A stretch of DNA of 63,288 nt from Dehalococcoidia bacterium (GTDB lineage: Bacteria; Chloroflexota; Dehalococcoidia; SZUA-161; SpSt-899), in NCBI GenBank assembly GCA_046484125.1, contig JAWOBX010000047.1, positions 1 through 63,288 on the forward strand, read 5' to 3'. Of the stretch, positions 1 through 63,288 are shown piece by piece; the first letter of the stretch is position 1; the number at the start of each line of letters is the position of its first letter. A program made the translations under genes and the position numbers. The notes beneath the pieces were generated by a model. That model was not told the origin of the DNA. It saw only the letters and a list, made by a program, of their open reading frames with translations, and made no database searches.

Positions 1-185
1 AGCAATGCTCTTTTCACCGCATTGCTTCACTACAAAAGCTGGCCCACCGGTAACGCACTCGCAACCGCGAGTGCGTTACCGGTGGGCCAGCGTCGGGCGG
101 GTGATGGGGATAAGGCTCCAGTATTTGTATACAATCAATATCAGCGAAATTCTGGTTATTTAAGGGACATTACACTATTTGATGG
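1..185 (+). repeat. Family-2 conserved intergenic element, copy 1 (long form)
   Basis: Hairpin AGCAATGC-tcttttcacc-GCATTGCT (1-26) followed by TCACTA, then the module TATACAATCAATATCAGCGAAATTCTGGTTATTTAAGGGACATTACAC (about 127-175). The same architecture occurs at 35701-35822, with a short form at 51119-51166 (27 nt identical to 5-31). Confidence 0.6.
39..90. repeat. Perfect 24-bp inverted repeat with 4-nt loop
   Basis: CTGGCCCACCGGTAACGCACTCGC-aacc-GCGAGTGCGTTACCGGTGGGCCAG. It is absent from the paralogous element at 35701-35822, so it looks like an insertion into copy 1. Confidence 0.85.
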
Positions 186-311
186 TTGAACCGCGATAGT
201 CAAGTCAATATCATAAGGGAAAACAGTGAGAATGCAGAGCCAATCTCAAAAGATACTTTTGGGAATGACAGAATATCATATTCTGAGGTGGACCAAACTG
301 GAGGTTTGAGC

Positions 312-683
312 ATGGAAATTGTCACATCGGACATCGTCGATCCAAACAGGGTCTATGACCGCATTCAGAGAAATACGGCGGGATCGGTCGTTCTGCATTT
401 CGCCGTCGTGCGCGGCCAGACAGGAGAGCAGATAACCGAGTCGATCGAGTTTGAAAGGCAGGGGGACATCGAAGCCGAGTTGAGGTCGATTACCAGTGAT
501 GCCCGGGAAAACTACAAGATAGAGGATTTTCTCATAATCCGGAGGCTGGGGAAACTGGTAGTAGGCGAAGTGATGTCTCTTGTGGCAGCCAGTGCTCCTC
601 ATAGAGAAGATGCCTTCGATGCCTGCCGCCTGGGTGTAGAAAGAATGAAGAAGATGAAGACAGTAGGGAAAACCGAGAGGTAA
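312..683 (+). CDS. moaE: Molybdopterin synthase catalytic subunit MoaE
   Basis: The translation has the MoaE pattern (VVLHFAVVRG...IIRRLGKLVVGEVMSLVAASAPHREDAFDACR). ATG at 312 is preceded by GGAGG; the track ORF starts at TTG 186, which I regard as an over-extension. Confidence 0.75.
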   Translation: MEIVTSDIVDPNRVYDRIQRNTAGSVVLHFAVVRGQTGEQITESIEFERQGDIEAELRSITSDARENYKIEDFLIIRRLGKLVVGEVMSLVAASAPHREDAFDACRLGVERMKKMKTVGKTER

Positions 684-700
684 GTGCCCTTTACGTAGGA

Positions 701-1327
701 TCAGTACCAGTTGACCAGCACCCGGAAAAGCACATTGATAAACACATGAATAAATACCGCCGGCCAGTATGAACCGCCACGGTAGGCCACATATCCGAAA
801 TATATACCCATCGGGATGGTGCTGATCGCTTCGATCTCAGGTTTGTCAAGATGAAGGATTAAGAACGGGATCATCTGGATCAGGATACTTCCCTCATTAA
901 GCCGCTCCTTCAAACCGAAGAGGATAAAGCCCCGGAAGATAAATTCCCAGCCTGACTGGTAAAGTAACGTCTGCCAGAGGTAGGCGGGCAGCGTAAAATC
1001 CTGGATTGTATAGTAATCCTCCAGTGAGGCGAAGTAAGAGGCGATGAAGAGGATTGGCACTGCCACGAGACAGGCGGCGACGACATGAAGGCCCCATATC
1101 CGGTAGTTACCGATCCTCAGTCCAAAATCAAGGGGATTTCTTCGTAACATGAGCAGGATGGCGATGATAGGCAAAGCGCCATAAAAAAGCAGTGAGTCCG
1201 CCCAGCGTGAACCAATAGAATGGTATTCACCAAGTGCCAGGAACAATCCGGCAAGGGCGATAACTATTGCCTCCTGGCGATTGCGCCCGAGGAAGCGGCC
1301 GATTTCCCTGATTTCGGTGGTGACCAT
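701..1327 (-). CDS. CPBP family intramembrane glutamic endopeptidase (CAAX protease-like)
   Basis: Polytopic membrane protein with the GWEFIFRGF (EExxxR-type) motif and FIHVFINV (H-motif). Confidence 0.7.
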   Translation of the reverse strand: MVTTEIREIGRFLGRNRQEAIVIALAGLFLALGEYHSIGSRWADSLLFYGALPIIAILLMLRRNPLDFGLRIGNYRIWGLHVVAACLVAVPILFIASYFASLEDYYTIQDFTLPAYLWQTLLYQSGWEFIFRGFILFGLKERLNEGSILIQMIPFLILHLDKPEIEAISTIPMGIYFGYVAYRGGSYWPAVFIHVFINVLFRVLVNWY

Positions 1328-1501
1328 AGATAATCGTGCTCATTATACACTTTAGATGGTATAAATGCCTCCCGGTTAAATATATGATAGAATCCCTGAT
1401 GTCAAGTTACATTTGCGAGGAATGTTTCCGCTCTTGAGAATACCGCCAGCGGCGTTATCTGGTTCACAGGATAAAACTGCATCACTTAAACAATTGGGAG
1501 A

Positions 1502-2596
1502 ATGATTATGGATTTTGAACCGAAGTGTCGGACAACCGCGATGGGAATAATGCCTCACACAGACCCGCGGGCGGCTCTTGAGCTGGCTCTGAGTCTCGAT
1601 GTGCCTTTCTGGCCCCAGCTTCCAAGGCTTACCTTCAGCGAGGATATGTTCGCCCAGTTCGCGAAGGGTTTTCCCGGCGCCTATATAAACGAGGTGGAGG
1701 GCAGAATCGAGTTTGATACAGAAAACTTCCTGGAGGAGCTCCATCACTATTCGGCGGGCATGGACGATATGGAGGCTTTCAGGATTGACGACGATACGTC
1801 GATGACTTTCCCTCGATTTATGAAGGCAGATTTAGAGAGCAGGGCGGCGATCAGGGGGCAGGTTTGTGGGCCGGTAAACTTCGGCTTTCGGGTCACGGAT
1901 CAACAACGCAGACCGCTCATCTACAACGATGATGTAAGGGAAATCCTCTTCGATTTCGCGTTGCGCAAGGTGAATTCTCAGTACCGCGAGCTGGCCGCGA
2001 AGAACTCGAACGCTTTTGTATGGGTGGATGAGCCGGGGCTGGGATGGGTATTCAATTCCTTCGCCGGCTACAATGAGCTTCAGGCCAGCGAGGATTATAG
2101 AAGGTTTCTTGATGGATTTGAGGGGCCGAGGGCGATACACCTATGCCTGAATGTGCACCTGCCATATCTGCTTGATCTGGGGCTGGATATCCTTTCCATT
2201 GATGTTTTCCAGCTTGATACAATGCCCAAAGCCTATTCCGAGCCCATCGCTGAATTCCTGCTTGGGGGCGGTATAATGGTCTGGGGAATCGTGCCCACCG
2301 AATCAGACACACTTGACCCGGAAACCCCGCAAACCCTTCTGGAGAGGCTGGCAGGTTACTGGAAGGTTATAGAGGATAATTCAAATATCTCCAGGGAACA
2401 GATAGCTCGACGTTCTCTGATCGCTCCTTCAAAATGCTGTATTAAGAACGCCGTTAACGTTGAAATGAAGGAGCGGGTTCGTGAAACAGCCATTGATTGC
2501 CCGAACCATTATATGGAGGAGGAGCTCGTGGAAAGGGCTTTTTCCTATTTGCCGGAGATATCAGGTATGCTCAGGGATAGGTTTCGCCTGCATTGA
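1502..2596 (+). CDS. MetE catalytic-domain-like (core-MetE / URO-D superfamily) zinc methyltransferase
   Basis: About 360 aa, with candidate Zn ligands IHLC and APSKCC in the positions typical of the cobalamin-independent methionine synthase C-terminal domain. Family assignment is by eye only. Confidence 0.45.
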   Translation: MIMDFEPKCRTTAMGIMPHTDPRAALELALSLDVPFWPQLPRLTFSEDMFAQFAKGFPGAYINEVEGRIEFDTENFLEELHHYSAGMDDMEAFRIDDDTSMTFPRFMKADLESRAAIRGQVCGPVNFGFRVTDQQRRPLIYNDDVREILFDFALRKVNSQYRELAAKNSNAFVWVDEPGLGWVFNSFAGYNELQASEDYRRFLDGFEGPRAIHLCLNVHLPYLLDLGLDILSIDVFQLDTMPKAYSEPIAEFLLGGGIMVWGIVPTESDTLDPETPQTLLERLAGYWKVIEDNSNISREQIARRSLIAPSKCCIKNAVNVEMKERVRETAIDCPNHYMEEELVERAFSYLPEISGMLRDRFRLH

Positions 2597-2604
2597 AGGG
2601 GAAG

Positions 2605-2871
2605 TTACTTTTCCGACAGGTTTACTATTGTCACCCCTCCTCCCCCCTCCCACGGCTCCGCGGGGCGAAATGAATCAACCAGGGGGTGACGTGACAGTTC
2701 ACGTCTGACCTCGAGACGGAGTGTACCGGTGCCCTTACCATGAATCACTCGTACGGTGTGCAGTCCGGCGGAGTATGTCTGGCTGAGAAATTTATCCAGC
2801 CTTATAAGCGCTTCATCCACTGGAAGCCTTCTCAGCATGATTTCTCTCTCCGGCAAATGATAATCGTTCAT
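2605..2871 (-). CDS. Smr domain protein
   Basis: LPVDEALIRLDKFL...VRVIHGKGTGTLR is a typical Smr/MutS2 C-terminal domain. Confidence 0.8.
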   Translation of the reverse strand: MNDYHLPEREIMLRRLPVDEALIRLDKFLSQTYSAGLHTVRVIHGKGTGTLRLEVRRELSRHPLVDSFRPAEPWEGGGGVTIVNLSEK

Positions 2872-2998
2872 CTTCTTTTACAGCGGTTATAGTATAGCCG
2901 GTTTCACCAGATTAAGAAACAGACCGACCCCTCGAAGGATTGACAGGGAGGTTTCCATCGTAGTTAGCGGGTATGACTGTGGAGTTAGTGGTGTATCA

Positions 2999-3027
2999 TA
3001 GACACTGGAGATTGGTGGAGGTATAAT
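2999..3027 (+). promoter_or_regulatory. Candidate sigma70-type promoter for hsp20-lon
   Basis: TAGACA (2999-3004), 17-nt spacer, TATAAT (3022-3027), 65 nt upstream of the hsp20 ATG. The leader carries a direct repeat ATGCGGATA x2. Confidence 0.4.
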
Positions 3028-3092
3028 GGCTTTCGCGCACAGCATTTTTGTAATGCGGATATCAATTCCCACGAATCTATGCGGATAAGGAG

Positions 3093-3569
3093 ATGATTAT
3101 GGCTGCACGTAGCAGGGATTGGCTGAGCGAAATCGACGCGATACAGCGCCAGATGGAGCGCCTTCTGGATCATTATGCTGGTTCTAAACCACCGATGGTC
3201 CATTTCGCAAAGAGGGCATGGGAGCCGGCGGTCGATGTATACGAAACGAACGAATCGGTGGTAGTGATCGTGGAGATCGCTGGCGTTGATGAGGAGAACT
3301 TACAGTTAACAATGGAGCGGGGGAACCTGGTGATACGAGGCAATAGACCCATACCTGGTGCTGGAACCAGCCGGTCATATCACCAGATGGAGATTGTGAG
3401 CGGTTTGTTTGAGCGGATTATCCATCTGCCTGTTCCGGTTGATACAGAGAAGGCGGGTGCTTCGTACAATGGAGGTATGCTGAAAATTACCATTCCCAAG
3501 AGTGAGCGGAGTGGATCCGGCAGGTCCAGGGTTACTATTCGCTATGGCAGGAGAGATTCAAATGGTTGA
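3093..3569 (+). CDS. hsp20: Hsp20/alpha-crystallin small heat-shock protein
   Basis: WEPAVDVYETNESVVVIVEIAGV...GMLKITIPK is an alpha-crystallin domain. Confidence 0.9.
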   Translation: MIMAARSRDWLSEIDAIQRQMERLLDHYAGSKPPMVHFAKRAWEPAVDVYETNESVVVIVEIAGVDEENLQLTMERGNLVIRGNRPIPGAGTSRSYHQMEIVSGLFERIIHLPVPVDTEKAGASYNGGMLKITIPKSERSGSGRSRVTIRYGRRDSNG

Positions 3570-5922
3570 TGCGAAGCAGGAGAACCGGGCGCCGAATGAG
3601 CTGGAAATACCCGAGGAGATGGCGATTCTCCCCAGTGACGGGGACGTGATCTATCCCACCATGATCTCTCCACTGGCGACCTCCAATGAGAAGACGATCA
3701 AACTCATTGATGACGTTTCCGGTGCCGGGAAGTTTCTTGGCGTATTTCCGCTTAGATCAGCGGAGGAAGAGGCGTCCGCCGATAATTTCAACGAGATAGG
3801 AACTGCGGCTTCGGTAGTCAGATTTGTGAGGGTGCCGGATGGTTCGATTCGGGCGCTGGTGCAGGGTATAGCCAGGATAAGGCTCAAAGAGGTGATTGAA
3901 ACGGAACCATATTTCCAGGCGAAAGTGGAGCCCGTTACGGAGCAAGTGGATAAGAGTGCCGAAGTGGAGGCACTGACTAGGAATCTCAAAGAACTGTTTC
4001 AGAAGTTGGTTACCCTTGCCCCAAACCTGCCCGATGAAATAGCCGGCATGGTATATAACCTTAGCGAGCCCGGGAATACCGCTGATGTAATAGCCGCGCA
4101 CATAAATTTGAGCGCGGATGAGAAGCGCCAGATATTAAGCGAGCTTGATGTTAGAAAGCGGATGGAGAAGCTCACCGAGTATTTAAATCGTGAGTTAGAG
4201 ATACTGGAGCTCGGGAGTAAGATTCAGTCACAGATCAAGGGTGAAATGGATAAGACCCAGAGGGAGTATTATCTGCGCGAGCAGCTCAAAGCGATACAAC
4301 AGGAACTTGGCGAGACCGATGAGCAAACGGCGGAGATAAATGAGCTCAGGGAGAAAATAGAACAGGCTCAATTGCCGGAGGAAGCTCACAAGGAGGCGGA
4401 AAGGGAGCTCGACCGGTTGAGTAAGATGCCTCCTCAGGCAGCGGAATACAGTATGGTTAAGACGTACCTCGACTGGTTGATAAGCCTGCCGTGGAACAAG
4501 AGTACCGAAGAAAGTATAGATATAAAGCGAGCGGCGAAAATACTCGACGAAGATCACTATGATCTGGAGCGTGTAAAAGAACGAATTCTCGACTATCTGG
4601 CGGTCAGAAAACTGAAACATGATATGAAAGGTCCGATACTGTGCTTTGTAGGTCCTCCGGGCACCGGAAAAACTTCCATTGGACAGTCTATTGCGCGGGC
4701 TCTGGGCAGAAAGTTCATAAGAATGTCGCTCGGAGGAATCAGGGACGAAGCGGAAATACGTGGTTTCCGACGGACTTATGTCGGGTCGTTACCCGGCAGG
4801 ATAATCCAGGGAATTAATCGGGCCGGTTCCAACGATCCCGTATTTATGCTTGACGAGATCGATAAAGTTGGCGCTGATTTTCGGGGAGATCCATCGGCGG
4901 CTTTGCTGGAAGTTCTCGATCCGGAACAAAACAATTCATTCTTCGATCATTATCTGGATGTGCCCTTCGACCTGTCGAAGGTCATGTTCATAACCACTGC
5001 CAACCTTGAAGATCCTATCCTTCCAGCTCTGCGTGATCGAATGGAAGTGCTGGAGTTGCCGGGTTATACCGAGATGGAGAAACTTCACATAGCCAGGCAG
5101 TTCCTGATCCCCAAGCAAATTCGTGAAAACGGCATATCAAAAAGTAACGTCATTTTCTCGGATGAGGCGATTAAAGCCGTAATCAGAAAATACACCAGGG
5201 AAGCCGGACTCAGGAATCTGGAACGTGAGATCGGGACTATTTGCCGCAAGGTGGCCCGCGCCGTCGCGACCGATCGTAACAAGAAGATGCGTATAAATTT
5301 AAAGAGAGTACACGAATTCCTGGGCCCGGAGAAATTCCATTACGAGGTCGCCGAAGGTGACGATGAAATTGGCGTGGCCACCGGCCTTGCCTGGACGCAA
5401 ACGGGAGGTGATGTGCTCTTCGTAGAGGCCATGCTGGTACCGGGAAAAGGGAATTTGATACTCACCGGCAAACTGGGTGATGTAATGCAGGAATCGGCCA
5501 GGGCGGCCTTGACGTATATCAGGTCCAGGGCATCTTCCCTGGGGGTCAAAGACGATTTCGCGGAGAAGAAGGATATCCACGTTCACGTGCCGGCCGGGGC
5601 GATACCCAAAGATGGGCCCTCTGCCGGGGTAACTATGGCAGTGGCTCTTGCCTCAGCCGTATCCAGAAAGCCGGTAAGGAAGGATGTGGCTATGACTGGT
5701 GAGATCACCCTGAGAGGGAAGGTTATGCCCGTTGGCGGCATAAAGGAAAAGGTGCTTGCCGCACACCGCGCGGGGGCCAGGAAGGTGGTTTTACCCAAAG
5801 ACAATGAGAAGGATATCGAGGAAGTGCCTCAGGGTGTCAAGGATGAGCTTGAATTCGTTTTTACTGATAATATCGATGATGTTTTAAATCAGACGCTCTC
5901 GGGTGATGTTGTGGTATCGTGA
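3562..5922 (+). CDS. lon: ATP-dependent Lon protease
   Basis: Walker [10 protein letters not shown] and the protease motif PKDGPSAGV, with Lon architecture over the full length. ATG 3562 overlaps the hsp20 stop (ATGGTTGA); the track start at 3502 is an extension. Confidence 0.95.
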
Positions 5923-6062
5923 TATTATTGTACTATCCTGGAGAACCAACTCGATTGACGGTAGAGCCATGAGTTGACGCCAGTGCGTCGTGCAACTCTT
6001 GTGCAGATTTGTGAGGGGCGGTAAATCAGTACAGTATTTGAATAAGGAGGTACAGATTCGAG

Positions 6063-6866
6063 ATGCTGAAACTCGCGGTCTCGGGGAAAGGGGGGGTGGG
6101 GAAAACAACGCTCTCCAGCCTGATGGCGCGCATATACGCGGCCAGGGGGCATAACGTAATAGCCATCGACGCCAATCCGGATGCCAATTTCGGGGCGGCA
6201 CTGGGCATTCCTCTTGAGGATATTGAGAAAATAACGCCGATAGCCGAGATGAACGAGTTGATAGAGGAGCGGACCGGCGCAAAGCCGGGTACCGCGGCCC
6301 CGTTTTTTAAGATGAATCCCAAGGTGGATGATATCCCGGATCGATTTTCCGTCGATAAGGACGGGGTGAAGCTGCTGATGCTGGGAACCGTTGATACCGG
6401 CGGGATGGGCTGTATCTGTCCGGAGAGCACACTTCTAAGAGCGCTTCTCAGCCACTTGATCCTCAGGAGAGAAGATACCATCATACTGGATATGGATGCA
6501 GGGGTGGAACACCTCGCACGCGGCACTGTCCGTGCGGTCGACGCTTTCATTGTTGTTGTTGAACCAGGCCAGAGGAGTATACAGACGGCAAGATCCGTTA
6601 AGAAGCTGGCTGCTGATCTTGGGGTTAAAAAGACTTACGTTGTGGGGAACAAAATAGAGAGGCCCGAAGATCAGGAGTTGATCAAGTCGAGCCTACCGGA
6701 TTTAGAGGTGATCGGGTTCCTCAGCGCTGACCCCCTGGTTCGCGAGGCCGATTTCAAGGGTTTGAGTCCCTATGATATGGCTCCGAACGCTGTGGCTGAG
6801 GCAACTCAAATCGTGGATCATCTTGAGAAGATGCATGGAGGAGGAGATGGCAAAAAAGACGGTTAG
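6063..6866 (+). CDS. cooC: CooC-type P-loop nickel-insertion/maturation ATPase (MinD/ParA superfamily)
   Basis: Deviant Walker A SGKGGVGKTT and the CooC-characteristic GCICPES (CxC) motif. Confidence 0.65.
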   Translation: MLKLAVSGKGGVGKTTLSSLMARIYAARGHNVIAIDANPDANFGAALGIPLEDIEKITPIAEMNELIEERTGAKPGTAAPFFKMNPKVDDIPDRFSVDKDGVKLLMLGTVDTGGMGCICPESTLLRALLSHLILRREDTIILDMDAGVEHLARGTVRAVDAFIVVVEPGQRSIQTARSVKKLAADLGVKKTYVVGNKIERPEDQELIKSSLPDLEVIGFLSADPLVREADFKGLSPYDMAPNAVAEATQIVDHLEKMHGGGDGKKDG

Positions 6867-8034
6867 GGACATCGACGTTACAGGGAAGAAGGTGCTGGTA
6901 CGGGTGGACTTCAATGTTCCCCGGGATAAAGCCACAGGGGAGATAGCGGATGACTCTCGTATAATTGCCGCTCTTCCAACGATTAACTACCTTCTCGAGC
7001 GAAACGCGAAAGTGATACTCTGCTCCCATCTGGGTCGGCCGAAGGGGGAAGTAAAGGAAGACTTGAGATTGAATAAAGTGGGTGACAGACTTTCAAGGAA
7101 CCTGGCCAGGCCGGTTATCTGCACTCGCGATTGTGTTGGCCCCGAAGTTGGAAGTACGGTCGATTCGATGCAGCCCGGAGACGTTCTTCTTCTTGAGAAC
7201 CTGAGATTTCATCCGGAGGAAGAGGAGAACTCCCCGGAGTTTGCCAGAGAACTTGCCAGCCTGGCCGATATCTATGTAAATGACGCGTTCGGTACCGCGC
7301 ACAGGGCTCATGCTTCCACCACTGGTGTGGCTGACTATCTCCCGGCTGTATCAGGCTTTCTTATGGAGAGAGAGATAGAATTCCTGGGTAAAGCACTGGC
7401 GGAGCCGGAGCGTCCTTTTGCCATGGTAGTCGGGGGAGCCAAAGTGGCGGATAAAATCGGGCTTATTGAGAATATCATTGATAAGGTTAACAAGATAGTG
7501 ATCGGGGGAGGGATGGCTCATACCTTCCTCAAGGCCCATGGCTATTCGGTCGGCGATTCCAGTGTAGAAGAGGACCAGATGGATACCAGCCGGGATCTGA
7601 TGAAAAAGGCTGAATCAAAGGGTGTGCTGATGCTTTTGCCGGTAGATGGAGTCGCAGCAAAGGAGTTCACGGCCGAATCCGAGCATAAGGTCGTTTCTAT
7701 TGACAGTGTTCCGGACGGCTGGCAGATACTGGATATCGGCCCGGAGACGGTAAGCAGGTTTAAAGACGCGTTGGAGGAATGCCGGACTATTGTATGGAAT
7801 GGCCCGATGGGAGTATTTGAATATTCGGCTTTCGCCGAGGGAACGAAGGCGATCGCCACGTTTATAGCTGATCTGGGAGCAACCACTATCGTAGGTGGAG
7901 GCGATTCTGCCGCCGCCGTGAAACAACTGGGCCTCGAGGGGAAGATTACGCATGTTTCGACGGGGGGAGGGGCTTCACTGGAGTTTCTGGAGGGCAAGAG
8001 GTTGCCCGGCGTGGAAGTGCTGCTGGATAAATAA
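6847..8034 (+). CDS. pgk: Phosphoglycerate kinase
   Basis: MAKKTVRDIDVTGKKVLVRVDFNVP... is the canonical PGK N-terminus, and the match continues over the full length. ATG 6847 is used rather than the track start at 6772. Confidence 0.95.
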   Translation: MAKKTVRDIDVTGKKVLVRVDFNVPRDKATGEIADDSRIIAALPTINYLLERNAKVILCSHLGRPKGEVKEDLRLNKVGDRLSRNLARPVICTRDCVGPEVGSTVDSMQPGDVLLLENLRFHPEEEENSPEFARELASLADIYVNDAFGTAHRAHASTTGVADYLPAVSGFLMEREIEFLGKALAEPERPFAMVVGGAKVADKIGLIENIIDKVNKIVIGGGMAHTFLKAHGYSVGDSSVEEDQMDTSRDLMKKAESKGVLMLLPVDGVAAKEFTAESEHKVVSIDSVPDGWQILDIGPETVSRFKDALEECRTIVWNGPMGVFEYSAFAEGTKAIATFIADLGATTIVGGGDSAAAVKQLGLEGKITHVSTGGGASLEFLEGKRLPGVEVLLDK

Positions 8035-8063
8035 TGTGGGGTGGTGGGGTTTCCGGCCTGTTC

Positions 8064-8954
8064 TCAACGGGCCGGTTCTTCAACGAGGCGGATTTCGTTG
8101 CTGGCAAGTGGCTGTTCGATCCAGAAGAGTTCGCCGTTTAAGAAAACGTGATGGGTGGCGTTGATTTCAGGTACGTGGCAGACGAAGGATTGATGATTGG
8201 TTCCTCCGTATTCAACTTCCTCGAGTTCCCCGTTCACTTCAATAGTGAGTTCCGCTGTGTTCAGGTCGTCAGGTAATAAAGCCTCAACTTTGTACGTTTT
8301 ACCGGTTTCCAGTGGAAGGGTCATGTACAGGATATTCCAGAAACCCAGCATCCGGTTTGTAAGCAGCACCGTATCCGGCTTGAGCGGTATCGTTTTTTCC
8401 TCTGGGCTTCCGGAAACAATAACCGTACACTGGGCCGAACCGCTCTGAACCTGGCAGTCGACCGACTGCTTCCGGGAGCCTCAGCCGGAGCCGATTGAGG
8501 AGGTTTCCTGGTAGGAGACGGGATAGCCGGCACGGTCTATTTTAAGGGTGCTACTGGCGACGGTAGGCTGACACATTGAGCTGGAATCGAGGTCAAGCTG
8601 TGATTCCACGGTGTAGATATCGTTTCCGTTCAGTTCCTCTGTGGCGACTATTTTTATCTCGTTGGTCCCGAAAGTTGTGCCGTTTTCATAAAACTGATAG
8701 TTCCACGTCTGACCGACAGAGAGATCGAGGTTACGGGGTATCCACGGGGAGGGCGACGGGGAGGTGGGTGACGGTGAACTTGTTGGCTCGTATGTTACCG
8801 ATGGAGTGGGGGTATCTGTAGATGGCGGGTGGGACGCCGGTGAGACAGGTTGCTCTTTGCCTCCATTATCGCAACCAGTGAAAACGGGTATTACACATAG
8901 CGCGATTACCGCTGCCATCAATATCAGGTATCTTTCCATGGTTCTTGAAATCAT
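8064..8954 (-). CDS. Putative lipoprotein. One reading frame is interrupted by a single in-frame TGA (8481-8483), making it a candidate selenoprotein or a nonsense pseudogene.
   Basis: N-terminus has a signal peptide plus lipobox (VFTGC) and a Pro/Thr/Ser linker. Track ORFs 8481..8954 and 8064..8369 are in the same frame, and the 111 nt between them contains no other stop (..SSIGSG-TGA-GSRKQSVDCQVQSGSAQC..). The downstream piece has no ATG with an SD. Confidence 0.45.
8454..8469 (-). promoter_or_regulatory. Hairpin GCAGUC-GGUC-GACUGC starting 11 nt 3' of the in-frame TGA (SECIS-like candidate)
   Basis: 6-bp stem with a GGUC tetraloop, read directly on the minus strand. The loop lies about 18 nt after the TGA. 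Confidence 0.35.
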
Positions 8955-8983
8955 TTTTAACGGGAATTATATCATGTCAGGGT

Positions 8984-9256
8984 TTAAAAGTCATCCTCAT
9001 AAATCTGGTCTGGCGCGAACCCGCCATCCAGCCCGAACCTGTCGGCCTCCTCTTCGCTATAGGTATCAAACGTCTCCCCGCTTGACAGGGGTTCCATTAT
9101 CGCTATGAAATTCCTTGAGAAGACCTTCGTCACAGGGGACCCACACTCAGGGCATGTTTGCAGAGGCTGGTCCTTCACGCCCTGCCTTATCTCAAATCTA
9201 TTCATGCAGAAATTGCATCCATTGTGTTCTCTGGATATATATTCATATATTGGCAT
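8984..9256 (-). CDS. FmdB-family zinc-ribbon putative regulatory protein
   Basis: MPIYEY...CNFC...CPECG is the CxxC_CxxC_SSSS pattern. Confidence 0.8.
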   Translation of the reverse strand: MPIYEYISREHNGCNFCMNRFEIRQGVKDQPLQTCPECGSPVTKVFSRNFIAIMEPLSSGETFDTYSEEEADRFGLDGGFAPDQIYEDDF

Positions 9257-9277
9257 GGTTATCGGTTTCTCCCGCTT

Positions 9278-11851
9278 TCAGACCCCTTTGCCACAACACT
9301 TTTTGTACTTCTTTCCACTGCCGCACGGGCACGGGTCGTTGCGCCCGACTTTTTTCCCTGCCGGCACCGCCTTCTTTTCCTCTTTCTGTGGGGCCTGTGT
9401 CTGCCCCTTAACCAGGCTTACCCTGTAAATGCTCTGGACTATATCGCGCTGTATGTTCTGTTGGAGTTCCTGGAACCTCGCGTGGGCTTCTTTCTTGTAC
9501 GCGACAACAGGATCGATCTGGCGGAGGCCCTGCCAGCCGATTCCCTGGCGCATCTCCTCCAGAATTGTCAGGTGATCTCTCCAGCGACTGTCAATGGCCC
9601 GCAGCATTACCAGCCGTTCGAGAACGCGCATATCCGGGGACCCAATCTCCTGCTCGCGGCGGTCATAAAGGGAATCGGCATATTCAACCAGCTTCTCTTG
9701 TATCTCGCCACGACTCATTGTAAGGAAGTCGTCGGTATCGATATCCGGCGGAGGCGGCATCATTTTGCTCAGCTCGGTGAGAAGTGATTCAATGTCCCAG
9801 TCATCCGTTTCCTCTCCCGGTAGATGGGTGTACACGGCATTATTTACTTCCCGCGCGATCATGTCCTGAATATTGGACTTCAAATCGGCGCCGCTAAGCA
9901 GTTTTTCTCTCTCTCCGTAGATAATCTCACGTTGCTTATTAAGTACATCATCATACTCGAGCAACTTCTTGCGTATATCGAAATGGTGTGCCTCAACTTT
10001 TACCTGGGTGTTCTCAATAGCCCTGGATACAATGCGATGTTCAATAGGTACATCCTCATCGAATCCAAATCTTTCCATGATGCTGCCGATGCGATCACCG
10101 CCGAACCGCCGCATAATATCATCCTCGACTGATACAAAAAACCTTGAACTGCCCGGGTCTCCCTGTCTCCCGGCGCGGCCACGTAACTGATTATCTATAC
10201 GGCGCGCCTCGTGGCGTTCTGTACCGATTATGTGCAGTCCGCCGGCCTGAACGACTCGGTCGTGCTCTGAATGCCACTCCTCAGGGTCACGTCCTTCGGG
10301 ATTGCCGCCCAGTATAATATCCACCCCTCGACCGGCCATGCTGGTTGCTATAGTTACGGCGCCCGCGCGTCCGGCCTGTGCCACTATACTGGCTTCCTTC
10401 TCGTGGAGCTTGGCGTTGAGCACGTTGCGGGGTATACCTTTTTTGGTCAGCATCTCGCTGAGTTCCTCGGATTTTTCAACGGAGCATGTTCCCACCAGAA
10501 CGGGCCTTCCCTGATTCCTTGCTTCCTCGATTTCCCGCACAACTGCCTTGAACTTGCCTTTCTCTGTCTGATATATCTGGTCGGTATATTCCTCGCGAAT
10601 GAGAGGTTTGTTGGTCGGTATTACTACAACATCCAGACCGTAGATCTTGTGGAACTCCTCGGCTTCAGTTATGGCCGTACCTGTCATGCCCGCGAGTTTA
10701 TCATACATGCGGAAGTAGTTCTGGAAAGTGATAGTTGCCATGGTGATGCTTTCCCGCTGTATCTGCACACCCTCCTTGGCTTCGATTGCCTGGTGCAACC
10801 CGTCTGATAAACGTCTTCCGGGCATCATCCTTCCGGTGAACTCATCCACGATAACTACTTCGCCTTCCCTGACCACGTATTCTTTATCACGATGATAAAA
10901 GACGAGGGCTCTCAGGGCGTTTTCAATAAAATGGACCATATGCTCGTTCTCTTGATCATAAAGATTGCGGATCCCGAGAAGATTTTCCATTTTGGCTATA
11001 CCCGACTCGGTCAACAAAGCTGTACGCAACTTCTCATCCACTGTATAATCAGTATCCCTTTGCAGGCGGGGAACCAGTCTGGCGAAGGTTTTATAAGTCT
11101 CCGGAGGCTCGTCAGCCTGTCCGCTGATTATCAGCGGGGTTCTGGCCTCATCTATAAGGATATTATCCACCTCGTCGACTATGGCGTAATTGAATCCCCG
11201 CTGGACCCTCTGTGATAGGTCAACGACCATATTATCGCGAAGATAATCGAAGCCAAACTCGTTGTTGGTGCCGTACGTAACCTCGGCGTCGTAGGCTTCT
11301 TTGCGGTAGGCGGGGCGGAGATGAGGCCATGCCTCGTCTTCGTAGTCATATCCGGGATCGAAGATGAATGCGCTATCATGCTGTAAGCAGCTCACGCTAA
11401 TTCCGAGAGCGTGATAAACTGGTCCCATCCATTGCGCATCACGTTTGGAAAGGTAGTCATTAACGGTGACGACGTGCACTCCATCTCCTGTAAGGGAGTT
11501 CAGGTATACGGCCAGGGTGGCCACCAGGGTTTTACCTTCCCCCGTTTTCATCTCGGCTATCTTGCCCTGATGCAGTACTATTCCTCCTACTAACTGGACG
11601 TCGAAGTGCCGCATGCCGAGGGTGATTTGTGCTGCGCGTCGCACGGCGGCAAAGGCCTCCGGGAGGAGGTCGTCAAGGTTCTCTCCACCATCCAGCCGGT
11701 CACGGAATTCGGAGGTCTTATCACGAAGCTGGTCGATGCTGAGTTTCTCGAAATCGGGTTCCAGAGCGTTTATCTCGTCAACCGTGCCCTGAAGGCGCTT
11801 TATCTCCTTTTCGTTCGAATCGCCTAAAACATTCAGAAACTTCTTAAACAC
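9278..11851 (-). CDS. secA: Preprotein translocase ATPase SecA
   Basis: Full-length SecA, including the C-terminal zinc motif [14 protein letters not shown]. Confidence 0.97.
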
Positions 11852-12286
11852 TGATTATCCTCTTACTTGCACCTGGTTTTGTAAAAAACCTTAACATAAG
11901 CCGGGACTCCTGTTAAGGTCTATCTCACTATAGAGTATATCAAATTCATAAAGGATAGTAAGGGTTTATATCCAAAAACTGCGACTCCAATGAATCCGTG
12001 CTGGCATTGGCTTCAGTGGCTGTTGCCACTGCGCCGGTAAGAGGTGTGATAACAATATTCCGGGGAGGTGCGGGGTTTTCTTCACCCGAAGGGTGAATGG
12101 ATTTGTATTCAAAGTGTTGTTTTCGGGTTACGCCAGTATGGCGCCTGAGTCTGAATCGACATAAACCCGTGTTTCCAGGATAGGTGGAACGCACGCTGTA
12201 AGGCAAACTTACATATAAAGCCGCCAGTCACGATGGCGTGAGTATAAAGGGCGATCTTTAAATGTCATTTTAAAGTCGAGGGTGAA

Positions 12287-13264
12287 TTAGTGAAACATTG
12301 CACCAATCGAGAGATTGGCGTGAATACGGTGAATGGCTTCCCCGATAAGCGGCGCAAGAGAGAGAACGGTGAGCTTATCGAGTTTCTTGGAATCCGGTAT
12401 CGGAACACTGTCAGTTACAACCACCTCCTTGAGGGGGCAATGCGCAAGCCTTTCTGTTGCGGGATCTGACAAAATCGGATGTGTACAACAGGCATATGTC
12501 TCTTTGGCACCATGCTCTATGAGGGCGACTGATGCCGAGGTTATCGAGCCAGCCGTATCTATTTCATCATCAAAAAGAATGGCGTTCTTATTCTCCACAT
12601 CGCCGATGACGTGGTGTGTTTCGGCGTGGTCATTGTTGTCGATACGCCGTTTCTCTATGATGGCTAGAGGGCAATTGAGCCTTTCGGCCATGTCTCGCGC
12701 TTTCTTGGAGATCCCGACATCAGTGGCAACCACAACCAGGTCATCCAGCTGTTTTTTTTCGAAGTAATCGCACAGTATATACAGGGCGGTTAACTCATCG
12801 ACAGGGATACTGAAAAATCCCTGAATCTGACCGGCGTGGAGATCGAGTGTCAGCACGCGGTTGGCGCCGGCGACGGTTATAAGGTCTGCAACCAGACGGG
12901 CGGTGATGGGAACCCGGGGCTGGTCTTTTTTATCGGTACGGGAGTACCCATAGTATGGAATAACGGCCGTAATTCTCTCTGCTGACGCGCGCTTGGCCGC
13001 ATCAATCATAATCAGGATTTCCATCAGGCTCCGGTTCACCGGAGTACTTACCGGCTGAACAATGAAGACATCACGTCCGCGGATGTTCTCCAGTATACGA
13101 ACGAAGGTATTCTCGTTGCTGAACTGCGACACATCGATTTTGCCTGGCGGGGTACCCAGGTAGTTGCAGATGGCATGTGTGAGTTCGGGGTGGGTATTTC
13201 CGGTGAAAACCCTGAGTTCTTCAGCCAATTCTTTTGCCTCCCGGTGATGATTAGTGACGATCAA
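12287..13264 (-). CDS. prs: Ribose-phosphate pyrophosphokinase
   Basis: Typical Prs length and motifs (DLHAGQIQGFF, DDEIDTAGS). Confidence 0.93.
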   Translation of the reverse strand: MIVTNHHREAKELAEELRVFTGNTHPELTHAICNYLGTPPGKIDVSQFSNENTFVRILENIRGRDVFIVQPVSTPVNRSLMEILIMIDAAKRASAERITAVIPYYGYSRTDKKDQPRVPITARLVADLITVAGANRVLTLDLHAGQIQGFFSIPVDELTALYILCDYFEKKQLDDLVVVATDVGISKKARDMAERLNCPLAIIEKRRIDNNDHAETHHVIGDVENKNAILFDDEIDTAGSITSASVALIEHGAKETYACCTHPILSDPATERLAHCPLKEVVVTDSVPIPDSKKLDKLTVLSLAPLIGEAIHRIHANLSIGAMFH

Positions 13265-14055
13265 TTTCCCTTATAAGCCGGTTCTCTCTTTTCCATCCAC
13301 GCGGCAACTCCCTCTTCATGATCTTTGGTGAACATAGTCATGGCGGTCATAGCCGCGGTCATCTCGAGAGCCGTAGGCAGATCACTATCCAGGCCCCTGT
13401 AAACCAGTTGCTTGACAAAGCGGGTAACGATCGGCGGGCTTTTGGATATCCGCTCGGCCAGTGTAACAGTCTCCCTCTCAAGTTCTTCAGCCGGGACCAG
13501 TTTGCTTAAGATGCCGAGGTCAAGTGACTGCTGAGCATTTATCCAGTCACCGGTATAAAGTATTTCTAGCGCCCTATCGAGTCTGATTATTCGTGGAAGC
13601 AGGTAACAGGCACCGGAATCGGGAACGAGCGCTGTCTTTATCTGAGCGCTCATAAATCTGGTTTTCTCGCAGCCGATCCTGATGTCAACGGCGCATGACC
13701 AGTCGAAACCGCCTCCTACGGCGATCCCGTTTATCGACGCGATTGTCGGTATGGGCATGTTCCTGATTTTCTCAGTGATGCTGCACGCGGTTTTCCTGAC
13801 CCATTTGCGCATCTTTTCCATATCCCAGCCGGCATACATCTCTTCATCGGCGATGTCTCCACCGCCACAGAATGCTTTATCACCTGCGCCGGTGATAACC
13901 AGAACTCGGAGATCTTCATCCAGGGCTACATCATCAAGAGCACTGTTAAGCTCCTCCATCATCTTCCAGTTTACCGAGTTGGCTCTTTCAGGGCGGTTGA
14001 GGGTAAGTGTGGCAATGTGGTTTTCCTTCAGAAGTTTAATAGTCTCGAAATCCAC
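13261..14055 (-). CDS. Enoyl-CoA hydratase/isomerase (crotonase) family protein
   Basis: LTLNRPERANS...GAGDKAFCGGGD is the crotonase oxyanion-hole region. The stop overlaps the prs start by 4 nt. Confidence 0.85.
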   Translation of the reverse strand: MDFETIKLLKENHIATLTLNRPERANSVNWKMMEELNSALDDVALDEDLRVLVITGAGDKAFCGGGDIADEEMYAGWDMEKMRKWVRKTACSITEKIRNMPIPTIASINGIAVGGGFDWSCAVDIRIGCEKTRFMSAQIKTALVPDSGACYLLPRIIRLDRALEILYTGDWINAQQSLDLGILSKLVPAEELERETVTLAERISKSPPIVTRFVKQLVYRGLDSDLPTALEMTAAMTAMTMFTKDHEEGVAAWMEKREPAYKGN

Positions 14056-14270
14056 GGTTTCCTCCTCAGGCGTGAGGTAATGCAGGGACGAATTTACTAT
14101 AACACAAGGCCTGAGTCAGAGCAATGAGTCAGATTGACATAAAAACAGCGATTAACAGAAATAAATGCGCATGCCTTCCCAGGCGCTGTTACACGGAGGG
14201 GGATGGTAACTCACAGTACACCGTTAACCGGAGATTCGCTTGCCGTTTGAAGCACACTGTGTAGTCAATG

Positions 14271-15014
14271 TTACTCAACGTATGGCGAAGCCGTCTGGTC
14301 AAATGGATTAGTTCTCATGGCGAAATTGAAGAAATACGGGTAGTTTACCTTGAGGTGCTGCATGTAGTCGAGCCACTGATGAACCATCCTGGAGTAAACG
14401 CGACGGATATCGCCGACAAGGTGTTCGCAATCGCTATCAGGAAGACTGCACAAATCACCTCTGGCGGCGAGCTCCTCGGTCAGGTGAAAAACGGCCTGGA
14501 GAAGATCAGTGAATAATTCATGTTCAAGTACAGTCGGGTTTTCCATCAGGCCAAGTAGAAAGTCACGTTTCCCAACCAGGAATTTACCAAGATTTTCGAG
14601 CTGTATATCCTTTCCGTTAATCTGATAATCATATTCACGGAGCTTTTTATCAACATGAGCGAATTCCTCTTGTGACCAGTTATCCTTTACTATTAAATCA
14701 TCCCTGATACTATCCAGTTTCGGATCGAAATCCGAAAGGTATACCAGCAACCGTGTACCAACTTCGCTGAAGAAGGCGCCAATCACCATATTAAGCTTTT
14801 CCAGCCGCTGGCGTTTTTCCTTTTCGGTTAAGAGTCGATGGATAATAAGTGTGACGAGGAGAACCTCGACGAAAACGAAGGCGATATCCCCGACCATGAA
14901 GATGAATATATGGTGAGGATCGCGGAATATGGCATAATGTACCAGGTATGCGGCAATTGATGCCAGAAGTAAAGCTGCTCCGAGTATAATCCGCCAGTTA
15001 AGATTTTCTCTCAA
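14271..15014 (-). CDS. Hypothetical membrane-anchored protein (2 N-terminal TM helices)
   Basis: The long ORF fills the gap, and its N-terminus is hydrophobic. No family recognised. Confidence 0.5.
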   Translation of the reverse strand: MRENLNWRIILGAALLLASIAAYLVHYAIFRDPHHIFIFMVGDIAFVFVEVLLVTLIIHRLLTEKEKRQRLEKLNMVIGAFFSEVGTRLLVYLSDFDPKLDSIRDDLIVKDNWSQEEFAHVDKKLREYDYQINGKDIQLENLGKFLVGKRDFLLGLMENPTVLEHELFTDLLQAVFHLTEELAARGDLCSLPDSDCEHLVGDIRRVYSRMVHQWLDYMQHLKVNYPYFFNFAMRTNPFDQTASPYVE

Positions 15015-15035
15015 TTCCTGTTTACCTCGGAATTT

Positions 15036-15563
15036 TCAAGCCCCATCAAGGCTTATGTGCTGTTTTTTGGCGAACCAGCCCTCAGGGTCAGTGAGGTATT
15101 CCTCAGTATCAATCAGGCTCATATAGTGTTGTTTCTCCTCTTTCGCCAGTGAGCTGTAGAACCTGATCTCAGCCGGGTCAGTCGCCTGCTTACCGCGGTC
15201 TCTATAGAGCCTGAAGCTTTTATCCTCCATATCCAGCGCAATTCGAACGGCGTCAAGCTCTGTGGAGGCTGGTTCCGTTTTTTCTTCCGGGTTTTGCAGC
15301 ACTTCGGAGAACAGCGTCTCTATTTTCTCGCCGGGACCGGCGGTGCGCACCTCTGCGGGCCATGGCTGACCCGCCTTGATTTTTTCGTATATCGTGCGAA
15401 TCGCCTTTTGGTGTTCCAGTTCCTCATCGGCGAGTGTGCGGAAGAGGTTTCCGGCCAGAGTTGTCTGGCCCCTCTCAGCGGAATCCAGATAAAACTGCCT
15501 CCCATCCACCTCCAGTTGCAGAGCCTCCTCCAGAATCTCCAGGGTTTTTGAGGTTTCCGTCAT
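15036..15563 (-). CDS. Rubrerythrin-like diiron (ferritin-like) protein without rubredoxin domain
   Basis: Two ExxH motifs (DEELEHQKA, KEEKQHYMS) in a four-helix-bundle-like layout. Confidence 0.7.
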   Translation of the reverse strand: MTETSKTLEILEEALQLEVDGRQFYLDSAERGQTTLAGNLFRTLADEELEHQKAIRTIYEKIKAGQPWPAEVRTAGPGEKIETLFSEVLQNPEEKTEPASTELDAVRIALDMEDKSFRLYRDRGKQATDPAEIRFYSSLAKEEKQHYMSLIDTEEYLTDPEGWFAKKQHISLDGA

Positions 15564-15751
15564 TATTCATCCACCTCCATTTCCTCGAGGATCATATCGG
15601 CCTCGTTGCCACACACTTTGCAGACAAGCACCTTTCTCTTTGCTGGTTTGTCATGGTGCTCGGTGAGGCTGCTTTCCTCCTCTTTGATTATCATATTGGC
15701 TTCATTGCCACAGTTCTCACAGACGAAAGTATGTTTGTGTTCTTCCGGCAT
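15563..15751 (-). CDS. Small 4-Cys protein with an internal duplication: two desulforedoxin-N-half-like CxxCGNEA motifs
   Basis: FVCENCGNEANMIIKEEE and LVCKVCGNEADMILEEME lie in one 62-aa chain. The stop/start overlaps the next gene by 1 nt. Confidence 0.6.
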   Translation of the reverse strand: MPEEHKHTFVCENCGNEANMIIKEEESSLTEHHDKPAKRKVLVCKVCGNEADMILEEMEVDE

Positions 15752-15799
15752 TTTCCTCCTCCTTCAATCGATACCAATGTTCGGGATAACCGGCTTGTA

Positions 15800-16975
15800 T
15801 TACATTTTACCAGCTATTCTTTGCCCCAGCTCAAAGCATTGTTTAATTTCCGGTTTTTCCGGAACCCAGTTGACGGTAAAAGGCTCATCAACCAGCTCTA
15901 CTCCCGCCAGTTCCAGCTCCTGGCAGATGGCCTTCGTGGCTCCGCCGCCCCACCCGTACGAACCGAAAGCGGTGCCAATCTTGTTCTTCGGCTTGAGTCC
16001 CTTAAGATAACACAGGAAGCCCGCGACTGTAGGAAACATACCGTTGTTGAGCGTAGGAGATCCTATTATCAGAGCTCCAGCGTCGAGTACATTAGTAATG
16101 ATATCACTCTTGTCTGTTGCTGTCAGGTCGAACGATTTCACCTCCACGCCTTCGGAGATCAGTCCTTCCGCGATGGCATTGGCCATCTTCTCCGTGCTGT
16201 GCCACATGGTGTCATAGATGACAAGCGCTTTTCTGGCGGTTTTGCCTTCGGCCCAGTCAGAATAGGCGGAGATTATCTTCGCGGGATCAGAGCGCCATAT
16301 CACCCCGTGATCCGGCGCGATGATTTTAATGCTGAGTCCGCTCAGTTTCTTGACAGCTCCCGGGATCAGGTGACCGAAAAGCATCAGGATATTGGCATAA
16401 TACTTTGCTGCCTCCTGCATAACAACCGCCGGATCCACCTCATCGTCAAAACGCTTGGAGGTGGCAAGGTGCTGGCCGAAAGCGTCGCTGGAGAATAATA
16501 TTTCATCATACGGGGAATAGGTAACCATGGAATCCGGCCAGTGGAGCATTGGCGTCGGGACGAATGTTAGCTGCCGTTTGCCAAGATCCAGGGTGCTTCC
16601 CTCTTTCACCGCGATCATCTGACGCTCAAAGCCGAAATGCTTTTTCAGGCCTGCTTCGCCTCTCTTCTCTGTTGTAATCAACTCGGCTTTCGGTGCCTCC
16701 TGTAGCATCATTGGAAGGGATCCGGAATGATCCATCTCCACGTGATTGGATATGATATAGTCGATGTCTTTGGGGTCGACCAGCTCTTTGATGCGTCCCA
16801 GCATCTCACCGAAGAACGGTTCCTTCACCGTATCGATCAGCGCGATTTTCTCATCCATGATGAGAAAGCAATTATAGGTGGTTCCCCGATGAGTTGAGTA
16901 ACCATGGAAATTCCTTATATTCCAGTCAATAGCTCCAACCCAGTAAACCCTGTCCGTCAATTGAACAGTCGTCAT
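15800..16975 (-). CDS. fprA: Flavodiiron protein (FprA / rubredoxin:oxygen oxidoreductase type)
   Basis: N-terminal metallo-beta-lactamase-like domain with HVEMDHSG, plus a C-terminal flavodoxin domain; about 390 aa. Confidence 0.9.
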   Translation of the reverse strand: MTTVQLTDRVYWVGAIDWNIRNFHGYSTHRGTTYNCFLIMDEKIALIDTVKEPFFGEMLGRIKELVDPKDIDYIISNHVEMDHSGSLPMMLQEAPKAELITTEKRGEAGLKKHFGFERQMIAVKEGSTLDLGKRQLTFVPTPMLHWPDSMVTYSPYDEILFSSDAFGQHLATSKRFDDEVDPAVVMQEAAKYYANILMLFGHLIPGAVKKLSGLSIKIIAPDHGVIWRSDPAKIISAYSDWAEGKTARKALVIYDTMWHSTEKMANAIAEGLISEGVEVKSFDLTATDKSDIITNVLDAGALIIGSPTLNNGMFPTVAGFLCYLKGLKPKNKIGTAFGSYGWGGGATKAICQELELAGVELVDEPFTVNWVPEKPEIKQCFELGQRIAGKM

Positions 16976-17016
16976 TTATTTTCTCCCTGCAGCCGGGTTG
17001 TCTGATCCCGCGCGTA

Positions 17017-17520
17017 TTATTCAATTTCTTTAAAAATCCTCTGTGGCATTCCACAGACCGGGCACTTCTCAGGCGCTTCACCTTCCACGGTATTGCCACA
17101 GTACTGGCAGACATATATCCGGTTTTCTTCAACAGCCTCGTTCCGTTCGACCTTATCCAGGAACGTGCTGAACAAGCCATGGTGGATCTCCTCCACCTGA
17201 TTGGCCATGTCGAAGCTCTCCCGGGCTTTGTCGTTTCCGTCAGCTTCAGCCTGTTTGATGAAACCGGGATACATCTCGGTAAATTCGTGATTCTCACCGG
17301 AGACTGCCTGCCGAAGGTTTTCCCTGGTGGATTTGATTCCTTCGAGAACCTTCAAGTGATTCTTAGCGTGCACGGTCTCAGCGTCAGCCGCGGCCCGAAA
17401 AAGACGGGCCACCTGTTTATACCCCTCCTTATCGGCCTGTTCAGCGAAGAAGAGGTACCTTCGATTGGCCTGGCTCTCCCCGGCAAAGGCTGCGCCGGCG
17501 TTCTGGTCGGTCTTACTCAT
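17017..17520 (-). CDS. rbr: Rubrerythrin
   Basis: FAGESQANRRY diiron domain plus a C-terminal rubredoxin-like CQYCG...CPVCG. Confidence 0.9.
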   Translation of the reverse strand: MSKTDQNAGAAFAGESQANRRYLFFAEQADKEGYKQVARLFRAAADAETVHAKNHLKVLEGIKSTRENLRQAVSGENHEFTEMYPGFIKQAEADGNDKARESFDMANQVEEIHHGLFSTFLDKVERNEAVEENRIYVCQYCGNTVEGEAPEKCPVCGMPQRIFKEIE

Positions 17521-17601
17521 TTTTCCCTCCTGTCGACCAATAATTATTTACTCTGTAAATCGTCTTCGACCTCCTCGAATCTATTGTGGGAAGCTCCGCT
17601 C

Positions 17602-17910
17602 TTAACCTTCCTTCATTTTTTCGATTATCTCTTCGACTTCCTCCGCCCCCTCGGCGTACAGTTCCTCCTCTTCCGGATCCAGTTCTTTCAGGAGGCGCAG
17701 GAACTCGCCGGCATGTATGCGCTCCTCATCGGCGATGTCTTTCAACACCTCGATGGCAAGCTCGTTATCAATGGATTCCGCCAGTTGGATGTACAGTTGC
17801 ACCGCTTCATATTCCGCCGCCACCATGAATCGGATGGCCCGAATGAGTTCAGCATCGGAGAGTTTGCGGTCATGTGCGAGTCCTGAAAATGGTGCTCCGA
17901 AATCAGGCAT
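17602..17910 (-). CDS. EncFtn-like (encapsulated-ferritin-like) mini-ferritin with no shell gene nearby
   Basis: AAEYEAVQLYIQ...DIADEERIHAGEFLRLL resembles the EncFtn E-x-E..Y / EExxH signature. The protein is 102 aa with an acidic C-terminus and no GSLxIGSL-type targeting tail. Confidence 0.55.
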   Translation of the reverse strand: MPDFGAPFSGLAHDRKLSDAELIRAIRFMVAAEYEAVQLYIQLAESIDNELAIEVLKDIADEERIHAGEFLRLLKELDPEEEELYAEGAEEVEEIIEKMKEG

Positions 17911-17950
17911 TTTTTACTCCTTTCAATTAAAATTTCTGGTGTTAATGCAA

Positions 17951-18030
17951 AAACCTCAAATCAATCCCCTCGACCCCCCAATTTTGGGGAGGTTTGTGTC
18001 TGGGGATACCCCCAAAATCCCCGAAGACGT
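17951..18030 (+). repeat. Family-1 dispersed GC-hairpin repeat, copy A
   Basis: aaacCTCAAATCAATCCCCTCGACCCCCCAATTTTGGGGaggtttgtgtctGGGGataCCCCcaaaatCCCCGAAGAC. See copies at 20843, 27046, 31038, 34917, 47716 (reverse) and 62921. Confidence 0.8.
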
Positions 18031-18041
18031 TCATACCAGGA

Positions 18042-20279
<2,238 letters not shown>

Positions 20280-20321
20280 TTACGACTACTCTCCCAACCA
20301 CGGAAAACTGACGTAAAGGAC

Positions 20322-20777
20322 CTACCAGACTTCCGGGTATCCGACATTCACAAAGGCACTCTCCATTCTGGCTTTGTGCTGTTTTTCCATGGTTGCCAGT
20401 TGCGTAAGCAACTCTTTCTGTCGCACATCCGTGGCGATACCTGCCATCCAGGTATAGAGTTCCATCGCCTGCTGTTCCTTTTTCATCGCCAAAGCAAACG
20501 CGTCGGCCGGCTTCATATTGGTCGAAAGATGCGGCTCATCAACAGATTCGGATACGTGGTAATCTGGCACATCCTTGAATTCAATTACGCTTGATTCAGA
20601 CCGTTGAAAGTTCTCCAGAACTGCCCGATGCTGACCCTCTTCTTCAGCCAGCTCGGTGAACAGCTCCTTCAGGAATGTATCCCGCGTTTTCTCCGCTACT
20701 TCAAGGTAAAATTCACGAGCTTTAACTTCATTTCCAATAGCGAATGTCAATATATCATTGTACGATTTGCCCGCCAT
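20322..20777 (-). CDS. Rubrerythrin-like diiron protein without rubredoxin domain (paralog of 26458..26916)
   Basis: AEEEGQHRAVL and MEKQHKARM are ExxH motifs. The architecture matches 26458..26916. Confidence 0.7.
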   Translation of the reverse strand: MAGKSYNDILTFAIGNEVKAREFYLEVAEKTRDTFLKELFTELAEEEGQHRAVLENFQRSESSVIEFKDVPDYHVSESVDEPHLSTNMKPADAFALAMKKEQQAMELYTWMAGIATDVRQKELLTQLATMEKQHKARMESAFVNVGYPEVW

Positions 20778-20842
20778 CCGTTTTCCCCTTTCCTGCTGTT
20801 ATTTACGTAGTAGTTCGTTATCCAAACCTGGTGTTCCCTTAA

Positions 20843-20920
20843 AAATCTCAAACCAACTCCCTCGACCCCCGATCTTGGGGAAGTTTGTTCCAGGGCACAC
20901 CGCCAGAAACCCCGACGGTG
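20843..20920 (+). repeat. Family-1 repeat, copy B
   Basis: aaatCTCAAACCAACTCCCTCGACCCCCGATCTTGGGGaagtttgtt...aaaCCCCGACGG aligns with copy A. Confidence 0.75.
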
Positions 20921-20986
20921 ATCATCTGCCGCGCCTTTTTTGCAGTAAGGTCAGACTTTCCCGCCATATTTCGCCGAACCCATTGA

Positions 20987-23029
20987 TTATCTGAATAACT
21001 CGATCATTTTTCCCGGATCTGTCGTAGGCAATGAGCAGGAGAAATTAAAGCAAACATAGGCAGTTGCTCGGCCATCGATACTGACAAGATCGCGAGTAAA
21101 CGGAGCTATTTTGTGAATTTCAGGTGATGATTCTTCTACTGATTTATAAATCACCACCTTGTTAGGCAGAAATGTTTTACTCAGCTTCTGCAGCATGTTG
21201 TCGGTTCCCTCTGTACCGATATCACCCGCAATGACAACTTCGTAAGTGGGACCAGTGGCAAAGTTCAAGGCGCACATAAGCTGCGTATAAGCGACCGGCG
21301 CCTTTTCCACATCGTTTGAAAACGCCTTACCTATCCGTTCGGCTCTCTGTTCGAACTCAGAATTGGCGGTTATGCGGCCTAACCTCAGCAGGTTCATCAT
21401 AGCCACAGAGTTGGCAGATGGAATCGCGCCATCATAGATTTCTTTCTGGCGAATGAAAAGCCGCTCACCATCGTCGGGTGTGGCGAAAAAACCGCCTTGT
21501 GTTTCATCCCAGAAGTGTTTCCTGAAATCCTGATCAAGTTGCAGAGCCGTGCTTAGATACCTGGTTTCGAATATGGCTTCATATAGCTCAAGCAAACCCC
21601 AAACGAAAAAAGCATAGTCATCAGCGTATGCGGATATAGCCGCCTCCCCATCGCGATATCGGTGCAGCAATCGGCCTTCAGGTGTACGCATCGTATTCAG
21701 TATGAAATCCGCCGCCATCCTGGCCGACTTCGCGTATTCCGGCTCGTCAAAAGCCTGTGCCGCTTTCGACAGCGCGGCGATCATTAACCCGTTCCAGTCG
21801 GTGAGAAGCTTGTCATCCTTGTGAGGATGGATGCGCTTTTGACGATGTTCGAACAGTTTTTGCCTGGCAGCTTTCCACCGGGATTCAGCTTCCTCAGACA
21901 ATAATCCCTTTAAGTGCAGAATGTTATAGCCCGTCTCTTGCCGCGTGGCTTCTTCCCGGTAATTGCCTTCCGGGCTAATGTTGAATGTGTTTATAACTGA
22001 ATCAGCTTCATCGCCCAGCACTTGCCTGATTTCATCTTCACTCCAGATGTAGAACTTCCCTTCTTCACCCTCACTGTCGGCATCCTCCGCGGAGTAAAAT
22101 CCACCTTCAGGCGCTGTCATATCACGCAAAACATAGGTGATTATTTCGCGCGCAGTTTGCTCATATTTCGGGTTGCCGGTAGCCTGATAGGCCTCGGTAT
22201 AGGCCGTCACCAGCATAGCCTGATCGTAGAGCATCTTCTCGAAGTGGGGAACCAGCCATTCCCGATCCGTGGAATAGCGATGAAAACCGAATCCGACATG
22301 GTCGTAGATGCCGCCGCAGCGCATGGACTGCAGGGTCTGTTCGACCATTTGCATCGCTTTATCGGCATGTGTGTTTTTCCAGTAGCGCAGGAGGAACAGC
22401 AGATTGTGCGGCGTCGGGAATTTGGGGGCGCTTCCAAATCCGCCATACTGACTATCAAACCGGGCTGCCAATTCCTCATAGGCGGAACTCAAGAGATGCG
22501 CTTCCAATTCTTCTCCAGGTGTGCCCGGTGAGATCTGCTGCACGGTAGAAGTTATTTTTCGGGCGGATTCAAGTAATTCAGATTTACGATTGATCCAGAT
22601 GTCCTTTACTTTAGGTATTAAATCTATCATGCCGATACGGCCAAACCGGGTTTCTTTAGGGATATAGGTGGCGGCGAAGAATGGTTGCTTATCCGGCGTC
22701 ATCATGATGGTGAGCGGCCAGCCCCCGCTTCCGGTCATCATCTGACAGACGGTCATATAGATGCCGTCGATATCGGGGCGCTCTTCACGATCGACTTTGA
22801 TAGATATAAACGCATCATTCATCAACCGGGCGACCTGCTCGTCTTCAAATGATTCATGGGCCATCACATGGCACCAGTGACAGGTCGAATAACCAACCGA
22901 AAGGAAAACCGGCTTGTTTTCCTCCCTCGCCTTCCGGAACGCTTCATCTGCCCACGGATACCAGTCAACGGGATTATCCGCGTGTTGAAGGAGATAGGGG
23001 CTTTTTTCGTGGGCTAGCTTATTGGGCAT
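20987..23029 (-). CDS. DUF255 thioredoxin-domain protein (YyaL/SSP411-like)
   Basis: [19 protein letters not shown]...[15 protein letters not shown], followed by a six-hairpin-glycosidase-like body. Confidence 0.9.
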
Positions 23030-23053
23030 GACATTACCACAGCTTTTGCCGAG

Positions 23054-23326
23054 TCAGTGATTGATGGCACCTTCCCGAAAGATGAAGACATACGATTCCC
23101 CGACTTCCACGCGCACCTCCCCACCCCGCGATTCGGCGTAAATCTCCCAGCTTTCCTTACCATCTTCCTGACAGCACTCGACGTTGGGGAAATGCCGATC
23201 CTGAATTCGGTCCAGCCAGCTTAGGTTCATGGGTTCCTTCAGGTGTTTGCCCGCCTCCGCATCGGCCAGTTTCCGGGCCTGATCAAAGGCCAAATCAGCA
23301 TTAGATTCCAGCTTAACTGTTTTCAT
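23054..23326 (-). CDS. Hypothetical protein (90 aa)
   Basis: Its ATG overlaps the stop of the upstream copZ-like frame in an ATGA arrangement. No family recognised. Confidence 0.5.
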   Translation of the reverse strand: MKTVKLESNADLAFDQARKLADAEAGKHLKEPMNLSWLDRIQDRHFPNVECCQEDGKESWEIYAESRGGEVRVEVGESYVFIFREGAINH

Positions 23327-23561
23327 ATTTCTTCATCCCTTCCAGCTATACCAGATTCACTTGACCAACCATGACCGGCTTCCCCTATTGCCAAACTAAT
23401 TTCATCCATGGTCACAGAATCGGGTTTTTTAAAAGGTCACTTCCCCTGTTGGCAGATCAATTTTCATATCCTGTACCCCGGGCAAGCTCTGACGCGCCCC
23501 TGCGACATGGCGAACGCAGTTAACACAACTCATACCGCTTATGCTAATGGTTGTTTTTCAT
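23323..23561 (-). pseudogene. copZ: CopZ-like HMA metallochaperone gene disrupted by two +1 frameshifts in homopolymer runs
   Basis: GGAGG-N5-ATG at 23561. Removing one A from the A5 run (23554-23558) and one T from the TTTTAAAAAA run (23425-23434) restores MKTTISISGMSCVNCVRHVAGARQSLPGVQDMKIDLPTGEVTFKKPDSVTMDEISLAIGEAGHG..., a complete HMA fold with GMSCxxC. Confidence 0.75.
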
Positions 23562-23582
23562 CCCATCCTCCCGGCTTATGAA

Positions 23583-24086
23583 TCAGGCTGGCGGATGGAA
23601 AACCCGGCCCGCCAATTCCTTATCCAGATTCATCAGCGCCTCCTTATCATTCGCGGCGGATCTCACCCTATCCAGAAGCTTACCAGCGGTTTCCTCTTCT
23701 TCAACCTGTTCCTTGACATACCATTGCAGTAAGTCCCTGGTAGTACTGTCATTTTCCTCTTCCGCGAGATCAACCAGTCCTTGGATCAGTCCGGTAACGA
23801 ATTTTTCGTGGGCCAGTGTATTTTCAAACATCGCCAGCGGCGAATCGAAGTCAATCCGGGGTTGATCGATGGCCATTAACCGGACTTTATTGCCACTACG
23901 CAGAATATAATCATAGAATTTCATAGCGTGGGCCATTTCTTCCTGATACTGGACCATAAACCAGTTGGCGAACCCTTTCAAACCCAGTGATGCGCACTCG
24001 GCCGACATCGCCATATAAAGATAACCCGAATACATTTCCTTATTAAGTTGAACGTTCAGCGCTTCGGCCATTCTTTCGCTCAGCAT
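23583..24086 (-). CDS. ftn: Non-heme ferritin
   Basis: LNVQLNKEMYSGYLYMAMS...YQEEMAHAMKFYDY is canonical bacterial ferritin. Confidence 0.92.
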   Translation of the reverse strand: MLSERMAEALNVQLNKEMYSGYLYMAMSAECASLGLKGFANWFMVQYQEEMAHAMKFYDYILRSGNKVRLMAIDQPRIDFDSPLAMFENTLAHEKFVTGLIQGLVDLAEEENDSTTRDLLQWYVKEQVEEEETAGKLLDRVRSAANDKEALMNLDKELAGRVFHPPA

Positions 24087-24119
24087 AAACCGACCTCCTT
24101 TCCGCCTGTCTCAATTACT

Positions 24120-24470
24120 TCAGATCGTGATAATCTGATACCCCGCCTCGATATATTTGGCCATCGCCGGATGGCCGGACATCTCATCGCAAATCGGTAA
24201 TCCCTGCGCCCCGGCATCCGCCAGGGTGCCGGTTTTGCCGGAACACGCCTTACATACACAATCGACCAGATTTAGCTCTTTGACTCTGGCATAGAGATTG
24301 GCGAACGGTTTACTCGAATCGGCCAGATCTTTAATCTGCTGAGTGGCTGTTCCTTCGATCACCAGCTTGACCTCGTAACCTTTTTCATTCAAATCCAGTG
24401 TATTGAGCAGGGCATGAGCGAAACACACTGGCTCTCCTCTGAAGGCATAGATCACTATTTTCGGATTCAT
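24120..24470 (-). CDS. DsrE/DsrF-like family small protein (tentative)
   Basis: MNPKIVIYAFRGEPVCFAHALLN... has a Rossmann-like start typical of DsrE-fold proteins. ATG 24470 is preferred over the track start at 24512. Confidence 0.4.
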   Translation of the reverse strand: MNPKIVIYAFRGEPVCFAHALLNTLDLNEKGYEVKLVIEGTATQQIKDLADSSKPFANLYARVKELNLVDCVCKACSGKTGTLADAGAQGLPICDEMSGHPAMAKYIEAGYQIITI

Positions 24471-24566
24471 ATCTTCATCCTGTTGAGCGAAAAATCTCGT
24501 TACGGAGTACACAAAGCATTTAACTTCCAGCTCTGTGTACTCCGTTTGAAATTTCGTAATACTCAG

Positions 24567-25277
24567 CTAGAAAGCCATTTCGGGCTTCCACTCTTTCCAG
24601 ACCTTGCCCGCCAGATTAGGCCCTGGTTTAAGCGTGGGTTTTCCGGGCTGCCAGCCGGCCGGCGTCACCTCTCCTGTTGCCTTGACATGCTGATAGGCTT
24701 GAACCTGCCGGAGCAATTCAGCGAAATTTCGTCCGACTTCCGGTGTCATGACTTCCATCGCCACGATCTTGCCGTCAGGATCGATCAGAAAACGGCCCCG
24801 AATATCGACGCCGGCATCCTCATCATATACGCCATATACTTTGCCGATTTTGCCGCCGGCATCGGAGAGCATGGGGAAGGGTACACCGCCCTCAACCATC
24901 TTTGAGAGCTCTTCTTCCTGCCATATCTTGTGGGTGAACCGGCTATCGGTACTAAGTGAAAGAACTTCCACGCCCAGTGCTTTCAATTCCGGATACTTGA
25001 CGGCAACTGCCGACAGTTCCGTAGGTCAGACAAAGGTGAAATCGCCGGGGTAGAAACAGATAACCACCCACTGTCCCTGATAATCCGATAATCTAATATT
25101 TTTGAAGCCCCCGTCAATGTATGCCGGGGCTTCGAAATCCGGTGCCGGTTTGCCAACTTTAGCAAGCACTCTGGGTACCTCCTTCTGTGGTGTACTGGGT
25201 GAGGCCGCGGATTCCTCAGCCTCGTCAGAGATGGGTCCTTTTGCCGGTGTTACGCATCCATCCACTGGTTCTGCCAT
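24567..25277 (-). CDS. prxU: Selenocysteine-containing peroxiredoxin (AhpC/Prx1 type) with TGA at the peroxidatic position
   Basis: The minus strand reads ..[13 protein letters not shown](25026-25028)-PTELSAVAV..LSLSTDS.. The track splits this into 25026..25277 and 24567..24986, which share a frame. A SECIS-like hairpin follows directly. Confidence 0.8.
25000..25022 (-). promoter_or_regulatory. SECIS-like stem-loop 3 nt downstream of the Prx TGA
   Basis: ACGGAACUG-UCGG-CAGUU(G)CCGU: a 9-bp stem with one bulged G and a 4-nt G-rich loop. Confidence 0.6.
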
Positions 25278-25295
25278 TGTAATCGACCTCCAAAA

Positions 25296-25646
25296 TCAGA
25301 TTTCAATACAGTTCTGCCACAATCCGTGAATGTTGCAGTATGAAAGCGCGCAGATGGCTTTGAACTGATCTAATGGGGTATGGAAAGATATATTAGGGCT
25401 TGTAAATGCAGGACCGAAGGCGGCTCTGCCCAGGTCTACCACCTGGCCGTTATCCTTCTTTACCCCGAAGACCTCCAGCCAGACGATATGGTGCTCTACC
25501 GTGTTCGGATGCGGTGTTTCCTTCCCGATCACTACGTGAATCAGGTCGGTCTTATCCGATCCGTGCTCTTTCATGATCTCGATTGTCGGCACATGTTTTT
25601 CTTTCCCTTCAGCCTCCGCGCTTTTCAAGACTTCCGCAAATTGCAT
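25296..25646 (-). CDS. sor: Superoxide reductase (1Fe-SOR / neelaredoxin type)
   Basis: KHVPTIE, HPNTVEHHIVW and CNIHGLW are the SOR iron ligands. Confidence 0.88.
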   Translation of the reverse strand: MQFAEVLKSAEAEGKEKHVPTIEIMKEHGSDKTDLIHVVIGKETPHPNTVEHHIVWLEVFGVKKDNGQVVDLGRAAFGPAFTSPNISFHTPLDQFKAICALSYCNIHGLWQNCIEI

Positions 25647-25773
25647 TTTTGACTCCTTTCTTTTATTTTTGCAAAATAACCATCATCTTTCGGGTTTCGA
25701 CTAAACGTTTGCTCACATCTTATCCATATCCGGGCGATGATACGGGCTCGCCTCTAAAAATCCATCCCTCTGC

Positions 25774-25932
25774 CTATATCGGTTCGAAAACTTCTTTACC
25801 TGATCCGCATTGCGGGCATACCCAATCATCGGGCAAATTTTCGAAGGCTGTCCTCGGCGGGATGCCGCTTTCAGAATCACCAGCCTCCGGATCGTAAACA
25901 TAGGTACACGTCGTGCACTGGTATTTTCTCAT
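25774..25932 (-). CDS. rub: Rubredoxin (52 aa, below the ORF-track size cutoff)
   Basis: My translation is [58 protein letters not shown] lies 7 nt upstream. Confidence 0.9.
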
Positions 25933-26080
25933 TCAGTAACCTCCTATTAATGCCGACGGATATGAATTTTGAACCGGCTTTTATGGCACACGCCACAGTC
26001 CCGCACATCAGGCGCAACTATTACAGGTTTTCTCCCGTAAATACCGGGCCTCACTACGTGCCATAAAAGCCGATATCGCG

Positions 26081-26416
26081 CTAAACCTTCTGAAACTCTT
26101 CTTTTCCCGCGCCGCAAACCGGGCAGGTCCAGTCCTCAGGAAGATCGTCGAACGGCGTTCCGGGCGGGATGTTACTCTCAGGGTCGCCAGCCTCGGGATC
26201 ATAAACGTATCCGCATACCTGGCATTCATACTTATCCATTTTCAGTTCCCCCTTTATTTTTAGTTGGCTATCATCAACGCGGCAATGCGGGCAAATCCAG
26301 TCATCAGGTATGTCCTCAAGAGGCGTGCCTGGTGGTATATCACTCTCCGGCTCCCCTCTCGAAGGGTCGTATTTGTAACTACACACCAGGTATTCGCCCT
26401 GACATAGTATCGGCAT
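26081..26416 (-). CDS. Tandem rubredoxin: an atypical N-terminal Rd-like domain fused in-frame to a canonical rubredoxin
   Basis: Domain 2 is [26 protein letters not shown]. Domain 1 is [28 protein letters not shown], with the first CxxC Cys position occupied by Tyr. No stop lies between them, and an internal RBS-like AGGGGGA precedes the second Met (26239). Confidence 0.65.
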
Positions 26417-26457
26417 CCCGTTTCTCCATCTATAATTGATGACGCTTGTTGTCCCAC

Positions 26458-26916
26458 CTAATCCCATTGGTAGAACAAGTCGTCGTATATAAGTTCCAGC
26501 CTTTGTTTGTGCTTCAGCTCCGCGTGAACCAGATTTTCACATAACTCCTTTGCCTTACGAGTCCTCAGGGCGCCCATCATTCTGGAATAGAATTCGATGG
26601 CGTCCTGTTCCCGCTTCATGGCGAATAGGAGAACTTCCTGGATGCCGGCTCCTTCGGTGACCTTGTCCGGCCCGGTCAGGTGCTCGGTAATTTTAAGGTC
26701 GGCTATTCTGTCCTTATCGAATAGCGATTCCTGAACGCCCTTTTCCTTAAAATCCTTCAACATCTTAAGGTGATGGCCTTCCTCCTCAGCCAGTTCCCTG
26801 AGAAGCTGCCGGGCTCCCGGGTCTTCAATCCGCCGTGAGGCTTCATCGTATTGCGCTTGCGATGCCACCTCTTTATACATCGCTGTTTCCATTATTTCGT
26901 CCAGTTCCGTTGACAT
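26458..26916 (-). CDS. Rubrerythrin-like diiron protein without rubredoxin domain
   Basis: [11 protein letters not shown] and [10 protein letters not shown] are ExxH motifs. Paralog of 20322..20777. Confidence 0.7.
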
Positions 26917-27045
26917 CAGGTAACCTCCTCAAAGCACAAGAATTTCTCTAAACAATGAACCCGGCATCCTGAGCGTATCTTCAGGTGTAGCGCATTTCGA
27001 TGGTTTCTCTGTATCGCCTTTCAGATGTGAAGAACTGGTACTAAG

Positions 27046-27144
27046 AAACCTCCGATCAGCCCCCTCTTCAATCCCCCAATCACGGGGGAGTTACGAAGCC
27101 GCGGGACGCCCCCGCCCCCCGAAGTCACCTCTTATCGAGGAGGT
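27046..27144 (+). repeat. Family-1 repeat, copy C
   Basis: aaaCCTCCGATCAGCCCC..CAATCCCCCAATCACGGGGGagttacgaagccGCGGGacgccCCCGCCCCCCGAAGTCACCTC. Confidence 0.8.
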
Positions 27145-27147
27145 CCC

Positions 27148-27720
27148 CTAATAATTCTCACTCAGTAATTCATAATAAGCTCGCGGGTGAGCGCAGGCCG
27201 GACAGGTTTCCGGGGCTTCCTTTCCCTCGTAAACATAACCGCAATTGCGACATTTCCACCTCACAACCTCGTCTTTCTTGAAAACGGTGCCTTCTCTTAC
27301 ATTCGCCAGAAGTCTCCGGTATCTCTTTTCATGCTGCTCCTCGACTTCGGCGATTTCCTTGAAAACCGTGGCGATCTCCTCAAAGCCTTCTTCGCGGGCG
27401 ACCTGCTCGGCGTCTTTATAGAGTCTGGTCCACTCCAGTTTCTCGCCATCGGCGGCGGCCTCAAGGTTAGCAGCCGTATTGGATATTACTCCCGCAGGAA
27501 AGCCGGCTGTTATCTCGACCTCGCCACCCTCGAGAAACTCGAAGAATCGCTTGGCGTGTTCTTTCTCATTCTCCGCCGTTTCCAGGAATATCGCTGCTAT
27601 CTGTTCGTAACCCGCCTTTTTAGCTACGGAAGCGAAATAGGAGTAGCGATTCCTGGCCTGTGATTCGCCGGCGAACGCGGCCAACAGGTGCCGTTCGGTT
27701 TTGCTGCCTTTCAGTTGCAT
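27148..27720 (-). CDS. rbr: Rubrerythrin (190-aa classical form)
   Basis: FAGESQARNRY, ENEKEHAK, and C-terminal CRNCGY...CPACAHP. Confidence 0.92.
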   Translation of the reverse strand: MQLKGSKTERHLLAAFAGESQARNRYSYFASVAKKAGYEQIAAIFLETAENEKEHAKRFFEFLEGGEVEITAGFPAGVISNTAANLEAAADGEKLEWTRLYKDAEQVAREEGFEEIATVFKEIAEVEEQHEKRYRRLLANVREGTVFKKDEVVRWKCRNCGYVYEGKEAPETCPACAHPRAYYELLSENY

Positions 27721-27861
27721 TGAAGTTCTCCTTTCATGTTGAAAATGTCCGAGTGGACGCTAAATCAAATATGGAGGCCCGTTTTTAAAGGCCTTTTGAG
27801 AAACCGACTCGATAAAGTCCTCTTTGCTGGAAACGAACAGAAAATGGTGCGGCGATATACC

Positions 27862-29100
27862 CTAAAACAGGTCCTTTTCGCTTTCCTCGATTGTTCGCTG
27901 AAGTTCAGCTTCGAGATCGGGCGGGAGGCCTTCGATATCCACGTTCAGGAAGCCACGCACGATCATAGCAGTAGCTTCGTCGCGTGTTAATCCCCGTGCC
28001 ATAAGATATTCCACCTCCTCTTCGGCGATCTTGCCGACGGCCGCCTCATGTGAAAGATCAACGTTGGCTACGCGGCCGACGAGCTCAGGGATGGCGTGAA
28101 TGGTCCCCGCCTCACCAAGAATAAGACCGCGGCATTCCAGGTGCCCGATGACCTCCGGTTTATTTGCCTGGATATCCCCGCGGGCTATTATGGTTCCTCC
28201 GGTGGTAATGGTTCGGGAGATTATTTCGGCTCGTGCTCCCTCGGCGTCGAGAATTGCCCTTGAGCCTACATCCATAAAAGACCCTTCTGTAGCAACGAGC
28301 ACACTGTTGAATCGAGCTATGGAGTTGGGCCCGACGAGATGGGCGGTGGGATACATTTGCATGGTCCGGACCGGTTTCATGGATATATAATTATTGAGGA
28401 AAACGCCATCTTCCTCGACTATAACGGTACTGCGTGGGCGAACCTCGATATCCGGTGCCCAGTTATGAATCATCGTAAACGACACAGTGGCACCCTTCTT
28501 TATATAGAACTCAGATACTCCGAGATGCAAACCCGCTGACATCGGATGAGTGGTGCAGCCGGTTATGATATGCAGCTCCGATCCCTCCTCGGCTATGACG
28601 ATATTATGCACTCGTTGAGAAATGTTCTTATGCCCCAGGTAAAGACATGCCTGAACGGGAAAAGCCGATTTCACCCCCGGCAATGTTCGGATGAAGTAAC
28701 CGTCAGTTTCGTTAATCTCCAGGCTGGCGGTATATTTGTCGGAATCTACTTTGACCGCATTCCACCAGTAATTCTCAAGCCATTCATATTTCCTTCGGGC
28801 TTCAGAAGTACTCATCACCTCGACGCCCTCCTGGAGGGTAGAGAAGTGAACCGGCTTCTGGTCCTTCTGGACAAAGGTGCCCGACCGCTGGCTTAAATCA
28901 TCGAGCATGACCCCGGCCCTGAGCATGCTTGCCTTTTCTTCGTCGGGCAGTTTTGACGGATCCTCTTCGTACGTGTAGTCATCCCCATCGTCAGTGTACC
29001 GGCTGAGATCGATATCACTGCCTATTGCGGATGCTTTGTTGGCCGCACTCTGTGCTAAATCCCGTCTGTTCTGCTTGTTTATCTCTGGCATGTTCGGCAC
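27862..29100 (-). CDS. sufB: Fe-S cluster assembly protein SufB/SufD family
   Basis: Beta-helix SufBD domain; located directly downstream of sufC, overlapping it. Confidence 0.85.
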   Translation of the reverse strand: MPNMPEINKQNRRDLAQSAANKASAIGSDIDLSRYTDDGDDYTYEEDPSKLPDEEKASMLRAGVMLDDLSQRSGTFVQKDQKPVHFSTLQEGVEVMSTSEARRKYEWLENYWWNAVKVDSDKYTASLEINETDGYFIRTLPGVKSAFPVQACLYLGHKNISQRVHNIVIAEEGSELHIITGCTTHPMSAGLHLGVSEFYIKKGATVSFTMIHNWAPDIEVRPRSTVIVEEDGVFLNNYISMKPVRTMQMYPTAHLVGPNSIARFNSVLVATEGSFMDVGSRAILDAEGARAEIISRTITTGGTIIARGDIQANKPEVIGHLECRGLILGEAGTIHAIPELVGRVANVDLSHEAAVGKIAEEEVEYLMARGLTRDEATAMIVRGFLNVDIEGLPPDLEAELQRTIEESEKDLF

Positions 29101-29822
29101 TCCTCGAAGCCGCGCTCCTTAATGCAATCCAGTATCTCTATCGATTCGCCATGGGATATAACCATTCCGTCAAGCATAACGTATCCCTTCCCGGCGTGCA
29201 CGTAATTCAGTATATGACCGGTGTGAGTGATGATCAGTCCCGAACGCTGGCGCGTTCGGTGAAGGTCCTTTTGCAGCAGCTTGTTGGTCATCTCGCCGAT
29301 AAGTCCCATATTTACCAGGTCGACTCCGGATTCGGGCTCATCCAGAAGCACCAGGTCCGGGCCCTGGGCCATAAGCTGCAGCAATTCCGAGCGCTTTATC
29401 TCACCGCCTGAGAAACCACAGTTTACTTCCCGTTCCATTAAAGTGCCCATATTCAGTTGCTCGGTAAGCCGATCAATTGTTTCCGCTTCCATACCAGATC
29501 CGGCGGAAGCGGCCACAAGGTCTTTTGTCCTCACACCCCTGACGACTGGAGGACGCTGGAATGACATGCCTATTCCCATTCTGGCGCGTTCGTCGAGACT
29601 TGCGCCGGTGATATCCTCACCTTTGAATATAATATTACCTTCGGTAACCCTATAACGGGGAAAACCCATAACAGCCATTAGAAGCGTGGTTTTACCGCTG
29701 CCATTCGGGCCGAACAGCGCCTGAGTCTCGCCGAGGCCAAGAGAGAGGCTGACCCCGTGCAATATCTCACTTCCCCCCACGTCGACTCTAAGGTTATTAA
29801 TCTCAAGAATAGTCTCACTCAT
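29079..29822 (-). CDS. sufC: Fe-S cluster assembly ATPase SufC
   Basis: GPNGSGKTT, LSGGEIKRSELLQL and LLDEPESGVD. Confidence 0.9.
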   Translation of the reverse strand: MSETILEINNLRVDVGGSEILHGVSLSLGLGETQALFGPNGSGKTTLLMAVMGFPRYRVTEGNIIFKGEDITGASLDERARMGIGMSFQRPPVVRGVRTKDLVAASAGSGMEAETIDRLTEQLNMGTLMEREVNCGFSGGEIKRSELLQLMAQGPDLVLLDEPESGVDLVNMGLIGEMTNKLLQKDLHRTRQRSGLIITHTGHILNYVHAGKGYVMLDGMVISHGESIEILDCIKERGFEECRTCQR

Positions 29823-29849
29823 ATTGTCCCCCGGTTCAAACAGATTTTT

Positions 29850-30965
29850 CTATTGCGCATTCACCGGCCACCCGCTGAGCAATTTTGCTGATAGCCTCGA
29901 ATTATCACCCTTTCTAACAAGCCGCGGCTTTTCGCCACTTAGTTCGTAGATTAGAAATATCGGCGCGTTGCCGAAATGCAAGTCAACCATTCCGTCAGGT
30001 GTCGAGCTGGTTAGAGCGACTGTATGCGCGGGGGTTTCCGATTTGGATTCGGTAATGGGGGCGGGTTTGAAGAACTCTTGCGAGAGGTCTTTCCCCAGCA
30101 GGCCTATCGCGTCTGCCCTGCATTGCCGGCAATGCCGCATCTGTCGGATGTATTGTGATGCTTCATCCTGCGCCTGTTTTCGCTCCTTTGCGGCAGGTGG
30201 CTTTAGATGTGCGAACTTGTATTGAGGAATCAGCGGCATGATGTTTTGCATGAAAGCACCAAGCTCACTGGCTTTTTGTGCTATGGCGGTCATGTGATGA
30301 TCGTTTACACCTGGTATCATCACGGAATTGACCTTGACCAGCATTCCTTTTTCAACCGCCATCATTATTCCGTCCAGTTGTCTGGAGAGGATCAGCTCTG
30401 CCCCCTCAATCCCGCGGTAGTATTTGTCCTCGTAGTATACCCAGGAATAGATTTCGGCCCCTACCTTTGGGTCAACGGCGCTCATGGTTACGGTAACCGT
30501 ATCCACTCCCAGTTCATGCAGAATGTCTACTCTGTCAGGGAGCAAGAGTCCGTTGGAACTTACACAAAGGTGAAGCCCGGGGAAGGCATCCCTTGCCAGC
30601 CGGAACGTCTTAATTGTTGCTTCATTGAAAAGAGATTCTCCCGGTCCGGCAATCCCGATTGTGCATATGTTATCAAACCTGTCCGTTATCTGCCGCACTC
30701 TTTCCAGGGCTCCTTCCGGACTCAAAACCTGGCTGGTGACACCGGGCCGGCTTTCGTTGACGCAATCGAAATCCCTGAGGCAGAAATTGCATTGTACATT
30801 GCATTCAGGGGCTACAGCCAGATGAATACGCCCGAACACACGGGACGCCTCCCTGTTGAAGCAAGGCTGTCTGGCTATTTTCCTTTTTATTTGCGGATCA
30901 AGGCTTTCCTGAGCTATGTCGGTACCACAACCTCCACAGGAAAGCGGCTCAGGTGAATCGCTCAT
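29850..30965 (-). CDS. NifB-like radical SAM protein with short C-terminal NifX/NifB-type domain
   Basis: HLAVAPECNVQCNFCLRDFDCVNESRPGVTSQVLSPE closely matches the NifB AVAPxCNxxCxYCxRKxDCxNExRPGV signature. The C-terminus is VDLHFGNAPIFLIYE. Confidence 0.7.
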   Translation of the reverse strand: MSDSPEPLSCGGCGTDIAQESLDPQIKRKIARQPCFNREASRVFGRIHLAVAPECNVQCNFCLRDFDCVNESRPGVTSQVLSPEGALERVRQITDRFDNICTIGIAGPGESLFNEATIKTFRLARDAFPGLHLCVSSNGLLLPDRVDILHELGVDTVTVTMSAVDPKVGAEIYSWVYYEDKYYRGIEGAELILSRQLDGIMMAVEKGMLVKVNSVMIPGVNDHHMTAIAQKASELGAFMQNIMPLIPQYKFAHLKPPAAKERKQAQDEASQYIRQMRHCRQCRADAIGLLGKDLSQEFFKPAPITESKSETPAHTVALTSSTPDGMVDLHFGNAPIFLIYELSGEKPRLVRKGDNSRLSAKLLSGWPVNAQ

Positions 30966-31037
30966 TTTGCTCCTCTCAGCTCTGTCGTGTGCAAGTCCCT
31001 TTATCCAAACGAGTCAATATCATGATAACATATATGG

Positions 31038-31111
31038 AAAATCAAACTCCCAACGATCCCCTGTTACACCCAATTTTAAGCCGGGGACCTCACCGGGTTC
31101 CTTAAGTCACC
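31038..31111 (+). repeat. Family-1 repeat, degenerate copy G
   Basis: aaaaTCAAACTCCCAACGATCCCCtgttaCACCCAATTTTAAGCCGGGG...cttAAGTCACC. Confidence 0.5.
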
Positions 31112-31116
31112 ACATT

Positions 31117-33747
31117 TCAAACATAACCGCTGGGATTTTGATCGAACTGATTTTTACAGCTGCCATCACAGAAACAATATGTATTTCCGGCGTAATCGCT
31201 GGTGAATGTTGATGATTGCCCGGGCATTCGCGTGCCGCACACCGGATCCCTTGTAACGGCCGTACTGGCTGTAACGCCTGATTTTTCAGCAGGCATAGAC
31301 CCACCTGATTTTGGGGTAAATCTCCGTAGTCGGAGTGAATTGGAGATGACTGACACCGAGCTGAACGCCATGGCGAGGGCCGCATAGACCGGACTGAGCA
31401 GGATCCCCCAGGTGGGATATAGAATTCCAGCGGCAACCGGAATTCCCATGGAATTGTAAAAGAAAGCCCAGAATAGATTCTGCTTGATCGTACGCATAGT
31501 CTGCCTGCTCAGATCCATCGCCGCAACCACGCCACGAAGGTCGTCCCTGATCAGTGTGATGTCCGAGGCCTCCATAGCCACATCGGTGCCCGTCCCGATG
31601 GCAATGCCGATATCGGCCTGAACAAGTGCCGGCGCATCGTTAATCCCATCGCCCACCATTGCGACAAATTTCCCTTCGTCCTGTAATCGTTTTATCTCGT
31701 CCGCCTTCCCTTCGGGCATTACCTCGGCTAAAACCCGGTCAACTCCGACCTCACGGCCGATGGCTTCCGCGGTCAGCCTGGAATCACCGCTCATTATGGC
31801 CACCTCAAGGCCCATATGATGTAATCGATCAATCGCCTCGGCTGAATGTTCCTTAAGTGTATCGGCTACCGCGATGATACCTGCCGCCTTTCCATCCACG
31901 GCCATCGTCATTAGCGTCTTTCCCTCACTGGCAAGACGCTCGAACGGTACCTGGAGTTCCGCAACAGGAATTCCCTCTTCCTCAAGAAATCTCAGGTTTC
32001 CCAACAGGATAGCTCTCTCGCCCGCCCGGGCTCGAATACCCCTTCCAGGAACGGCCTCAAAATGGCTGACCTCCGTAATATCTATTCCTTTACTAATGGC
32101 CTCGTTTAAAATCGCTTCACCCAGGGGATGTTCAGAGCCACGCTCGGCCGAGGCTGCCAGCCTGAGCACGGCCTCGCTACTCATTTCGCTAAAGGGGAGT
32201 ACGTCTGTTACAACAGGCGCACCCCTGGTTAATGTCCCGGTTTTGTCGAAAACCACAGTATCTATTCTGTGAGTCGTCTCCAGGCTTTCTCCCCCTTTGA
32301 ACAATATGCCAGACTCCGCTCCCTTGCCAGTACCAACCATGATCGCCGTCGGTGTCGCGAGCCCCAGAGCGCACGGACATGCTATGATGAGCACTGCAAC
32401 AAAAGCTAACAGTGAGAATGGGAAACTTTCAGGGGTGACAAAAAACCACATCAGAAAGGTGACCATTCCTATAACAGCAACGGTCGGCACGAAAACACCT
32501 GCCACTTTATCAGCGAGCCTCTGTACCGGAGCCTTCGAACCCTGCGCGTCCTGGATAAGCCGGATTATCTGTGCCAGCGCGGTATCCCTTCCCACCCTGG
32601 TGGCCTCGAACTTGAAACTTCCGGTCTTATTGATCGTAGATCCGATCACCTCGCTGCCGGTTTGCTTTTCCACCGGAATGCTCTCGCCTGTGATCATGGA
32701 TTCGTCTACTGCGGAATACCCTTCTCGAATGATTCCATCAACGGGTATTTTCTCACCTGGTCTTACCAGTAACAAATCACCTATCTGAACCTCATCAACC
32801 GGAACATCAATTTCACCACCATCCCGGAAGACCCGGGCGGTATTTGGGCGGAGCCCCATCAGCTTCCTGATCGAATCGGATGTCCTGCCTCTGGCGCGGG
32901 CCTCGAGCAGCCTTCCAAAGAGTATGAGGGTAATAATCATGGCCGCGGTATCGTAGTAAACTTCGAGCGATTGGCCCGAGGTCGATATGGAAGCGGGAAA
33001 GAAGGTGACGGCGAAACTGTAGAAGAACGCAGCCGATGTACCTACGGAGACCAGGGTGTTCATATCCGAGGTTTTACGCTTCAGAGCGGAGATGAATCCT
33101 TTATGGAACTGCAAGCCCGCCCAGAATTGAACCGGCACGCAGAGAACGAACAGGATATAGAACATGGTCTGCCTGGAGATTTCATCCAGCAATGGTAACT
33201 GCTCGTATCTGCCCAGAACCATTATCAGTACGGCAAAGACAGCGCTTACGATGAACCTGGTCTTTGAGCGGCGATATTCGGCCTCCCGTGCTTCCTGCTC
33301 AATATCCCTCTGACCATTTTCCGGAGGCAGCTCAAGCGGTGTGAATCCCGTCGATGAAATCGCCTGTTTCAGTTCTGCGGGACCGATCATTTCAGTCAAG
33401 TAATCTACGGTTGCCCGCTCTGTGGCGAGATTGACGCTGGCGGAGATTACCCCATCGAGATTATTGAGGGCCTGTTCCACACTATTGACACAAGCGGCGC
33501 AGTGCATTCCCTGAATAGGGATGGTGACCTTAGCGGTTCGGGGCTGGTATCCAAGCTCCGCGATCCTGTCAGCCAGCAGTTTCGCGTTCACTGTTCTGGG
33601 GTCATAGCGCACAGTGGCGCGCTCCGTGGCCAGATTGACAGAGGTATCTATTACCCCGGAGACGCGGGATAACCCTTTCTCAATGCTGGCGGCACATGCG
33701 GCACAGTGCATTCCACCAATAGGAATTTCAATCTTTTTCTCAACCAT
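31117..33747 (-). CDS. copA: Copper-translocating P1B-type ATPase with two N-terminal HMA domains and a C-terminal TRASH/YHS-like domain
   Basis: 2x GMHCAACxxS, CPC in [18 protein letters not shown] and GDGINDAP. The C-terminus is DPVCGTRM...[12 protein letters not shown]. Confidence 0.93.
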
Positions 33748-33783
33748 TTTCTTGTATTCGGATTCTGGTTCTTTGCCGGAAAT

Positions 33784-33816
33784 CCTGTATGCGAGAATCC
33801 ACTTCTCGCATACAGG
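33784..33816. promoter_or_regulatory. Perfect 14-bp inverted repeat between desulforedoxin and copA (operator or terminator)
   Basis: CCTGTATGCGAGAA-tccac-TTCTCGCATACAGG, about 37 nt upstream of the copA ATG and 34 nt downstream of the dx stop. Confidence 0.5.
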
Positions 33817-33849
33817 TCTGATTAAGCTACCCGGTTGGCATGGCCGGGG

Positions 33850-33975
33850 TTAGCCTTCAACCAGTTTCATGTTCTTCCCGCAACAAACAAGCGTACCACC
33901 ACCCACCTTGCTTACCACCACTTCGTTTCCGCATATGTTGCAGACATACCTCTCGCCCTCTTTTTTAACCGCCAT
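33850..33975 (-). CDS. Desulforedoxin (41 aa, below the ORF-track size cutoff)
   Basis: My translation is MAVKKEGERYVCNICGNEVVVSKVGGGTLVCCGKNMKLVEG, giving the CxxC...CC desulforedoxin pattern. GGAGG lies 6 nt upstream. Confidence 0.85.
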   Translation of the reverse strand: MAVKKEGERYVCNICGNEVVVSKVGGGTLVCCGKNMKLVEG

Positions 33976-33986
33976 TTCTTACCTCC

Positions 33987-34565
33987 TTAAGATTCTACTG
34001 CAAAGCGTTTCCCGGCCTCGAAAGCGTCTTCCAGAGCAGTGGGATGCTCCTTTATCGCGCCTTTGGCATCTATTTGTGAGTAGGTTGCCTCGTCAACGAG
34101 CTTAGCGTCGATGACAATGAACCAGCTCTTGATTGTGGTTCTGGCACCGTCGAACAGGTTTTTGAACTTCGTTCCCCCGACGGAGATGAAAAAGCCCTTG
34201 CGGGACCCACCGGCATTAAGAGCTACGGGTTGTTTAAGAACGTATTTAAGTGCCCAGAGAGCCTGACATCGATCTATCATGGCCTTTGTCTGGGCGGTTA
34301 GTCCCATAAAAAACATGGGGGAGGCTATGACTATGACGTCCGCCTCTCTCAGTCTGGGATAGATTGATTGCATGTCGTCGTCTATGACACACTTACCTTC
34401 TTTCAAGCACCCGTCACAGTGCCGGCATGGTTCAATATGCATTTCGCACAGCACTATTTTCTCGACGTGTGCTCCGGCGCTTTTCGCTCCCTCCAGGGAA
34501 CGTTCCAGAAGAATATCGGTATTTCCCCCGCGACGAGGGCTGCCGGCTATGCCAACTATCTTCAC
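33987..34565 (-). CDS. Iron-sulfur flavoprotein / NADPH-dependent FMN reductase family
   Basis: MKIVGIAGSPRRGGNT plus a compact Cys cluster CEMHIEPCRHCDGCLKEGKC. Confidence 0.8.
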   Translation of the reverse strand: MKIVGIAGSPRRGGNTDILLERSLEGAKSAGAHVEKIVLCEMHIEPCRHCDGCLKEGKCVIDDDMQSIYPRLREADVIVIASPMFFMGLTAQTKAMIDRCQALWALKYVLKQPVALNAGGSRKGFFISVGGTKFKNLFDGARTTIKSWFIVIDAKLVDEATYSQIDAKGAIKEHPTALEDAFEAGKRFAVES

Positions 34566-34582
34566 TGTTTACTACCTCAAAA

Positions 34583-34825
34583 TCAAATTCCCAGCTTCTC
34601 CTTCAGAAGCGGCTGGTTAAAGCCTACCACCACATCATCACCTATCACAATAACCGGCACACCCATTTGCCCGGAGACATTTATCATCTTTTCACGGGCA
34701 TTTTGGTCTTCAAGAACATCGAAGTTGGTAAAAGGGATTCCGTTATCGATAAGCCACCGCTTTGCCCTTTTGCAATGGGGGCACGTTGAAGCCGAGTACA
34801 TCAGGATACCATTGATCTGGTTCAA
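34583..34825 (-). CDS. Glutaredoxin-like protein (NrdH/YruB type)
   Basis: CPHC active site, with VPVIVIGDDVVVGF. Confidence 0.8.
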   Translation of the reverse strand: MNQINGILMYSASTCPHCKRAKRWLIDNGIPFTNFDVLEDQNAREKMINVSGQMGVPVIVIGDDVVVGFNQPLLKEKLGI

Positions 34826-34916
34826 TTTATCTCCTTTAAGGGCGATTTTATTATCGCTTCAATCCGCGGAATGTGATTTTTATCACATTGGCTTGAAAAT
34901 GTTCGCAATCCTGGGG

Positions 34917-34998
34917 AAATCTCTTATTGAACCCCCTCTTTCCCCAATCCCGGGAATATTTTTAAGCGGAAGGAACACCCTGACATCAAGAAGTCACC
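34917..34998 (+). repeat. Family-1 repeat, degenerate copy F
   Basis: gaaATCTCTTATTGAACCCCCTCTTTCCCCAATCCCGGGaat...caAGAAGTCACC. Confidence 0.55.
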
Positions 34999-35005
34999 AC
35001 TTGCT

Positions 35006-35545
35006 TCAATAGGTTCCTTTGTAACGTTTCTTAAGTGCCGCTATAATTGCGCTGTTGAACCTGGGAATATCGGCCGCTTTGCGCGAAGTTATGATGTTAC
35101 CATCCTGGACCACTGGTTTGTCCACCCAGTCAGCACCGGCATTGACCAGGTCAACAGATACTGATGGCCAGGAAGTAACCTTTCGACCCCTGATAATATC
35201 CGCTGATATCAACATCTGAGGTCCGTGGCATATGGCTGCTATGATCCTATCCTCCCTGTCGGCCTCCTTCACCAGGTTTACCATTGAGACATACATGCGC
35301 ATTTTGTCGGGTGCATATCCGCCGGGGATGACGATAACATCGAATTCGGAAGCACTTACTTCATCAGCGGACACGTCTGACCTGATCTTTACCCGGTGCC
35401 TTTTGCCTCTGTAAGACCTGTTTGACTGGCTTCCGACTATAATTACCTTGATTCCGGCGTCTTTCAATGCTCTCATGGGTTCAGTAAGCTCAGCGTCATC
35501 AAAATCCTCTTCAACAAGTATAGCCGCCCGATTACCCATAAGCAT
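35006..35545 (-). CDS. DJ-1/PfpI family protein
   Basis: AAICHGPQML nucleophile elbow. ATG 35545 is preceded by GGAGGAAG; the track start at 35659 is an extension. Confidence 0.88.
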   Translation of the reverse strand: MLMGNRAAILVEEDFDDAELTEPMRALKDAGIKVIIVGSQSNRSYRGKRHRVKIRSDVSADEVSASEFDVIVIPGGYAPDKMRMYVSMVNLVKEADREDRIIAAICHGPQMLISADIIRGRKVTSWPSVSVDLVNAGADWVDKPVVQDGNIITSRKAADIPRFNSAIIAALKKRYKGTY

Positions 35546-35700
35546 GTTCACTTCCTCCGGCCCTCTTAAGGCACCCTTATTTAAATGGTATACGATTGCA
35601 TATTTAGTAATCATAAAAGGGAGCCCTAAAAATATTACAGATTTGTAACATTCCTTCACACCCGTATGCTGCCGTTGACGCTTCTATCCAAAAATGCTCT

Positions 35701-35822
35701 GCGATGATCTTTTTAACTCATCGCTTCACTTACCTGTGTCGGGAGCGCGGTGGAAAAAGTGGATTCTATACAATTGATATCTGCCAGAGCCCGGTTATTT
35801 AGGGGAAGTTACACCACATTGG
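35701..35822 (+). repeat. Family-2 conserved element, copy 2
   Basis: GCGATGA-tctttttaac-TCATCGC TTCACTT ... TATACAATTGATATCTGCCAGAGCCCGGTTATTTAGGGGAAGTTACAC. The stem differs from copy 1 by two compensatory pairs. Confidence 0.6.
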
Positions 35823-36001
35823 CGTTACAGGACCGGCAAAAACCTCAATACTCCAGAAGCAACCGAAATTTTAGCAACGGTCCTTTAAACGCAACCCATA
35901 GAAAAACGCACAAATGAGCGGTGATAAAGGTCACATACATCAGTGAGCTTCATCGGCGAGAATAATTGCGTGAAGTTTTTAACGCAGGTAAGGTGGTAAT
36001 T

Positions 36002-36226
36002 ATGAGAGAAGAGAATTCGGCGCGCGAAACGCTGCACAGGGAGAATGTGATGTGTCCCGGTTGCGGAAGAACATTGAGGCTGGATATGTGCCTTTCCCGA
36101 ATGGAGGGTATATTATACATATGGTTTGAAGGGCTCTGTCCCGATTGCTGTCACAAGATCGTCGATCCCATGCCAAGGGCTATGGTGAACGTGGATGAAC
36201 ATCTATGGAAACTTATATCCAATTGA
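36002..36226 (+). CDS. Small zinc-ribbon-like hypothetical protein
   Basis: CPGCG...CPDCC; AAGGTGG RBS upstream of ATG 36002. Confidence 0.4.
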   Translation: MREENSARETLHRENVMCPGCGRTLRLDMCLSRMEGILYIWFEGLCPDCCHKIVDPMPRAMVNVDEHLWKLISN

Positions 36227-36256
36227 GAGCGGATTGACTCTCAGCTCCTGGAGTGC

Positions 36257-36952
36257 TCACGGCGCTTCGATCATGTATCCCACTTTGGGTATGGTGGAGA
36301 TGATCCTGGGAGCGTCCGGGCCGATTTCGAGCTTGGCTCTTAAACGGCTCACCCAGGTACGTAGAATCTGTACGTCATCCCGGTATTCAGGCCCCCACAC
36401 TGTTGTCAGCAGTTCCTCGTAAGTCATCAGCCGGCCCGCGTTTTGAGCGAGCTTGCTGAGGAGAAGCCATTCGATACGTGTTAGATTCGTTTTGTTATCT
36501 CCAACGGAGACACGGCATTTCTCCAGGTCTATCGACACGTTTCCAATAGCGAGGCATTTTACCGGCCCTGTTCTATCACTACCTTCTGACCGGCGCTTAA
36601 CCGCCTCGATTCTGGCGACCAGTTCTTCCGGATTGAAAGGCTTGGCCAGATAATCATCAGCGCCCAGCATCAGGCCCTTGACTTTATCGGTGTCGTCACC
36701 CCTGGCGCTGAGCACGATTACAGGTATCGAGGAAAAGCTTCGCAATTCCTTTAAAGTCTCAAACCCGTCCATACCCGGCATGATAATATCCAGAACCATC
36801 ATATCCGGCTCTTGAGCACGGGTCAGTTCCAGGGCTTCCTTTCCATTATCAGCGGTCATTACCTCATATCCGGAGGCCCGTAATTTCGAGGTGAGGAAGG
36901 TTAGAATTCGCCTCTCGTCATCGACTGCCAGTATACGAAATCTTCTGGTCAA
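36257..36952 (-). CDS. OmpR-family response regulator
   Basis: Receiver domain (ILAVDDE...MVLDIIMPGMDG) plus a winged-helix C-terminus (RLRAKLE..I.T..GYM). Confidence 0.93.
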   Translation of the reverse strand: MTRRFRILAVDDERRILTFLTSKLRASGYEVMTADNGKEALELTRAQEPDMMVLDIIMPGMDGFETLKELRSFSSIPVIVLSARGDDTDKVKGLMLGADDYLAKPFNPEELVARIEAVKRRSEGSDRTGPVKCLAIGNVSIDLEKCRVSVGDNKTNLTRIEWLLLSKLAQNAGRLMTYEELLTTVWGPEYRDDVQILRTWVSRLRAKLEIGPDAPRIISTIPKVGYMIEAP

Positions 36953-37041
36953 GGCGCGCTCCCGAGTAAACTTGCTTGGACTTTATAATAGGCATATTAT
37001 CGGTGGATGTCAAAGTGGGTCGGATTTAATTGTCTTGAGTG

Positions 37042-37070
37042 TTGACCGGTGTATTTTGGCGGAATATAAT
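37042..37070 (+). promoter_or_regulatory. Near-consensus sigma70 promoter for the histidine kinase gene
   Basis: TTGACC (37042-37047), 17 nt, TATAAT (37065-37070), 32 nt before ATG 37102. Confidence 0.5.
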
Positions 37071-37101
37071 CAACAGCAGTCTCTGAAGGCCGGAACAAGA
37101 T

Positions 37102-38598
37102 ATGATCAATCCAGGAGATATAAACGCCGGTGAGTTGTTGACCGTATTGGAGAACTTACCCGCGATCGCTATATTACTCGATGAGAAGGGGTGGGTAAGG
37201 TTTGGCAATAGCGCTTTTGCCGGGAGCACAGGCCGTTACCGTGATGGGTTCGAGGGGAGGTGTGGTGGAGAAGCTTTACAGTGCGTTAACGCGATCGGAA
37301 AACCGGATAATTCTGGTTTCGTGCTGAAATGCCACGAATGTGCGGTTCGAACAGCGGTGATGAATACAATCAATAATGGGGAGAAAGTTTCCAGGGTTGA
37401 AGCGTTAATCTATGTGGATCGAGGTAATGGGGCAGAAGAGCTCTCGGGACTTATTTCAACCAGTACTCTGAGTGTGGCGGGTGAAAATATAGTGCTGTTG
37501 TGTGTTGATGATATTACGGAACGCAGGCAGGTCGAGGATGCCCTCAGGAGGAGTGAGGAACGCTACGCTCTGGCTCAGCAATCAGCGGATATCGGTAGCT
37601 GGGACTGGGAAATACCCAGCGGCAAACTGGAATGGTCCGAGCGGATAGAGCCCATATTCGGGCTGCCTCGCGGGGGATTCCCGGGGACTTATCAGGCGTT
37701 CCTGGAAAGAATCCATCCTGATGATCTCGCTTATGTTCAGGAATCCGTCGACGCGGCTTTAAATGAGGATGTCGAATACGATATAGATCATCGTATAATC
37801 TGGCCCGATGGCACCATCCGCTGGGTATCGGAAACAGGCAGGGTCTTTCGTGATGAACGAGGCAATCCTGTACGTATGCTCGGGATCGTACAGGATATAA
37901 CTGAGAAAAAGCAGATAGACCAGTTGAAAGACGAGTTTATTGGACTCGTATCCCACGAACTGCGTAATCCCCTGACGGTGATTATCGGTGCCATCAATAC
38001 GGTACTGGAAGAGGGGGAGTTCTTATCCCCTGAGGATACAAATCAATTGCTGGCCGATGCTTCCCTCGAGGCGGATTCGTTATCCCACCTCATCGGCAAT
38101 TTGCTTGAGCTTTCGCGGATACGTTCCAGGCGCTTCATTTTATATCCGGAACCTATTAATATTCAAGAGTTGATAGAGAAGGTTATAGCGAAAATAAAGC
38201 GTAAATGGCCTTTACGCGAAGTGGAGGTGAACATCTCTGGTAATGTGGGTTCGGTAAGGGCTGACCCGTTGAGGGTTGAGCGCGTCCTGTACAACCTCGT
38301 GGAGAATGCCATTAAGTACTCACCTGAGGGAAGCCAGATAAGGATATCAGCGAGTTTGAAAAAATCCAGTGTTGTAATCGGGGTTGAAAACCAGGGTGAC
38401 GGAATATCTTTGGAAGATCAGGCAATTCTGTTTGAGCCCTTCGAAAGACTGCAAAAGCACAGGAGCGATGGTATCACCGGCAGCGGTGTTGGCCTTTCTG
38501 TCTGCCAGAGGCTGGTGGAGGCCCATGGTGGCTACATCTGGGTGGAGTCCTCTCCGGGCCGGGGCTCCACTTTTTACTTCACTCTGCCGCAAAGATGA
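37102..38598 (+). CDS. Soluble sensor histidine kinase: Cys-rich N-terminal sensor domain, PAS, HisKA, HATPase
   Basis: H-box SHELRNPL, N/G boxes present, PAS (ERYALAQQSADIGSWDW). N-terminal domain is RCGGEALQC...KCHECAV. No TM segments. Confidence 0.9.
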   Translation: MINPGDINAGELLTVLENLPAIAILLDEKGWVRFGNSAFAGSTGRYRDGFEGRCGGEALQCVNAIGKPDNSGFVLKCHECAVRTAVMNTINNGEKVSRVEALIYVDRGNGAEELSGLISTSTLSVAGENIVLLCVDDITERRQVEDALRRSEERYALAQQSADIGSWDWEIPSGKLEWSERIEPIFGLPRGGFPGTYQAFLERIHPDDLAYVQESVDAALNEDVEYDIDHRIIWPDGTIRWVSETGRVFRDERGNPVRMLGIVQDITEKKQIDQLKDEFIGLVSHELRNPLTVIIGAINTVLEEGEFLSPEDTNQLLADASLEADSLSHLIGNLLELSRIRSRRFILYPEPINIQELIEKVIAKIKRKWPLREVEVNISGNVGSVRADPLRVERVLYNLVENAIKYSPEGSQIRISASLKKSSVVIGVENQGDGISLEDQAILFEPFERLQKHRSDGITGSGVGLSVCQRLVEAHGGYIWVESSPGRGSTFYFTLPQR

Positions 38599-38633
38599 GC
38601 GGTTAATTGGTGTGGGTCATATCATCCATCGGG

Positions 38634-39833
38634 TTATGGGGGTGCTTTGTTTGCCTCATCTACCCTGAACAAAACAAACCGTGTCGCTATGGGACCGAAG
38701 ATCTCGAACAGAACCGTGGAGGCTATCACAACGGGTAGAACGGTATCTGCGGCATCAGGCATTTTCTGAGATGCCACCAGGGCCATTCCAAGGGCGACGC
38801 CGGCCTGGGGCATTAAAGATGCGCCCATCCATTTACGTATGTAAGGGCTTGAATGGCTCAGGTAGCCCCCTGTCCACGCTCCAAGTATTCGGCCCAGTAT
38901 CCGGAAAACCACATAGCCGGCGCCGACTACGACTATTCCGGATAGCGAATCGATCTCAAGTGAAGCGCCTGCCAGGAGGAAAAAGATGATCATAAACGGC
39001 CAGTCTATACCCTCAATAGCGTGAAAGGGCCTGTGTTGGCGACCGAAGTTGGCAACTACAGCGCCCATGACTATAGCGGCCAATAGGAACGACACCTCGA
39101 GCCATATAGCTATCCCGCCACAGAGGAATACCGCGCCCAGGGCCTCTGCCAGTGTGCGCTCGCCAGGCTTGATCCGGCCACTTAGATAGGCGAGCGGGAT
39201 ACCGAGTATGACGCCGAGTATGAAAGCCCCGCCTATATCCCGTATTCCATCGATCATCAATTCCGCGCTCCCACCATCACCCCCGACCATCTGCGCTGCG
39301 GTGAGCATAACGCTGAACATGAGAAGACCCCACACGTCATCAACTGACACGATTCCCAGCAGGACCCTGGTAAAGCGCCCATCCGCCTTAATCTCACTTA
39401 TTACATCGCTGGTTGCGGCCGGATCGGTGGCCGTAGATATGCCGGCGAGTAGCAGCGCGATAACCAGGGGTTCCCCTATTAGTGCGAGCCCTGCCAGTGT
39501 CACCGTGATGGTGGCAATGACAACGGTAATTGAGATAATCAGTACGGCTTTTCCATGTTCACGCAATGCCGATATCGTCAGCTTTTCACCAAGTAGAAAT
39601 CCAACCATAACAAGCGCGATATCGGCTATAGCTTCGAACCACCTGTCACTCATATCAGGAAGGATATCAAGGGCATGAGGCCCGATGGCAATTCCGAGGA
39701 TTATAAGAAATGTAACCCTGGGGAGAGGGGCGCGACGACCGAGAAAGTCCGTGAAAAGGCCGAGAAGAAGCAGTCCCCCCAGTGTGATCAGGGTGATGCC
39801 TACATCTTCCATTTGCAAGATATCATGGCACAA
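38634..39833 (-). CDS. Cation:proton antiporter (CPA2/Kef-type Na+/H+ exchanger family)
   Basis: About 11-12 TM helices with typical CPA2 sequence character. Confidence 0.75.
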   Translation of the reverse strand: MCHDILQMEDVGITLITLGGLLLLGLFTDFLGRRAPLPRVTFLIILGIAIGPHALDILPDMSDRWFEAIADIALVMVGFLLGEKLTISALREHGKAVLIISITVVIATITVTLAGLALIGEPLVIALLLAGISTATDPAATSDVISEIKADGRFTRVLLGIVSVDDVWGLLMFSVMLTAAQMVGGDGGSAELMIDGIRDIGGAFILGVILGIPLAYLSGRIKPGERTLAEALGAVFLCGGIAIWLEVSFLLAAIVMGAVVANFGRQHRPFHAIEGIDWPFMIIFFLLAGASLEIDSLSGIVVVGAGYVVFRILGRILGAWTGGYLSHSSPYIRKWMGASLMPQAGVALGMALVASQKMPDAADTVLPVVIASTVLFEIFGPIATRFVLFRVDEANKAPP

Positions 39834-39856
39834 ATCGGGGAGAAATGAAAGAGAGA

Positions 39857-40324
39857 TTACCGGGATTGAGGCTCGACCGGCAAGGGGGTTCTTACTACGA
39901 GGGTGGCAGTTTCAAACGTGCTCACAGGAACCCCCTCCTGATTACTTACCACCACCGAATGCAGCAGGATACCGCGATCCAGGCTGGTTTTTGAAGGACG
40001 CTTTTCGATGCATTCCATAGTAAGAGATAGCCGGTCTCCCGGGCGTACGGGATTCGGCAACCTCATCCGGTCCCAGCCGAGTCCGCTGATGACGGCAATG
40101 CCTTTTCCGGCACGGTTAAGTAACCAGAAGCTGATGGCTGTAATGTGGGACGCGGAAGCTATCAATCCGCCAAAGGGGCTTGATTTGGCCTTTTCCTCAT
40201 CAATATGAAATGGCTGTGGATCCCATTTTCGCGCGTACTCAATGATCTCCTCTTTGGTAACAAGGTATTCCGGAGAGACCTTTTGCTCGTGGAGTTCGAT
40301 ATCTTCAAAATAAAGCTGTTGCAC
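39857..40324 (-). CDS. MaoC-like (R)-hydratase/hotdog-fold protein
   Basis: YARKWDPQPFHIDEE..A.SPFGGLIASASH matches the MaoC dehydratase motif. Confidence 0.8.
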   Translation of the reverse strand: MQQLYFEDIELHEQKVSPEYLVTKEEIIEYARKWDPQPFHIDEEKAKSSPFGGLIASASHITAISFWLLNRAGKGIAVISGLGWDRMRLPNPVRPGDRLSLTMECIEKRPSKTSLDRGILLHSVVVSNQEGVPVSTFETATLVVRTPLPVEPQSR

Positions 40325-40329
40325 TTTCT

Positions 40330-40521
40330 CTATTCCTCTGAACAGATTTGCCGGGACTTATGCTCGCTTTCAGGCCTGTTGCTGCGGCACAGGGCGCATT
40401 TGTCGTCACCGCAAAACATGCACTCAGCACAGTCTTCACAGTGGTGCTTCCTGGGCGCCCCCTCCTTTGATTCGGGAACATACAGTTTCCCAGGTACTAT
40501 GGTGGTTTTAGTGAATTTCAT
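40330..40521 (-). CDS. Small Cys-rich protein (CxxCxxCxxCx4CxxC)
   Basis: HHCEDCAECMFCGDDKCALC; its stop lies 5 nt upstream of the MaoC start. Confidence 0.45.
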   Translation of the reverse strand: MKFTKTTIVPGKLYVPESKEGAPRKHHCEDCAECMFCGDDKCALCRSNRPESEHKSRQICSEE

Positions 40522-40692
40522 TCTACATTACATTATACAAAATTGTTTACCAATTGATGCTGTGATCTGGATCACTTTTTAAGCAAAAGCCAGTCTTTTC
40601 GCCGGAGGGATCAATTGTTTCAGCTGGGAGGGGGCAGAACCTGCGTAAGGGTTTTCAGGGCAAATTGAACTTTAGCGATTACAGGGAATATA

Positions 40693-41355
40693 ATGTGTAA
40701 TATCATGAAGAACCCCGAGCAGGCGTCAGTGGAGGCCATGCTTTTAAAAAGGGATTACCAGCGACTGGTTGAACTGTGCCAGGCTCGGAAATTCGCCTGG
40801 AAAGCGCTGCACTCAAAAATATATGAAGGGGATGAAAAGTTGTCATGGCCTGCGGTAGAGGCTATAGCAATGGTGATGCGGCAATGGTGGGAGCAGGGAG
40901 GGGAGGCTAAGGTCAGGGAGTATATCAGGAGACTGTTCTGGGCGCTTAATGATGAGTCGGGAGGGATAGGCTGGAACGCGCCCCAGACAATTGCGGAAAC
41001 CATCGTACTGATTCCCGAACTGCTCGATCCCTACGGCAGCATGATGATAGACAGGACCATTGACGAGAAGTTGCTGGTTCAGGGCGGGTTGTGGGGGATG
41101 GGCCGCCTGGGAAATAGAATTATAAACTCGGTGGATTTCTTCCAGGAGAGAATTCTGAGTGTTTTCAAGGGAAATGATCCGCAGAAGCTCGGGCTAGCCG
41201 CCTGGGCGATGGGGGAAGTGGGGTTTGAGAAGGCGTTGATCCACCTGACATCGCTCCGGGGGCGAACTGAGCCTGCCAGAATATATATTGAAGGGGAGTT
41301 CTACTCAAAACCGGTTGGTCAATGGGCGCAGGAGGCTGCGTACAGAATTCAATAA
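40693..41355 (+). CDS. Hypothetical helical-repeat (HEAT-like) protein
   Basis: The ORF fills the gap and looks like an alpha-helical repeat. It is possibly DVU0298-like, but I cannot verify that. Confidence 0.4.
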   Translation: MCNIMKNPEQASVEAMLLKRDYQRLVELCQARKFAWKALHSKIYEGDEKLSWPAVEAIAMVMRQWWEQGGEAKVREYIRRLFWALNDESGGIGWNAPQTIAETIVLIPELLDPYGSMMIDRTIDEKLLVQGGLWGMGRLGNRIINSVDFFQERILSVFKGNDPQKLGLAAWAMGEVGFEKALIHLTSLRGRTEPARIYIEGEFYSKPVGQWAQEAAYRIQ

Positions 41356-41657
41356 TCGGGTTGCTCGACTAAAAAGGCTCATAGCAGCAGTTCTCAGGCG
41401 AAAATAAACATTTCATACTTATTGAATTCATTGATTATTCCGGCCACCCGTTTGCGTTTTCGCTGCGTAGCGTGAAATATCCACCCTTACGGTCTTCCAT
41501 ATCGTTTTGCCTGAACCGCTTGTGTAACCGTTTCATTCATTTTCATAGTTCTCTAACGAATTATGGAATTACCCTTTTCCTTGACGCGGCTGATTAGATA
41601 TGATATGTTGATAAAGTCGATAAACAATAACAACAAATATTATTCGGATAAAAAACT

Positions 41658-42095
41658 ATGAAGATTTCCACCAAAGCAAGATATGGCGTCAGGACATTGA
41701 TAGATGTGGCATTACATCAGGGGGAAAGGCCTGTCCCGCTTAAAGACATAGCAGGCAGGCAGCAGATCACGCTCCCATATCTGGAGCAGATAGTTCCTTC
41801 GATGGTAAAGGCCGGCTTCTTGAGAAGCATACGTGGGCCATCAGGCGGAGTAAGGCTGGCGAAATCTTCAGAGAATATCAGAATCAGCGAGGTAATAGAG
41901 GCCATGGATGGCTCAATGGCGCCGGTTGACTGTGTCGATGATCCGGAGATCTGCGAAAGGTCTGACCAGTGCGTTACATGCGATGTATGGACCAAAATAA
42001 AAGAGGCTGTTGACGGGGTTCTGGAGTCGGTGACACTGCGGAGTCTGGTCGAGCAGCAAAGGGATAAGCTGAGAGAAAAGAAGGATGCCCGATGA
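41658..42095 (+). CDS. Rrf2 family (IscR-like) transcriptional regulator with Cys cluster
   Basis: MKISTKARYGVRTLIDVAL... wHTH, with C-x6-C-x5-C-x2-C (CVDDPEICERSDQCVTC). Confidence 0.9.
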   Translation: MKISTKARYGVRTLIDVALHQGERPVPLKDIAGRQQITLPYLEQIVPSMVKAGFLRSIRGPSGGVRLAKSSENIRISEVIEAMDGSMAPVDCVDDPEICERSDQCVTCDVWTKIKEAVDGVLESVTLRSLVEQQRDKLREKKDAR

Positions 42096-42132
42096 CCATG
42101 ATAATAGAGACGGAGCGAAACGGAGGAGAAAA

Positions 42133-43272
42133 ATGAAGTTCGTTGAAGATCTCGGCCGAAGGATGAAGGATAGAGCAGGCGAGTTGCGAGAACTGAGTTC
42201 GGGAGGTACGAAGGTAGTCGGGTACTTTCCAGGCGGTTATTTCCCTGTCGAACTGGCGTATGCCGCCGGAGCTGTGCCGGTCGCGTTGAACCGAGGGGGT
42301 GACCATGAAGCGGTAGAAATCACAGGCTCTTACATGTCCCGATGGATATACACATTCGGGCGCGCCAATTTCGGTTACAAACTTCTGGGAAGCGAACCGG
42401 TTTATGAGAATATCGATATCTATTTTATTCCAATAACCGATAATCACGTACGCATGGTGGCTGACACATGGGATGTCTTCACCGATGTTGAAGTGTTTCG
42501 CTTCGGTGTCCCCCACACCAGACACGAGTGGTCCGTCGATTATTTCCGAAACGGTATGGAAATGCTTAAAGCCCGGCTGGAAGAACTGACGGGCAACCAG
42601 GTTGATGATAAGAAGCTGAATGAAGCGATAGAATACTCCAACAGGGAGAGATGGCTGTTTGAGGAACTTCGTGATATGAGGAAAGCCGAGCCTCCGGTTA
42701 TATCCGCCCGCGATTTCGTAGCGCTCAACCACGCATCGCTCATGCTCGACAGGAGTGAGATGGTGGAGCGATTACAGAAAATAGTGAATGAATTGAAAGA
42801 AGGTGGTCGGCCTGAACCGGCGAGACCACGCCTGATGCTAATGGGGACAACGCTGGCATATGGTGACTACAGGATACTGGATATGATTGACACGGCCGGT
42901 GGTGATGTGGTGGTAGAGGAGTTCGGCGAAGGTGTGCGGCCTTACCAGCAGCCGGTAGCCATTAATGGAAATCCGATGAAGGCACTGGCGGAGACATATT
43001 TCTCGACAAGGGTTCCACCGGCGTGGTTCAGGCCCAATGTTGAAAGGCAGGAGCTGGCCGTAAAACTGGCCAGAGAATACGCCGTCGATGGCGTAATCTG
43101 GTATCAGATGATGAACAGGGAATCTGACGAATTTGAATCTTACTGGTATCCGGAGGTCTTTCGAGAAGGGGCGGGGGTCCCCATGCTGAAGCTGGTCTCG
43201 GATTATGATTCAGTTGAGAGGGGATCTTTCCAGACCCGGCTCGAAACTTTTATGCAGATGGTAAGGAGGTAA
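42133..43272 (+). CDS. 2-hydroxyacyl-CoA dehydratase / benzoyl-CoA reductase BcrC-BadD-HgdB family subunit, cysteine-free
   Basis: Family-typical layout (VVGYFPGGYFPVELAYAAGAVPV ... DGVIWYQMMNRESDEF). The translation contains zero Cys. ATG 42133 follows GGAGGAG. Confidence 0.7.
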   Translation: MKFVEDLGRRMKDRAGELRELSSGGTKVVGYFPGGYFPVELAYAAGAVPVALNRGGDHEAVEITGSYMSRWIYTFGRANFGYKLLGSEPVYENIDIYFIPITDNHVRMVADTWDVFTDVEVFRFGVPHTRHEWSVDYFRNGMEMLKARLEELTGNQVDDKKLNEAIEYSNRERWLFEELRDMRKAEPPVISARDFVALNHASLMLDRSEMVERLQKIVNELKEGGRPEPARPRLMLMGTTLAYGDYRILDMIDTAGGDVVVEEFGEGVRPYQQPVAINGNPMKALAETYFSTRVPPAWFRPNVERQELAVKLAREYAVDGVIWYQMMNRESDEFESYWYPEVFREGAGVPMLKLVSDYDSVERGSFQTRLETFMQMVRR

Positions 43273-43274
43273 TT

Positions 43275-44678
43275 ATGTACTACAGGGAGCTTTTCAGGCT
43301 TTGCAACTACTCTAACGAGGAAATAGAAAGAGAAGCACCGCGTATCGAAAAAGTATTCGAAAGGGCGGGTATAACTGAGGCGGACGTCGACCGTGCCATT
43401 GAAAGATTGAACAGGCATTTCTGGATGGAATCGGAAGGTGTGAGGAAGATATGGGGTATATGGATGAAGCAGTTCATCGACCTGGCGCTGTGCCGCGAAG
43501 AACATGAAAAGGTGGTGTTCTATACATATCCCCTGGAGCCGAGAATGGGGACATCGATAAATCTGGCCGGGGATTACTATGCCGCGACTCCCGAGTTCGT
43601 AAACATGTTCATACTGGGGCTCATGTTCGGACTCTCCGATTCCTATTTCGATCTCGCCGAGGCAAACGGGATGACGCCGGGAACCGGCATGTGCGGTGCC
43701 AACAAGATGAGGCTGGGAGGTTTCCTAAAGGAGCTGAATCCCATGCCGGATGTCTTCCTCGTCTCCAGCTTCTTCTGCGACAATGAGGCGAAAACGGATG
43801 AGCTGATCAGCTATCACTTCAAGGGTGTGCCTCGTATAATTGTCGACAACGTTCTGGATTCCAACTGGGATGTGTATCCGAACAACTATCCCTATATTGA
43901 GGATCATAAGGTCAAATACTTTGCCGCGGAGTTGCAGAATGTTATTACTCAGCTGCGGGAGAATTTTGGCATCGATGTAAAGCAGGATCACCTGAACCAG
44001 GCACGCATGGAGATCGGTAAACTCTACCTCGGTTTCCAGAGGGTCCTCGAATGTCAGAAAGCGGACCCCATGCCGATAGGAAACAACAATCTGCTGTTAT
44101 TTTACATGATGATCACTAATCCGGAGCGTAGAACCATGGAAGAAGGCCTTGATGCCATAAATCTGCTGGCCCGCGACGCTGAGGCAAGGGTGGAAAAAGG
44201 GGAGGGGGTGACACCGAAAGGGGCGCCGAGAATCGCCTGGACCATGCCGTGGTTCACCGATCCGTCTATCAATACCATGGTGGAGGAAACCGGCATTGCG
44301 CCAGTGGTGGCGCCATTCTTCTGGGTGCATCCATCGGATATGACCAAAACCGATTACAAGGGATTTGAAAAGACGGCCGTGGCCTTCATGCGAATGGGTA
44401 TTATGCATAGCACTTCAGGCTTGATCTTTCGCCTTACGGAGTGTGTCAGGCATTTTAACCTCGACGGCATGATCTGGAACGGGATGTATTCCTGCCGGCC
44501 GACCGGTGGCCCGGCTCCAATAGTCAAGAAACTGGTGGAGAAGGAGACCGGAGTGCCTGTATTGATAATTGAGACAGACCAGATGGATAGCAGAGATACA
44601 ACCACGGAGATGCTGCGCACAAAAATCGAGACCTTCGCCGAAACCCTGCGTATCAGGAAACAGGCACCGGTTGTGTAG
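43275..44678 (+). CDS. 2-hydroxyacyl-CoA dehydratase family subunit with cluster-ligand cysteines
   Basis: GMCGANK, SSFFCDNE and MYSCRPTG lie at the three canonical ligand positions. Confidence 0.7.
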   Translation: MYYRELFRLCNYSNEEIEREAPRIEKVFERAGITEADVDRAIERLNRHFWMESEGVRKIWGIWMKQFIDLALCREEHEKVVFYTYPLEPRMGTSINLAGDYYAATPEFVNMFILGLMFGLSDSYFDLAEANGMTPGTGMCGANKMRLGGFLKELNPMPDVFLVSSFFCDNEAKTDELISYHFKGVPRIIVDNVLDSNWDVYPNNYPYIEDHKVKYFAAELQNVITQLRENFGIDVKQDHLNQARMEIGKLYLGFQRVLECQKADPMPIGNNNLLLFYMMITNPERRTMEEGLDAINLLARDAEARVEKGEGVTPKGAPRIAWTMPWFTDPSINTMVEETGIAPVVAPFFWVHPSDMTKTDYKGFEKTAVAFMRMGIMHSTSGLIFRLTECVRHFNLDGMIWNGMYSCRPTGGPAPIVKKLVEKETGVPVLIIETDQMDSRDTTTEMLRTKIETFAETLRIRKQAPVV

Positions 44679-44766
44679 GCAGTCATAACAGGGTGGAAGG
44701 GCCGTAAGCGGTCGCACAGGGGCTTGATCAGGGCTTCCGCAGCGAGAAAGTCGGAAAGGAGTTCAA

Positions 44767-44973
44767 ATGGAGACAACACTTAAGGTAAAGGGAATGTCAT
44801 GCGAGCACTGCGTTCAGCGGGTAACGAAGGCGCTTCAGGGCGTCTCCGGCATACACAATGTCAAGGTCGACCTGGGTAATGCCATTGTAAGCTTCGATAA
44901 GCCGGAGGATGTGCCGCTGGGAAATGCCATCAAGGCGATCAGTGAAGAGGGATATGAGGTGCAGGATAGCTAA
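44767..44973 (+). CDS. copZ: HMA-domain metallochaperone (CopZ-like)
   Basis: LKVKGMSCEHCVQRV...AISEEGYEV. Confidence 0.9.
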   Translation: METTLKVKGMSCEHCVQRVTKALQGVSGIHNVKVDLGNAIVSFDKPEDVPLGNAIKAISEEGYEVQDS

Positions 44974-45029
44974 TCGCCGACACCGGCAAATTCCCGGTTC
45001 GCTTTATCACAAACGGGTGGGGGTGCAAA

Positions 45030-46232
45030 ATGGGTAAGACAATCGCCGGGATAAATGAAAAAATTCGGAAAGGGGAGGCGGTGGTGGTGACTGCCGAGGA
45101 AGTCATAGGTGCTGTTGAAGAAAAAGGGATCGAAAAGGCTGCCAGGGAGATAGACGTGGTAACCACGGGAACATTCGGTCCGATGTGCTCTTCGGGTGCC
45201 TATTTCAATCTGGGTCACTCAGTGCCACGCATCAAAATCGGCGGTGGCCGGGCGACTTTCAACGATGTCCCGCTCTATACCGGCCTTGCGGCGGTGGACG
45301 TCTTCCTGGGAGCGACTGCTGTACCTGATGATGATCCCCGGAACAAGGTATATCCCGGCTCATTCGAGTACGGTGGCGGGCACGTGATTGAGGAACTGAT
45401 GGCCGGCAAGGAGGTAAGGTTTGCAGCCTCGGCTTATGGAACCGATTGCTATCCCGGAAAATACATCGAAACCATGATCAGTCTGGAAGAGTTAAATGAG
45501 GCCGTTCTGTTCAATATGCGAAACGCCTATCAGAACTACAATGTGGCGGTGAATCTATCCGACAGAAGACTGCACACATATATGGGCGTTCTTAAGAGTA
45601 ATCTGGGCAACGCGAATTATTGCAGCGCCGGCCAGCTTTCGCCGCTGTTAAACGATCCGCTATATAAGACTACAGGAATCGGTACGAGGGTGTTCCTGGG
45701 AGGGGGGACGGGATATGTTGCCTGGCACGGAACCCAGCACAATCCCGGTGTCCCAAGAGGTGAGAATGGCGTGCCTCGAAGACCTTCCGGGACCCTTGCC
45801 CTGATCGGTGACCTCAAACAGATGAATTCCTCCTGGCTGAGGGGGATAAGCATGCTTGGTTACGGTACCTCTATGGCTGTGGGTGTCGGGGTGCCGATCC
45901 CTGTGTTGTCTGAGGAGATATTGCGTTATACCACGGTGCGGGATGAGGAAATATTCGCTCCCATCGTGGATTACTCGGAGGGTTACCCGCAGCGGAAGCC
46001 TGATGTCCTCGGCGAGGTGAGTTATGCCCGTCTCAGAAGCGGCATCATTGAGGTTGAGGGAAAGGAGGTCCCTACGGGATCCCTTTCAAGTTATCCCAAA
46101 GCAAGGGAAATAGCCCTTACTCTGAAGGAGTGGATCCGGAGAGGGGAATTCCTGCTCACCGAACCGGTTGCGCCGTTACCCGGGGTGGAGTCAGGAATTC
46201 AGTTCAAGCCGCTTAATGAGAGAATGGATTAG
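45030..46232 (+). CDS. COG1900/DUF39 homocysteine biosynthesis protein (MA1821-like)
   Basis: About 400 aa with a family-typical N-terminus (INEKIRKGEAVVVTAEE). Followed by its usual NIL-ferredoxin partner. Confidence 0.7.
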   Translation: MGKTIAGINEKIRKGEAVVVTAEEVIGAVEEKGIEKAAREIDVVTTGTFGPMCSSGAYFNLGHSVPRIKIGGGRATFNDVPLYTGLAAVDVFLGATAVPDDDPRNKVYPGSFEYGGGHVIEELMAGKEVRFAASAYGTDCYPGKYIETMISLEELNEAVLFNMRNAYQNYNVAVNLSDRRLHTYMGVLKSNLGNANYCSAGQLSPLLNDPLYKTTGIGTRVFLGGGTGYVAWHGTQHNPGVPRGENGVPRRPSGTLALIGDLKQMNSSWLRGISMLGYGTSMAVGVGVPIPVLSEEILRYTTVRDEEIFAPIVDYSEGYPQRKPDVLGEVSYARLRSGIIEVEGKEVPTGSLSSYPKAREIALTLKEWIRRGEFLLTEPVAPLPGVESGIQFKPLNERMD

Positions 46233-46275
46233 CGGTTACTTTAGCGTTCATAACAGGAATGCGGAGGGCGTGGAT

Positions 46276-46686
46276 ATGAATGTTACAAAAAGAGTTGTTT
46301 TGCATTTCCCGGAGAAGCTGGTCGATCAACACATTATGTGCCGGCTTGCAAAGGAATTTGGTATAGATTTTAACATATTGAAGGCTTCGGTAACTCCCAG
46401 GGAGGAAGGTCTGCTGGTCATCGAACTGAGTGGTACGGAGGATGGTTACCAGAAGGCCAGCGATTATTTGATACAAACCGGGGTGGCGGTACAGCCGTTG
46501 AGCCAGGATATAGTACGTGATGAAAACAGCTGTACTCATTGTGGTGCCTGCCCGGTACTCTGTCCGACTGGAGCTCTGACAGTTACTCGTGACTCAATGA
46601 AGGTCGTGTTTGATGACAGCAGGTGCATAGCCTGCGGGGTATGTATAAATGCCTGCCCGGTTCGGGCGATGAAAATCAGATTCTAA
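46276..46686 (+). CDS. NIL domain + 2x[4Fe-4S] ferredoxin protein (MA1822-like)
   Basis: NILKASV in the NIL domain, with CTHCGACPVLCP and CIACGVCINACP. ATG 46276 is used. Confidence 0.8.
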   Translation: MNVTKRVVLHFPEKLVDQHIMCRLAKEFGIDFNILKASVTPREEGLLVIELSGTEDGYQKASDYLIQTGVAVQPLSQDIVRDENSCTHCGACPVLCPTGALTVTRDSMKVVFDDSRCIACGVCINACPVRAMKIRF

Positions 46687-46928
46687 TGACTGGTTAGGGA
46701 ATGAAGATACCAGGAAGTAATATGGTCCGGAGTGAGAGTGAAGACGGTGTTTTGTATGGAAATAGAGAGTGGATTTCAGAATATGGACCGGTGAAGCCGT
46801 CCAGCGCCCGTGCGGCGCAGAAGTTAATGGAAGAGGGGTTTGTCAATCCTGTTACAATTGAGGGGGGCTGTATGCCGAGGAAGAAGTCGGTAACCCTCTG
46901 GAAAGACAGGCTTATGAGGGGGAAGATA

Positions 46929-47720
46929 ATGGATGATATCACCATCTCTCGAGCGATTACAGAGACATTTATAAAGGACTTCATCGATTCAATGGAAGTG
47001 GAGGTAGCGATCGCAGGAGCCGGTCCGTCGGGGATGACCGCTGCCTACTATCTGGCGAGGGAGGGGATAAAAACAGCGGTTTTCGAGAGGAGCCTCCGGC
47101 CAGGTGGGGGGATGCCAGGTGGGGGCATGATGTTTAACCGGATCGTCGTACAGGATGATGGTAAGAATATACTTGATGAGTTTGGGATCAGATCGAGCGA
47201 GTACGCCCGAGGCTGTTTCACAGCCGATTCCCTGGAGACAGTGGCGACGATTTGCTCCAGGGCAATCCAGGCTGGAGCGAAAATATTCAATCTCATAAGT
47301 GTTGAGGATGTGCTGATTAAAGAAGATGAAAGCATCACCGGACTGGTTCTCAACTGGAGCGCGGTGCAGATGGCAAATCTGCACGTGGATCCTCTCGCGG
47401 TGAAGGCGGGAGTGGTCATTGACGCCACCGGGCATTCCAGTGAGATATGCCGGATTGTGACCAGGAAGATCGGGCCTGGATTAAATACCGCCTCTGGCGA
47501 GGTAATTGGGGAGAAACCTATGCTGGCTGAAGCGGGGGAAAAAGACCTTATCAACAACACCCGGCAAGTATATCCCGGATTACTGGTTACCGGCATGGCG
47601 GCCAACGCTGTGTACGGTTCCCCCAGAATGGGAGCTGTTTTTGGGGGAATGCTCCTTTCGGGGAAAAAGGCCGCTGAGCTTGCTCAACAAATAATTAGGG
47701 AACCTCTGAACAAGTGGTGA
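46929..47720 (+). CDS. thi4: Thiamine thiazole synthase Thi4 (archaeal/eukaryotic type)
   Basis: [18 protein letters not shown] dinucleotide fold, [11 protein letters not shown] and [12 protein letters not shown] 46929 is preceded by AGGGGGAAG; the track start at 46701 is an extension. Confidence 0.85.
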
Positions 47721-47795
47721 CTTTGGGGGTCTGGGGTTACCCCCAGCTTTATAAGTCCCCCATAATTGGGGGACTTAATGGGGTTGATCAGAGGT
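47716..47795 (-). repeat. Family-1 repeat, copy D (reverse orientation)
   Basis: The reverse complement reads AACCTCTGATCAACCCCattaagtCCCCCAATTATGGGGGacttataaagCTGGGGgtaaCCCCAGACCCCCAAAGTCACC. It overlaps the thi4 stop codon. Confidence 0.8.
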
Positions 47796-47820
47796 TCCTT
47801 AACAGGGGATAAAGAATTTA

Positions 47821-48003
47821 TTGGACGTTACTATGCCACTGGGTACACTAACGGGAAAATTGCTACAATTCTGGTCATGGCTGTCGAATGATAAGTCCTG
47901 CCAGGAATGTACATCACGCAATGATCAATGTGATGGGTGTCATATTGGTTATGGGCCACACAAGTATATAGTTAAAATTGTTACAAAGGAGCAGCGAAAA
48001 TGA
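47821..48003 (+). CDS. Possible small CxxC...CxxC protein translationally coupled to the IscS-like gene
   Basis: CQEC..CDGC, and its stop overlaps the ATG of the next gene (ATGA). The start codon and RBS are weak, so it could be spurious. Confidence 0.3.
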   Translation: MDVTMPLGTLTGKLLQFWSWLSNDKSCQECTSRNDQCDGCHIGYGPHKYIVKIVTKEQRK

Positions 48004-49187
48004 GTGAAATCTATCTTGACAACTTGTCGGCGACGCCGGTGGATCCCAGGGTCCTGGAGGAGATGCTGCCATATTTCCGGGAATCTTTTGGAAACCCGGT
48101 TGCCTTTGGCGATCGGGGAGGCAGGGCGAGTGATGCCGTCGAAAATGCGCGTACCAGGGTGGGAAATCTCATAAACGCGACGTCGAACGAGATCATCTTC
48201 ACCTCGTGCGGAACTGAGTCGAACAACATGGCCATCAAAGGATTGGCCATAGCCCGCAGGGGGAGGGGAAGGCACATTATCATATCGTCCATTGAACATT
48301 TTTCCGTACTTCATCCGGCGCGCACTCTGGAGAAACTGGGGTTCGAGGTCACCCAGTTGCCCGTGGATGAATACGGGAAGGTGGACCCGGAGCAAGTGAA
48401 GCAGAATCTGAGGCAGGATACCACACTTGTGTCGGTGATGTATGCCAACAGCGAAGTCGGCACCATACAGCCGATAAAGGAGATAGCCTCACTGGTCAGA
48501 GAGTCAGGGGCGGTTTTTCATACAGACGCGGTCGCCGCCGCCGGCGTTGTTCCCCTTGATGTTCAGGATCTGGGTGTGGACTGCCTGAGCATGGCGGCCA
48601 GCCAGTTCTACGGTCCTACGGGAGCGGGAGCGCTGTGGCTTCGCCGTGGGATACAGATAATGCCGCTGCTCGAGGGAGGGGTACAGGAATCGGATAAGAG
48701 GTCGGGGACACATAACGTGCCGGCCATTGTCGGACTGGGGAGGGCGGCGGAACTGGCTCAGGAGGAGATGGAATCGAGGAATCGGCATATCGCCGGATTG
48801 CGGGACAGGCTGAGGGACGGGTTGACAGAGCGTATCGACCATATAGTTCTAACCGGGCATCCGACTGACCGACTGCCCGGTAATGTTAGCCTGTGTGTCA
48901 ATTTCATTGAGGGCGAGGCCATGCTGGCCTTCCTGGAGAACGCCGGGATCGCCGCGGCCAGCGGTTCAGCCTGCACCTCAAAAATGCTCAAATCATCCCA
49001 TGTTCTCCATGCAATGGGTTATGCGCCTGAGGTGGCCCAGGGCTCACTTCTCTTCACACTCGGGAAGGAGAACACCAATGAGGACATTGAGCCTGTGCTG
49101 GAAGCTTTCCCGCCCATCGCGGACAGGTTACGGCAAATGTCCCCCCTGTATGATAAATTCCTGAAGAGCCAGAAAGGAGGAAACTAA
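48000..49187 (+). CDS. NifS/IscS-like class V aminotransferase-fold protein lacking the PLP Schiff-base lysine
   Basis: GTESNN, SSIEH and the persulfide loop ASGSACTS are present. The SGHK motif reads AASQ (VDCLSMAASQFYGPTGAGALWLRR). Confidence 0.8.
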   Translation: MSEIYLDNLSATPVDPRVLEEMLPYFRESFGNPVAFGDRGGRASDAVENARTRVGNLINATSNEIIFTSCGTESNNMAIKGLAIARRGRGRHIIISSIEHFSVLHPARTLEKLGFEVTQLPVDEYGKVDPEQVKQNLRQDTTLVSVMYANSEVGTIQPIKEIASLVRESGAVFHTDAVAAAGVVPLDVQDLGVDCLSMAASQFYGPTGAGALWLRRGIQIMPLLEGGVQESDKRSGTHNVPAIVGLGRAAELAQEEMESRNRHIAGLRDRLRDGLTERIDHIVLTGHPTDRLPGNVSLCVNFIEGEAMLAFLENAGIAAASGSACTSKMLKSSHVLHAMGYAPEVAQGSLLFTLGKENTNEDIEPVLEAFPPIADRLRQMSPLYDKFLKSQKGGN

Positions 49188-49190
49188 ACG

Positions 49191-49772
49191 ATGCCGGCTT
49201 ACAGCGAGAAGGTGATGGAATACTTCATAAATCCCCGCAATGTAGGGGAGATAGAGGATGCGGATGGGATCGGGGAGGAGGGGAACCCGGTTTGCGGGGA
49301 CATGATGACGTTCTACATAAAGGTTGATGATAACCGCCTCAGCGATGTGAAATTCAAAACCTTCGGCTGCGGGGCCGCGATAGCCGTCTCGAGCATGGTC
49401 AGCGAGATGGCCATGGGGAAGACAATTGACGAGGCCCGGAAGATAACTCCAGCGCTGGTGGCGGAGGAACTGGGCGGATTGCCAAAGGAGAAATTCCACT
49501 GCTCCAACCTGGGAGCCCAGGCCCTGAACCGGGCCATTGACGATTATGAAGCTCGCCAGCGCGGTGAGAAACCGGCGGATGAGAAAAGGGGCGCAAAGCC
49601 CGAAGTGGCGGAAAAGGGCCAGTGCTATTGCCCCAACTGCGGGGACGAGCTTGAACAGGGGGAGGCCCCCTACTGCCGGCCCTGCCAGATAGTTCTGCGC
49701 ACCTGCCCCAACTGCAGGAAAGTGGTCACTCAGGACGCGACAGAGTGCCCGGCATGCACGACAGTACTGTGA
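49191..49772 (+). CDS. iscU: IscU/NifU-N scaffold with C-terminal double zinc-ribbon extension
   Basis: NPVCGD, FGCGAAIA and HCSNLG. An extra 60-aa tail carries CYCPNC, CRPC, CPNC and CPAC. Confidence 0.85.
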   Translation: MPAYSEKVMEYFINPRNVGEIEDADGIGEEGNPVCGDMMTFYIKVDDNRLSDVKFKTFGCGAAIAVSSMVSEMAMGKTIDEARKITPALVAEELGGLPKEKFHCSNLGAQALNRAIDDYEARQRGEKPADEKRGAKPEVAEKGQCYCPNCGDELEQGEAPYCRPCQIVLRTCPNCRKVVTQDATECPACTTVL

Positions 49773-49783
49773 GGGGAAACAGT

Positions 49784-50218
49784 ATGGCGAGCGTAGTGGC
49801 TGTATGCCGAAGCCACAAGAAAGGTGTCAGAAAGGAGCCTGTAAACGAAGGGGTCTTCATTGAAGGTACAGGGCTTATTGATGACGCTCACGCCGACAGC
49901 AGGACGCATAGGCAGGTCAGCCTGCTGGCAGTAGAGAGCATAAACAGAATGCGTAATTTTGAAAATGAACTGAAGCCGGGAGACTTCGCCGCGAATCTGA
50001 CTACAGAGGGGATTGAGTTAAAATCGCTGCCGGTTGGGACAAGACTGGCTATCGGTGAAGAAGTATTGCTTGAAGTCAGCCAGATTGGAAAAGAGTGTCA
50101 TACAAGGTGCGCGATTTACAGGCAGGTCGGTCAATGTATAATGCCTGCGGAAGGCATATTTGCACTTGTTGTTTGTGGTGGGGTTGTGAGGGGTGGTGAT
50201 AGAGTTTGTATAGCCTAG
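49784..50218 (+). CDS. MOSC domain protein
   Basis: HRQVSLLA...GDFAANLTTEG...ECHTRC. Confidence 0.75.
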   Translation: MASVVAVCRSHKKGVRKEPVNEGVFIEGTGLIDDAHADSRTHRQVSLLAVESINRMRNFENELKPGDFAANLTTEGIELKSLPVGTRLAIGEEVLLEVSQIGKECHTRCAIYRQVGQCIMPAEGIFALVVCGGVVRGGDRVCIA

Positions 50219-50276
50219 ATGTGCGTTCAACAATCGCTCACCGATAAAGTGCTAGGCCTACTGAGGACGTGAGAAA

Positions 50277-51068
50277 ATGCCAGAAGAAACGATCGGAGCC
50301 AGAATTTTAAGAGTAACGGAGAAGGAAAGCATTGAAAGTGATGATGTAGTCGTAAGGGAGTTTCCATTGACCATCACCTTGAATGACGAAGAACTCGCTA
50401 CTATGTTGTGCTCCCCTTCCAGTTTGGAATATTTGGCTCTTGGATTTCTGGCGTCCGAAGGACTGATACGTAGCCGCGAGGATGTCGGGCAAGTTCAGCT
50501 TAATGAAACCCGTGGAACAGTGCGGGTCGAGACAGTGGGTAAGCCTTCACTTGACAGGGACATGGTCTTTAAGAGGTTTATAACATCCGGTTGTGGTAAG
50601 GGTACCATGTTGTACTCCTTCGCCGATGCTATGAACCGGAAGAAGGTGGAATCTCAACTGGAGGTATCACCCGCTCAGATCTTTTCTCTCATGAAGGAAT
50701 TTCAGACTCGTTCCGAAGTATTCCGTGAGACTGGTGGCGTTCATAGTGCGGCACTCGCCGATGGGGAGAATATCCTCGTTTTCAGTGAGGACATCGGCAG
50801 GCATAACGCCGTCGACAAGGTGTTCGGTGAGTGCTTGTGGGAGGGAATTTCAACCCGTGACAGGATTCTGCTTACCAGTGGGCGCGTTTCTTCGGAGATC
50901 ATGTTTAAAATAGCCAAACGGGAAGTTCCGGTTATTGTTTCCCGATCCGCCCCTACTGACCTGGCAATCAAAACGGCCTCCGAACTCGGAATAACCCTTG
51001 TCGGATTCGTCAGAGGAAAGCGGATGAATGTTTATGCGGGGGATGGGCGGATTCGAGGAATTACCTGA
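50277..51068 (+). CDS. fdhD: Formate dehydrogenase accessory sulfurtransferase FdhD
   Basis: Typical FdhD motifs (SGCGKG, GGVHSAAL, GRHNAVDK, SRSAPT) and length. Confidence 0.88.
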   Translation: MPEETIGARILRVTEKESIESDDVVVREFPLTITLNDEELATMLCSPSSLEYLALGFLASEGLIRSREDVGQVQLNETRGTVRVETVGKPSLDRDMVFKRFITSGCGKGTMLYSFADAMNRKKVESQLEVSPAQIFSLMKEFQTRSEVFRETGGVHSAALADGENILVFSEDIGRHNAVDKVFGECLWEGISTRDRILLTSGRVSSEIMFKIAKREVPVIVSRSAPTDLAIKTASELGITLVGFVRGKRMNVYAGDGRIRGIT

Positions 51069-51118
51069 TGCAGATGGTCAGCTAGTGCACTGTCCCTGAC
51101 GGTTCTAAACAAATGTTT

Positions 51119-51166
51119 CGAATTGCTCTTTTCACCGCATTGCTTCACTAAAAAGGGATAGCACAC
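51119..51166 (+). repeat. Family-2 conserved element, copy 3 (short form)
   Basis: gaaTTGCTCTTTTCACCGCATTGCTTCACTAaaaAGGGAtAgcACAC; 27 nt are identical to positions 5-31. Confidence 0.6.
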
Positions 51167-51189
51167 AGGGGCAGCGACAGGAGAAGATA

Positions 51190-52098
51190 ATGACAGATGA
51201 ATTATCGGATCGGATAAACAGGTTACGGAAGGAGAGAAATGCCATCATCCTGGCCCATAACTATCAGCGGGGTGAAGTTCAGGATATCGCTGACTTTGTC
51301 GGGGATTCACTGGAGCTGAGCCGGAAAGCGGCCGGGGTTGAGGCCGATGTAATCGTATTCTGCGGAGTACATTTCATGGCCGAAACCGCATATATATTGT
51401 CTCCCGACAGGACAGTCCTGCTGCCGGATGAAAACGCCGGCTGTCCCATGGCGGACATGATTGACGCCGAAGGATTGCGGAAGCTGAAGGCCGAGCACAC
51501 GAATGCCAGGGTGGTATGCTATGTCAATTCCACGGCTGAAGTAAAGGCTGAGAGTGACATATGTTGCACATCGGCGAACGCGGCTCAAATTGTGGCGTCG
51601 CTCCCGGTTGATGAAGAGATCATTTTCGTTCCGGATCAGTACCTGGCGCATTACGCCGCCACTCAGGCCGGTCGGGAGGTAATCCCGTGGCATGGTTATT
51701 GCCCGACTCATGTAAAGATAATTCCCCCTGACATCGAACGATTGAGGCGGGAGTATCCAGACGCCAAAGTGGTTGTTCATCCGGAATGCCTGCCCGAGGT
51801 GATTGCCATGGCTGATGAGGTAGCCAGCACGAGCGGGATACTCAAGTTCTGTCAAAGGGAGGATGTCAGGGAAGTCATCGTGGGCACAGAGATGGGGATA
51901 ATCCACAGACTGCAAAAGGAGAACCCGGGCAAGAAGTTTATACCCGTCTCCGAAAGAGCGGTTTGCCCCAATATGAAACGCATCACACTGGATAAGGTAC
52001 TCAAGGCCCTCGAGGATCTGGCACCCAGGGTGCGGGTTCCTGAGGATATCCGCCTCAAAGCCAGGGCTGCCGTGGACCGGATGGTGGAGACACAATAA
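51190..52098 (+). CDS. nadA: Quinolinate synthase NadA
   Basis: ILAHNYQ, FCGVHFMAET and YVNSTAEVKA; full length. Confidence 0.93.
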   Translation: MTDELSDRINRLRKERNAIILAHNYQRGEVQDIADFVGDSLELSRKAAGVEADVIVFCGVHFMAETAYILSPDRTVLLPDENAGCPMADMIDAEGLRKLKAEHTNARVVCYVNSTAEVKAESDICCTSANAAQIVASLPVDEEIIFVPDQYLAHYAATQAGREVIPWHGYCPTHVKIIPPDIERLRREYPDAKVVVHPECLPEVIAMADEVASTSGILKFCQREDVREVIVGTEMGIIHRLQKENPGKKFIPVSERAVCPNMKRITLDKVLKALEDLAPRVRVPEDIRLKARAAVDRMVETQ

Positions 52099-52210
52099 CT
52101 CCAGGGCGGGAAGGTCTCATCACAAAGTCACCGGCCTGCTATATCCCAATGCCAGTTTACTTAACAGCATCCCGAAGACAGTTGGTATTTAGTGGAATCG
52201 GCGCGGATAA

Positions 52211-52915
52211 TCACATTGACCGCCTGGCTGCCCTGTGAATGGCAGCGGCGCCGAACAACAAAAGATCGTAGCTGACTGTGTTGAAGCCGGATCGGCGAAT
52301 GATTGAGGCCAATTCGTCGGCGCTATAGAAACGGCGCATTGAGTTGGAGAGGTAGTCGTAAGGCTCGAAAGAACCGGAGATAATTCCGCCCACGGGCTTG
52401 ACCACCAACTTGACATAAATATGATGCAATTCTCTGAGCCAACGATTTCGCGGCTGGCTGGTCTCGAGGTTGACGAAGACTCCTCCTGGCTTCAAAACCC
52501 TGTGGAATTCGCTGAGGCAAACGGAGAGGTTGCCCTCTCCTGAGCTGTCGATGTTGCGCGAGGCGAAAGACAATGTGATTGCGTCGAATAATTCATCGCG
52601 GAAGGGAAGGTGCGTCGCTTCGGCAAGTATCAATGCCACATCACTGTGTGCCAATCTTTCACGGGCCTTTTTCATCATCGGTAAAGAGAAGTCTATAGCA
52701 ACTATACGGGTATGCTCATCGGCCAGCCGATTGAGATTGAGAGTCATATCTCCGGTGCCCATCCCCGCATCCAGCCAGAGGCTCCCCCCGGCCGAAGACG
52801 CAATCAAAGCAGCCTTTCTTCGCCAGAGGATATCCAGGCCAAAGGTAAGTACATGATTCACCATCTCGTAGGTTCGGGGAATGCTGACGTATAATCGCTG
52901 GATTCTGCTGTACAT
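52211..52915 (-). CDS. ubiE: UbiE/MenG-family demethylmenaquinone/ubiquinone C-methyltransferase
   Basis: YEMVNHVLTFGLDILWRR and DAGMGTGD, a SAM motif I. Confidence 0.8.
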   Translation of the reverse strand: MYSRIQRLYVSIPRTYEMVNHVLTFGLDILWRRKAALIASSAGGSLWLDAGMGTGDMTLNLNRLADEHTRIVAIDFSLPMMKKARERLAHSDVALILAEATHLPFRDELFDAITLSFASRNIDSSGEGNLSVCLSEFHRVLKPGGVFVNLETSQPRNRWLRELHHIYVKLVVKPVGGIISGSFEPYDYLSNSMRRFYSADELASIIRRSGFNTVSYDLLLFGAAAIHRAARRSM

Positions 52916-52917
52916 GG

Positions 52918-53766
52918 CTATATATCCGCCAGGAATTCATTCACCAGTCCCCTGGCTTCTCTTAACGCGAAATCGTTGAAGTAGCGAAGGATGGCTGATT
53001 CGGAATAAACAGGTTGCTTATCCGTGTCAAGGTAGTTCTGGCTCAATACGCATTCAAGCTGGTCCTCGCCCTCCTCCCAGCCCGGCCCCACTATATCAGC
53101 TATTTCATCATTGGAATCAATATGACTGACCGGCAGTTTAAGTTCCACACCATATTCCGAGAGGAAACTGCGATACACATCCAAAAAGACCCCAAGCTGA
53201 TTTATCTTGATTTTTCCCTGGTGCGATTGGCGCTCTCCCGAAATGATCGTATCGCAGCCGGTCATCCTGGCAAGTGGAATGCGAATGCTGTGAAGATAAA
53301 GGTGGCAGCCCGGGCATGGCGAGTAGCATCCGAACTCCCTGAACAGGTCACTGACGTAACGTCCACATAGCCTGTGCCAGAATCGGGGAGAACCCAGGAG
53401 TACCGGATCGAAAACCTCAATCCCTTGAGTAGTGAGATGCTCTCTCAGCCAGTCAATTTTCCGGAACGTGGTATCCCAGCTACCGTGTTCGGTCCCGGTG
53501 TAAGCAATCGTGGGCAGGAGGGAGGTGAATTCTCCGGATTTAACCGCCTCCAGCGCCGCCGCGAAGCTGTCTCTACCCGCTATCTCAACGATGGCCAGGC
53601 CGGGATCTTCCTTCAGTCTGGCCAGGCGTGAGACCGGCAGCATCCATTCAGGGAAATGCGTAACCATTTCCGGCCTTGTGCTGATTATCTCAAGTAATCT
53701 GACATCCAGAGTCATGGGGTCAGCACTCCAGGGATTCGTAGTGACCGGGGAAATAGGGTTCATCAT
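52918..53766 (-). CDS. Hypothetical protein, possibly adenine-nucleotide alpha-hydrolase (PP-loop-like) with a CPGC motif
   Basis: IVEIAGRDSFAA resembles a degenerate SGGxDS PP-loop, and CPGCHLYLH is present. The alternative start at 53715 would remove the 47-nt overlap with apgM. Confidence 0.4.
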   Translation of the reverse strand: MMNPISPVTTNPWSADPMTLDVRLLEIISTRPEMVTHFPEWMLPVSRLARLKEDPGLAIVEIAGRDSFAAALEAVKSGEFTSLLPTIAYTGTEHGSWDTTFRKIDWLREHLTTQGIEVFDPVLLGSPRFWHRLCGRYVSDLFREFGCYSPCPGCHLYLHSIRIPLARMTGCDTIISGERQSHQGKIKINQLGVFLDVYRSFLSEYGVELKLPVSHIDSNDEIADIVGPGWEEGEDQLECVLSQNYLDTDKQPVYSESAILRYFNDFALREARGLVNEFLADI

Positions 53767-55018
53767 CGGGGGAGTCGATAAGCCCCCACAATTTTCCCCT
53801 GTCGGTGAAGTTCAGTATTAAATACATAAGCTCCCTCCCCCTGGCCGTTCCAAGTCCACCGCAGGAACATGTAACCTCATCATACGCGGTAACAGCGTCC
53901 TTCCGTGTGTTGGGGCCGACCATAGTAAGTGGAACGCTCTCTCCTGAATGGATCATCCGGCCGGAGCTTGGTGTTGAATGGTCGGCGGTTATAACCAGAA
54001 GGTTGTCTTCATTGGGGATTATCTCGTCAATGGCAAAGGCTAAAGCGCGGTCCAGCGCTTCAATGACCTCCTTTTTATATTCAGGATTTTTGGTATGCGC
54101 CGCCTCATCGGGCGCCTTGGTATGGACGTGGATGAAGTCGAATCCGGTTTCAAGATGAGCCGCTTTGAGTTTTGAAAGCAGGTCCTCTTCATGGTCAGCG
54201 GCCCCGTATATCTGCCGATTCTCGATTCCGAGAAAGGAGCAAATACCCCTGTAGACTGAGCCGGATGAAAGCGAAAGCGCCTTCATTCCCCAGCGTTTTT
54301 CAAAGGAAGGGGCTTCGGTCAGCCCGCCCGCTCTTTGTGTTGCCAGCGCGTTTACTGGTAGCCGGCCCTGAGCCATTCTCCTTTCGTTGATCGGGTGTCC
54401 GGTCAGTTTAAGGTGGCTGTTCCGTAGAAAAGTGTTTACCAGGTCCGCTGTTATTATCGCGCCTGGCTCATTTTCTTTCGGCGCGAGGGGACGCACCTTC
54501 ATTATGGGCCTCCCCGCATAGACGGGATTGGAATCCGTTATGTCGGTAGAAAGTCCGCCGCGCAATAACAGTATCCCCTCAATACCTTTGCGTGGTACCA
54601 GTTCCAGCGAAAAGGCACCCTCTACTACGGGCTCGATGCACTGCTGGAGCCTGTATGCGCTTTCCTCGTCAATATCCGGCTTCTCGTTCTGGATGATGAG
54701 TTTATTGCCTTCCAGTGTCGCTGAGAACAGACGGGCGAGGATGGCCACATCTTCGGAGTTGACCGGAATACCGTCACCGATGGCCTCCAGCATGCCTCTT
54801 CCGGGCATGTCAGCCATGTTATAGCCGAACATCAGGAAATGCGCTGACTCGCTGGGCAGGGCAATGCCCTGCATTAAGGGATGATAGAGCCCGCTGATGC
54901 CCGCTTCCGCTATCCGATCGAGATTCGGTGTAGAAGCGGCTTGAAGAGGCGTTTTCCCATTCAACAAGCGGTGGCCCCTGTCTCCAAGTCCGTCGAGCAC
55001 GATAAGAATACATCGCAT
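53720..55018 (-). CDS. apgM: Cofactor-independent phosphoglycerate mutase, archaeal ApgM type (alkaline phosphatase superfamily)
   Basis: MRCILIVLDGLGDR...TPNLDRIA...ITADHSTP. Confidence 0.75.
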   Translation of the reverse strand: MRCILIVLDGLGDRGHRLLNGKTPLQAASTPNLDRIAEAGISGLYHPLMQGIALPSESAHFLMFGYNMADMPGRGMLEAIGDGIPVNSEDVAILARLFSATLEGNKLIIQNEKPDIDEESAYRLQQCIEPVVEGAFSLELVPRKGIEGILLLRGGLSTDITDSNPVYAGRPIMKVRPLAPKENEPGAIITADLVNTFLRNSHLKLTGHPINERRMAQGRLPVNALATQRAGGLTEAPSFEKRWGMKALSLSSGSVYRGICSFLGIENRQIYGAADHEEDLLSKLKAAHLETGFDFIHVHTKAPDEAAHTKNPEYKKEVIEALDRALAFAIDEIIPNEDNLLVITADHSTPSSGRMIHSGESVPLTMVGPNTRKDAVTAYDEVTCSCGGLGTARGRELMYLILNFTDRGKLWGLIDSPDDEPYFPGHYESLEC

Positions 55019-55092
55019 ACTGGAATACTTCCCCGACTTGCGTTGTCTAATCGCCTATTGTAGGATGAATTTGCATAGGCGTCAATGAAATT

Positions 55093-57066
55093 ATGCTGAA
55101 CATATCGAATCTCTCCAAGTCCTACGGTGACCGGATAATATTTTCCGATGTCACCATAAATGCCGGCGTCAGGGATCGCATTGCGGTAATCGGGCCAAAC
55201 GGATCGGGTAAGACCACCCTTTTTGAACTGATAGCGGGCAATGTCATGCCGGATACCGGAGATGTATCGATCCCCAAAGGCGCAACTATCGGATATCTGG
55301 AGCAGGATATCAAACCTTCATCCAGGAGAGAATTGCTTCATGATGTGGCCAACGCGTCTTCAAGGGTTACTGCCATCAAGCACCGCATCGAAGTACTGGA
55401 GCAGGAGATTACAGACGGGGCTGACGGAGATTATTTGCAGCGGACTATAAGAGAACTTGGTGAGCTCCAGCAACAGTTTGAGGCTGTGGGGGGATATGAT
55501 GCCGAACATGAGGCGAAGATCATACTCTCCGGACTGGGATTTGCCGAGTCGGATTTCTCCAGGCCGATGAATGAATTCAGCGGGGGATGGTTGATGCGGG
55601 CCGAACTGGCAAAACTTCTGCTTCTCAATCCGGATGTGCTGCTGCTTGATGAGCCCACAAATCACCTGGATATCGAATCATGCGTCTGGTTTGAGGAATA
55701 CCTGCAGAGTTATCAGGGAGCAGTGCTTGTGACCTCGCACGATCGAGAATTCCTGAATAGAGTGGTAAGCAAGGTCCTTGCCATTGAACCGGATGGAGTC
55801 ATCCTGCATCGCGGCAACTATAACAGCTATGTCATGGCCAGGCAGAAAGACCTTGAGGCGAAGGAGGCGGCCGCCAGACGCCAGGAACAGAAGATCAAAA
55901 AGGATATGCGCTTTATTGAATCGTTCCGCGCTGATAAGAGAAGGGCTTCGCAGGTGCAGAGCAGGCTGAAACGGCTGGAAAAGATGGAGAGGATCGAGGT
56001 GCCAAGGGCCACAAGCAGGGCCAGGATATCCTTTCCCGAACCGGCCAGAAGCGGCGAAGACGTGGTCACACTCAAGAATATCCTCAAGGCATACGGGTCG
56101 AATATTGTATACCATGATCTCAACCTGGTTCTGCGCAGAGGCGACAAGGTCGCCCTGGTCGGGCCCAATGGCGCGGGCAAAACAACGTTGCTGAAGATAC
56201 TGGCTGGTGTGATAACCTTTGAGAAGGGTTTGAGGAGACTGGGGCATAATGTAAATACCGCTTACTATGCGCAGTACCAGTTGGAGCAGCTCAATCCGGA
56301 GAACACGGTTCTGAATGAGCTCAGGAGGCTGGCGCCGGATGAGCCGGAGCAGAGATTGAGGGGCATACTGGGGGCGTTTTTATTTACCGGAGACGAGGTG
56401 GAGAAGCGGGTATCGGTGCTTTCCGGTGGGGAGAAGGCCAGGCTGGCCATCTCCAGAATGCTCATACGGCCTGCCAACTTTTTGCTGATGGATGAGCCCA
56501 CGAACCATCTTGATATTCCCTCCAGAGAGGTCCTCACGGATGCTCTTGAGGATTACAAAGGCACCCTTTGCTTTATCACCCATGACAGGACTCTTATAAG
56601 GCAGATAGCCAACAAGATAATTGAGATAAGAGACGGAAATCTGGATGTGTACCCGGGTGACTATGACGGTTTTCTGGTGTGGAAGGCTGAATTCAGGAGC
56701 GACGAACGGCGGCGGGATGCCTTCGATTCAGCCAGTCGGAAAAAGGAGGGGAAGGAACGGCAGCAGAATCGGAAACAGATAGAAGGTGAGGTTCGCAACC
56801 GGTTCCACCGCATGAGAAAGCCGATTGAAACTCGCGTGGAGGAAATCGAGAAGCAGATAGATCGTCTTGAGGCGGAGCTTGGAGAGGCGGAGGCGTTGCT
56901 GGCGGATCCCGGTAATTATGGAGATGATTCACGGGCTATCGATACCGTAGACAGGTACCGGAAGTTGAAGAAGTCGATATCAAGCCTGACGGAGGAATGG
57001 GAGAAAAAGTCGCTGGAACTGGAGCGGTTGAAAGTGGAGTGTGAGAGGGAGATTAAGCTGCTTTGA
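55093..57066 (+). CDS. ABC-F family ATPase (two ABC cassettes, coiled-coil C-terminus)
   Basis: GPNGSGKTT and GPNGAGKTT, 2x LSGG signatures, no TM domain. Confidence 0.9.
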   Translation: MLNISNLSKSYGDRIIFSDVTINAGVRDRIAVIGPNGSGKTTLFELIAGNVMPDTGDVSIPKGATIGYLEQDIKPSSRRELLHDVANASSRVTAIKHRIEVLEQEITDGADGDYLQRTIRELGELQQQFEAVGGYDAEHEAKIILSGLGFAESDFSRPMNEFSGGWLMRAELAKLLLLNPDVLLLDEPTNHLDIESCVWFEEYLQSYQGAVLVTSHDREFLNRVVSKVLAIEPDGVILHRGNYNSYVMARQKDLEAKEAAARRQEQKIKKDMRFIESFRADKRRASQVQSRLKRLEKMERIEVPRATSRARISFPEPARSGEDVVTLKNILKAYGSNIVYHDLNLVLRRGDKVALVGPNGAGKTTLLKILAGVITFEKGLRRLGHNVNTAYYAQYQLEQLNPENTVLNELRRLAPDEPEQRLRGILGAFLFTGDEVEKRVSVLSGGEKARLAISRMLIRPANFLLMDEPTNHLDIPSREVLTDALEDYKGTLCFITHDRTLIRQIANKIIEIRDGNLDVYPGDYDGFLVWKAEFRSDERRRDAFDSASRKKEGKERQQNRKQIEGEVRNRFHRMRKPIETRVEEIEKQIDRLEAELGEAEALLADPGNYGDDSRAIDTVDRYRKLKKSISSLTEEWEKKSLELERLKVECEREIKLL

Positions 57067-57202
57067 GGTATCTCTGAATGAGTGGTGCCTTCCGGGATAT
57101 GGGGAGTCGTTTCAGCCTGAGGATTCCCGAAGGATTAAATACGCAAATGGGCCGATCACAGGTTCTCTGAGAACAGGGGCAAGCAATTGAGGGGGACGAT
57201 TG

Positions 57203-57985
57203 ATGAATAGTAGAGATAGTGAGACTCCGCAATTCAAAGTAAAAAAGCTGTTCGGGGAAAAGTCCAAGGATTATGCCACGAGCAGTCTCCTGGTTGACAA
57301 ACGTAACCTGGAGATGGTCATCAAAATGGCCAGAATAACCGAAGGTGAACGCATACTGGATGTGGCTACCGGAACGGGATTCATGGCTGGCGCGTTAGCC
57401 GGTGCCGGGGCGGAGGTGGTGGCCACCGACTTTACCAGAGAGATGCTTGTGGAGGCGAGATCATCGCTGGAAGAGCGAAGCAATGTATATTACGCTCTTG
57501 CCGATGCTGATAACCTTCCGTTTGCCGGTGAGTCCTTCGATGCGGTGACATGCCGCGTATCGGTGCATCACTTTGTCAATCCGTATAAGGCGGTGGCGGA
57601 GATGACGAGGGTGTGCGGGGATGGGGGAAGGGTGGTCATAATGGACGTGATATCTTCCGAGGATGACGCCAAAAGCGAACTTCAGAACAGGATGGGTAAG
57701 ATGAGAGATCCATCAGAAGTAAGGCAGTGGAAGCTGTCGGAACTGGAGCGAATGTTGACCTCCGCAGGAATGAAAATAGAGCAGGTTGAGAGATGGGCCC
57801 ATATCATGGCTTTCGAAGAATGGATCAGACTGGGCGGAACAGATGAATCAACTGCAATAGAATTAAGGCAGCTCATGATGGATTCAATCAATATGGACCG
57901 AACAGGGTTCAGTCCAGAGCTGAGAGAAGGCGAGCTGTATTTCACATGGACCACGGGCATAATCGTAGCCGGAAAACGGGGATAG
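57203..57985 (+). CDS. Class I SAM-dependent methyltransferase (Methyltransf_11 type)
   Basis: ILDVATGTGF and DADNLPFAGESFD. Confidence 0.85.
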   Translation: MNSRDSETPQFKVKKLFGEKSKDYATSSLLVDKRNLEMVIKMARITEGERILDVATGTGFMAGALAGAGAEVVATDFTREMLVEARSSLEERSNVYYALADADNLPFAGESFDAVTCRVSVHHFVNPYKAVAEMTRVCGDGGRVVIMDVISSEDDAKSELQNRMGKMRDPSEVRQWKLSELERMLTSAGMKIEQVERWAHIMAFEEWIRLGGTDESTAIELRQLMMDSINMDRTGFSPELREGELYFTWTTGIIVAGKRG

Positions 57986-58042
57986 GTCTTTTTTTCATTT
58001 CGATTACAGCTCAGGCTGCAGGTCCAATTTTCCCTTAAATTT

Positions 58043-58091
58043 TTGACATCTGAAAAATAAAAGTATATAAAAGTATATGAATGAACATTCA
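58043..58091 (+). promoter_or_regulatory. Promoter plus palindromic operator upstream of the TetR-ABC operon
   Basis: TTGACA (58043-58048), 17 nt, TATAAA (58066-58071), then the palindrome TGAATG-aa-CATTCA (58078-58091). Confidence 0.5.
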
Positions 58092-58111
58092 GTCATATTG
58101 AGGGGTTGGTC

Positions 58112-58756
58112 ATGGACAGAATCACACGAGACAATGGAACAGGCAACAGGAAAGAGCAAATACTGAATGCTGCACTTAATGTATTCACCAGGAAGGGCTA
58201 CGGAGAGGCGAGAGTGCCTGATATCGCAAAGGAAGCGGGTGTTGCAGTGGGGACAATCTATAATTATTTCGAGAGCAAGCGTGAGATTCTGGTATCGCTG
58301 ATGATAAACAGGTTTTTCACACGCGATCTTCTGAAAATGCTCGATGATAAAGCTGAACAGAATGAACAAGACTTCATTGAGGGATTCTTTAAAGACAGGC
58401 TGACTTGGGGTACACAGAACGTCGACAAAATTCTGCTTATATTGAGTGAGGTTAACAGGGATGATGAGGTTAAGGATAAATGGACGGAGCAGATACTGCA
58501 TCCGGTAATGAAGAAGCTGACCGAATACGTAAAATCCCGGATGGATGAAGGGTATTTCGAGAAAAGAGATCCGGACCTGGTTGCGCGGAGCCTGGCGGGG
58601 TTGGGGATGGGGTTCATTATACTCTATAGCATGGAAGGTGACAGGAGTCCGATTAAAGATATGGATCTGGATGAACTGGCCGGAAAGCTTGCCGATTTAA
58701 TACTCAGCGGTTTGCGTGGAGCAGGGGGCGAAAGAGCAAATGAGGGGGAGTTATGA
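58112..58756 (+). CDS. TetR/AcrR family transcriptional regulator
   Basis: ILNAALNVFTRKGYGEARVPDIAKEAGVAVGTIYNYFESK. Confidence 0.92.
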   Translation: MDRITRDNGTGNRKEQILNAALNVFTRKGYGEARVPDIAKEAGVAVGTIYNYFESKREILVSLMINRFFTRDLLKMLDDKAEQNEQDFIEGFFKDRLTWGTQNVDKILLILSEVNRDDEVKDKWTEQILHPVMKKLTEYVKSRMDEGYFEKRDPDLVARSLAGLGMGFIILYSMEGDRSPIKDMDLDELAGKLADLILSGLRGAGGERANEGEL

Positions 58757-59502
58757 GCCAGGAAAACAATGGGTATGCCGTAGAAACACGTAACCTGGTT
58801 AAGAGGTTCGGGTCGTTCACGGCGGTGGATAAACTGGACTTGAAGATAGAACGAGGCCAGACCTACGGATTGCTCGGGCCTAACGGGTCGGGGAAGACAA
58901 CCACGATAAAGCTGCTCTGCGATCTTCTGAAACCGACCAGTGGAGAGGCATTCGTCCTTGAGAGGAAAGTCGGGGACCGCAGTATACCTCCGAGAATCGG
59001 TTATATGCCGCAGGAGATGGCGTTGTACCTGGAGTTGAGCATTCACGATAACATCAGACTTTTTGGCGAGATATATGGGATGAAAAGTGACGAGATCGAT
59101 AAGTCGGAGAAAGAACTTTTACAGTTCGTCGACCTTGAATCATGGCGAAAGAGCCCGGTTGCCAATTTAAGTGGCGGAATGAAACATCGCACCTCGCTTG
59201 TATGCAGCATGATCCACAGTCCGGAACTTCTTTTCCTGGATGAGCCCACGGTTGGTGTTGACCCGGAATTGAGGGCGTCTTTCTGGGAGTATTTCGAATC
59301 ACTGGGCAGGAGAGGAGTTACAGTAGTGATTACCACTCACTATATGGATGAAGCCCATCGATGCAGCAGGATTGGACTGATGAGGCAGGGGCATTTGATA
59401 GCTGAAGGGGCTCCGCGAGAGATAATCGAGTCTACGGGTTGCAGTTCGCTTGAAGATGCTTTTTTAAGGCTTGCCCGCAGGGAGGTGGCGAATGCGGATT
59501 AA
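58753..59502 (+). CDS. ABC transporter ATP-binding protein (ABC-2 exporter type)
   Basis: GPNGSGKTT, LSGGMKHR and FLDEPTVGVD. Confidence 0.92.
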   Translation: MSQENNGYAVETRNLVKRFGSFTAVDKLDLKIERGQTYGLLGPNGSGKTTTIKLLCDLLKPTSGEAFVLERKVGDRSIPPRIGYMPQEMALYLELSIHDNIRLFGEIYGMKSDEIDKSEKELLQFVDLESWRKSPVANLSGGMKHRTSLVCSMIHSPELLFLDEPTVGVDPELRASFWEYFESLGRRGVTVVITTHYMDEAHRCSRIGLMRQGHLIAEGAPREIIESTGCSSLEDAFLRLARREVANAD

Positions 59503-60604
59503 ACGGGCTCTGGCCATAAGTAAAAGAATTCTCCGCGGCCTGCGGCATGATCCAAGGACTGTAGCTCTGATTATAATAGCTCCGATACTGGCGATGACGC
59601 TGTTTGGTCTTGCCTTCAGCGGTGAAGTCAAAGATGTGGATGTCGTTGTAGTGAACCTTGACGAGGGCCAGCTGGCCGGGAAAATTGTGGAAAACATGGA
59701 TGATAAGACGGTCAGCCTCCATTTCAAGCAGGATCAGCAGTCCGCAGTGGAAAAGGTGGAGGATGGGGATGCATGGGCTGCGATAATCTTTCCTGAGGGG
59801 TTTTCCAGAAGTGTAATTGAGAGAATGCAGAACGGAACGGTGAGTGACGGTTCAGCCATCACTTTAATGGCTGATAAGAGCGATGTGAATATAGCCAGTG
59901 CCATAGCCACAACAGTGCGTGACGCCGTAAGGGAGACTGTGGCGGAGGTGGGGGGTGAAATGCCGGTGGAAGTCAAAGAATCGCCGGTCTATGGGGAGAA
60001 CGCTGAGTTTATAGACTTCTTCGTGCCCGGGATAATGGCGTTTGCCGTATTTATGCTGACGACCATACTCACACTTCTTGCCTTTGTAGGCGAGCGTACC
60101 AGGGGGACTCTGGAAAGGCTTAAGGCCTCTCCTATGCGGGACAGCGAGATCGTTGCCGGATATGCCATAGCCTTTGGCATCATCGGGATGTTTCAGGCCT
60201 CGCTGCTGTTGATAGTAGCGACGCTTGGATTCGATATCACCATCGTTGGTAATCCGTTCCTGGCATATCTGATAGTGGCTCTACTGGCAATAGTCAGTGT
60301 AAGCCTGGGGATTCTGCTCTCAGCGGCTGCCAAAAGGGAAGCACAGGCGGTTCAGTTCCTGCCACTTATAATTCTTCCTACATTTCTGCTATCCGGTATA
60401 TTCTGGCCGCTGGAGGCGATTCCGCATTTTCTCCGTCCGGTTTCTTATATAATCCCGCCGACATACGGGGTGGAGGCCATGAGGTCAGTGATTGTGCGGG
60501 GTTGGGGGCTGGGGGAGATATGGTTGGAGATAGTGATATTGCTGGCGTTTGCGGCGGTGTTTCTGATGCTCAGTGTACGATCTTTGCATCGAGCAAAGGT
60601 TTAG
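59492..60604 (+). CDS. ABC-2 type transporter permease
   Basis: N-terminal TM, a large extracytoplasmic loop and 5 C-terminal TMs. ATG 59492 follows GGAGGTGG and overlaps the upstream stop. Confidence 0.85.
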   Translation: MRIKRALAISKRILRGLRHDPRTVALIIIAPILAMTLFGLAFSGEVKDVDVVVVNLDEGQLAGKIVENMDDKTVSLHFKQDQQSAVEKVEDGDAWAAIIFPEGFSRSVIERMQNGTVSDGSAITLMADKSDVNIASAIATTVRDAVRETVAEVGGEMPVEVKESPVYGENAEFIDFFVPGIMAFAVFMLTTILTLLAFVGERTRGTLERLKASPMRDSEIVAGYAIAFGIIGMFQASLLLIVATLGFDITIVGNPFLAYLIVALLAIVSVSLGILLSAAAKREAQAVQFLPLIILPTFLLSGIFWPLEAIPHFLRPVSYIIPPTYGVEAMRSVIVRGWGLGEIWLEIVILLAFAAVFLMLSVRSLHRAKV

Positions 60605-60681
60605 AGCGTTTATTTCAATACGGATAAGACGGGCCCTGTAATTACTACGAGAAAAACGGGACCCCAGTAATGCTGTAAAAG

Positions 60682-61941
60682 CTAAGTTTCCGAGCGTTTT
60701 TTACCGATTGCCCATATGAAACAAGCGGTGAAAATCATGATGAGTCCCCCGAAAAAGAAGGCGAAGCGATAGTTTCCGGCGTAGTCGAACAGTGCTCCAC
60801 CGAAATACGGGCCGGCAGCCGAACCGAGCCCCCATGCTAACATCAGGATTCCCATAACCGCTCCCACACTGCGCGTTCCGAAGGTATCACCGATCAACGA
60901 TGTCACAGGAGGGTCTATACCACCGTATGCTATTCCATATAGGACCGCGAAGAGATAAAACTGCCATATTTGATCGGAATCTACCAGCCAGAACATGGCT
61001 GAGGCATGCAGAAGTGCCATGACTATGCCGATGGTTTTCTTATCAATTCGATCAGAGATTACACCGCTGAGTAGACGTGCAGGTACAGTAACCGCCGTAA
61101 GGACGCTGAGGACAGAGGCCGCTTTCATCGAGGTAACGCCGATATCCTCAGCACCTCTTACCACGTGACTCATCACAAGGTGCAGGCAGAACGAATAAGC
61201 GAACCATACGAAGAAGAAGAGCCAGAAATCGACAGTAGAGAGGCTTTCTCTCATTGATGATTCGATATTGCTTTCGATGACTGACTGATATCCTGAACCA
61301 CTCAGGGGGAGTGACCTGTTCTCAGTCGGCTCTTTCCTGAGAAATATGGCTAGAGGGAGCATGATCGCCAGGGTGGCAAACCCCAGAACCATGTAAGCCT
61401 CTCTCCAATCGAAGGTGGTGATCAGCCACGCGCTGAAAGGTGCTACAATGACGGTTCCAAGTGCGGCTCCAGACCCGATGATTCCAATAGCGGTGGCACG
61501 TTTTCTTATAAACCAGCGGGCTCCGGTAGACATAACAATAGTGTACATCGACCCTGTACCGAGTGAGAGAAGGACGCCGTAAGTCAGATATAATTGCCAG
61601 GCTGACTCAACGCGCGATGTCAATAGCAGGCTGATCGCCGTAATGACGGACATCGTGATGACTATTCGTCTTGGGCCATATCTATCCGTCGCCCAGCCGC
61701 CGGCCACGGAGAAGACGCCGGCCAGTAGCAGATAAACGGAAAAAATGCTCGAGGTGGTTCCACGGCTCCAGCCGAACTCATCCTGCAGGGAAGAAAAGAA
61801 AACGCCGAAGGAATAGCATATCCCCAGCGTCGTCGAGAGTAGTATTGTACAGATCGCGACGATTATCCATCCGTGATAAAAAGGTCGCCCGTTTCCGGCG
61901 TTTTGCTGCTTTTCAGTTGGTCCTCGCTGGTTCATCGACAC
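60682..61941 (-). CDS. MFS transporter
   Basis: 12-TM profile with the DRYGPRR motif between TM2 and TM3. Confidence 0.88.
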   Translation of the reverse strand: MSMNQRGPTEKQQNAGNGRPFYHGWIIVAICTILLSTTLGICYSFGVFFSSLQDEFGWSRGTTSSIFSVYLLLAGVFSVAGGWATDRYGPRRIVITMSVITAISLLLTSRVESAWQLYLTYGVLLSLGTGSMYTIVMSTGARWFIRKRATAIGIIGSGAALGTVIVAPFSAWLITTFDWREAYMVLGFATLAIMLPLAIFLRKEPTENRSLPLSGSGYQSVIESNIESSMRESLSTVDFWLFFFVWFAYSFCLHLVMSHVVRGAEDIGVTSMKAASVLSVLTAVTVPARLLSGVISDRIDKKTIGIVMALLHASAMFWLVDSDQIWQFYLFAVLYGIAYGGIDPPVTSLIGDTFGTRSVGAVMGILMLAWGLGSAAGPYFGGALFDYAGNYRFAFFFGGLIMIFTACFIWAIGKKRSET

Positions 61942-62080
61942 GATTATAGCACGAGACGAATGGAAGGGAGAGTGGTCATGTTGTCCGGGTCAGTGTAACC
62001 AGGTACAATAGAAGCGACTCACGAAACAAAAGGGATCGTTGGGACTGTTGCTATTGTGAATCTTGTGCCAAGGGTTATCA

Positions 62081-62968
62081 ATGAAGCTCACCGTACTGGT
62101 AGATAATAATACGTTAATAGATAGATACTATATTGCCGAACCGGGCCTTTCGTTCTACATCGAGGATGGAGACAGGAAGATACTTTTTGACGCGGGATAT
62201 TCAAACGCGTTCATCGCTAATGCCACGAGAATGCAAATCGACCTTCTTGATTTGGATTTTGTCGTTCTCTCTCATGGCCACCTGGATCATACATGGGGAC
62301 TGACGTCGTTTATCCGGCTTTACAACGAATCCTTACTTCAAAAGAGGCAATACAAGAGGCCGACCCTGGTTGCTCATCCACAGGCGATTGAATCAGGTTC
62401 ATACGAGCGCGAAGTAACGATTGGGCCTATCCTGTCGCAAGAGGCGTTAAATGCTTTCTTTGACATTCGATTGAGTAAAGAGCCTGTTCAACTTACGGAA
62501 AGGCTGTTCTTTCTAGGTGAGATAGCGAGAGAAAACAACTTTGAGGCCGGGGTTCCGGTGGGGAACAGAATAGAAGGCGGGTGTGAGGTAGAAGATTTTA
62601 TTATTGATGATTCGGCCCTGGCTTACCGTTCTTCTGATGGACTGGTCATAATTACGGGGTGCTCTCATGCCGGGATATGCAACATCATTGAACAGGCAAA
62701 AAGGGTATGCCGGACTGACAGGGTTGCTGATATCATAGGTGGATTCCACCTGCTCAATCCCTCAGATGTGCAACTGGCGGGTACGTTGCGCTACCTCAAA
62801 GACCTTTCTCCTGATGTGGTGCACGCGTGTCACTGCACAGACCTTGAATCCAAAATAGCGATTTCACATAATGTGAACATAGCGGAGGTAGGGGTTGGTT
62901 TGACTCTTGAGTATCAGGGAGCCTCTGATCAACCCCCCTTAGATCCCCCAATCATGGGGGGATCTTGA
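62081..62968 (+). CDS. MBL-fold metallo-hydrolase (MJ0301-like subfamily)
   Basis: LSHGHLDHTWGL. The last roughly 16 codons (..GASDQPPLDPPIMGGS) are encoded by family-1 repeat copy E. Confidence 0.8.
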   Translation: MKLTVLVDNNTLIDRYYIAEPGLSFYIEDGDRKILFDAGYSNAFIANATRMQIDLLDLDFVVLSHGHLDHTWGLTSFIRLYNESLLQKRQYKRPTLVAHPQAIESGSYEREVTIGPILSQEALNAFFDIRLSKEPVQLTERLFFLGEIARENNFEAGVPVGNRIEGGCEVEDFIIDDSALAYRSSDGLVIITGCSHAGICNIIEQAKRVCRTDRVADIIGGFHLLNPSDVQLAGTLRYLKDLSPDVVHACHCTDLESKIAISHNVNIAEVGVGLTLEYQGASDQPPLDPPIMGGS

Positions 62969-63025
62969 AGCCGGGGGAAACCCCCAGCCCCCCGAAGTCA
63001 CCTCTTTAACAATAAGAGGTGACTT
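62921..63025 (+). repeat. Family-1 repeat, copy E, with an extra terminal hairpin
   Basis: GCCTCTGATCAACCCCCCttagatCCCCCAATCATGGGGGgatcttgaagccGGGGGaaaCCCCCagCCCCCCGAAGTCACCTCTttaacaataAGAGGTGACTT. Confidence 0.8.
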
Positions 63026-63075
63026 GGATTTAACGACCGATTGTAATCTTTCCAGTATGGATTCACCTAAAGTAA

Positions 63076-63102
63076 AGAGGCGGGGTTAGAAACCCCGCCT
63101 CT
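63076..63102. terminator. GC-rich 12-bp hairpin (terminator-like)
   Basis: AGAGGCGGGGTT-aga-AACCCCGCCTCT. The flanking T-tracts are weak on both strands. Confidence 0.4.
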
Positions 63103-63159
63103 CTAGTTTGGCCTTAACTAGATAAAACTCCTCAGTGGATCAAATAAATAACAGAGTGA

Positions 63160-63206
63160 TTGACAAGGGGTATTTTATGTAATATAATCTAGTCATATAA
63201 CTAGAT
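63160..63206 (+). promoter_or_regulatory. Consensus sigma70 promoter with overlapping palindromic operator
   Basis: TTGACA (63160-63165), 17 nt, TATAAT (63183-63188). The palindrome ATCTAGT-catata-ACTAGAT spans 63187-63206, and TAACTAGAT also occurs at 63116. Confidence 0.6.
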
Positions 63207-63216
63207 AGGAGGAAAC

Positions 63217-63288
63217 ATGGGCTTCAAAACCAAAGTCCAGCGTATCAAGCGGCAAAAAAGCGAACAGTGGTACATCAACTTTCCCTCT
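63217..63288 (+). CDS. 5' end of a small ORF (truncated by the window edge), possibly an AbrB/SpoVT-like DNA-binding protein
   Basis: AGGAGG, 4 nt, then ATG; MGFKTKVQRIKRQKSEQWYINFPS.... The family guess is weak. Confidence 0.4.
   Translation, partial: MGFKTKVQRIKRQKSEQWYINFPS

Follow-up and report, generated by a model that had tools for sequence, protein, structure and literature searches.

The minus-strand reading frame between positions 24567 and 25277 of the window (the entire stretch of 63,288 nucleotides analyzed here) is, as read from its sequence, one intact gene, predicted to encode a thioredoxin-dependent peroxiredoxin of the PrxU family. The frame contains a single in-frame TGA, at 25028..25026, within the local motif P77-G-D-F-T81-F-V-U84. 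The coordinates of the gene, of its notable codons and RNA structures, and of its neighbors are collected in Table 1.

Table 1. Features at the prxU locus, with their positions in the window
Feature	Position	Strand	Basis
Upstream gene, desulfoferrodoxin/neelaredoxin-type superoxide reductase	25296..25646	(-)	Pfam PF01880, E 3e-22
Shine-Dalgarno sequence GGAGG	25287..25291	(-)	Read from sequence; 9 nt before the ATG at 25277
prxU coding sequence, 236 codons and TAG stop, one internal UGA = Sec	24567..25277	(-)	Translation, Pfam, NCBIfam, coding potential
Cys8 codon, candidate resolving Cys, in the N-terminal extension M-x-E-x-x-D-x-C-V-x-P-A-x-G-P-I	25254..25256	(-)	Alignments A1 and A3
Cys74 codon (VVI-C-FYPGD), 10 residues before Sec	25056..25058	(-)	Homologue counts
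UGA codon, Sec84, predicted peroxidatic residue of P77-xxx-T81-xx-U84	25026..25028	(-)	Sequence and homologous loci
Extended stem of the window's MFE fold, lower stem CGGAACUG / CAAGUAUCCG	24990..25021	(-)	-15.0 kcal/mol, z -2.3
Conserved predicted SECIS core hairpin GUCGGC-AGUU-GCCGUC	24999..25014	(-)	MFE fold, 83-sequence alignment A2, covariation, divergent clade
Thr205 codon, site of the canonical C-terminal resolving Cys (GEV-T-P for GEVCP)	24663..24665	(-)	Translation, alignments
Downstream gene, DsrE-like small protein	24120..24512	(-)	Pfam PF02635, E 3.1e-05
Ferritin	23583..24086	(-)	Pfam PF00210, E 4.1e-43

The 236-residue read-through protein scores 394.5 bits against the NCBIfam model NF040737 ("peroxi_PrxU"; cut-off, 270), with residues 6 to 234 matching the profile over its full length (positions 2 to 233 of 233), and it therefore belongs to a curated, experimentally founded selenoprotein family. 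The second-best NCBIfam model is AhpC (TIGR03137), with a score of 190.6 bits that lies under its cut-off of 272. A single Pfam AhpC-TSA match (profile positions 1 to 123 of 124; E 7.6e-40) spans the TGA uninterrupted, the C-terminal domain matches Pfam 1-cysPrx_C, and coding potential is present in both halves in the same frame. Alignments A1 and A3 show no variation at the active-site residues T81 and R160 (in DIRGRF), whose counterparts in human Prx2 and AcePrx-1 are catalytic. We built an AF2 model on the natural Cys homologue P0028, standing in for the window protein; it is confident, with a pLDDT of 88.

A preliminary description of this DNA had noted that ORF calling missplits the gene, and the ORF list indeed gives two fragments, 25026..25277 (83 amino acids) and 24567..24986 (139 amino acids). 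It had also placed the TGA at the position of the peroxidatic Cys, in agreement with our reading of the minus strand, and had recognized a selenocysteine (Sec) peroxiredoxin of the PrxU kind, an assignment now backed by the NF040737 membership, the conservation of the TGA, and a covarying hairpin. Neither a pair of fragments nor a pseudogene is the appropriate annotation for the locus; we propose a single 236-amino-acid selenoprotein with a transl_except at 25028..25026.

Experiments have verified Prx as a selenoprotein family in prokaryotes, with TxxU as its motif (PMC13188914), and PrxU of Eubacterium (Peptoclostridium) acidaminophilum is referred to as a Sec-containing peroxiredoxin (Sohling et al. 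2001, cited in PMC13188914). The protein encoded in the window resembles that PrxU, and the NF040737 family, in its full-length match, in the UGA/Sec within PxxxTxxU, in having no canonical C-terminal resolving Cys, and in its strict-anaerobe context; it differs in host lineage, the best named relatives of SecA being MAGs of Dehalococcoidia/Chloroflexota that are 64 to 71% identical. Sec-Prx is among the commonest bacterial selenoprotein families, with 91 proteins in 78 organisms (PMC5029168), and it has been predicted in Syntrophus aciditrophicus, Syntrophobacter fumaroxidans, Geobacter metallireducens, Anaeromyxobacter, and others (PMC1794560; PMC5029168). What these share with our case is the Prx TxxU family, the anaerobic hosts, the coexistence of Sec and Cys forms, and repeated Cys-to-Sec conversions; unlike the catalogued genomes, the window copy and its metagenomic relatives, of which there are 80+, mostly have no annotation or a wrong one with Trp at the Sec position. 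The prxU gene is genuine, yet nothing unusual in an anaerobic bacterium, and it enlarges a well-catalogued family by one member.

Conservation and reading of the UGA codon

Is the TGA a stop, a codon for a standard amino acid, or a Sec codon? All 88 homologous loci that were read as DNA (4 MAG genomes, 80 metagenome contigs, and 4 further contigs) carry TGA at this position. The MAG loci, L001 to L004, come from Syntrophales, Calditrichaceae, Desulfarculaceae, and Anaerolineales; the metagenome loci (80/80) are 67 to 84% identical to the window protein, and the remaining 4/4 contigs represent a more distant clade that is 59 to 63% identical. Cys occupies the Sec84 column in 44 of the 120 best database homologues, and the corresponding codon is TGC or TGT in six close Cys forms read as DNA and in 76 ordinary Prx loci. 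The latter came, along with 4 close relatives, from a contig scan in which the generic pattern DFTFVCPT dominated, and these 76 ordinary Cys-Prx loci were reused as a control. Judged by these homologues, the TGA at 25028..25026 is a conserved codon and no lesion.

The two fragments that standard ORF calling produces, and the fact that no Sec machinery is seen within the window, are what one would expect of a pseudogene, in which a nonsense mutation or a sequencing error makes the TGA a terminator and leaves the fragments as remnants of a Cys-peroxiredoxin gene. Such a lesion would not recur in every one of the homologous loci, which are drawn from several phyla and many metagenomes and span 59 to 84% protein identity. 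Both halves, moreover, have coding potential and full-length family conservation, and an RNA hairpin downstream of the TGA covaries. We consider it extremely improbable that the gene is a pseudogene.

The public databases seem to point to another possibility, namely, that the UGA specifies a standard amino acid and yields Trp or Cys at position 84, either under an alternative code (4 or 25) or by SECIS-independent near-cognate read-through. A "W" is recorded at the Sec84 column in 74 of the 120 best database homologues. For two of these proteins, P0071 and P0067, direct comparison with the table-4 translation of their loci showed that the "W" is a TGA read with code 4; a search for exact matches between our homologous loci and the database "W" proteins found none. 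The spurious Trp in most close relatives stems from gene calling on short contigs with code 4, and users of public protein sets should know that it sits at the catalytic residue. Within the window, TGA is the commonest stop and ends 23 of the 52 genes, and the large housekeeping genes for SecA, Lon, KatG, and PGK are all intact under code 11. A peroxidatic Trp would abolish the function of a peroxiredoxin, and a covarying hairpin at a fixed spacing, whose GU loop resembles that of fdhF, would have no role in simple read-through. A standard amino acid at position 84 is thus very unlikely, and Sec remains the preferred reading.

The hairpin downstream of the UGA codon

The preliminary description had claimed a SECIS hairpin after the UGA. 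A hairpin is present, but in a different register: the conserved core lies at 25014..24999, with a 6-bp stem and an N-GU-N' loop, and extends from +15 to +30 counted from the U of the UGA, leaving an 11-nt spacer. The loop, AGUU, occupies 25008..25005, with its G-U at 25007..25006 (+22/+23). The fold of the 20-nt core has a z of -4.4 (0/200 shuffles). Across the whole window we counted 3 SECIS-pattern TGA sites, with 0.66 expected, and only 2 of them interrupt long ORFs. Rfam SECIS families matched neither the whole window at gathering thresholds nor the two hairpin regions at E <= 10, as expected because bacterial SECIS elements are short.

RNAalifold, run on alignment A2 (83 sequences), retained only the 3 innermost pairs, and for this reason the named structures were counted directly in A2. 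The stem at columns 22-30/33-41 is paired in 86.3% of cells. Cells changed on both sides number 65, where shuffles give 17.2 +/- 5.8 (0/500), and the stem has a covariation score of 0.232 as opposed to 0.106. Pairs 24-39, 25-38, 27-36, and 30-33 each occur with 3 to 6 standard pair types. Much of the pairing potential of the stem is supplied for free by the codons GCN-GCN-GUN-GCN-GYN, and it is therefore covariation at synonymous sites that makes the case for selection on structure; the close Cys forms still hold 4.83 of the 6 stem pairs. Three pairs fall purely on third codon positions, and these vary in a compensatory manner: 24-39 (GC 58, AU 4, CG 4, UA 4, GU 3, UG 1), 27-36 (GC 75, AU 5, GU 2), and 30-33 (AU 59, GC 20, CG 2, GU 1). 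The same three synonymous pairs are formed in 238 of 249 cells in the Sec forms versus 11 of 18 in the six close Cys forms (Fisher p = 3.7e-5), which encode the same AAVAA peptide. The local folding energy is -9.4 kcal/mol for the Sec forms, -5.1 for the close Cys forms, and -1.7 for ordinary Prx. In the divergent clade (59 to 63% identical) the stem is perfect, UUCAGC-AGUU-GCUGAA, and three of its pairs have both bases replaced. G31 and U32 of A2 are invariant in 83/83 sequences. An invariant Val codon begins with these same two bases; the close Cys forms permit Ile at this codon, which is consistent with an additional RNA constraint on the Sec forms.

The mini-SECIS of E. coli fdhF comprises nt 15 to 31, lies 11 nt from the UGA, and has an essential G23/U24 (PMC8659212). 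The prxU element is like it in being located within the ORF, in its 11-nt spacer, in forming a short stem-loop from +15, and in the N-G-U-N' loop. It differs in its length of 16 nt instead of 17 and in its lower stem, which is not conserved among homologues (columns 45 to 48 of A2 are variable). The prxU element has no conserved bulged U17, and so its GU falls at +22/+23 and not at +23/+24 as in fdhF. In 37 of the 83 sequences, the window included, pair 25-38 is mismatched as U.U or U.C, with no conserved bulge; this mismatch might, or might not, take the role of the bulged U17. Twenty of the 83 homologues have the loop GGUC, which is also that of the second Sec candidate gene in the window and that of fdhF.

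The stem originally drawn as the SECIS, ACGGAACUG-UCGG-CAGUU(G)CCGU at 25022..25000, has 9 bp, a bulged G, and the loop UCGG. This structure can be drawn in the window, where its energy is -9.3 kcal/mol compared with -8.3 kcal/mol for the isolated hairpin at +15 to +30, and 81.4% of cells can pair in it across the homologues. However, it is not conserved in the homologues, and it covaries no more than shuffled sequences do. Of the 83 sequences, 57 break pair 18-36, 31 break 16-38, 23 break 20-33, and 22 break 24-29; folding the 44 or 61 nt that follow the UGA gives a different MFE structure; and the UCGG loop has no conserved GU. In the second Sec candidate gene, and in the homologue of that gene, the geometry is likewise that at +15 to +30 and not this one. 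That the hairpin at 25022..25000, and not the one at +15 to +30, is the functional SECIS appears quite improbable.

We put the probability that this is a genuine Sec-encoding prxU gene with a SECIS at +15 to +30 from the UGA at about 0.92. By analogy with E. coli fdhF, the UGA at 25028..25026 would be recoded as Sec in translation, with the mRNA hairpin at 25014..24999, 11 nt downstream, presumably offering its looped-out G-U to SelB-GTP-Sec-tRNA(Sec).

Conserved cysteines and the resolving step

Over residues 39 to 220 the window protein is about 50% identical to human Prx2 (1QMV/7KJ1), hookworm AcePrx-1 (4FH8), Prx4, and AhpC, and it shares the fold and the active-site motif DFTFVCPTE of typical 2-Cys peroxiredoxins. 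In contrast to these, it has Sec in place of the peroxidatic Cys, Thr in place of the GEVCP resolving Cys, an extra 37-residue N-terminal extension with a conserved Cys, and Cys74 where ordinary Prx1/AhpC proteins such as human Prx2 and AcePrx-1 have Phe. The sequence GEVTPAGW instead of GEVCP had been pointed out previously, and we find Thr205 at 24665..24663 as described; among the 120 best database homologues, 107 have Thr in this column and only 3 have Cys. The protein is predicted to have a Prx1 fold that cannot use the canonical resolving step.

How is the enzyme then regenerated? As judged from its family, the Sec84 selenolate in the P77xxxT81xxU84/R160 site would reduce H2O2 or organic hydroperoxides and be converted to a selenenic acid. 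With no canonical resolving Cys at the C terminus, regeneration would most likely proceed through a selenenylsulfide with Cys8, which we prefer, or with Cys74, or alternatively by direct attack of thioredoxin. This part of the scheme is speculative, and the resolving step is much less certain than the identity of the gene and the SECIS. It is also the part of wider interest, as it concerns the recycling of PrxU-type enzymes that have no canonical resolving Cys.

The preliminary description had deduced a "1-Sec Prx." It was right about the absence of the canonical C-terminal resolving Cys, but the deduction itself is unsafe because C8 and C74 are conserved. In a true 1-Sec peroxiredoxin, thioredoxin or a small thiol would reduce the selenenic acid directly and C8 and C74 would be structural, an alternative that concerns the resolving step only and not the identity of the gene. 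The Thr at the canonical resolving position and the 1-cysPrx_C match of the C-terminal domain fit this alternative, as does the only moderate confidence of the N-terminal extension in the AF2 model of P0028 (pLDDT, 62 to 80). The locus L002, which is without the extension, has the canonical Cys in GSEVCP and so shows that the clade is flexible. Against a purely structural role, Cys8 is conserved wherever the extension occurs (59 of 60 database homologues with it, Cys forms included), is invariant in A1 and A3, and is present in nearly all Sec loci, and Cys74 is found in 110 of the 120 best database homologues and in 85/85 Sec loci. Direct reduction is a plausible option to which we give somewhat less than even odds.

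Conserved cysteines in a redox enzyme usually have a redox role. Returning to the selenenylsulfide route, we propose tentatively that Cys8 may swing into the active site and form a Sec84-Cys8 selenenylsulfide that is reduced by thioredoxin, with Cys74 as a possible relay; this detailed scheme, which is undescribed for the Prx1/AhpC fold, is possible but doubtful. If true, it would define a new peroxiredoxin subclass with an N-terminal resolving Cys, common to Sec and Cys forms. PrxU of E. acidaminophilum has about 203 residues with Sec at position 47, and so it would lack the 37-residue extension that bears Cys8. A literature search for the mechanism of PrxU or for an N-terminal resolving Cys returned only citations of the 2001 PrxU paper.

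Genomic context and a second UGA-interrupted gene

The prxU gene is situated within an oxygen/peroxide defense cluster with genes for rubredoxins, superoxide reductase, rubrerythrin, ferritins, KatG, and a flavodiiron protein. The superoxide reductase gene has its stop codon at 25298..25296, 18 nt before the prxU ATG, and this short gap suggests an operon. Among 90 related loci there is no conserved neighboring reductase gene and oxidative-stress genes recur only loosely; the synteny check found the DsrE-like neighbor in 1 of the 90. The host is probably an uncultured Dehalococcoidia-like anaerobe, which the gene would mark as a user of Sec with a Sec enzyme inside its oxygen/peroxide defense island.

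ARAGORN detected no tRNA or tRNA-Sec in the 63-kb window, and Pfam scans of 20 large ORFs identified no SelA, SelB, or SelD there. The Aminotran_5 protein encoded at 48000..49187 looks NifS/cysteine-desulfurase-like rather than SelA-like.

The Sec reading of prxU had been taken to raise the prior for another TGA in the window, given as 8481, and this expectation held up. The gene in question (8954..8067, TGA at 8483) has the same hairpin geometry, GCAGUC-GGUC-GACUGC at exactly +15 to +30, and its syntenic homologue L172 retains both the TGA and the hairpin, with the loop AGUU. This second gene lends indirect support to a Sec-decoding trait in the host genome. A word-indexed search for homologues of its protein returned nothing, and an exhaustive search found relatives. 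This second UGA gene may found an undescribed family of lipoprotein selenoproteins.

Evidence for a selenocysteine codon in prxU

The gene prxU belongs to the curated PrxU family, since its read-through protein scores 394.5 bits against the NCBIfam equivalog model NF040737 ("peroxi_PrxU"; curated cut-off, 270), with protein residues 6 to 234 matching model positions 2 to 233 of 233, and only 190.6 bits against the NCBIfam AhpC model TIGR03137, below the cut-off of 272. It adds one gene to a known and curated family of selenoproteins, named after the selenocysteine (Sec)-containing peroxiredoxin of Eubacterium acidaminophilum. A 2006 survey listed 12 Sec-Prx genes, including those of Syntrophus, Syntrophobacter, Geobacter, and Anaeromyxobacter (PMC1794560), a 2016 survey listed 91 in 78 organisms (PMC5029168), and in a 2026 review Prx (PF00578, motif TxxU) figures as a prokaryotic selenoprotein verified by experiment (PMC13188914).

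ORF calling returned the prxU frame as two ORFs of 83 and 139 amino acids, the mis-split anticipated in the preliminary description, and retranslation of the minus strand gave the same 28-residue peptide around the TGA. A single Pfam AhpC-TSA match runs across the TGA of the read-through protein (profile positions 1 to 123 of 124; E = 7.6e-40) and is followed by a 1-cysPrx_C match; codon usage is of the coding type, and in one frame, on either side of the TGA. Among solved structures, AcePrx-1, human Prx2, and Prx4, all typical 2-Cys peroxiredoxins, come closest (residues 39 to 220 about 50% identical), and the Cys of their DFTFVCPTE motif aligns with the TGA, which is therefore at the peroxidatic position, as had been proposed. 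The standard Prx active site (P77, T81, U84, and R160) is invariant in both homologue alignments, A1 and A3.

Is the TGA a codon or a lesion? Among the 120 best database homologues, the peroxidatic column holds Cys in 44 and Trp in 74. The Trp is a translation artefact, which arose when genes on short metagenome contigs were called with a code in which TGA means Trp; we checked this for P0071 and P0067, whose encoding contigs have TGA and whose database proteins are table-4 translations. TGA occupies the Sec codon in all four MAGs, which are of different lineages (Syntrophales, Calditrichaceae, Desulfarculaceae, and Anaerolineales), and in 80 of 80 metagenome loci (67 to 84% protein identity) obtained by searching with the clade alignment, while ordinary Prx genes found alongside the MAG loci have TGC (48) or TGT (28). 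This conservation speaks against a pseudogene or a sequencing error. TGA is also the stop of 23 of the 52 confident genes of the window, and code 11 gives unbroken frames for SecA, Lon, KatG, and PGK, so the host does not generally read TGA as sense, against an alternative genetic code. Taken together, homologue codons and stop usage exclude all three explanations. The NF040737 match, the conserved TGA, and a covarying hairpin support the Sec peroxiredoxin of the PrxU kind suggested originally.

Coordinates of prxU, its neighbors, and the second UGA gene in the window
Feature	Coordinates	Strand	Remark
prxU start, ATG	25277	minus	behind Shine-Dalgarno GGAGG, 25291..25287
prxU internal TGA	25028..25026	minus	sole internal stop of the frame
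prxU stop, TAG	24569..24567	minus	end of frame opened at 25277
Second UGA gene	8067..8954	minus	lipoprotein-like ORF; signal peptide, FTGC lipobox; in-frame TGA 8483..8481
Hairpin of second UGA gene	8469..8454	minus	perfect GCAGUC-GGUC-GACUGC; exactly +15 to +30
Ferritin-like/rubrerythrin-like proteins	15036..15563, 20322..20777, 26458..26916	minus	
Flavodiiron protein	15800..16975	minus	
KatG	18042..20225	minus	
DUF255 thioredoxin-domain protein	20987..23029	minus	
Superoxide reductase	25296..25646	minus	prxU lies 18 nt downstream
Rubredoxin	25774..25932	minus	
Second ORF with rubredoxin domain	26081..26467	minus	
Rubrerythrin	27148..27720	minus	
SufB/D-like gene	27862..29100	minus	

Register and geometry of the SECIS-like hairpin

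A hairpin is present just 3' of the UGA, as described previously, but the register drawn for it (9 bp, loop UCGG) does not hold. We aligned 83 distinct Sec-form segments without gaps from 9 nt before to 63 nt after the TGA (alignment A2; window coordinate = 25038 - column number). In the earlier register (columns 16 to 24 with 29 to 38), 81% of cells are pairable, but across the 83 sequences covariation did not exceed that in shuffles, and pairs 18-36, 16-38, 20-33, and 24-29 are broken in 57, 31, 23, and 22 sequences, respectively. In an alternative register (columns 22 to 29 with 34 to 41, loop 30 to 33), 84.8% of cells are paired and 43 are changed on both sides, compared with 11.4 +/- 5.5 in shuffles (0/500). 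Including the loop-closing pair 30-33 raises these values to 86.3% and 65 cells (17.2 +/- 5.8 in shuffles), with a covariation score of 0.232 versus 0.106 (0/500); slid controls all fell far below. Protein sequence does not account for the covariation at pairs 24-39 (standard pairs: GC 58, AU 4, CG 4, UA 4, GU 3, UG 1), 27-36 (GC 75, AU 5, GU 2), and 30-33 (AU 59, GC 20, CG 2, GU 1), because each joins two third-codon positions. One clade at 59 to 63% identity forms a perfect stem, UUCAGC-AGUU-GCUGAA, in which three pairs differ from the window at both positions, and pair 25-38 is a U.U or U.C mismatch in 37 of 83 sequences, the window included.

In the window, the 44 nt counted from the UGA have a minimum free energy fold (-15.0 kcal/mol; z = -2.3) that includes the alternative-register hairpin; its 20-nt core has a z of -4.4. 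As isolated stems, the earlier and alternative registers are comparable in energy (-9.3 versus -8.3 kcal/mol), and hence the choice of register rests on the comparative evidence. No Rfam family matched the prxU hairpin.

With +1 at the U of the UGA, the core hairpin lies at +15 to +30 (25014..24999), after an 11-nt spacer, with an invariant G and U at +22 and +23 (25007 and 25006) between a covarying N-N' pair. In E. coli fdhF, a 17-nt upper stem-loop spans nt 15 to 31, 11 nt from the UGA, and the bulged U17 and loop nucleotides G23 and U24 alone are both conserved and indispensable to SelB binding (PMC8659212). The prxU element shares position and loop type with that of fdhF but has no conserved bulged U, and its GU is therefore one nucleotide closer. 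The loop reads GGUC, also the fdhF loop sequence, in 20 of the 83 homologues.

Six close Cys forms (L161 to L166), in which the encoded peptide is likewise L-(A/T/V)-A-(V/I)-A-x, served as a control. They keep 4.83 of 6 stem pairs, since one GCN codon can pair with another; however, the three synonymous pairs are formed in only 11 of their 18 cells versus 238 of 249 in Sec forms (Fisher p = 3.7e-5). Local folding energies were -9.4 kcal/mol for Sec forms, -5.1 for close Cys forms, and -1.7 for the ordinary Prx genes (76 loci). All Sec forms have Val at the codon that supplies the loop GU, a position where Cys forms can have Ile or Leu. The partial stem of these six Cys forms would fit recent conversions in the clade, either Sec-to-Cys or Cys-to-Sec. 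Two of the six have a GGUC loop.

Candidate resolving residues

The preliminary description pointed to a missing GEVCP resolving Cys and called the enzyme a 1-Sec Prx. The canonical Cys is indeed absent: Thr205 aligns with the Cys of GEVCPAGW in the three solved structures, and Thr is found there in 107 of 120 homologues. The 1-Sec label fits less well, given two other conserved cysteines. Cys8 (25254..25256) is part of a conserved N-terminal extension, M-x-E-x-x-D-x-C-V-x-P-A-x-G-P-I, and is present in 59 of 60 database homologues with the extension, Sec and Cys forms alike. Cys74 (25056..25058), 10 residues before Sec at a position occupied by Phe in ordinary Prx1/AhpC, is found in 110 of 120 homologues and 85 of 85 Sec loci. 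An AF2 model of a natural Cys homologue, P0028 (pLDDT 88.2 overall; 62 to 80 in the extension, with a short strand at residues 14 and 15), suggests that the extension docks on the protein body. Judged by conservation, either Cys8 or Cys74 could be the resolving residue. Because both are conserved and the extension appears to dock, we infer that a pure 1-Sec mechanism is somewhat less likely than a Sec-Cys relay, preferably via Cys8. A literature search on the resolving step of PrxU found nothing.

The Sec form of a Calditrichaceae MAG (L002, 2730..3344) lacks the N-terminal Cys extension, owing to a stop codon just upstream, and has a canonical GSEVCP resolving Cys; two other loci, L118 and L119, have the extension plus a Cys at the canonical site. 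Such sequences hint that the two resolving solutions may be interchangeable within the clade.

A second UGA gene and the genomic neighborhood

We scanned the window for a TGA followed by an 11-nt spacer, a 6-bp stem with at most one pair missing, and an N-GU-N' loop. Three sites were observed versus 0.66 expected, and only two of them, the prxU TGA and that of the second UGA gene, break into long open frames. In the window, 22 TGAs are flanked on each side by 80 or more open codons; a given site would fit the pattern by chance with a probability of about 3e-4. Both halves of the second ORF are coding and in frame, the TGA context is SSIGSG-U-GSRKQSVDC, and neither Pfam nor NCBIfam has a family for it. 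A homologue in locus L172 (2581..3432) retains the TGA (MSTGAG-TGA-GAMTQSVDC) as well as the hairpin, whose loop is AGUU here, and shares the adjoining SecA and Zn-ribbon genes; in more distant homologues (230 to 730 amino acids), the aligned site is occupied by residues other than Cys or by GCSSC. The raised expectation for the TGA at 8481 is thus borne out by the same hairpin geometry and its conservation, and the ORF probably represents an undescribed selenoprotein family. One recoding-signal geometry in two unrelated genes is what a single SelB would require, and it lends indirect support to Sec decoding by the host. The window contains no tRNA genes, and SelA, SelB, and SelD are absent from the 20 large ORFs scanned against Pfam. 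Some practical or exploratory value lies in this second, uncharacterised UGA gene, the conserved Cys8 extension, and the widespread Trp mistranslation of PrxU in databases.

The minus strand from about 15036 to 29100 is a dense oxygen and peroxide defence island, which, besides the genes tabulated, holds a ferritin and a DsrE-like gene; prxU lies within a minus-strand run of these two, rubredoxins, and rubrerythrin-like genes. No single partner gene of prxU is conserved across related loci, where ferritin, superoxide reductase, rubredoxin, rubrerythrin, or KatG recur. The G+C content of the window is 51%, and the best named relatives of its SecA (9278..11851) are Dehalococcoidia/Chloroflexota MAGs at only 64 to 71% identity, other best matches reaching 76 to 78%. 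The probable source is therefore an uncultured, Dehalococcoidia-like anaerobe that lacks close relatives among sequenced genomes. Selenoprotein users are known within Chloroflexi (PMC1794560).

Follow-up and report, generated by a model that had tools for sequence, protein, structure and literature searches.

The region at 41658-52098 of the 63-kb window (the whole stretch of DNA analysed) is fairly probably a lineage-specific permutation of a recurring Dehalococcoidia neighbourhood, most likely forming two transcription units and containing a PLP-less IscS-like protein (IscS*) as partner of IscU. In its gene order the region represents a local reshuffling of a neighbourhood recurring across Dehalococcoidia, and its genes come from known families responsible for incorporating sulfur into methionine, thiamin, iron-sulfur clusters and the molybdenum cofactor. 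Judged from its residues, the most unusual component is IscS*, which lacks those required for taking sulfur from cysteine. The original prediction had placed twelve plus-strand genes here, and both this co-orientation and the sulfur- or Fe-S-related nature of the products were borne out. The predicted domains were found by profile matches at the expected coordinates, except for that of a 60-aa CxxC ORF (47821-48003). The features are as follows.

41581..41609, +, sigma-70-like promoter candidate upstream of Rrf2, TTGACG-17-TATGTT with TG extension (consensus scan)
41607..41628, +, degenerate IscR type-1-like operator GTTGATAAAGTCGATAAACAAT, overlapping the -10 box (PWM)
41658..42095, +, Rrf2-family regulator, IscR-like (Fe-S type); PF02082, 129 bits
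42133..43272, +, HGD-D family protein (HgdB/BzdN/DCCP-like), ORF from 42085; PF06050, 237 bits
43275..44678, +, HGD-D partner subunit (HgdA-like); PF06050, 139.5 bits
44767..44973, +, CopZ-like HMA metallochaperone with MxCxxC; PF00403, 56 bits
45030..46232, +, COG1900/DUF39 (HcyBio) subunit of L-aspartate-semialdehyde sulfurtransferase; PF01837, 492 bits
46273..46686, +, NIL-domain and 2x[4Fe-4S] ferredoxin partner (NIL-Fd); NIL, 60 bits, plus Fer4 families
46701..46913, +, decayed rhodanese-like remnant in frame with Thi4 (tblastn)
~46914..47720, +, domain of a non-Cys (sulfide-dependent, catalytic type) Thi4 thiazole synthase, ORF from 46701; TIGR00292, 324 bits, cutoff 148
47721..47800, +, dispersed double-hairpin G5/C5 element; MFE -40.6 kcal/mol, z -3.1
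47929..47972, +, candidate IscS-block promoter: CRP/FNR-like palindrome TGTGATGGGTGTCATA (47929-47944), 22 nt, -10 box TATAGT (47967-47972)
48000..49187, +, IscS*/NifS-like protein without PLP lysine (Gln202) and substrate arginine (Leu351), loop Cys325 kept; Aminotran_5, 255 bits
49191..49772, +, IscU scaffold (Cys35, Asp37, Cys60, His103, Cys104) with double zinc-ribbon tail; NifU_N, 159 bits
49784..50218, +, small MOSC-domain protein from the likely ATG, ORF from GTG 49745; PF03473, 36 bits, cutoff 22.7
50277..51068, +, FdhD sulfurtransferase/chaperone for Mo/W-bisPGD; TIGR00129, 217 bits, cutoff 141
51190..52098, +, quinolinate synthase NadA, a [4Fe-4S] enzyme; NF006878, 445 bits, cutoff 294

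NadA is the last gene and is followed by a convergent UbiE-type methyltransferase gene. The short gaps that had been predicted were seen for most genes (≤121 nt), but those between NIL-Fd and Thi4 (~227 nt, given a Thi4 start at 46914) and between Thi4 and IscS* (279 nt) are longer. Because the whole 36-63 kb part of the window is mostly plus-strand, the shared strand alone is unremarkable; the functional grouping is above chance, since the same grouping reappears in relatives.

None of the relatives examined (loci designated by L numbers) had the exact 12-gene order; conservation is at the level of modules, whose order varies, rather than of a fixed gene order. The module IscS*-IscU-(MOSC)-FdhD-NadA was located in L001-3, L007, L008, L023 and L091, in relatives at ~80% identity, and in L092 the IscS-NadA block begins its own unit after a divergent POR operon; IscU came directly after IscS* in 78 of 80 species loci. 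With COG1900 as the anchor, NIL-Fd followed it directly in 66 of 68 metagenome loci, a non-Cys Thi4 lay ahead of it in 40 of 57 loci, and COG2122 came after it in about 60. Rrf2, COG1900 and NIL-Fd were contiguous in L001 and L002, as were Rrf2 and COG1900 in L023, a locus ending inside COG1900; in these three, Rrf2-COG1900 was downstream of the IscS block, the reverse of the window order. The fully annotated L096 has an Rrf2-headed 12-gene array (Rrf2-CysK-Thi4-CysE-COG1900-NILFd-COG2122-IscS(K)-CDF-MOSC-FdhD-NadA) in which IscS(K) is canonical, and tblastn gave the same order for L129 where matched. Since it recurs in related genomes, the grouping behind Rrf2 is no accident of the window. 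The original prediction knew of no description of such an arrangement; its exact 12-gene order was indeed absent from the relatives examined, but for Cys-type Thi4s a like clustering with NifS, NifU, MOSC, FdhD, HcyBio, CysK/E and ThiF/S is already in the literature (PMC13325395).

Neither the HGD-D pair nor CopZ is a conserved cluster member; both represent lineage-specific inserts. In relatives the HGD-D pair stays together as a two-gene unit beside BcrAD_BadFG activases, in some cases also an MFS transporter, and no sulfur genes accompany it; CopZ beside COG1900 was not conserved in the relatives' loci. The first HGD-D gene was set at 42133-43272 because the public gene call is 379 aa; its product scored 186 bits against the double-cubane model NF040772, under the cutoff of 350, and its nearest solved structures were DCCP (7YYL/6ENO), BzdN and HadC, while PDB matches of the partner subunit were weak. 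The CopZ-like protein scored 61-67 bits against the CopZ NCBIfam models, under their cutoffs. A CopA P-type ATPase is encoded at 31117-33747 in the window.

The Rrf2 protein scored 123 bits against the IscR model TIGR02010, under the cutoff of 207.55, and the three cluster cysteines of its Cx6Cx5C motif were kept in 11 of 11 aligned orthologs. A TTGAC-N17-TAxxxT layout precedes the Rrf2 orthologs of 11 relatives; support for the promoter is thus positional conservation, not statistics, since the scan total was not above that of shuffles. The original prediction had suggested looking for Rrf2 binding motifs both upstream of 41658 and within the cluster; one operator was located at the head, but it is degenerate, and no second was found in the region. 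It was the top PWM match in the 63-kb window (16.7 bits vs 12.0 for the next), whereas relatives had GTTGAY-N7-RGTCAAC with 24-33 bits at the equivalent position upstream of Rrf2. In 775 kb of independent metagenome loci, matches of ≥19 bits occurred only just upstream of Rrf2 genes (5 loci), and the operators of several relatives fit exactly the published IscR type-1 core YYGACTRWWWYAGTCRR (PMC3899308). The second half-site of the window's operator is degraded or lost, and Rrf2 regulation in the window may therefore be weak or lost.

COG1900 and NIL-Fd had been compared with the methanogen pair MA1821/MA1822; both domains were found, but the system is bacterial, from an uncultured member of the Dehalococcoidia (Chloroflexota) and not from a methanogen. 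The bacterial DUF39 pathway has COG2122 as its third gene and requires it in D. vulgaris (PMC5764234); this gene is absent from the window. By position only, Cys53 and Cys140 of the COG1900 protein, which has no CBS domain, are probably the counterparts of Cys54 and Cys131 of MA1821 (PMC12068725). In L001 COG1900-NILFd is followed by a rhodanese-like gene, and the rhodanese remnant was similar to its C-terminal part (tblastn, 63% identity over 27 aa, E 1e-4). A C-T-TGA motif in the L001 copy includes an in-frame TGA, and manual alignment revealed Gly and Glu at those two positions of the remnant; it is possible that 46701-46913 is an N-terminal extension of Thi4 or an untranslated spacer. As predicted, Thi4 has no Cys in its DATGH motif: its VIDATGHSS contains the same DATGH as solved non-Cys THI4s, including its best solved match, T. 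ammonificans THI4 (7RK0, E 4e-79), and a Thr aligns with Cys172 of Arabidopsis THI4. Every Thi4 in the related clusters is likewise of the DATGH type.

IscS* scored 497 bits against the NifS equivalog, under the cutoff of 530.75. The predicted absence of the PLP lysine was evident from alignment with 9WEP (SAHK to AASQ), and among the 120 closest homologs this position was Gln in 114, Glu in 1 and Val in 1, with 4 not parsed. In 140 representatives, 24 of the 28 without Lys had also lost the Arg, and the loop Cys was invariant in all Lys-less ones. Coupled Lys/Arg loss with the loop cysteine kept is as in A. fulgidus IscS, for which a role as ligand, the sulfur coming from sulfide, has been indicated (PMC7585200). 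The tail of IscU, a separate gene in L004, scored 21.9 bits against DZR, under the cutoff, and four CxxC pairs were read from its sequence. For the MOSC protein, the match to the MoaC/MOSC model PRK14499 covers the MOSC half of that model, and its ortholog in L091 has 144 aa; of the E. coli C121/C124 pair, FdhD keeps the first Cys only, as in 2PW9.

The double-hairpin element in the gap between Thi4 and IscS* has an inverted copy at 62918-62997 of the window (80% identity) and copies with stem-preserving changes in L013 and L162. It is likely a transcript boundary or stabiliser; it may fail to terminate transcription, since no U-tract follows it. Alignment showed the CRP/FNR-like site to be kept upstream of IscS* in L001, L007, L023, L091 and L092, where a TAGAAT-type -10 box follows after 21-22 nt. 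With ≤1 mismatch the motif occurred 5 times in the window vs 1.68 expected (4 of 5 intergenic), and across 85 loci the 150 nt ahead of IscS* showed ~21-fold enrichment of a relaxed form. No CRP/FNR-type regulator gene was present among the annotated window ORFs. The 60-aa ORF overlaps this conserved promoter-type site and had neither a family match nor a tblastn match in any relative, which leaves it unsupported.

Because the repeated double hairpin and the conserved CRP/FNR-like site with its -10 box precede IscS*, two transcription units are likely. The original prediction of a single operon from Rrf2 to NadA, with all 12 genes under the Rrf2 repressor, would agree with the co-orientation, the mostly short gaps, a scan calling no canonical intrinsic terminator in them, the presence of one Rrf2-type operator only, and the tight array of L096. 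Short salt-lake metatranscriptome contigs (six with 0 mismatches and four more with 1-6) lay on HgdA, HMA, COG1900, NILFd, the NILFd/Thi4 junction, 47789-47957, IscS and IscU, although these fragments are 150-270 nt and could include DNA. The one at 47789-47957 begins at the hairpins and lies upstream of the internal promoter proposed here; it would also suit a single operon, and read-through from the first unit is therefore possible. A single operon is nevertheless unlikely, given the 279-nt gap with its very stable repeated hairpin, the class-II-type spacing of the CRP/FNR-like site and -10 box in both the window and relatives at ~80% identity, the degenerate head operator, and the IscS block standing by itself in L092, behind divergent genes, and in L001 and L091, behind unrelated ones. 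It is also conceivable that rearrangement of a small, gene-dense genome brought unrelated housekeeping genes together, their juxtaposition having no functional meaning; consistent with this are the absence of the exact order from relatives, the interspersed unrelated genes (the HGD-D pair, CopZ, the CDF transporter of L096, and a methyltransferase and permease in L035) and the rhodanese remnant, which indicates recent reshuffling. Recurrence in different permutations, however, is a classic mark of selection for linkage or co-regulation; the same families re-associate in at least 4 orders, as seen via two independent anchors (IscS* and COG1900), and conserved regulatory sites go with the modules, making chance highly improbable.

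Sulfide rather than cysteine had been proposed as the sulfur source. Three types known or inferred to use sulfide are indeed present, namely COG1900 with NIL-Fd, the non-Cys Thi4 and the Lys-less IscS, and the suf genes at 27862-29822 are, as predicted, only a SufB/SmsB-like and SufC pair; the flanking genes encode a NifB-like radical SAM protein and a rubrerythrin, and SufS and SufE are missing. This is not a rule of the neighbourhood, however, as cysteine synthase, serine acetyltransferase and a canonical Lys/Arg-containing IscS belong to most of the related versions. IscS* could be a PLP-independent persulfide carrier, passing sulfane sulfur to IscU, MOSC and FdhD after its Cys325 is loaded by another protein (a canonical IscS elsewhere, a rhodanese or a DsrE-type protein), and the system would then stay cysteine-based upstream. 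We regard this as possible but doubtful. It fits the invariant loop Cys, the canonical IscS a few kb from IscS*-IscU in many Dehalococcoidia (L024, L030, L035, L042, L059, L063, L065, L075, L078, L081), the DsrE-like genes in related clusters and rhodanese genes in L001, and the canonical IscS upstream of MOSC-FdhD-NadA on the same strand in L096 and L129, the slot of IscS* here; moreover, E. coli FdhD receives its sulfur from IscS (PMC6239281). On the other hand, the window's cluster has no functional rhodanese or nearby DsrE, a canonical desulfurase, which many relatives have, is absent from the 63-kb window, and the A. fulgidus ligand role is the sole biochemical precedent. A weak DsrE-like ORF lies 24 kb away from the cluster.

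In the favoured arrangement of two units, the first (~41581-47720) would be headed by the IscR-like, Fe-S-sensing Rrf2 repressor, transcribed from its own promoter and acting in its holo form at the weakened type-1-like operator. Behind it would come the insert, a heterodimeric HGD-D radical-enzyme pair with a copper chaperone, then COG1900 and NIL-Fd, predicted to make homocysteine from aspartate semialdehyde and sulfide, and finally the rhodanese remnant and the catalytic, sulfide-using Thi4. The second unit (~47929-52098) would begin at the CRP/FNR-type site, where it may be activated or repressed, and open with a minimal ISC-type pair whose IscS-like member is presumably unable to bind PLP or cysteine. 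On the model of A. fulgidus IscS, IscS* may still dock on IscU and lend its loop cysteine to a nascent cluster built there from Fe2+ and free sulfide. MOSC and FdhD would follow for sulfuration and insertion of Mo/W-bisPGD, together with the Fe-S client NadA, and IscU, MOSC and FdhD would actually receive their sulfur from sulfide.

ORF listing and profile searches identified the following genes in the array, which ended after NadA at a convergent gene for a UbiE-type methyltransferase.

Genes of the sulfur and cofactor array (ORF listing and profile searches)
41658-42095, plus strand: Rrf2 regulator
42085/42133-43272 and 43275-44678, plus strand: two HGD-D (HgdAB-like) proteins
44767-44973, plus strand: CopZ-like HMA protein
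45030-46232, plus strand: COG1900/HcyBio protein
46273-46686, plus strand: NIL domain plus 2x[4Fe-4S] ferredoxin (NIL-ferredoxin)
46701-47720, plus strand: Thi4, ORF from 46701, domain from about 46914
48000-49187, plus strand: IscS/NifS-like protein
49191-49772, plus strand: IscU, with a tail containing four CxxC pairs
49745/49784-50218, plus strand: MOSC, small protein
50277-51068, plus strand: FdhD
51190-52098, plus strand: NadA

This agreed nearly item by item with the gene list of the original prediction, except for a 60-aa "CxxC ORF" (47821-48003), which was dropped as a conserved gene on finding no family match and no homolog in any relative; its sequence contained a conserved palindrome and a -10 box. 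The suf genes at 27862-29822 were, as predicted, a SufB/SmsB-like gene paired with SufC, and neither SufS nor SufE was adjacent. Rfam searches of the whole window gave no RNA or riboswitch at the gathering threshold, nor any at E up to 1 in the region 41300-52300, and riboswitches in the gaps, such as a TPP riboswitch upstream of Thi4, were therefore rejected. It was also observed that a 282-aa ORF (52918-53766, minus strand), convergent with NadA and located upstream of the UbiE-type methyltransferase gene, had no match in Pfam, NCBIfam or PDB and that its AGRDS stretch and CPGC motif recall PP-loop ATPases.

The window is bacterial, encoding an ABC-F protein, PhoR-type kinases, SecA and Lon, and the close homologs of the IscS-like protein and of the HGD-D protein were all from Dehalococcoidia/Chloroflexota MAGs; an archaeal or methanogen origin was ruled out on these grounds. 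Therefore, the methanogen systems cited in the original prediction are analogues, and for COG1900 the applicable precedent comes from bacteria, in the DUF39 pathway of Desulfovibrio (PMC5764234). Public runs containing the window sequence were freshwater-sediment and salt-lake metagenomes. Elsewhere in the window, a dense oxidative-stress and metal island occupied approximately 15000-35700 on the minus strand, with six rubrerythrin-family ORFs, a flavodiiron protein, a peroxiredoxin fragment, ferritin, rubredoxin, a DUF255 thioredoxin-like protein, SufBC (SMS-like), a NifB-like radical SAM gene, a CopA ATPase with a YHS domain, an FMN reductase and DJ-1. The catalase-peroxidase gene katG (18042-20225) was situated in a segment of 61.6% GC compared with about 51% elsewhere, which suggests that it was acquired horizontally.

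Conservation of the arrangement was examined with two anchors. Alignment of homologs of the IscS-like protein without the PLP lysine (hereafter Lys-less IscS) against one genome per species yielded 80 loci (given below as L numbers, as are the other related loci), which were then searched with the window's proteins. IscU was directly 3′ of the Lys-less IscS in 78 of the 80, the remaining two being contig ends, and within 10 kb of it were found Rrf2 (12 loci), MOSC (9), COG1900 (8), NadA (6) and FdhD (5). The block Lys-less IscS-IscU-MOSC-FdhD-NadA, with a zinc ribbon on IscU, was present in relatives at about 80% identity (L001-3, L008, L023 and L091); L007 had Lys-less IscS-IscU-FdhD-NadA without MOSC, and in L092 the block started after a divergent pyruvate:ferredoxin oxidoreductase operon. 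Downstream of the block followed Rrf2-COG1900-NIL-ferredoxin in L001 and L002 and Rrf2-COG1900, at the locus end, in L023, an order that is the reverse of the window's and that included no HGD-D pair, CopZ or Thi4.

The second anchor, the COG1900 protein searched against metagenome contigs, also gave 80 loci (72-78% identity). NIL-ferredoxin came directly after COG1900 in 66/68 loci, a non-Cys (DATGH) Thi4 was immediately 5′ of COG1900 in 40/57, and a 245-aa PRK04334 protein, which we take to be of the UPF0280/COG2122 family, followed NIL-ferredoxin in about 60; Thi4-COG1900-NIL-ferredoxin-COG2122 is thus a tight conserved unit in Dehalococcoidia, with Thi4 of the non-Cys type. Larger arrays recurred as ThiF-MOSC-FdhD-NadA-Thi4-COG1900-NIL-ferredoxin-COG2122 and as IscS-IscU-ThiF-NadA-Thi4-COG1900 and onward, and the fully annotated L096 read Rrf2-CysK-Thi4-CysE-COG1900-NIL-ferredoxin-COG2122-IscS-CDF-MOSC-FdhD-NadA, with the same tblastn order in L129 where genes were matched. 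The IscS of these larger arrays was canonical, having both the lysine and the substrate arginine. Gene order, whose conservation had been proposed as a check of the original prediction, was therefore retained at the level of modules, which recur shuffled and with variable extras, and the window's exact order was not found; as such shuffled modules, the grouping is real and recurrent. Larger sulfur neighbourhoods were also seen in other Dehalococcoidia (L063:4248-12261, L035:6104-21088 and L096:7052-17333), including cysteine synthase, serine acetyltransferase, canonical IscS and a second IscU, ThiF/MoeB-like adenylyltransferases, DsrE-family and AIRS-family proteins, CutA1, and the metal transporters CDF and ArsP with a YHS domain; metal-homeostasis genes thus recur within related sulfur clusters, as does CopZ in the window.

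Part of the window's array is peculiar to its lineage. The HGD-D pair consists of two adjacent subunits of about 380 and 467 aa (PF06050, 237 and 139.5 bits) scoring below all equivalog cutoffs, the nearest solved structures being the double-cubane cluster protein (DCCP), BzdN and HadC. Homologs with 52-63% identity showed that the two genes are kept together in four relatives (L087-L090), where they are adjoined by one or two BcrAD_BadFG activases and, in two, by an MFS transporter, with no sulfur genes beside the pair; the pair was therefore rejected as a conserved member of the sulfur module. Like the HGD-D radical enzymes (2-hydroxyacyl-CoA dehydratases, class I benzoyl-CoA reductases and DCCPs), the window has two HGD-D subunits, but no BcrAD_BadFG activase gene was present among its annotated ORFs and the pair is placed behind Rrf2 only in this lineage. 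Window positions 55093-60604 are syntenic with L087:1-4932 (ABC-F, methyltransferase, TetR, ABC ATPase and ABC-2 permease), and in L087 the HGD-D pair, two activases and a C_GCAxxG protein are located about 5 kb downstream of the shared block. Because L087 shares this block with the region downstream of the array, the pair seems to have been relocated locally in the window's lineage. CopZ was not conserved beside COG1900 in relatives, and a CopA ATPase is encoded 11 kb away in the window. We treated the HGD-D pair and CopZ as lineage-specific inserts between the Rrf2 regulator and COG1900.

The spacer between NIL-ferredoxin and Thi4 resembled the C-terminal part of a rhodanese-like gene behind COG1900-NIL-ferredoxin in L001 and is likewise a record of reshuffling. 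In the window, this remnant (46701-46913) is a decayed C-terminal rhodanese fragment in frame with Thi4. In L001, a relative at about 80% identity, tandem rhodanese-like domains follow COG1900-NIL-ferredoxin (L001:17387-18510; also in L002), and the gene calls are split by an in-frame TGA in a C-T-TGA-P motif (ITYCT*PDENSSARAAQ), with an AIRS-family (SelD/HypE/ThiL-like) gene just downstream. The L001 gene looks like a putative rhodanese-type selenoprotein with a CxU site, and the window remnant has Gly and Glu at the positions of the Sec and Cys of L001.

The original prediction placed all the genes in one operon under Rrf2. Directly 3′ of Thi4, a double-hairpin element of about 75 nt (47721-47800) was found, comprising two G5/C5 hairpins (MFE -40.6 kcal/mol, z -3.1) and a GGGGTTGATCAGAGG tail. 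Copies were located at window 62918-62997 (inverted), L013:4654-4719 and L162:12953-13017, at gene ends in several Dehalococcoidia loci, with the stems kept through paired changes (GTC/GAC versus ATC/GAT). Rfam had no match for the element, and it could be a REP-like repeat, a terminator/stabiliser or a small RNA. Further downstream, the palindrome TGTGATGGGTGTCATA occurred at 47929-47944 with TATAGT 22 nt downstream, a layout (47929-47972) typical of class II promoters of the CRP/FNR type. The palindrome, the distance and the -10 box aligned upstream of the Lys-less IscS in L001, L007, L023, L091 and L092, and more distant loci had a related motif, TGnGAC-N4-GTCnCA, at -63 to -72 (some further upstream), about 21-fold over background.

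Matches to the palindrome with at most 1 mismatch numbered 5 in the window versus 1.7 expected, 4 of them intergenic. These intergenic CRP/FNR-type palindromes (TGTGA-N6-TCACA, 0-1 mismatch) are located at 34872-34887, 35920-35935, 40561-40576 and 47929-47944; the perfect one stands before a small glutaredoxin-like ORF with CPHC, itself upstream of an FMN-reductase gene, and of the others one is upstream of a DJ-1/PfpI gene and one between MaoC and DVU0298-family genes. The four sites suggest a candidate redox/stress regulon that would include the Lys-less IscS block. A CRP/FNR-family regulator gene was sought among the annotated window ORFs and was not found there, and a regulator encoded in the window was accordingly discarded.

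A scan for consensus promoters and terminators gave counts that did not exceed those of shuffles and was therefore used for positions only. Salt-lake metatranscriptome data, as short Logan contigs, contained parts of both proposed units (approximately 41581-47720, Rrf2 to Thi4, and approximately 47929-52098, Lys-less IscS to NadA) in RNA libraries; one contig fell between the hairpins and the proposed promoter of unit 2, and these contigs, being too short for boundaries, indicate presence and not operon limits. With the conserved palindrome and -10 box and the hairpin element inside it, a single Rrf2-controlled operon was not upheld; two transcription units are more likely than one, because of the boundary element, the second promoter site and the independence of the block in relatives.

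The regulator heading unit 1 had a clear Rrf2 domain (PF02082, 129 bits versus a cutoff of 30; TIGR00738, 131 versus 73) and scored below the equivalog cutoffs for IscR (TIGR02010, 123 versus 207.55 bits) and CymR (118 versus 195); given the TIGR02010 score it was filed as IscR-like and not as IscR. Its cluster cysteines Cys91, Cys98 and Cys104 (Cx6Cx5C) were conserved in a paralog as well as in 11/11 orthologs; at the fourth ligand position the window protein has Cys107, and others have Arg or His. Upstream of the orthologs in eleven relatives, a TTGAC-N17-TAxxxT promoter was followed directly by the palindrome GTTGAY-N7-RGTCAAC, which in exact form occurred once per locus. A PWM built from these relatives' sites, which score 24-33 bits, was tested on 775 kb of independent metagenome loci, where matches of at least 19 bits occurred five times, each just upstream of an Rrf2 gene. 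The core of the IscR type-1 operator is YYGACTRWWWYAGTCRR (PMC3899308), and several relatives' sites fit it exactly, TTGACTAATTTAGTCAA in L084 among them; L084 also provides an example of a strong site (GTTGACTAATTTAGTCAAC). Relatives at about 80% identity had a variant of this type-1-like operator. In the window, the best PWM match (41607-41628, 16.7 bits) had its second half-site degraded, and the next, of 12 bits, was located outside the cluster. Of the Rrf2 motifs to be looked for upstream of 41658 and within the cluster, a degenerate candidate was thus present at the former position and none, by the PWM, at the latter, and a second operator inside the cluster was rejected.

Compared with iscRSUA-type operons, in which IscR is autoregulated at type-1 sites (E. 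coli and P. aeruginosa), the three cluster cysteines are shared, the relatives' palindrome fits YYGACTRWWWYAGTCRR and overlaps the regulator's own promoter, and in L084 the regulator directly precedes Lys-less IscS-IscU. However, the spacing here is Cx6Cx5C, the fourth ligand is not His in the window, the score is below the IscR cutoff, the genes behind the regulator are usually cysK, COG1900 and Thi4 and not iscSU, the window operator is degenerate, and the Lys-less IscS has a different promoter-proximal site.

Within unit 1, COG1900 matched PF01837 (HcyBio/DUF39) with 492 bits and MMP16 (COG1900d) only weakly (120 bits versus a cutoff of 364). MA1821 has an essential Cys54 and a second conserved Cys131 (PMC12068725), to which Cys53 (FGPMCSSGA) and Cys140 (YGTDCYPGK) of the window protein were matched by position only. 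As in the DUF39/COG1900, NIL-ferredoxin and COG2122 pathway of M. acetivorans (MA1821/MA1822/MA1715) and Desulfovibrio, the HcyBio protein is adjoined by a NIL-ferredoxin subunit carrying NIL plus 2x[4Fe-4S], and an anaerobic bacterial host is common to the window and Desulfovibrio. The window COG1900 differs in having no CBS domain, and L096 and other relatives also have CysK, CysE and IscS in the neighbourhood. COG2122/UPF0280, the third partner, required in D. vulgaris (PMC5764234), had no tblastn match in the 63-kb window and may be located elsewhere in the genome.

Thi4 was well supported (TIGR00292, 324 bits versus a cutoff of 148; PF01946, 274 bits), and the absence of an active-site Cys noted in the original prediction was borne out by the alignment: VIDATGHSS aligned with vvdatgh of 7RK0, 4Y4N and 4Y4M, and Cys172 (SSCGH) of Arabidopsis Thi4 with a Thr. 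The window protein is predicted from these residues to be of the catalytic non-Cys, sulfide-dependent type, sharing the DATGH motif with the catalytic non-Cys THI4 of T. ammonificans (Joshi et al. 2021, PMC8454699); non-Cys Thi4s were reported there with TRASH and metal genes, and COG1900 was unmentioned. Recurrent Thi4 neighbours have been described as NifS, NifU, MOSC, FdhD, HcyBio, CysK/E and ThiF/S, a list that agrees with the genes next to Thi4 here, but for Cys-type (suicide) Thi4s (Oliveira-Filho et al. 2026, PMC13325395), whereas the partner here is a non-Cys Thi4.

The protein heading unit 2 has the fold of a cysteine desulfurase (PF00266, 255 bits; solved cysteine desulfurases matched at E 1e-134). 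Its PLP lysine (E. coli K206) is missing, in agreement with the original prediction, with Gln202 in its place (SAHK replaced by AASQ) and the neighbouring Ser/His contacts also altered. Among the 120 closest homologs (62-82% identity), this position was Gln in 114, Glu in 1 and Val in 1, with 4 not parsed, and SGSAC was kept in 120/120, the loop cysteine being Cys325 in the window protein. The substrate-carboxylate arginine, by what we take to be the equivalent numbering E. coli R354, was missing as well (GSLLFTLG versus the canonical GSLRFTLG); in canonical cysteine desulfurases this arginine binds the cysteine carboxylate. A residue survey was made of 140 sequences, 135 nearest 50%-identity cluster representatives and five from the window's own clade.

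Residue states in the IscS survey (n = 140)
Lys present, Arg present, loop Cys present: 110
Lys absent, Arg absent, loop Cys present: 24
Lys absent, Arg present, loop Cys present: 4
Lys present, Arg absent, loop Cys present: 1
Lys present, Arg present, loop Cys absent: 1

The arginine was missing in 24/28 non-Lys representatives, and the sole sequence without the loop Cys (1/140) retained Lys and Arg; by these counts, the losses of the PLP lysine and of the arginine are tightly coupled. Coupled losses with a kept loop Cys would be expected of a non-desulfurating protein whose cysteine loop is still in use. Monophyly of the Lys-less class was not adopted, a rough NJ tree, too crude to tell one origin from several, having given about 9 pure non-Lys clades.

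One such protein is A. fulgidus IscS, which is inactive and acts as a ligand of the IscU-bound [2Fe-2S] cluster (PMC7585200, PMC13066941). As in A. fulgidus IscS-IscU (4EB5/4EB7) and M. acetivorans IscS1 of the minimal ISC system (MIS), the lysine is replaced and the loop Cys kept, the IscS-like gene is directly upstream of IscU with no HscAB, Fdx or IscA nearby, and the anaerobic host has a SufBC-only (SMS-like) system. The window host is, in contrast, bacterial, the replacement is Gln and not Asp, the substrate arginine is also gone, IscU has a zinc-ribbon tail, and the pair is joined to MOSC, FdhD and NadA. The closest solved homolog was the Lys-containing 9WEP (452 bits), ahead of 4EB5 (389 bits), and descent from the archaeal form is therefore unsupported; 9WEP, 9WEW, 9WER, 9WFE and others, the nearest solved homologs, are 406-aa cysteine desulfurase entries that differ among themselves by a few substitutions near the PLP site, apparently a mutational or engineered series of a single study. 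By analogy, the Lys-less IscS would be an A. fulgidus-type PLP-less partner of IscU, without desulfurase activity.

The main rival explanation is that the Lys-less IscS is a PLP-independent persulfide relay loaded by another protein. It is favoured by the canonical IscS paralogs of relatives, found within a few kb of the Lys-less IscS in many Dehalococcoidia, and by L096 and L129, where a canonical IscS fills its slot. The window is without such a paralog, as tblastn with a Lys-containing paralog matched only the Lys-less IscS and no canonical cysteine desulfurase was found there.

As for the partners in unit 2, IscU matched NifU_N (PF01592, 159 bits), with Cys35, Asp37, Cys60, His103 and Cys104 read from the sequence. 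The pairing of NifS with MOSC mirrors the domain architecture of the eukaryotic Moco sulfurases (ABA3/MOCOS), but in the window MOSC stands alone, as a protein of about 144 aa. FdhD (TIGR00129, 217 bits versus a cutoff of 141) had an incomplete CXXC loop (E. coli C121/C124), with the first Cys only (SGCGKG), as in 2PW9; this motif is not universal, and FdhD takes sulfur from IscS (PMC6239281). An IscS-family gene with FdhD and MOSC is thus common to the window and to the systems of IscS-FdhD sulfur transfer to bis-MGD and of NifS-like plus MOSC Moco sulfurases, except that the IscS-family member here is predicted from its residues to be unable to desulfurate cysteine and that FdhD has a single Cys.

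What was observed is gene identities, residue states and conservation; which donors supply the sulfur, whether genes are repressed or activated and where the transcripts begin and end are our inferences for the two units. In unit 1, the IscR-like repressor would sense Fe-S status and control itself and the genes behind it, COG1900 (through Cys53) with the ferredoxin would convert aspartate semialdehyde and sulfide to homocysteine, and Thi4 would form thiazole from NAD, glycine and sulfide. In unit 2, Lys-less IscS-IscU would put clusters together out of sulfide and Fe2+, Cys325 providing the fourth ligand, MOSC and FdhD would sulfurate and hand over Mo/W-bisPGD, and NadA would be a client. A broader proposal is that Dehalococcoidia and other anaerobes with a non-Lys/non-Arg IscS possess a cysteine-independent sulfur hub: the PLP-less IscS-like protein and IscU may build Fe-S clusters from free sulfide or a loop-Cys persulfide, may also feed MOSC and FdhD for Moco sulfuration, and may be controlled by a CRP/FNR-type stress/redox regulator, and the neighbouring unit may make homocysteine and thiazole directly from sulfide. 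We regard this broader proposal as rather doubtful.

Each part of the locus belongs to a described family, and the locus is not a new kind of system. The original prediction knew of no description of such an arrangement; clustering of Thi4 with sulfur genes has been published, for the Cys type (PMC13325395). In the limited literature searched, where absence is absence of evidence only, we did not find the Dehalococcoidia-wide Lys/Arg-less IscS-IscU pair, its joining with MOSC-FdhD-NadA, the non-Cys Thi4/COG1900/NIL-ferredoxin/COG2122 unit, or the two candidate regulatory sites (Rrf2 operator and CRP/FNR-like).

The locus bears on how sulfur is routed into the cofactors of strict anaerobes, without or alongside cysteine desulfurases: among Fe-S machineries, MIS is described as the one studied least (PMC13066941), and for COG1900 enzymes the donor of the sulfur is reported as not known (PMC12068725). 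The locus gives testable hypotheses on cysteine-independent sulfur trafficking in bacteria, the leads being a large bacterial IscS-like class that has lost the PLP lysine and the substrate arginine and always kept the loop cysteine and the IscU partner, the recurrent linkage of this pair, or of canonical IscS, with MOSC, FdhD and NadA, the tight non-Cys Thi4/COG1900/NIL-ferredoxin/COG2122 unit, and two candidate regulatory sites that are directly testable. If the proposed cysteine-independent hub is true, bacteria would have an equivalent of the methanogens' sulfur economy based on sulfide, and in it the pseudo-desulfurase would be an active carrier and not a relic. Dehalococcoidia play an important part in the cycling of carbon and organohalides in the subsurface and are difficult to grow, and knowledge of their sulfur and cofactor needs is of practical value for cultivation.
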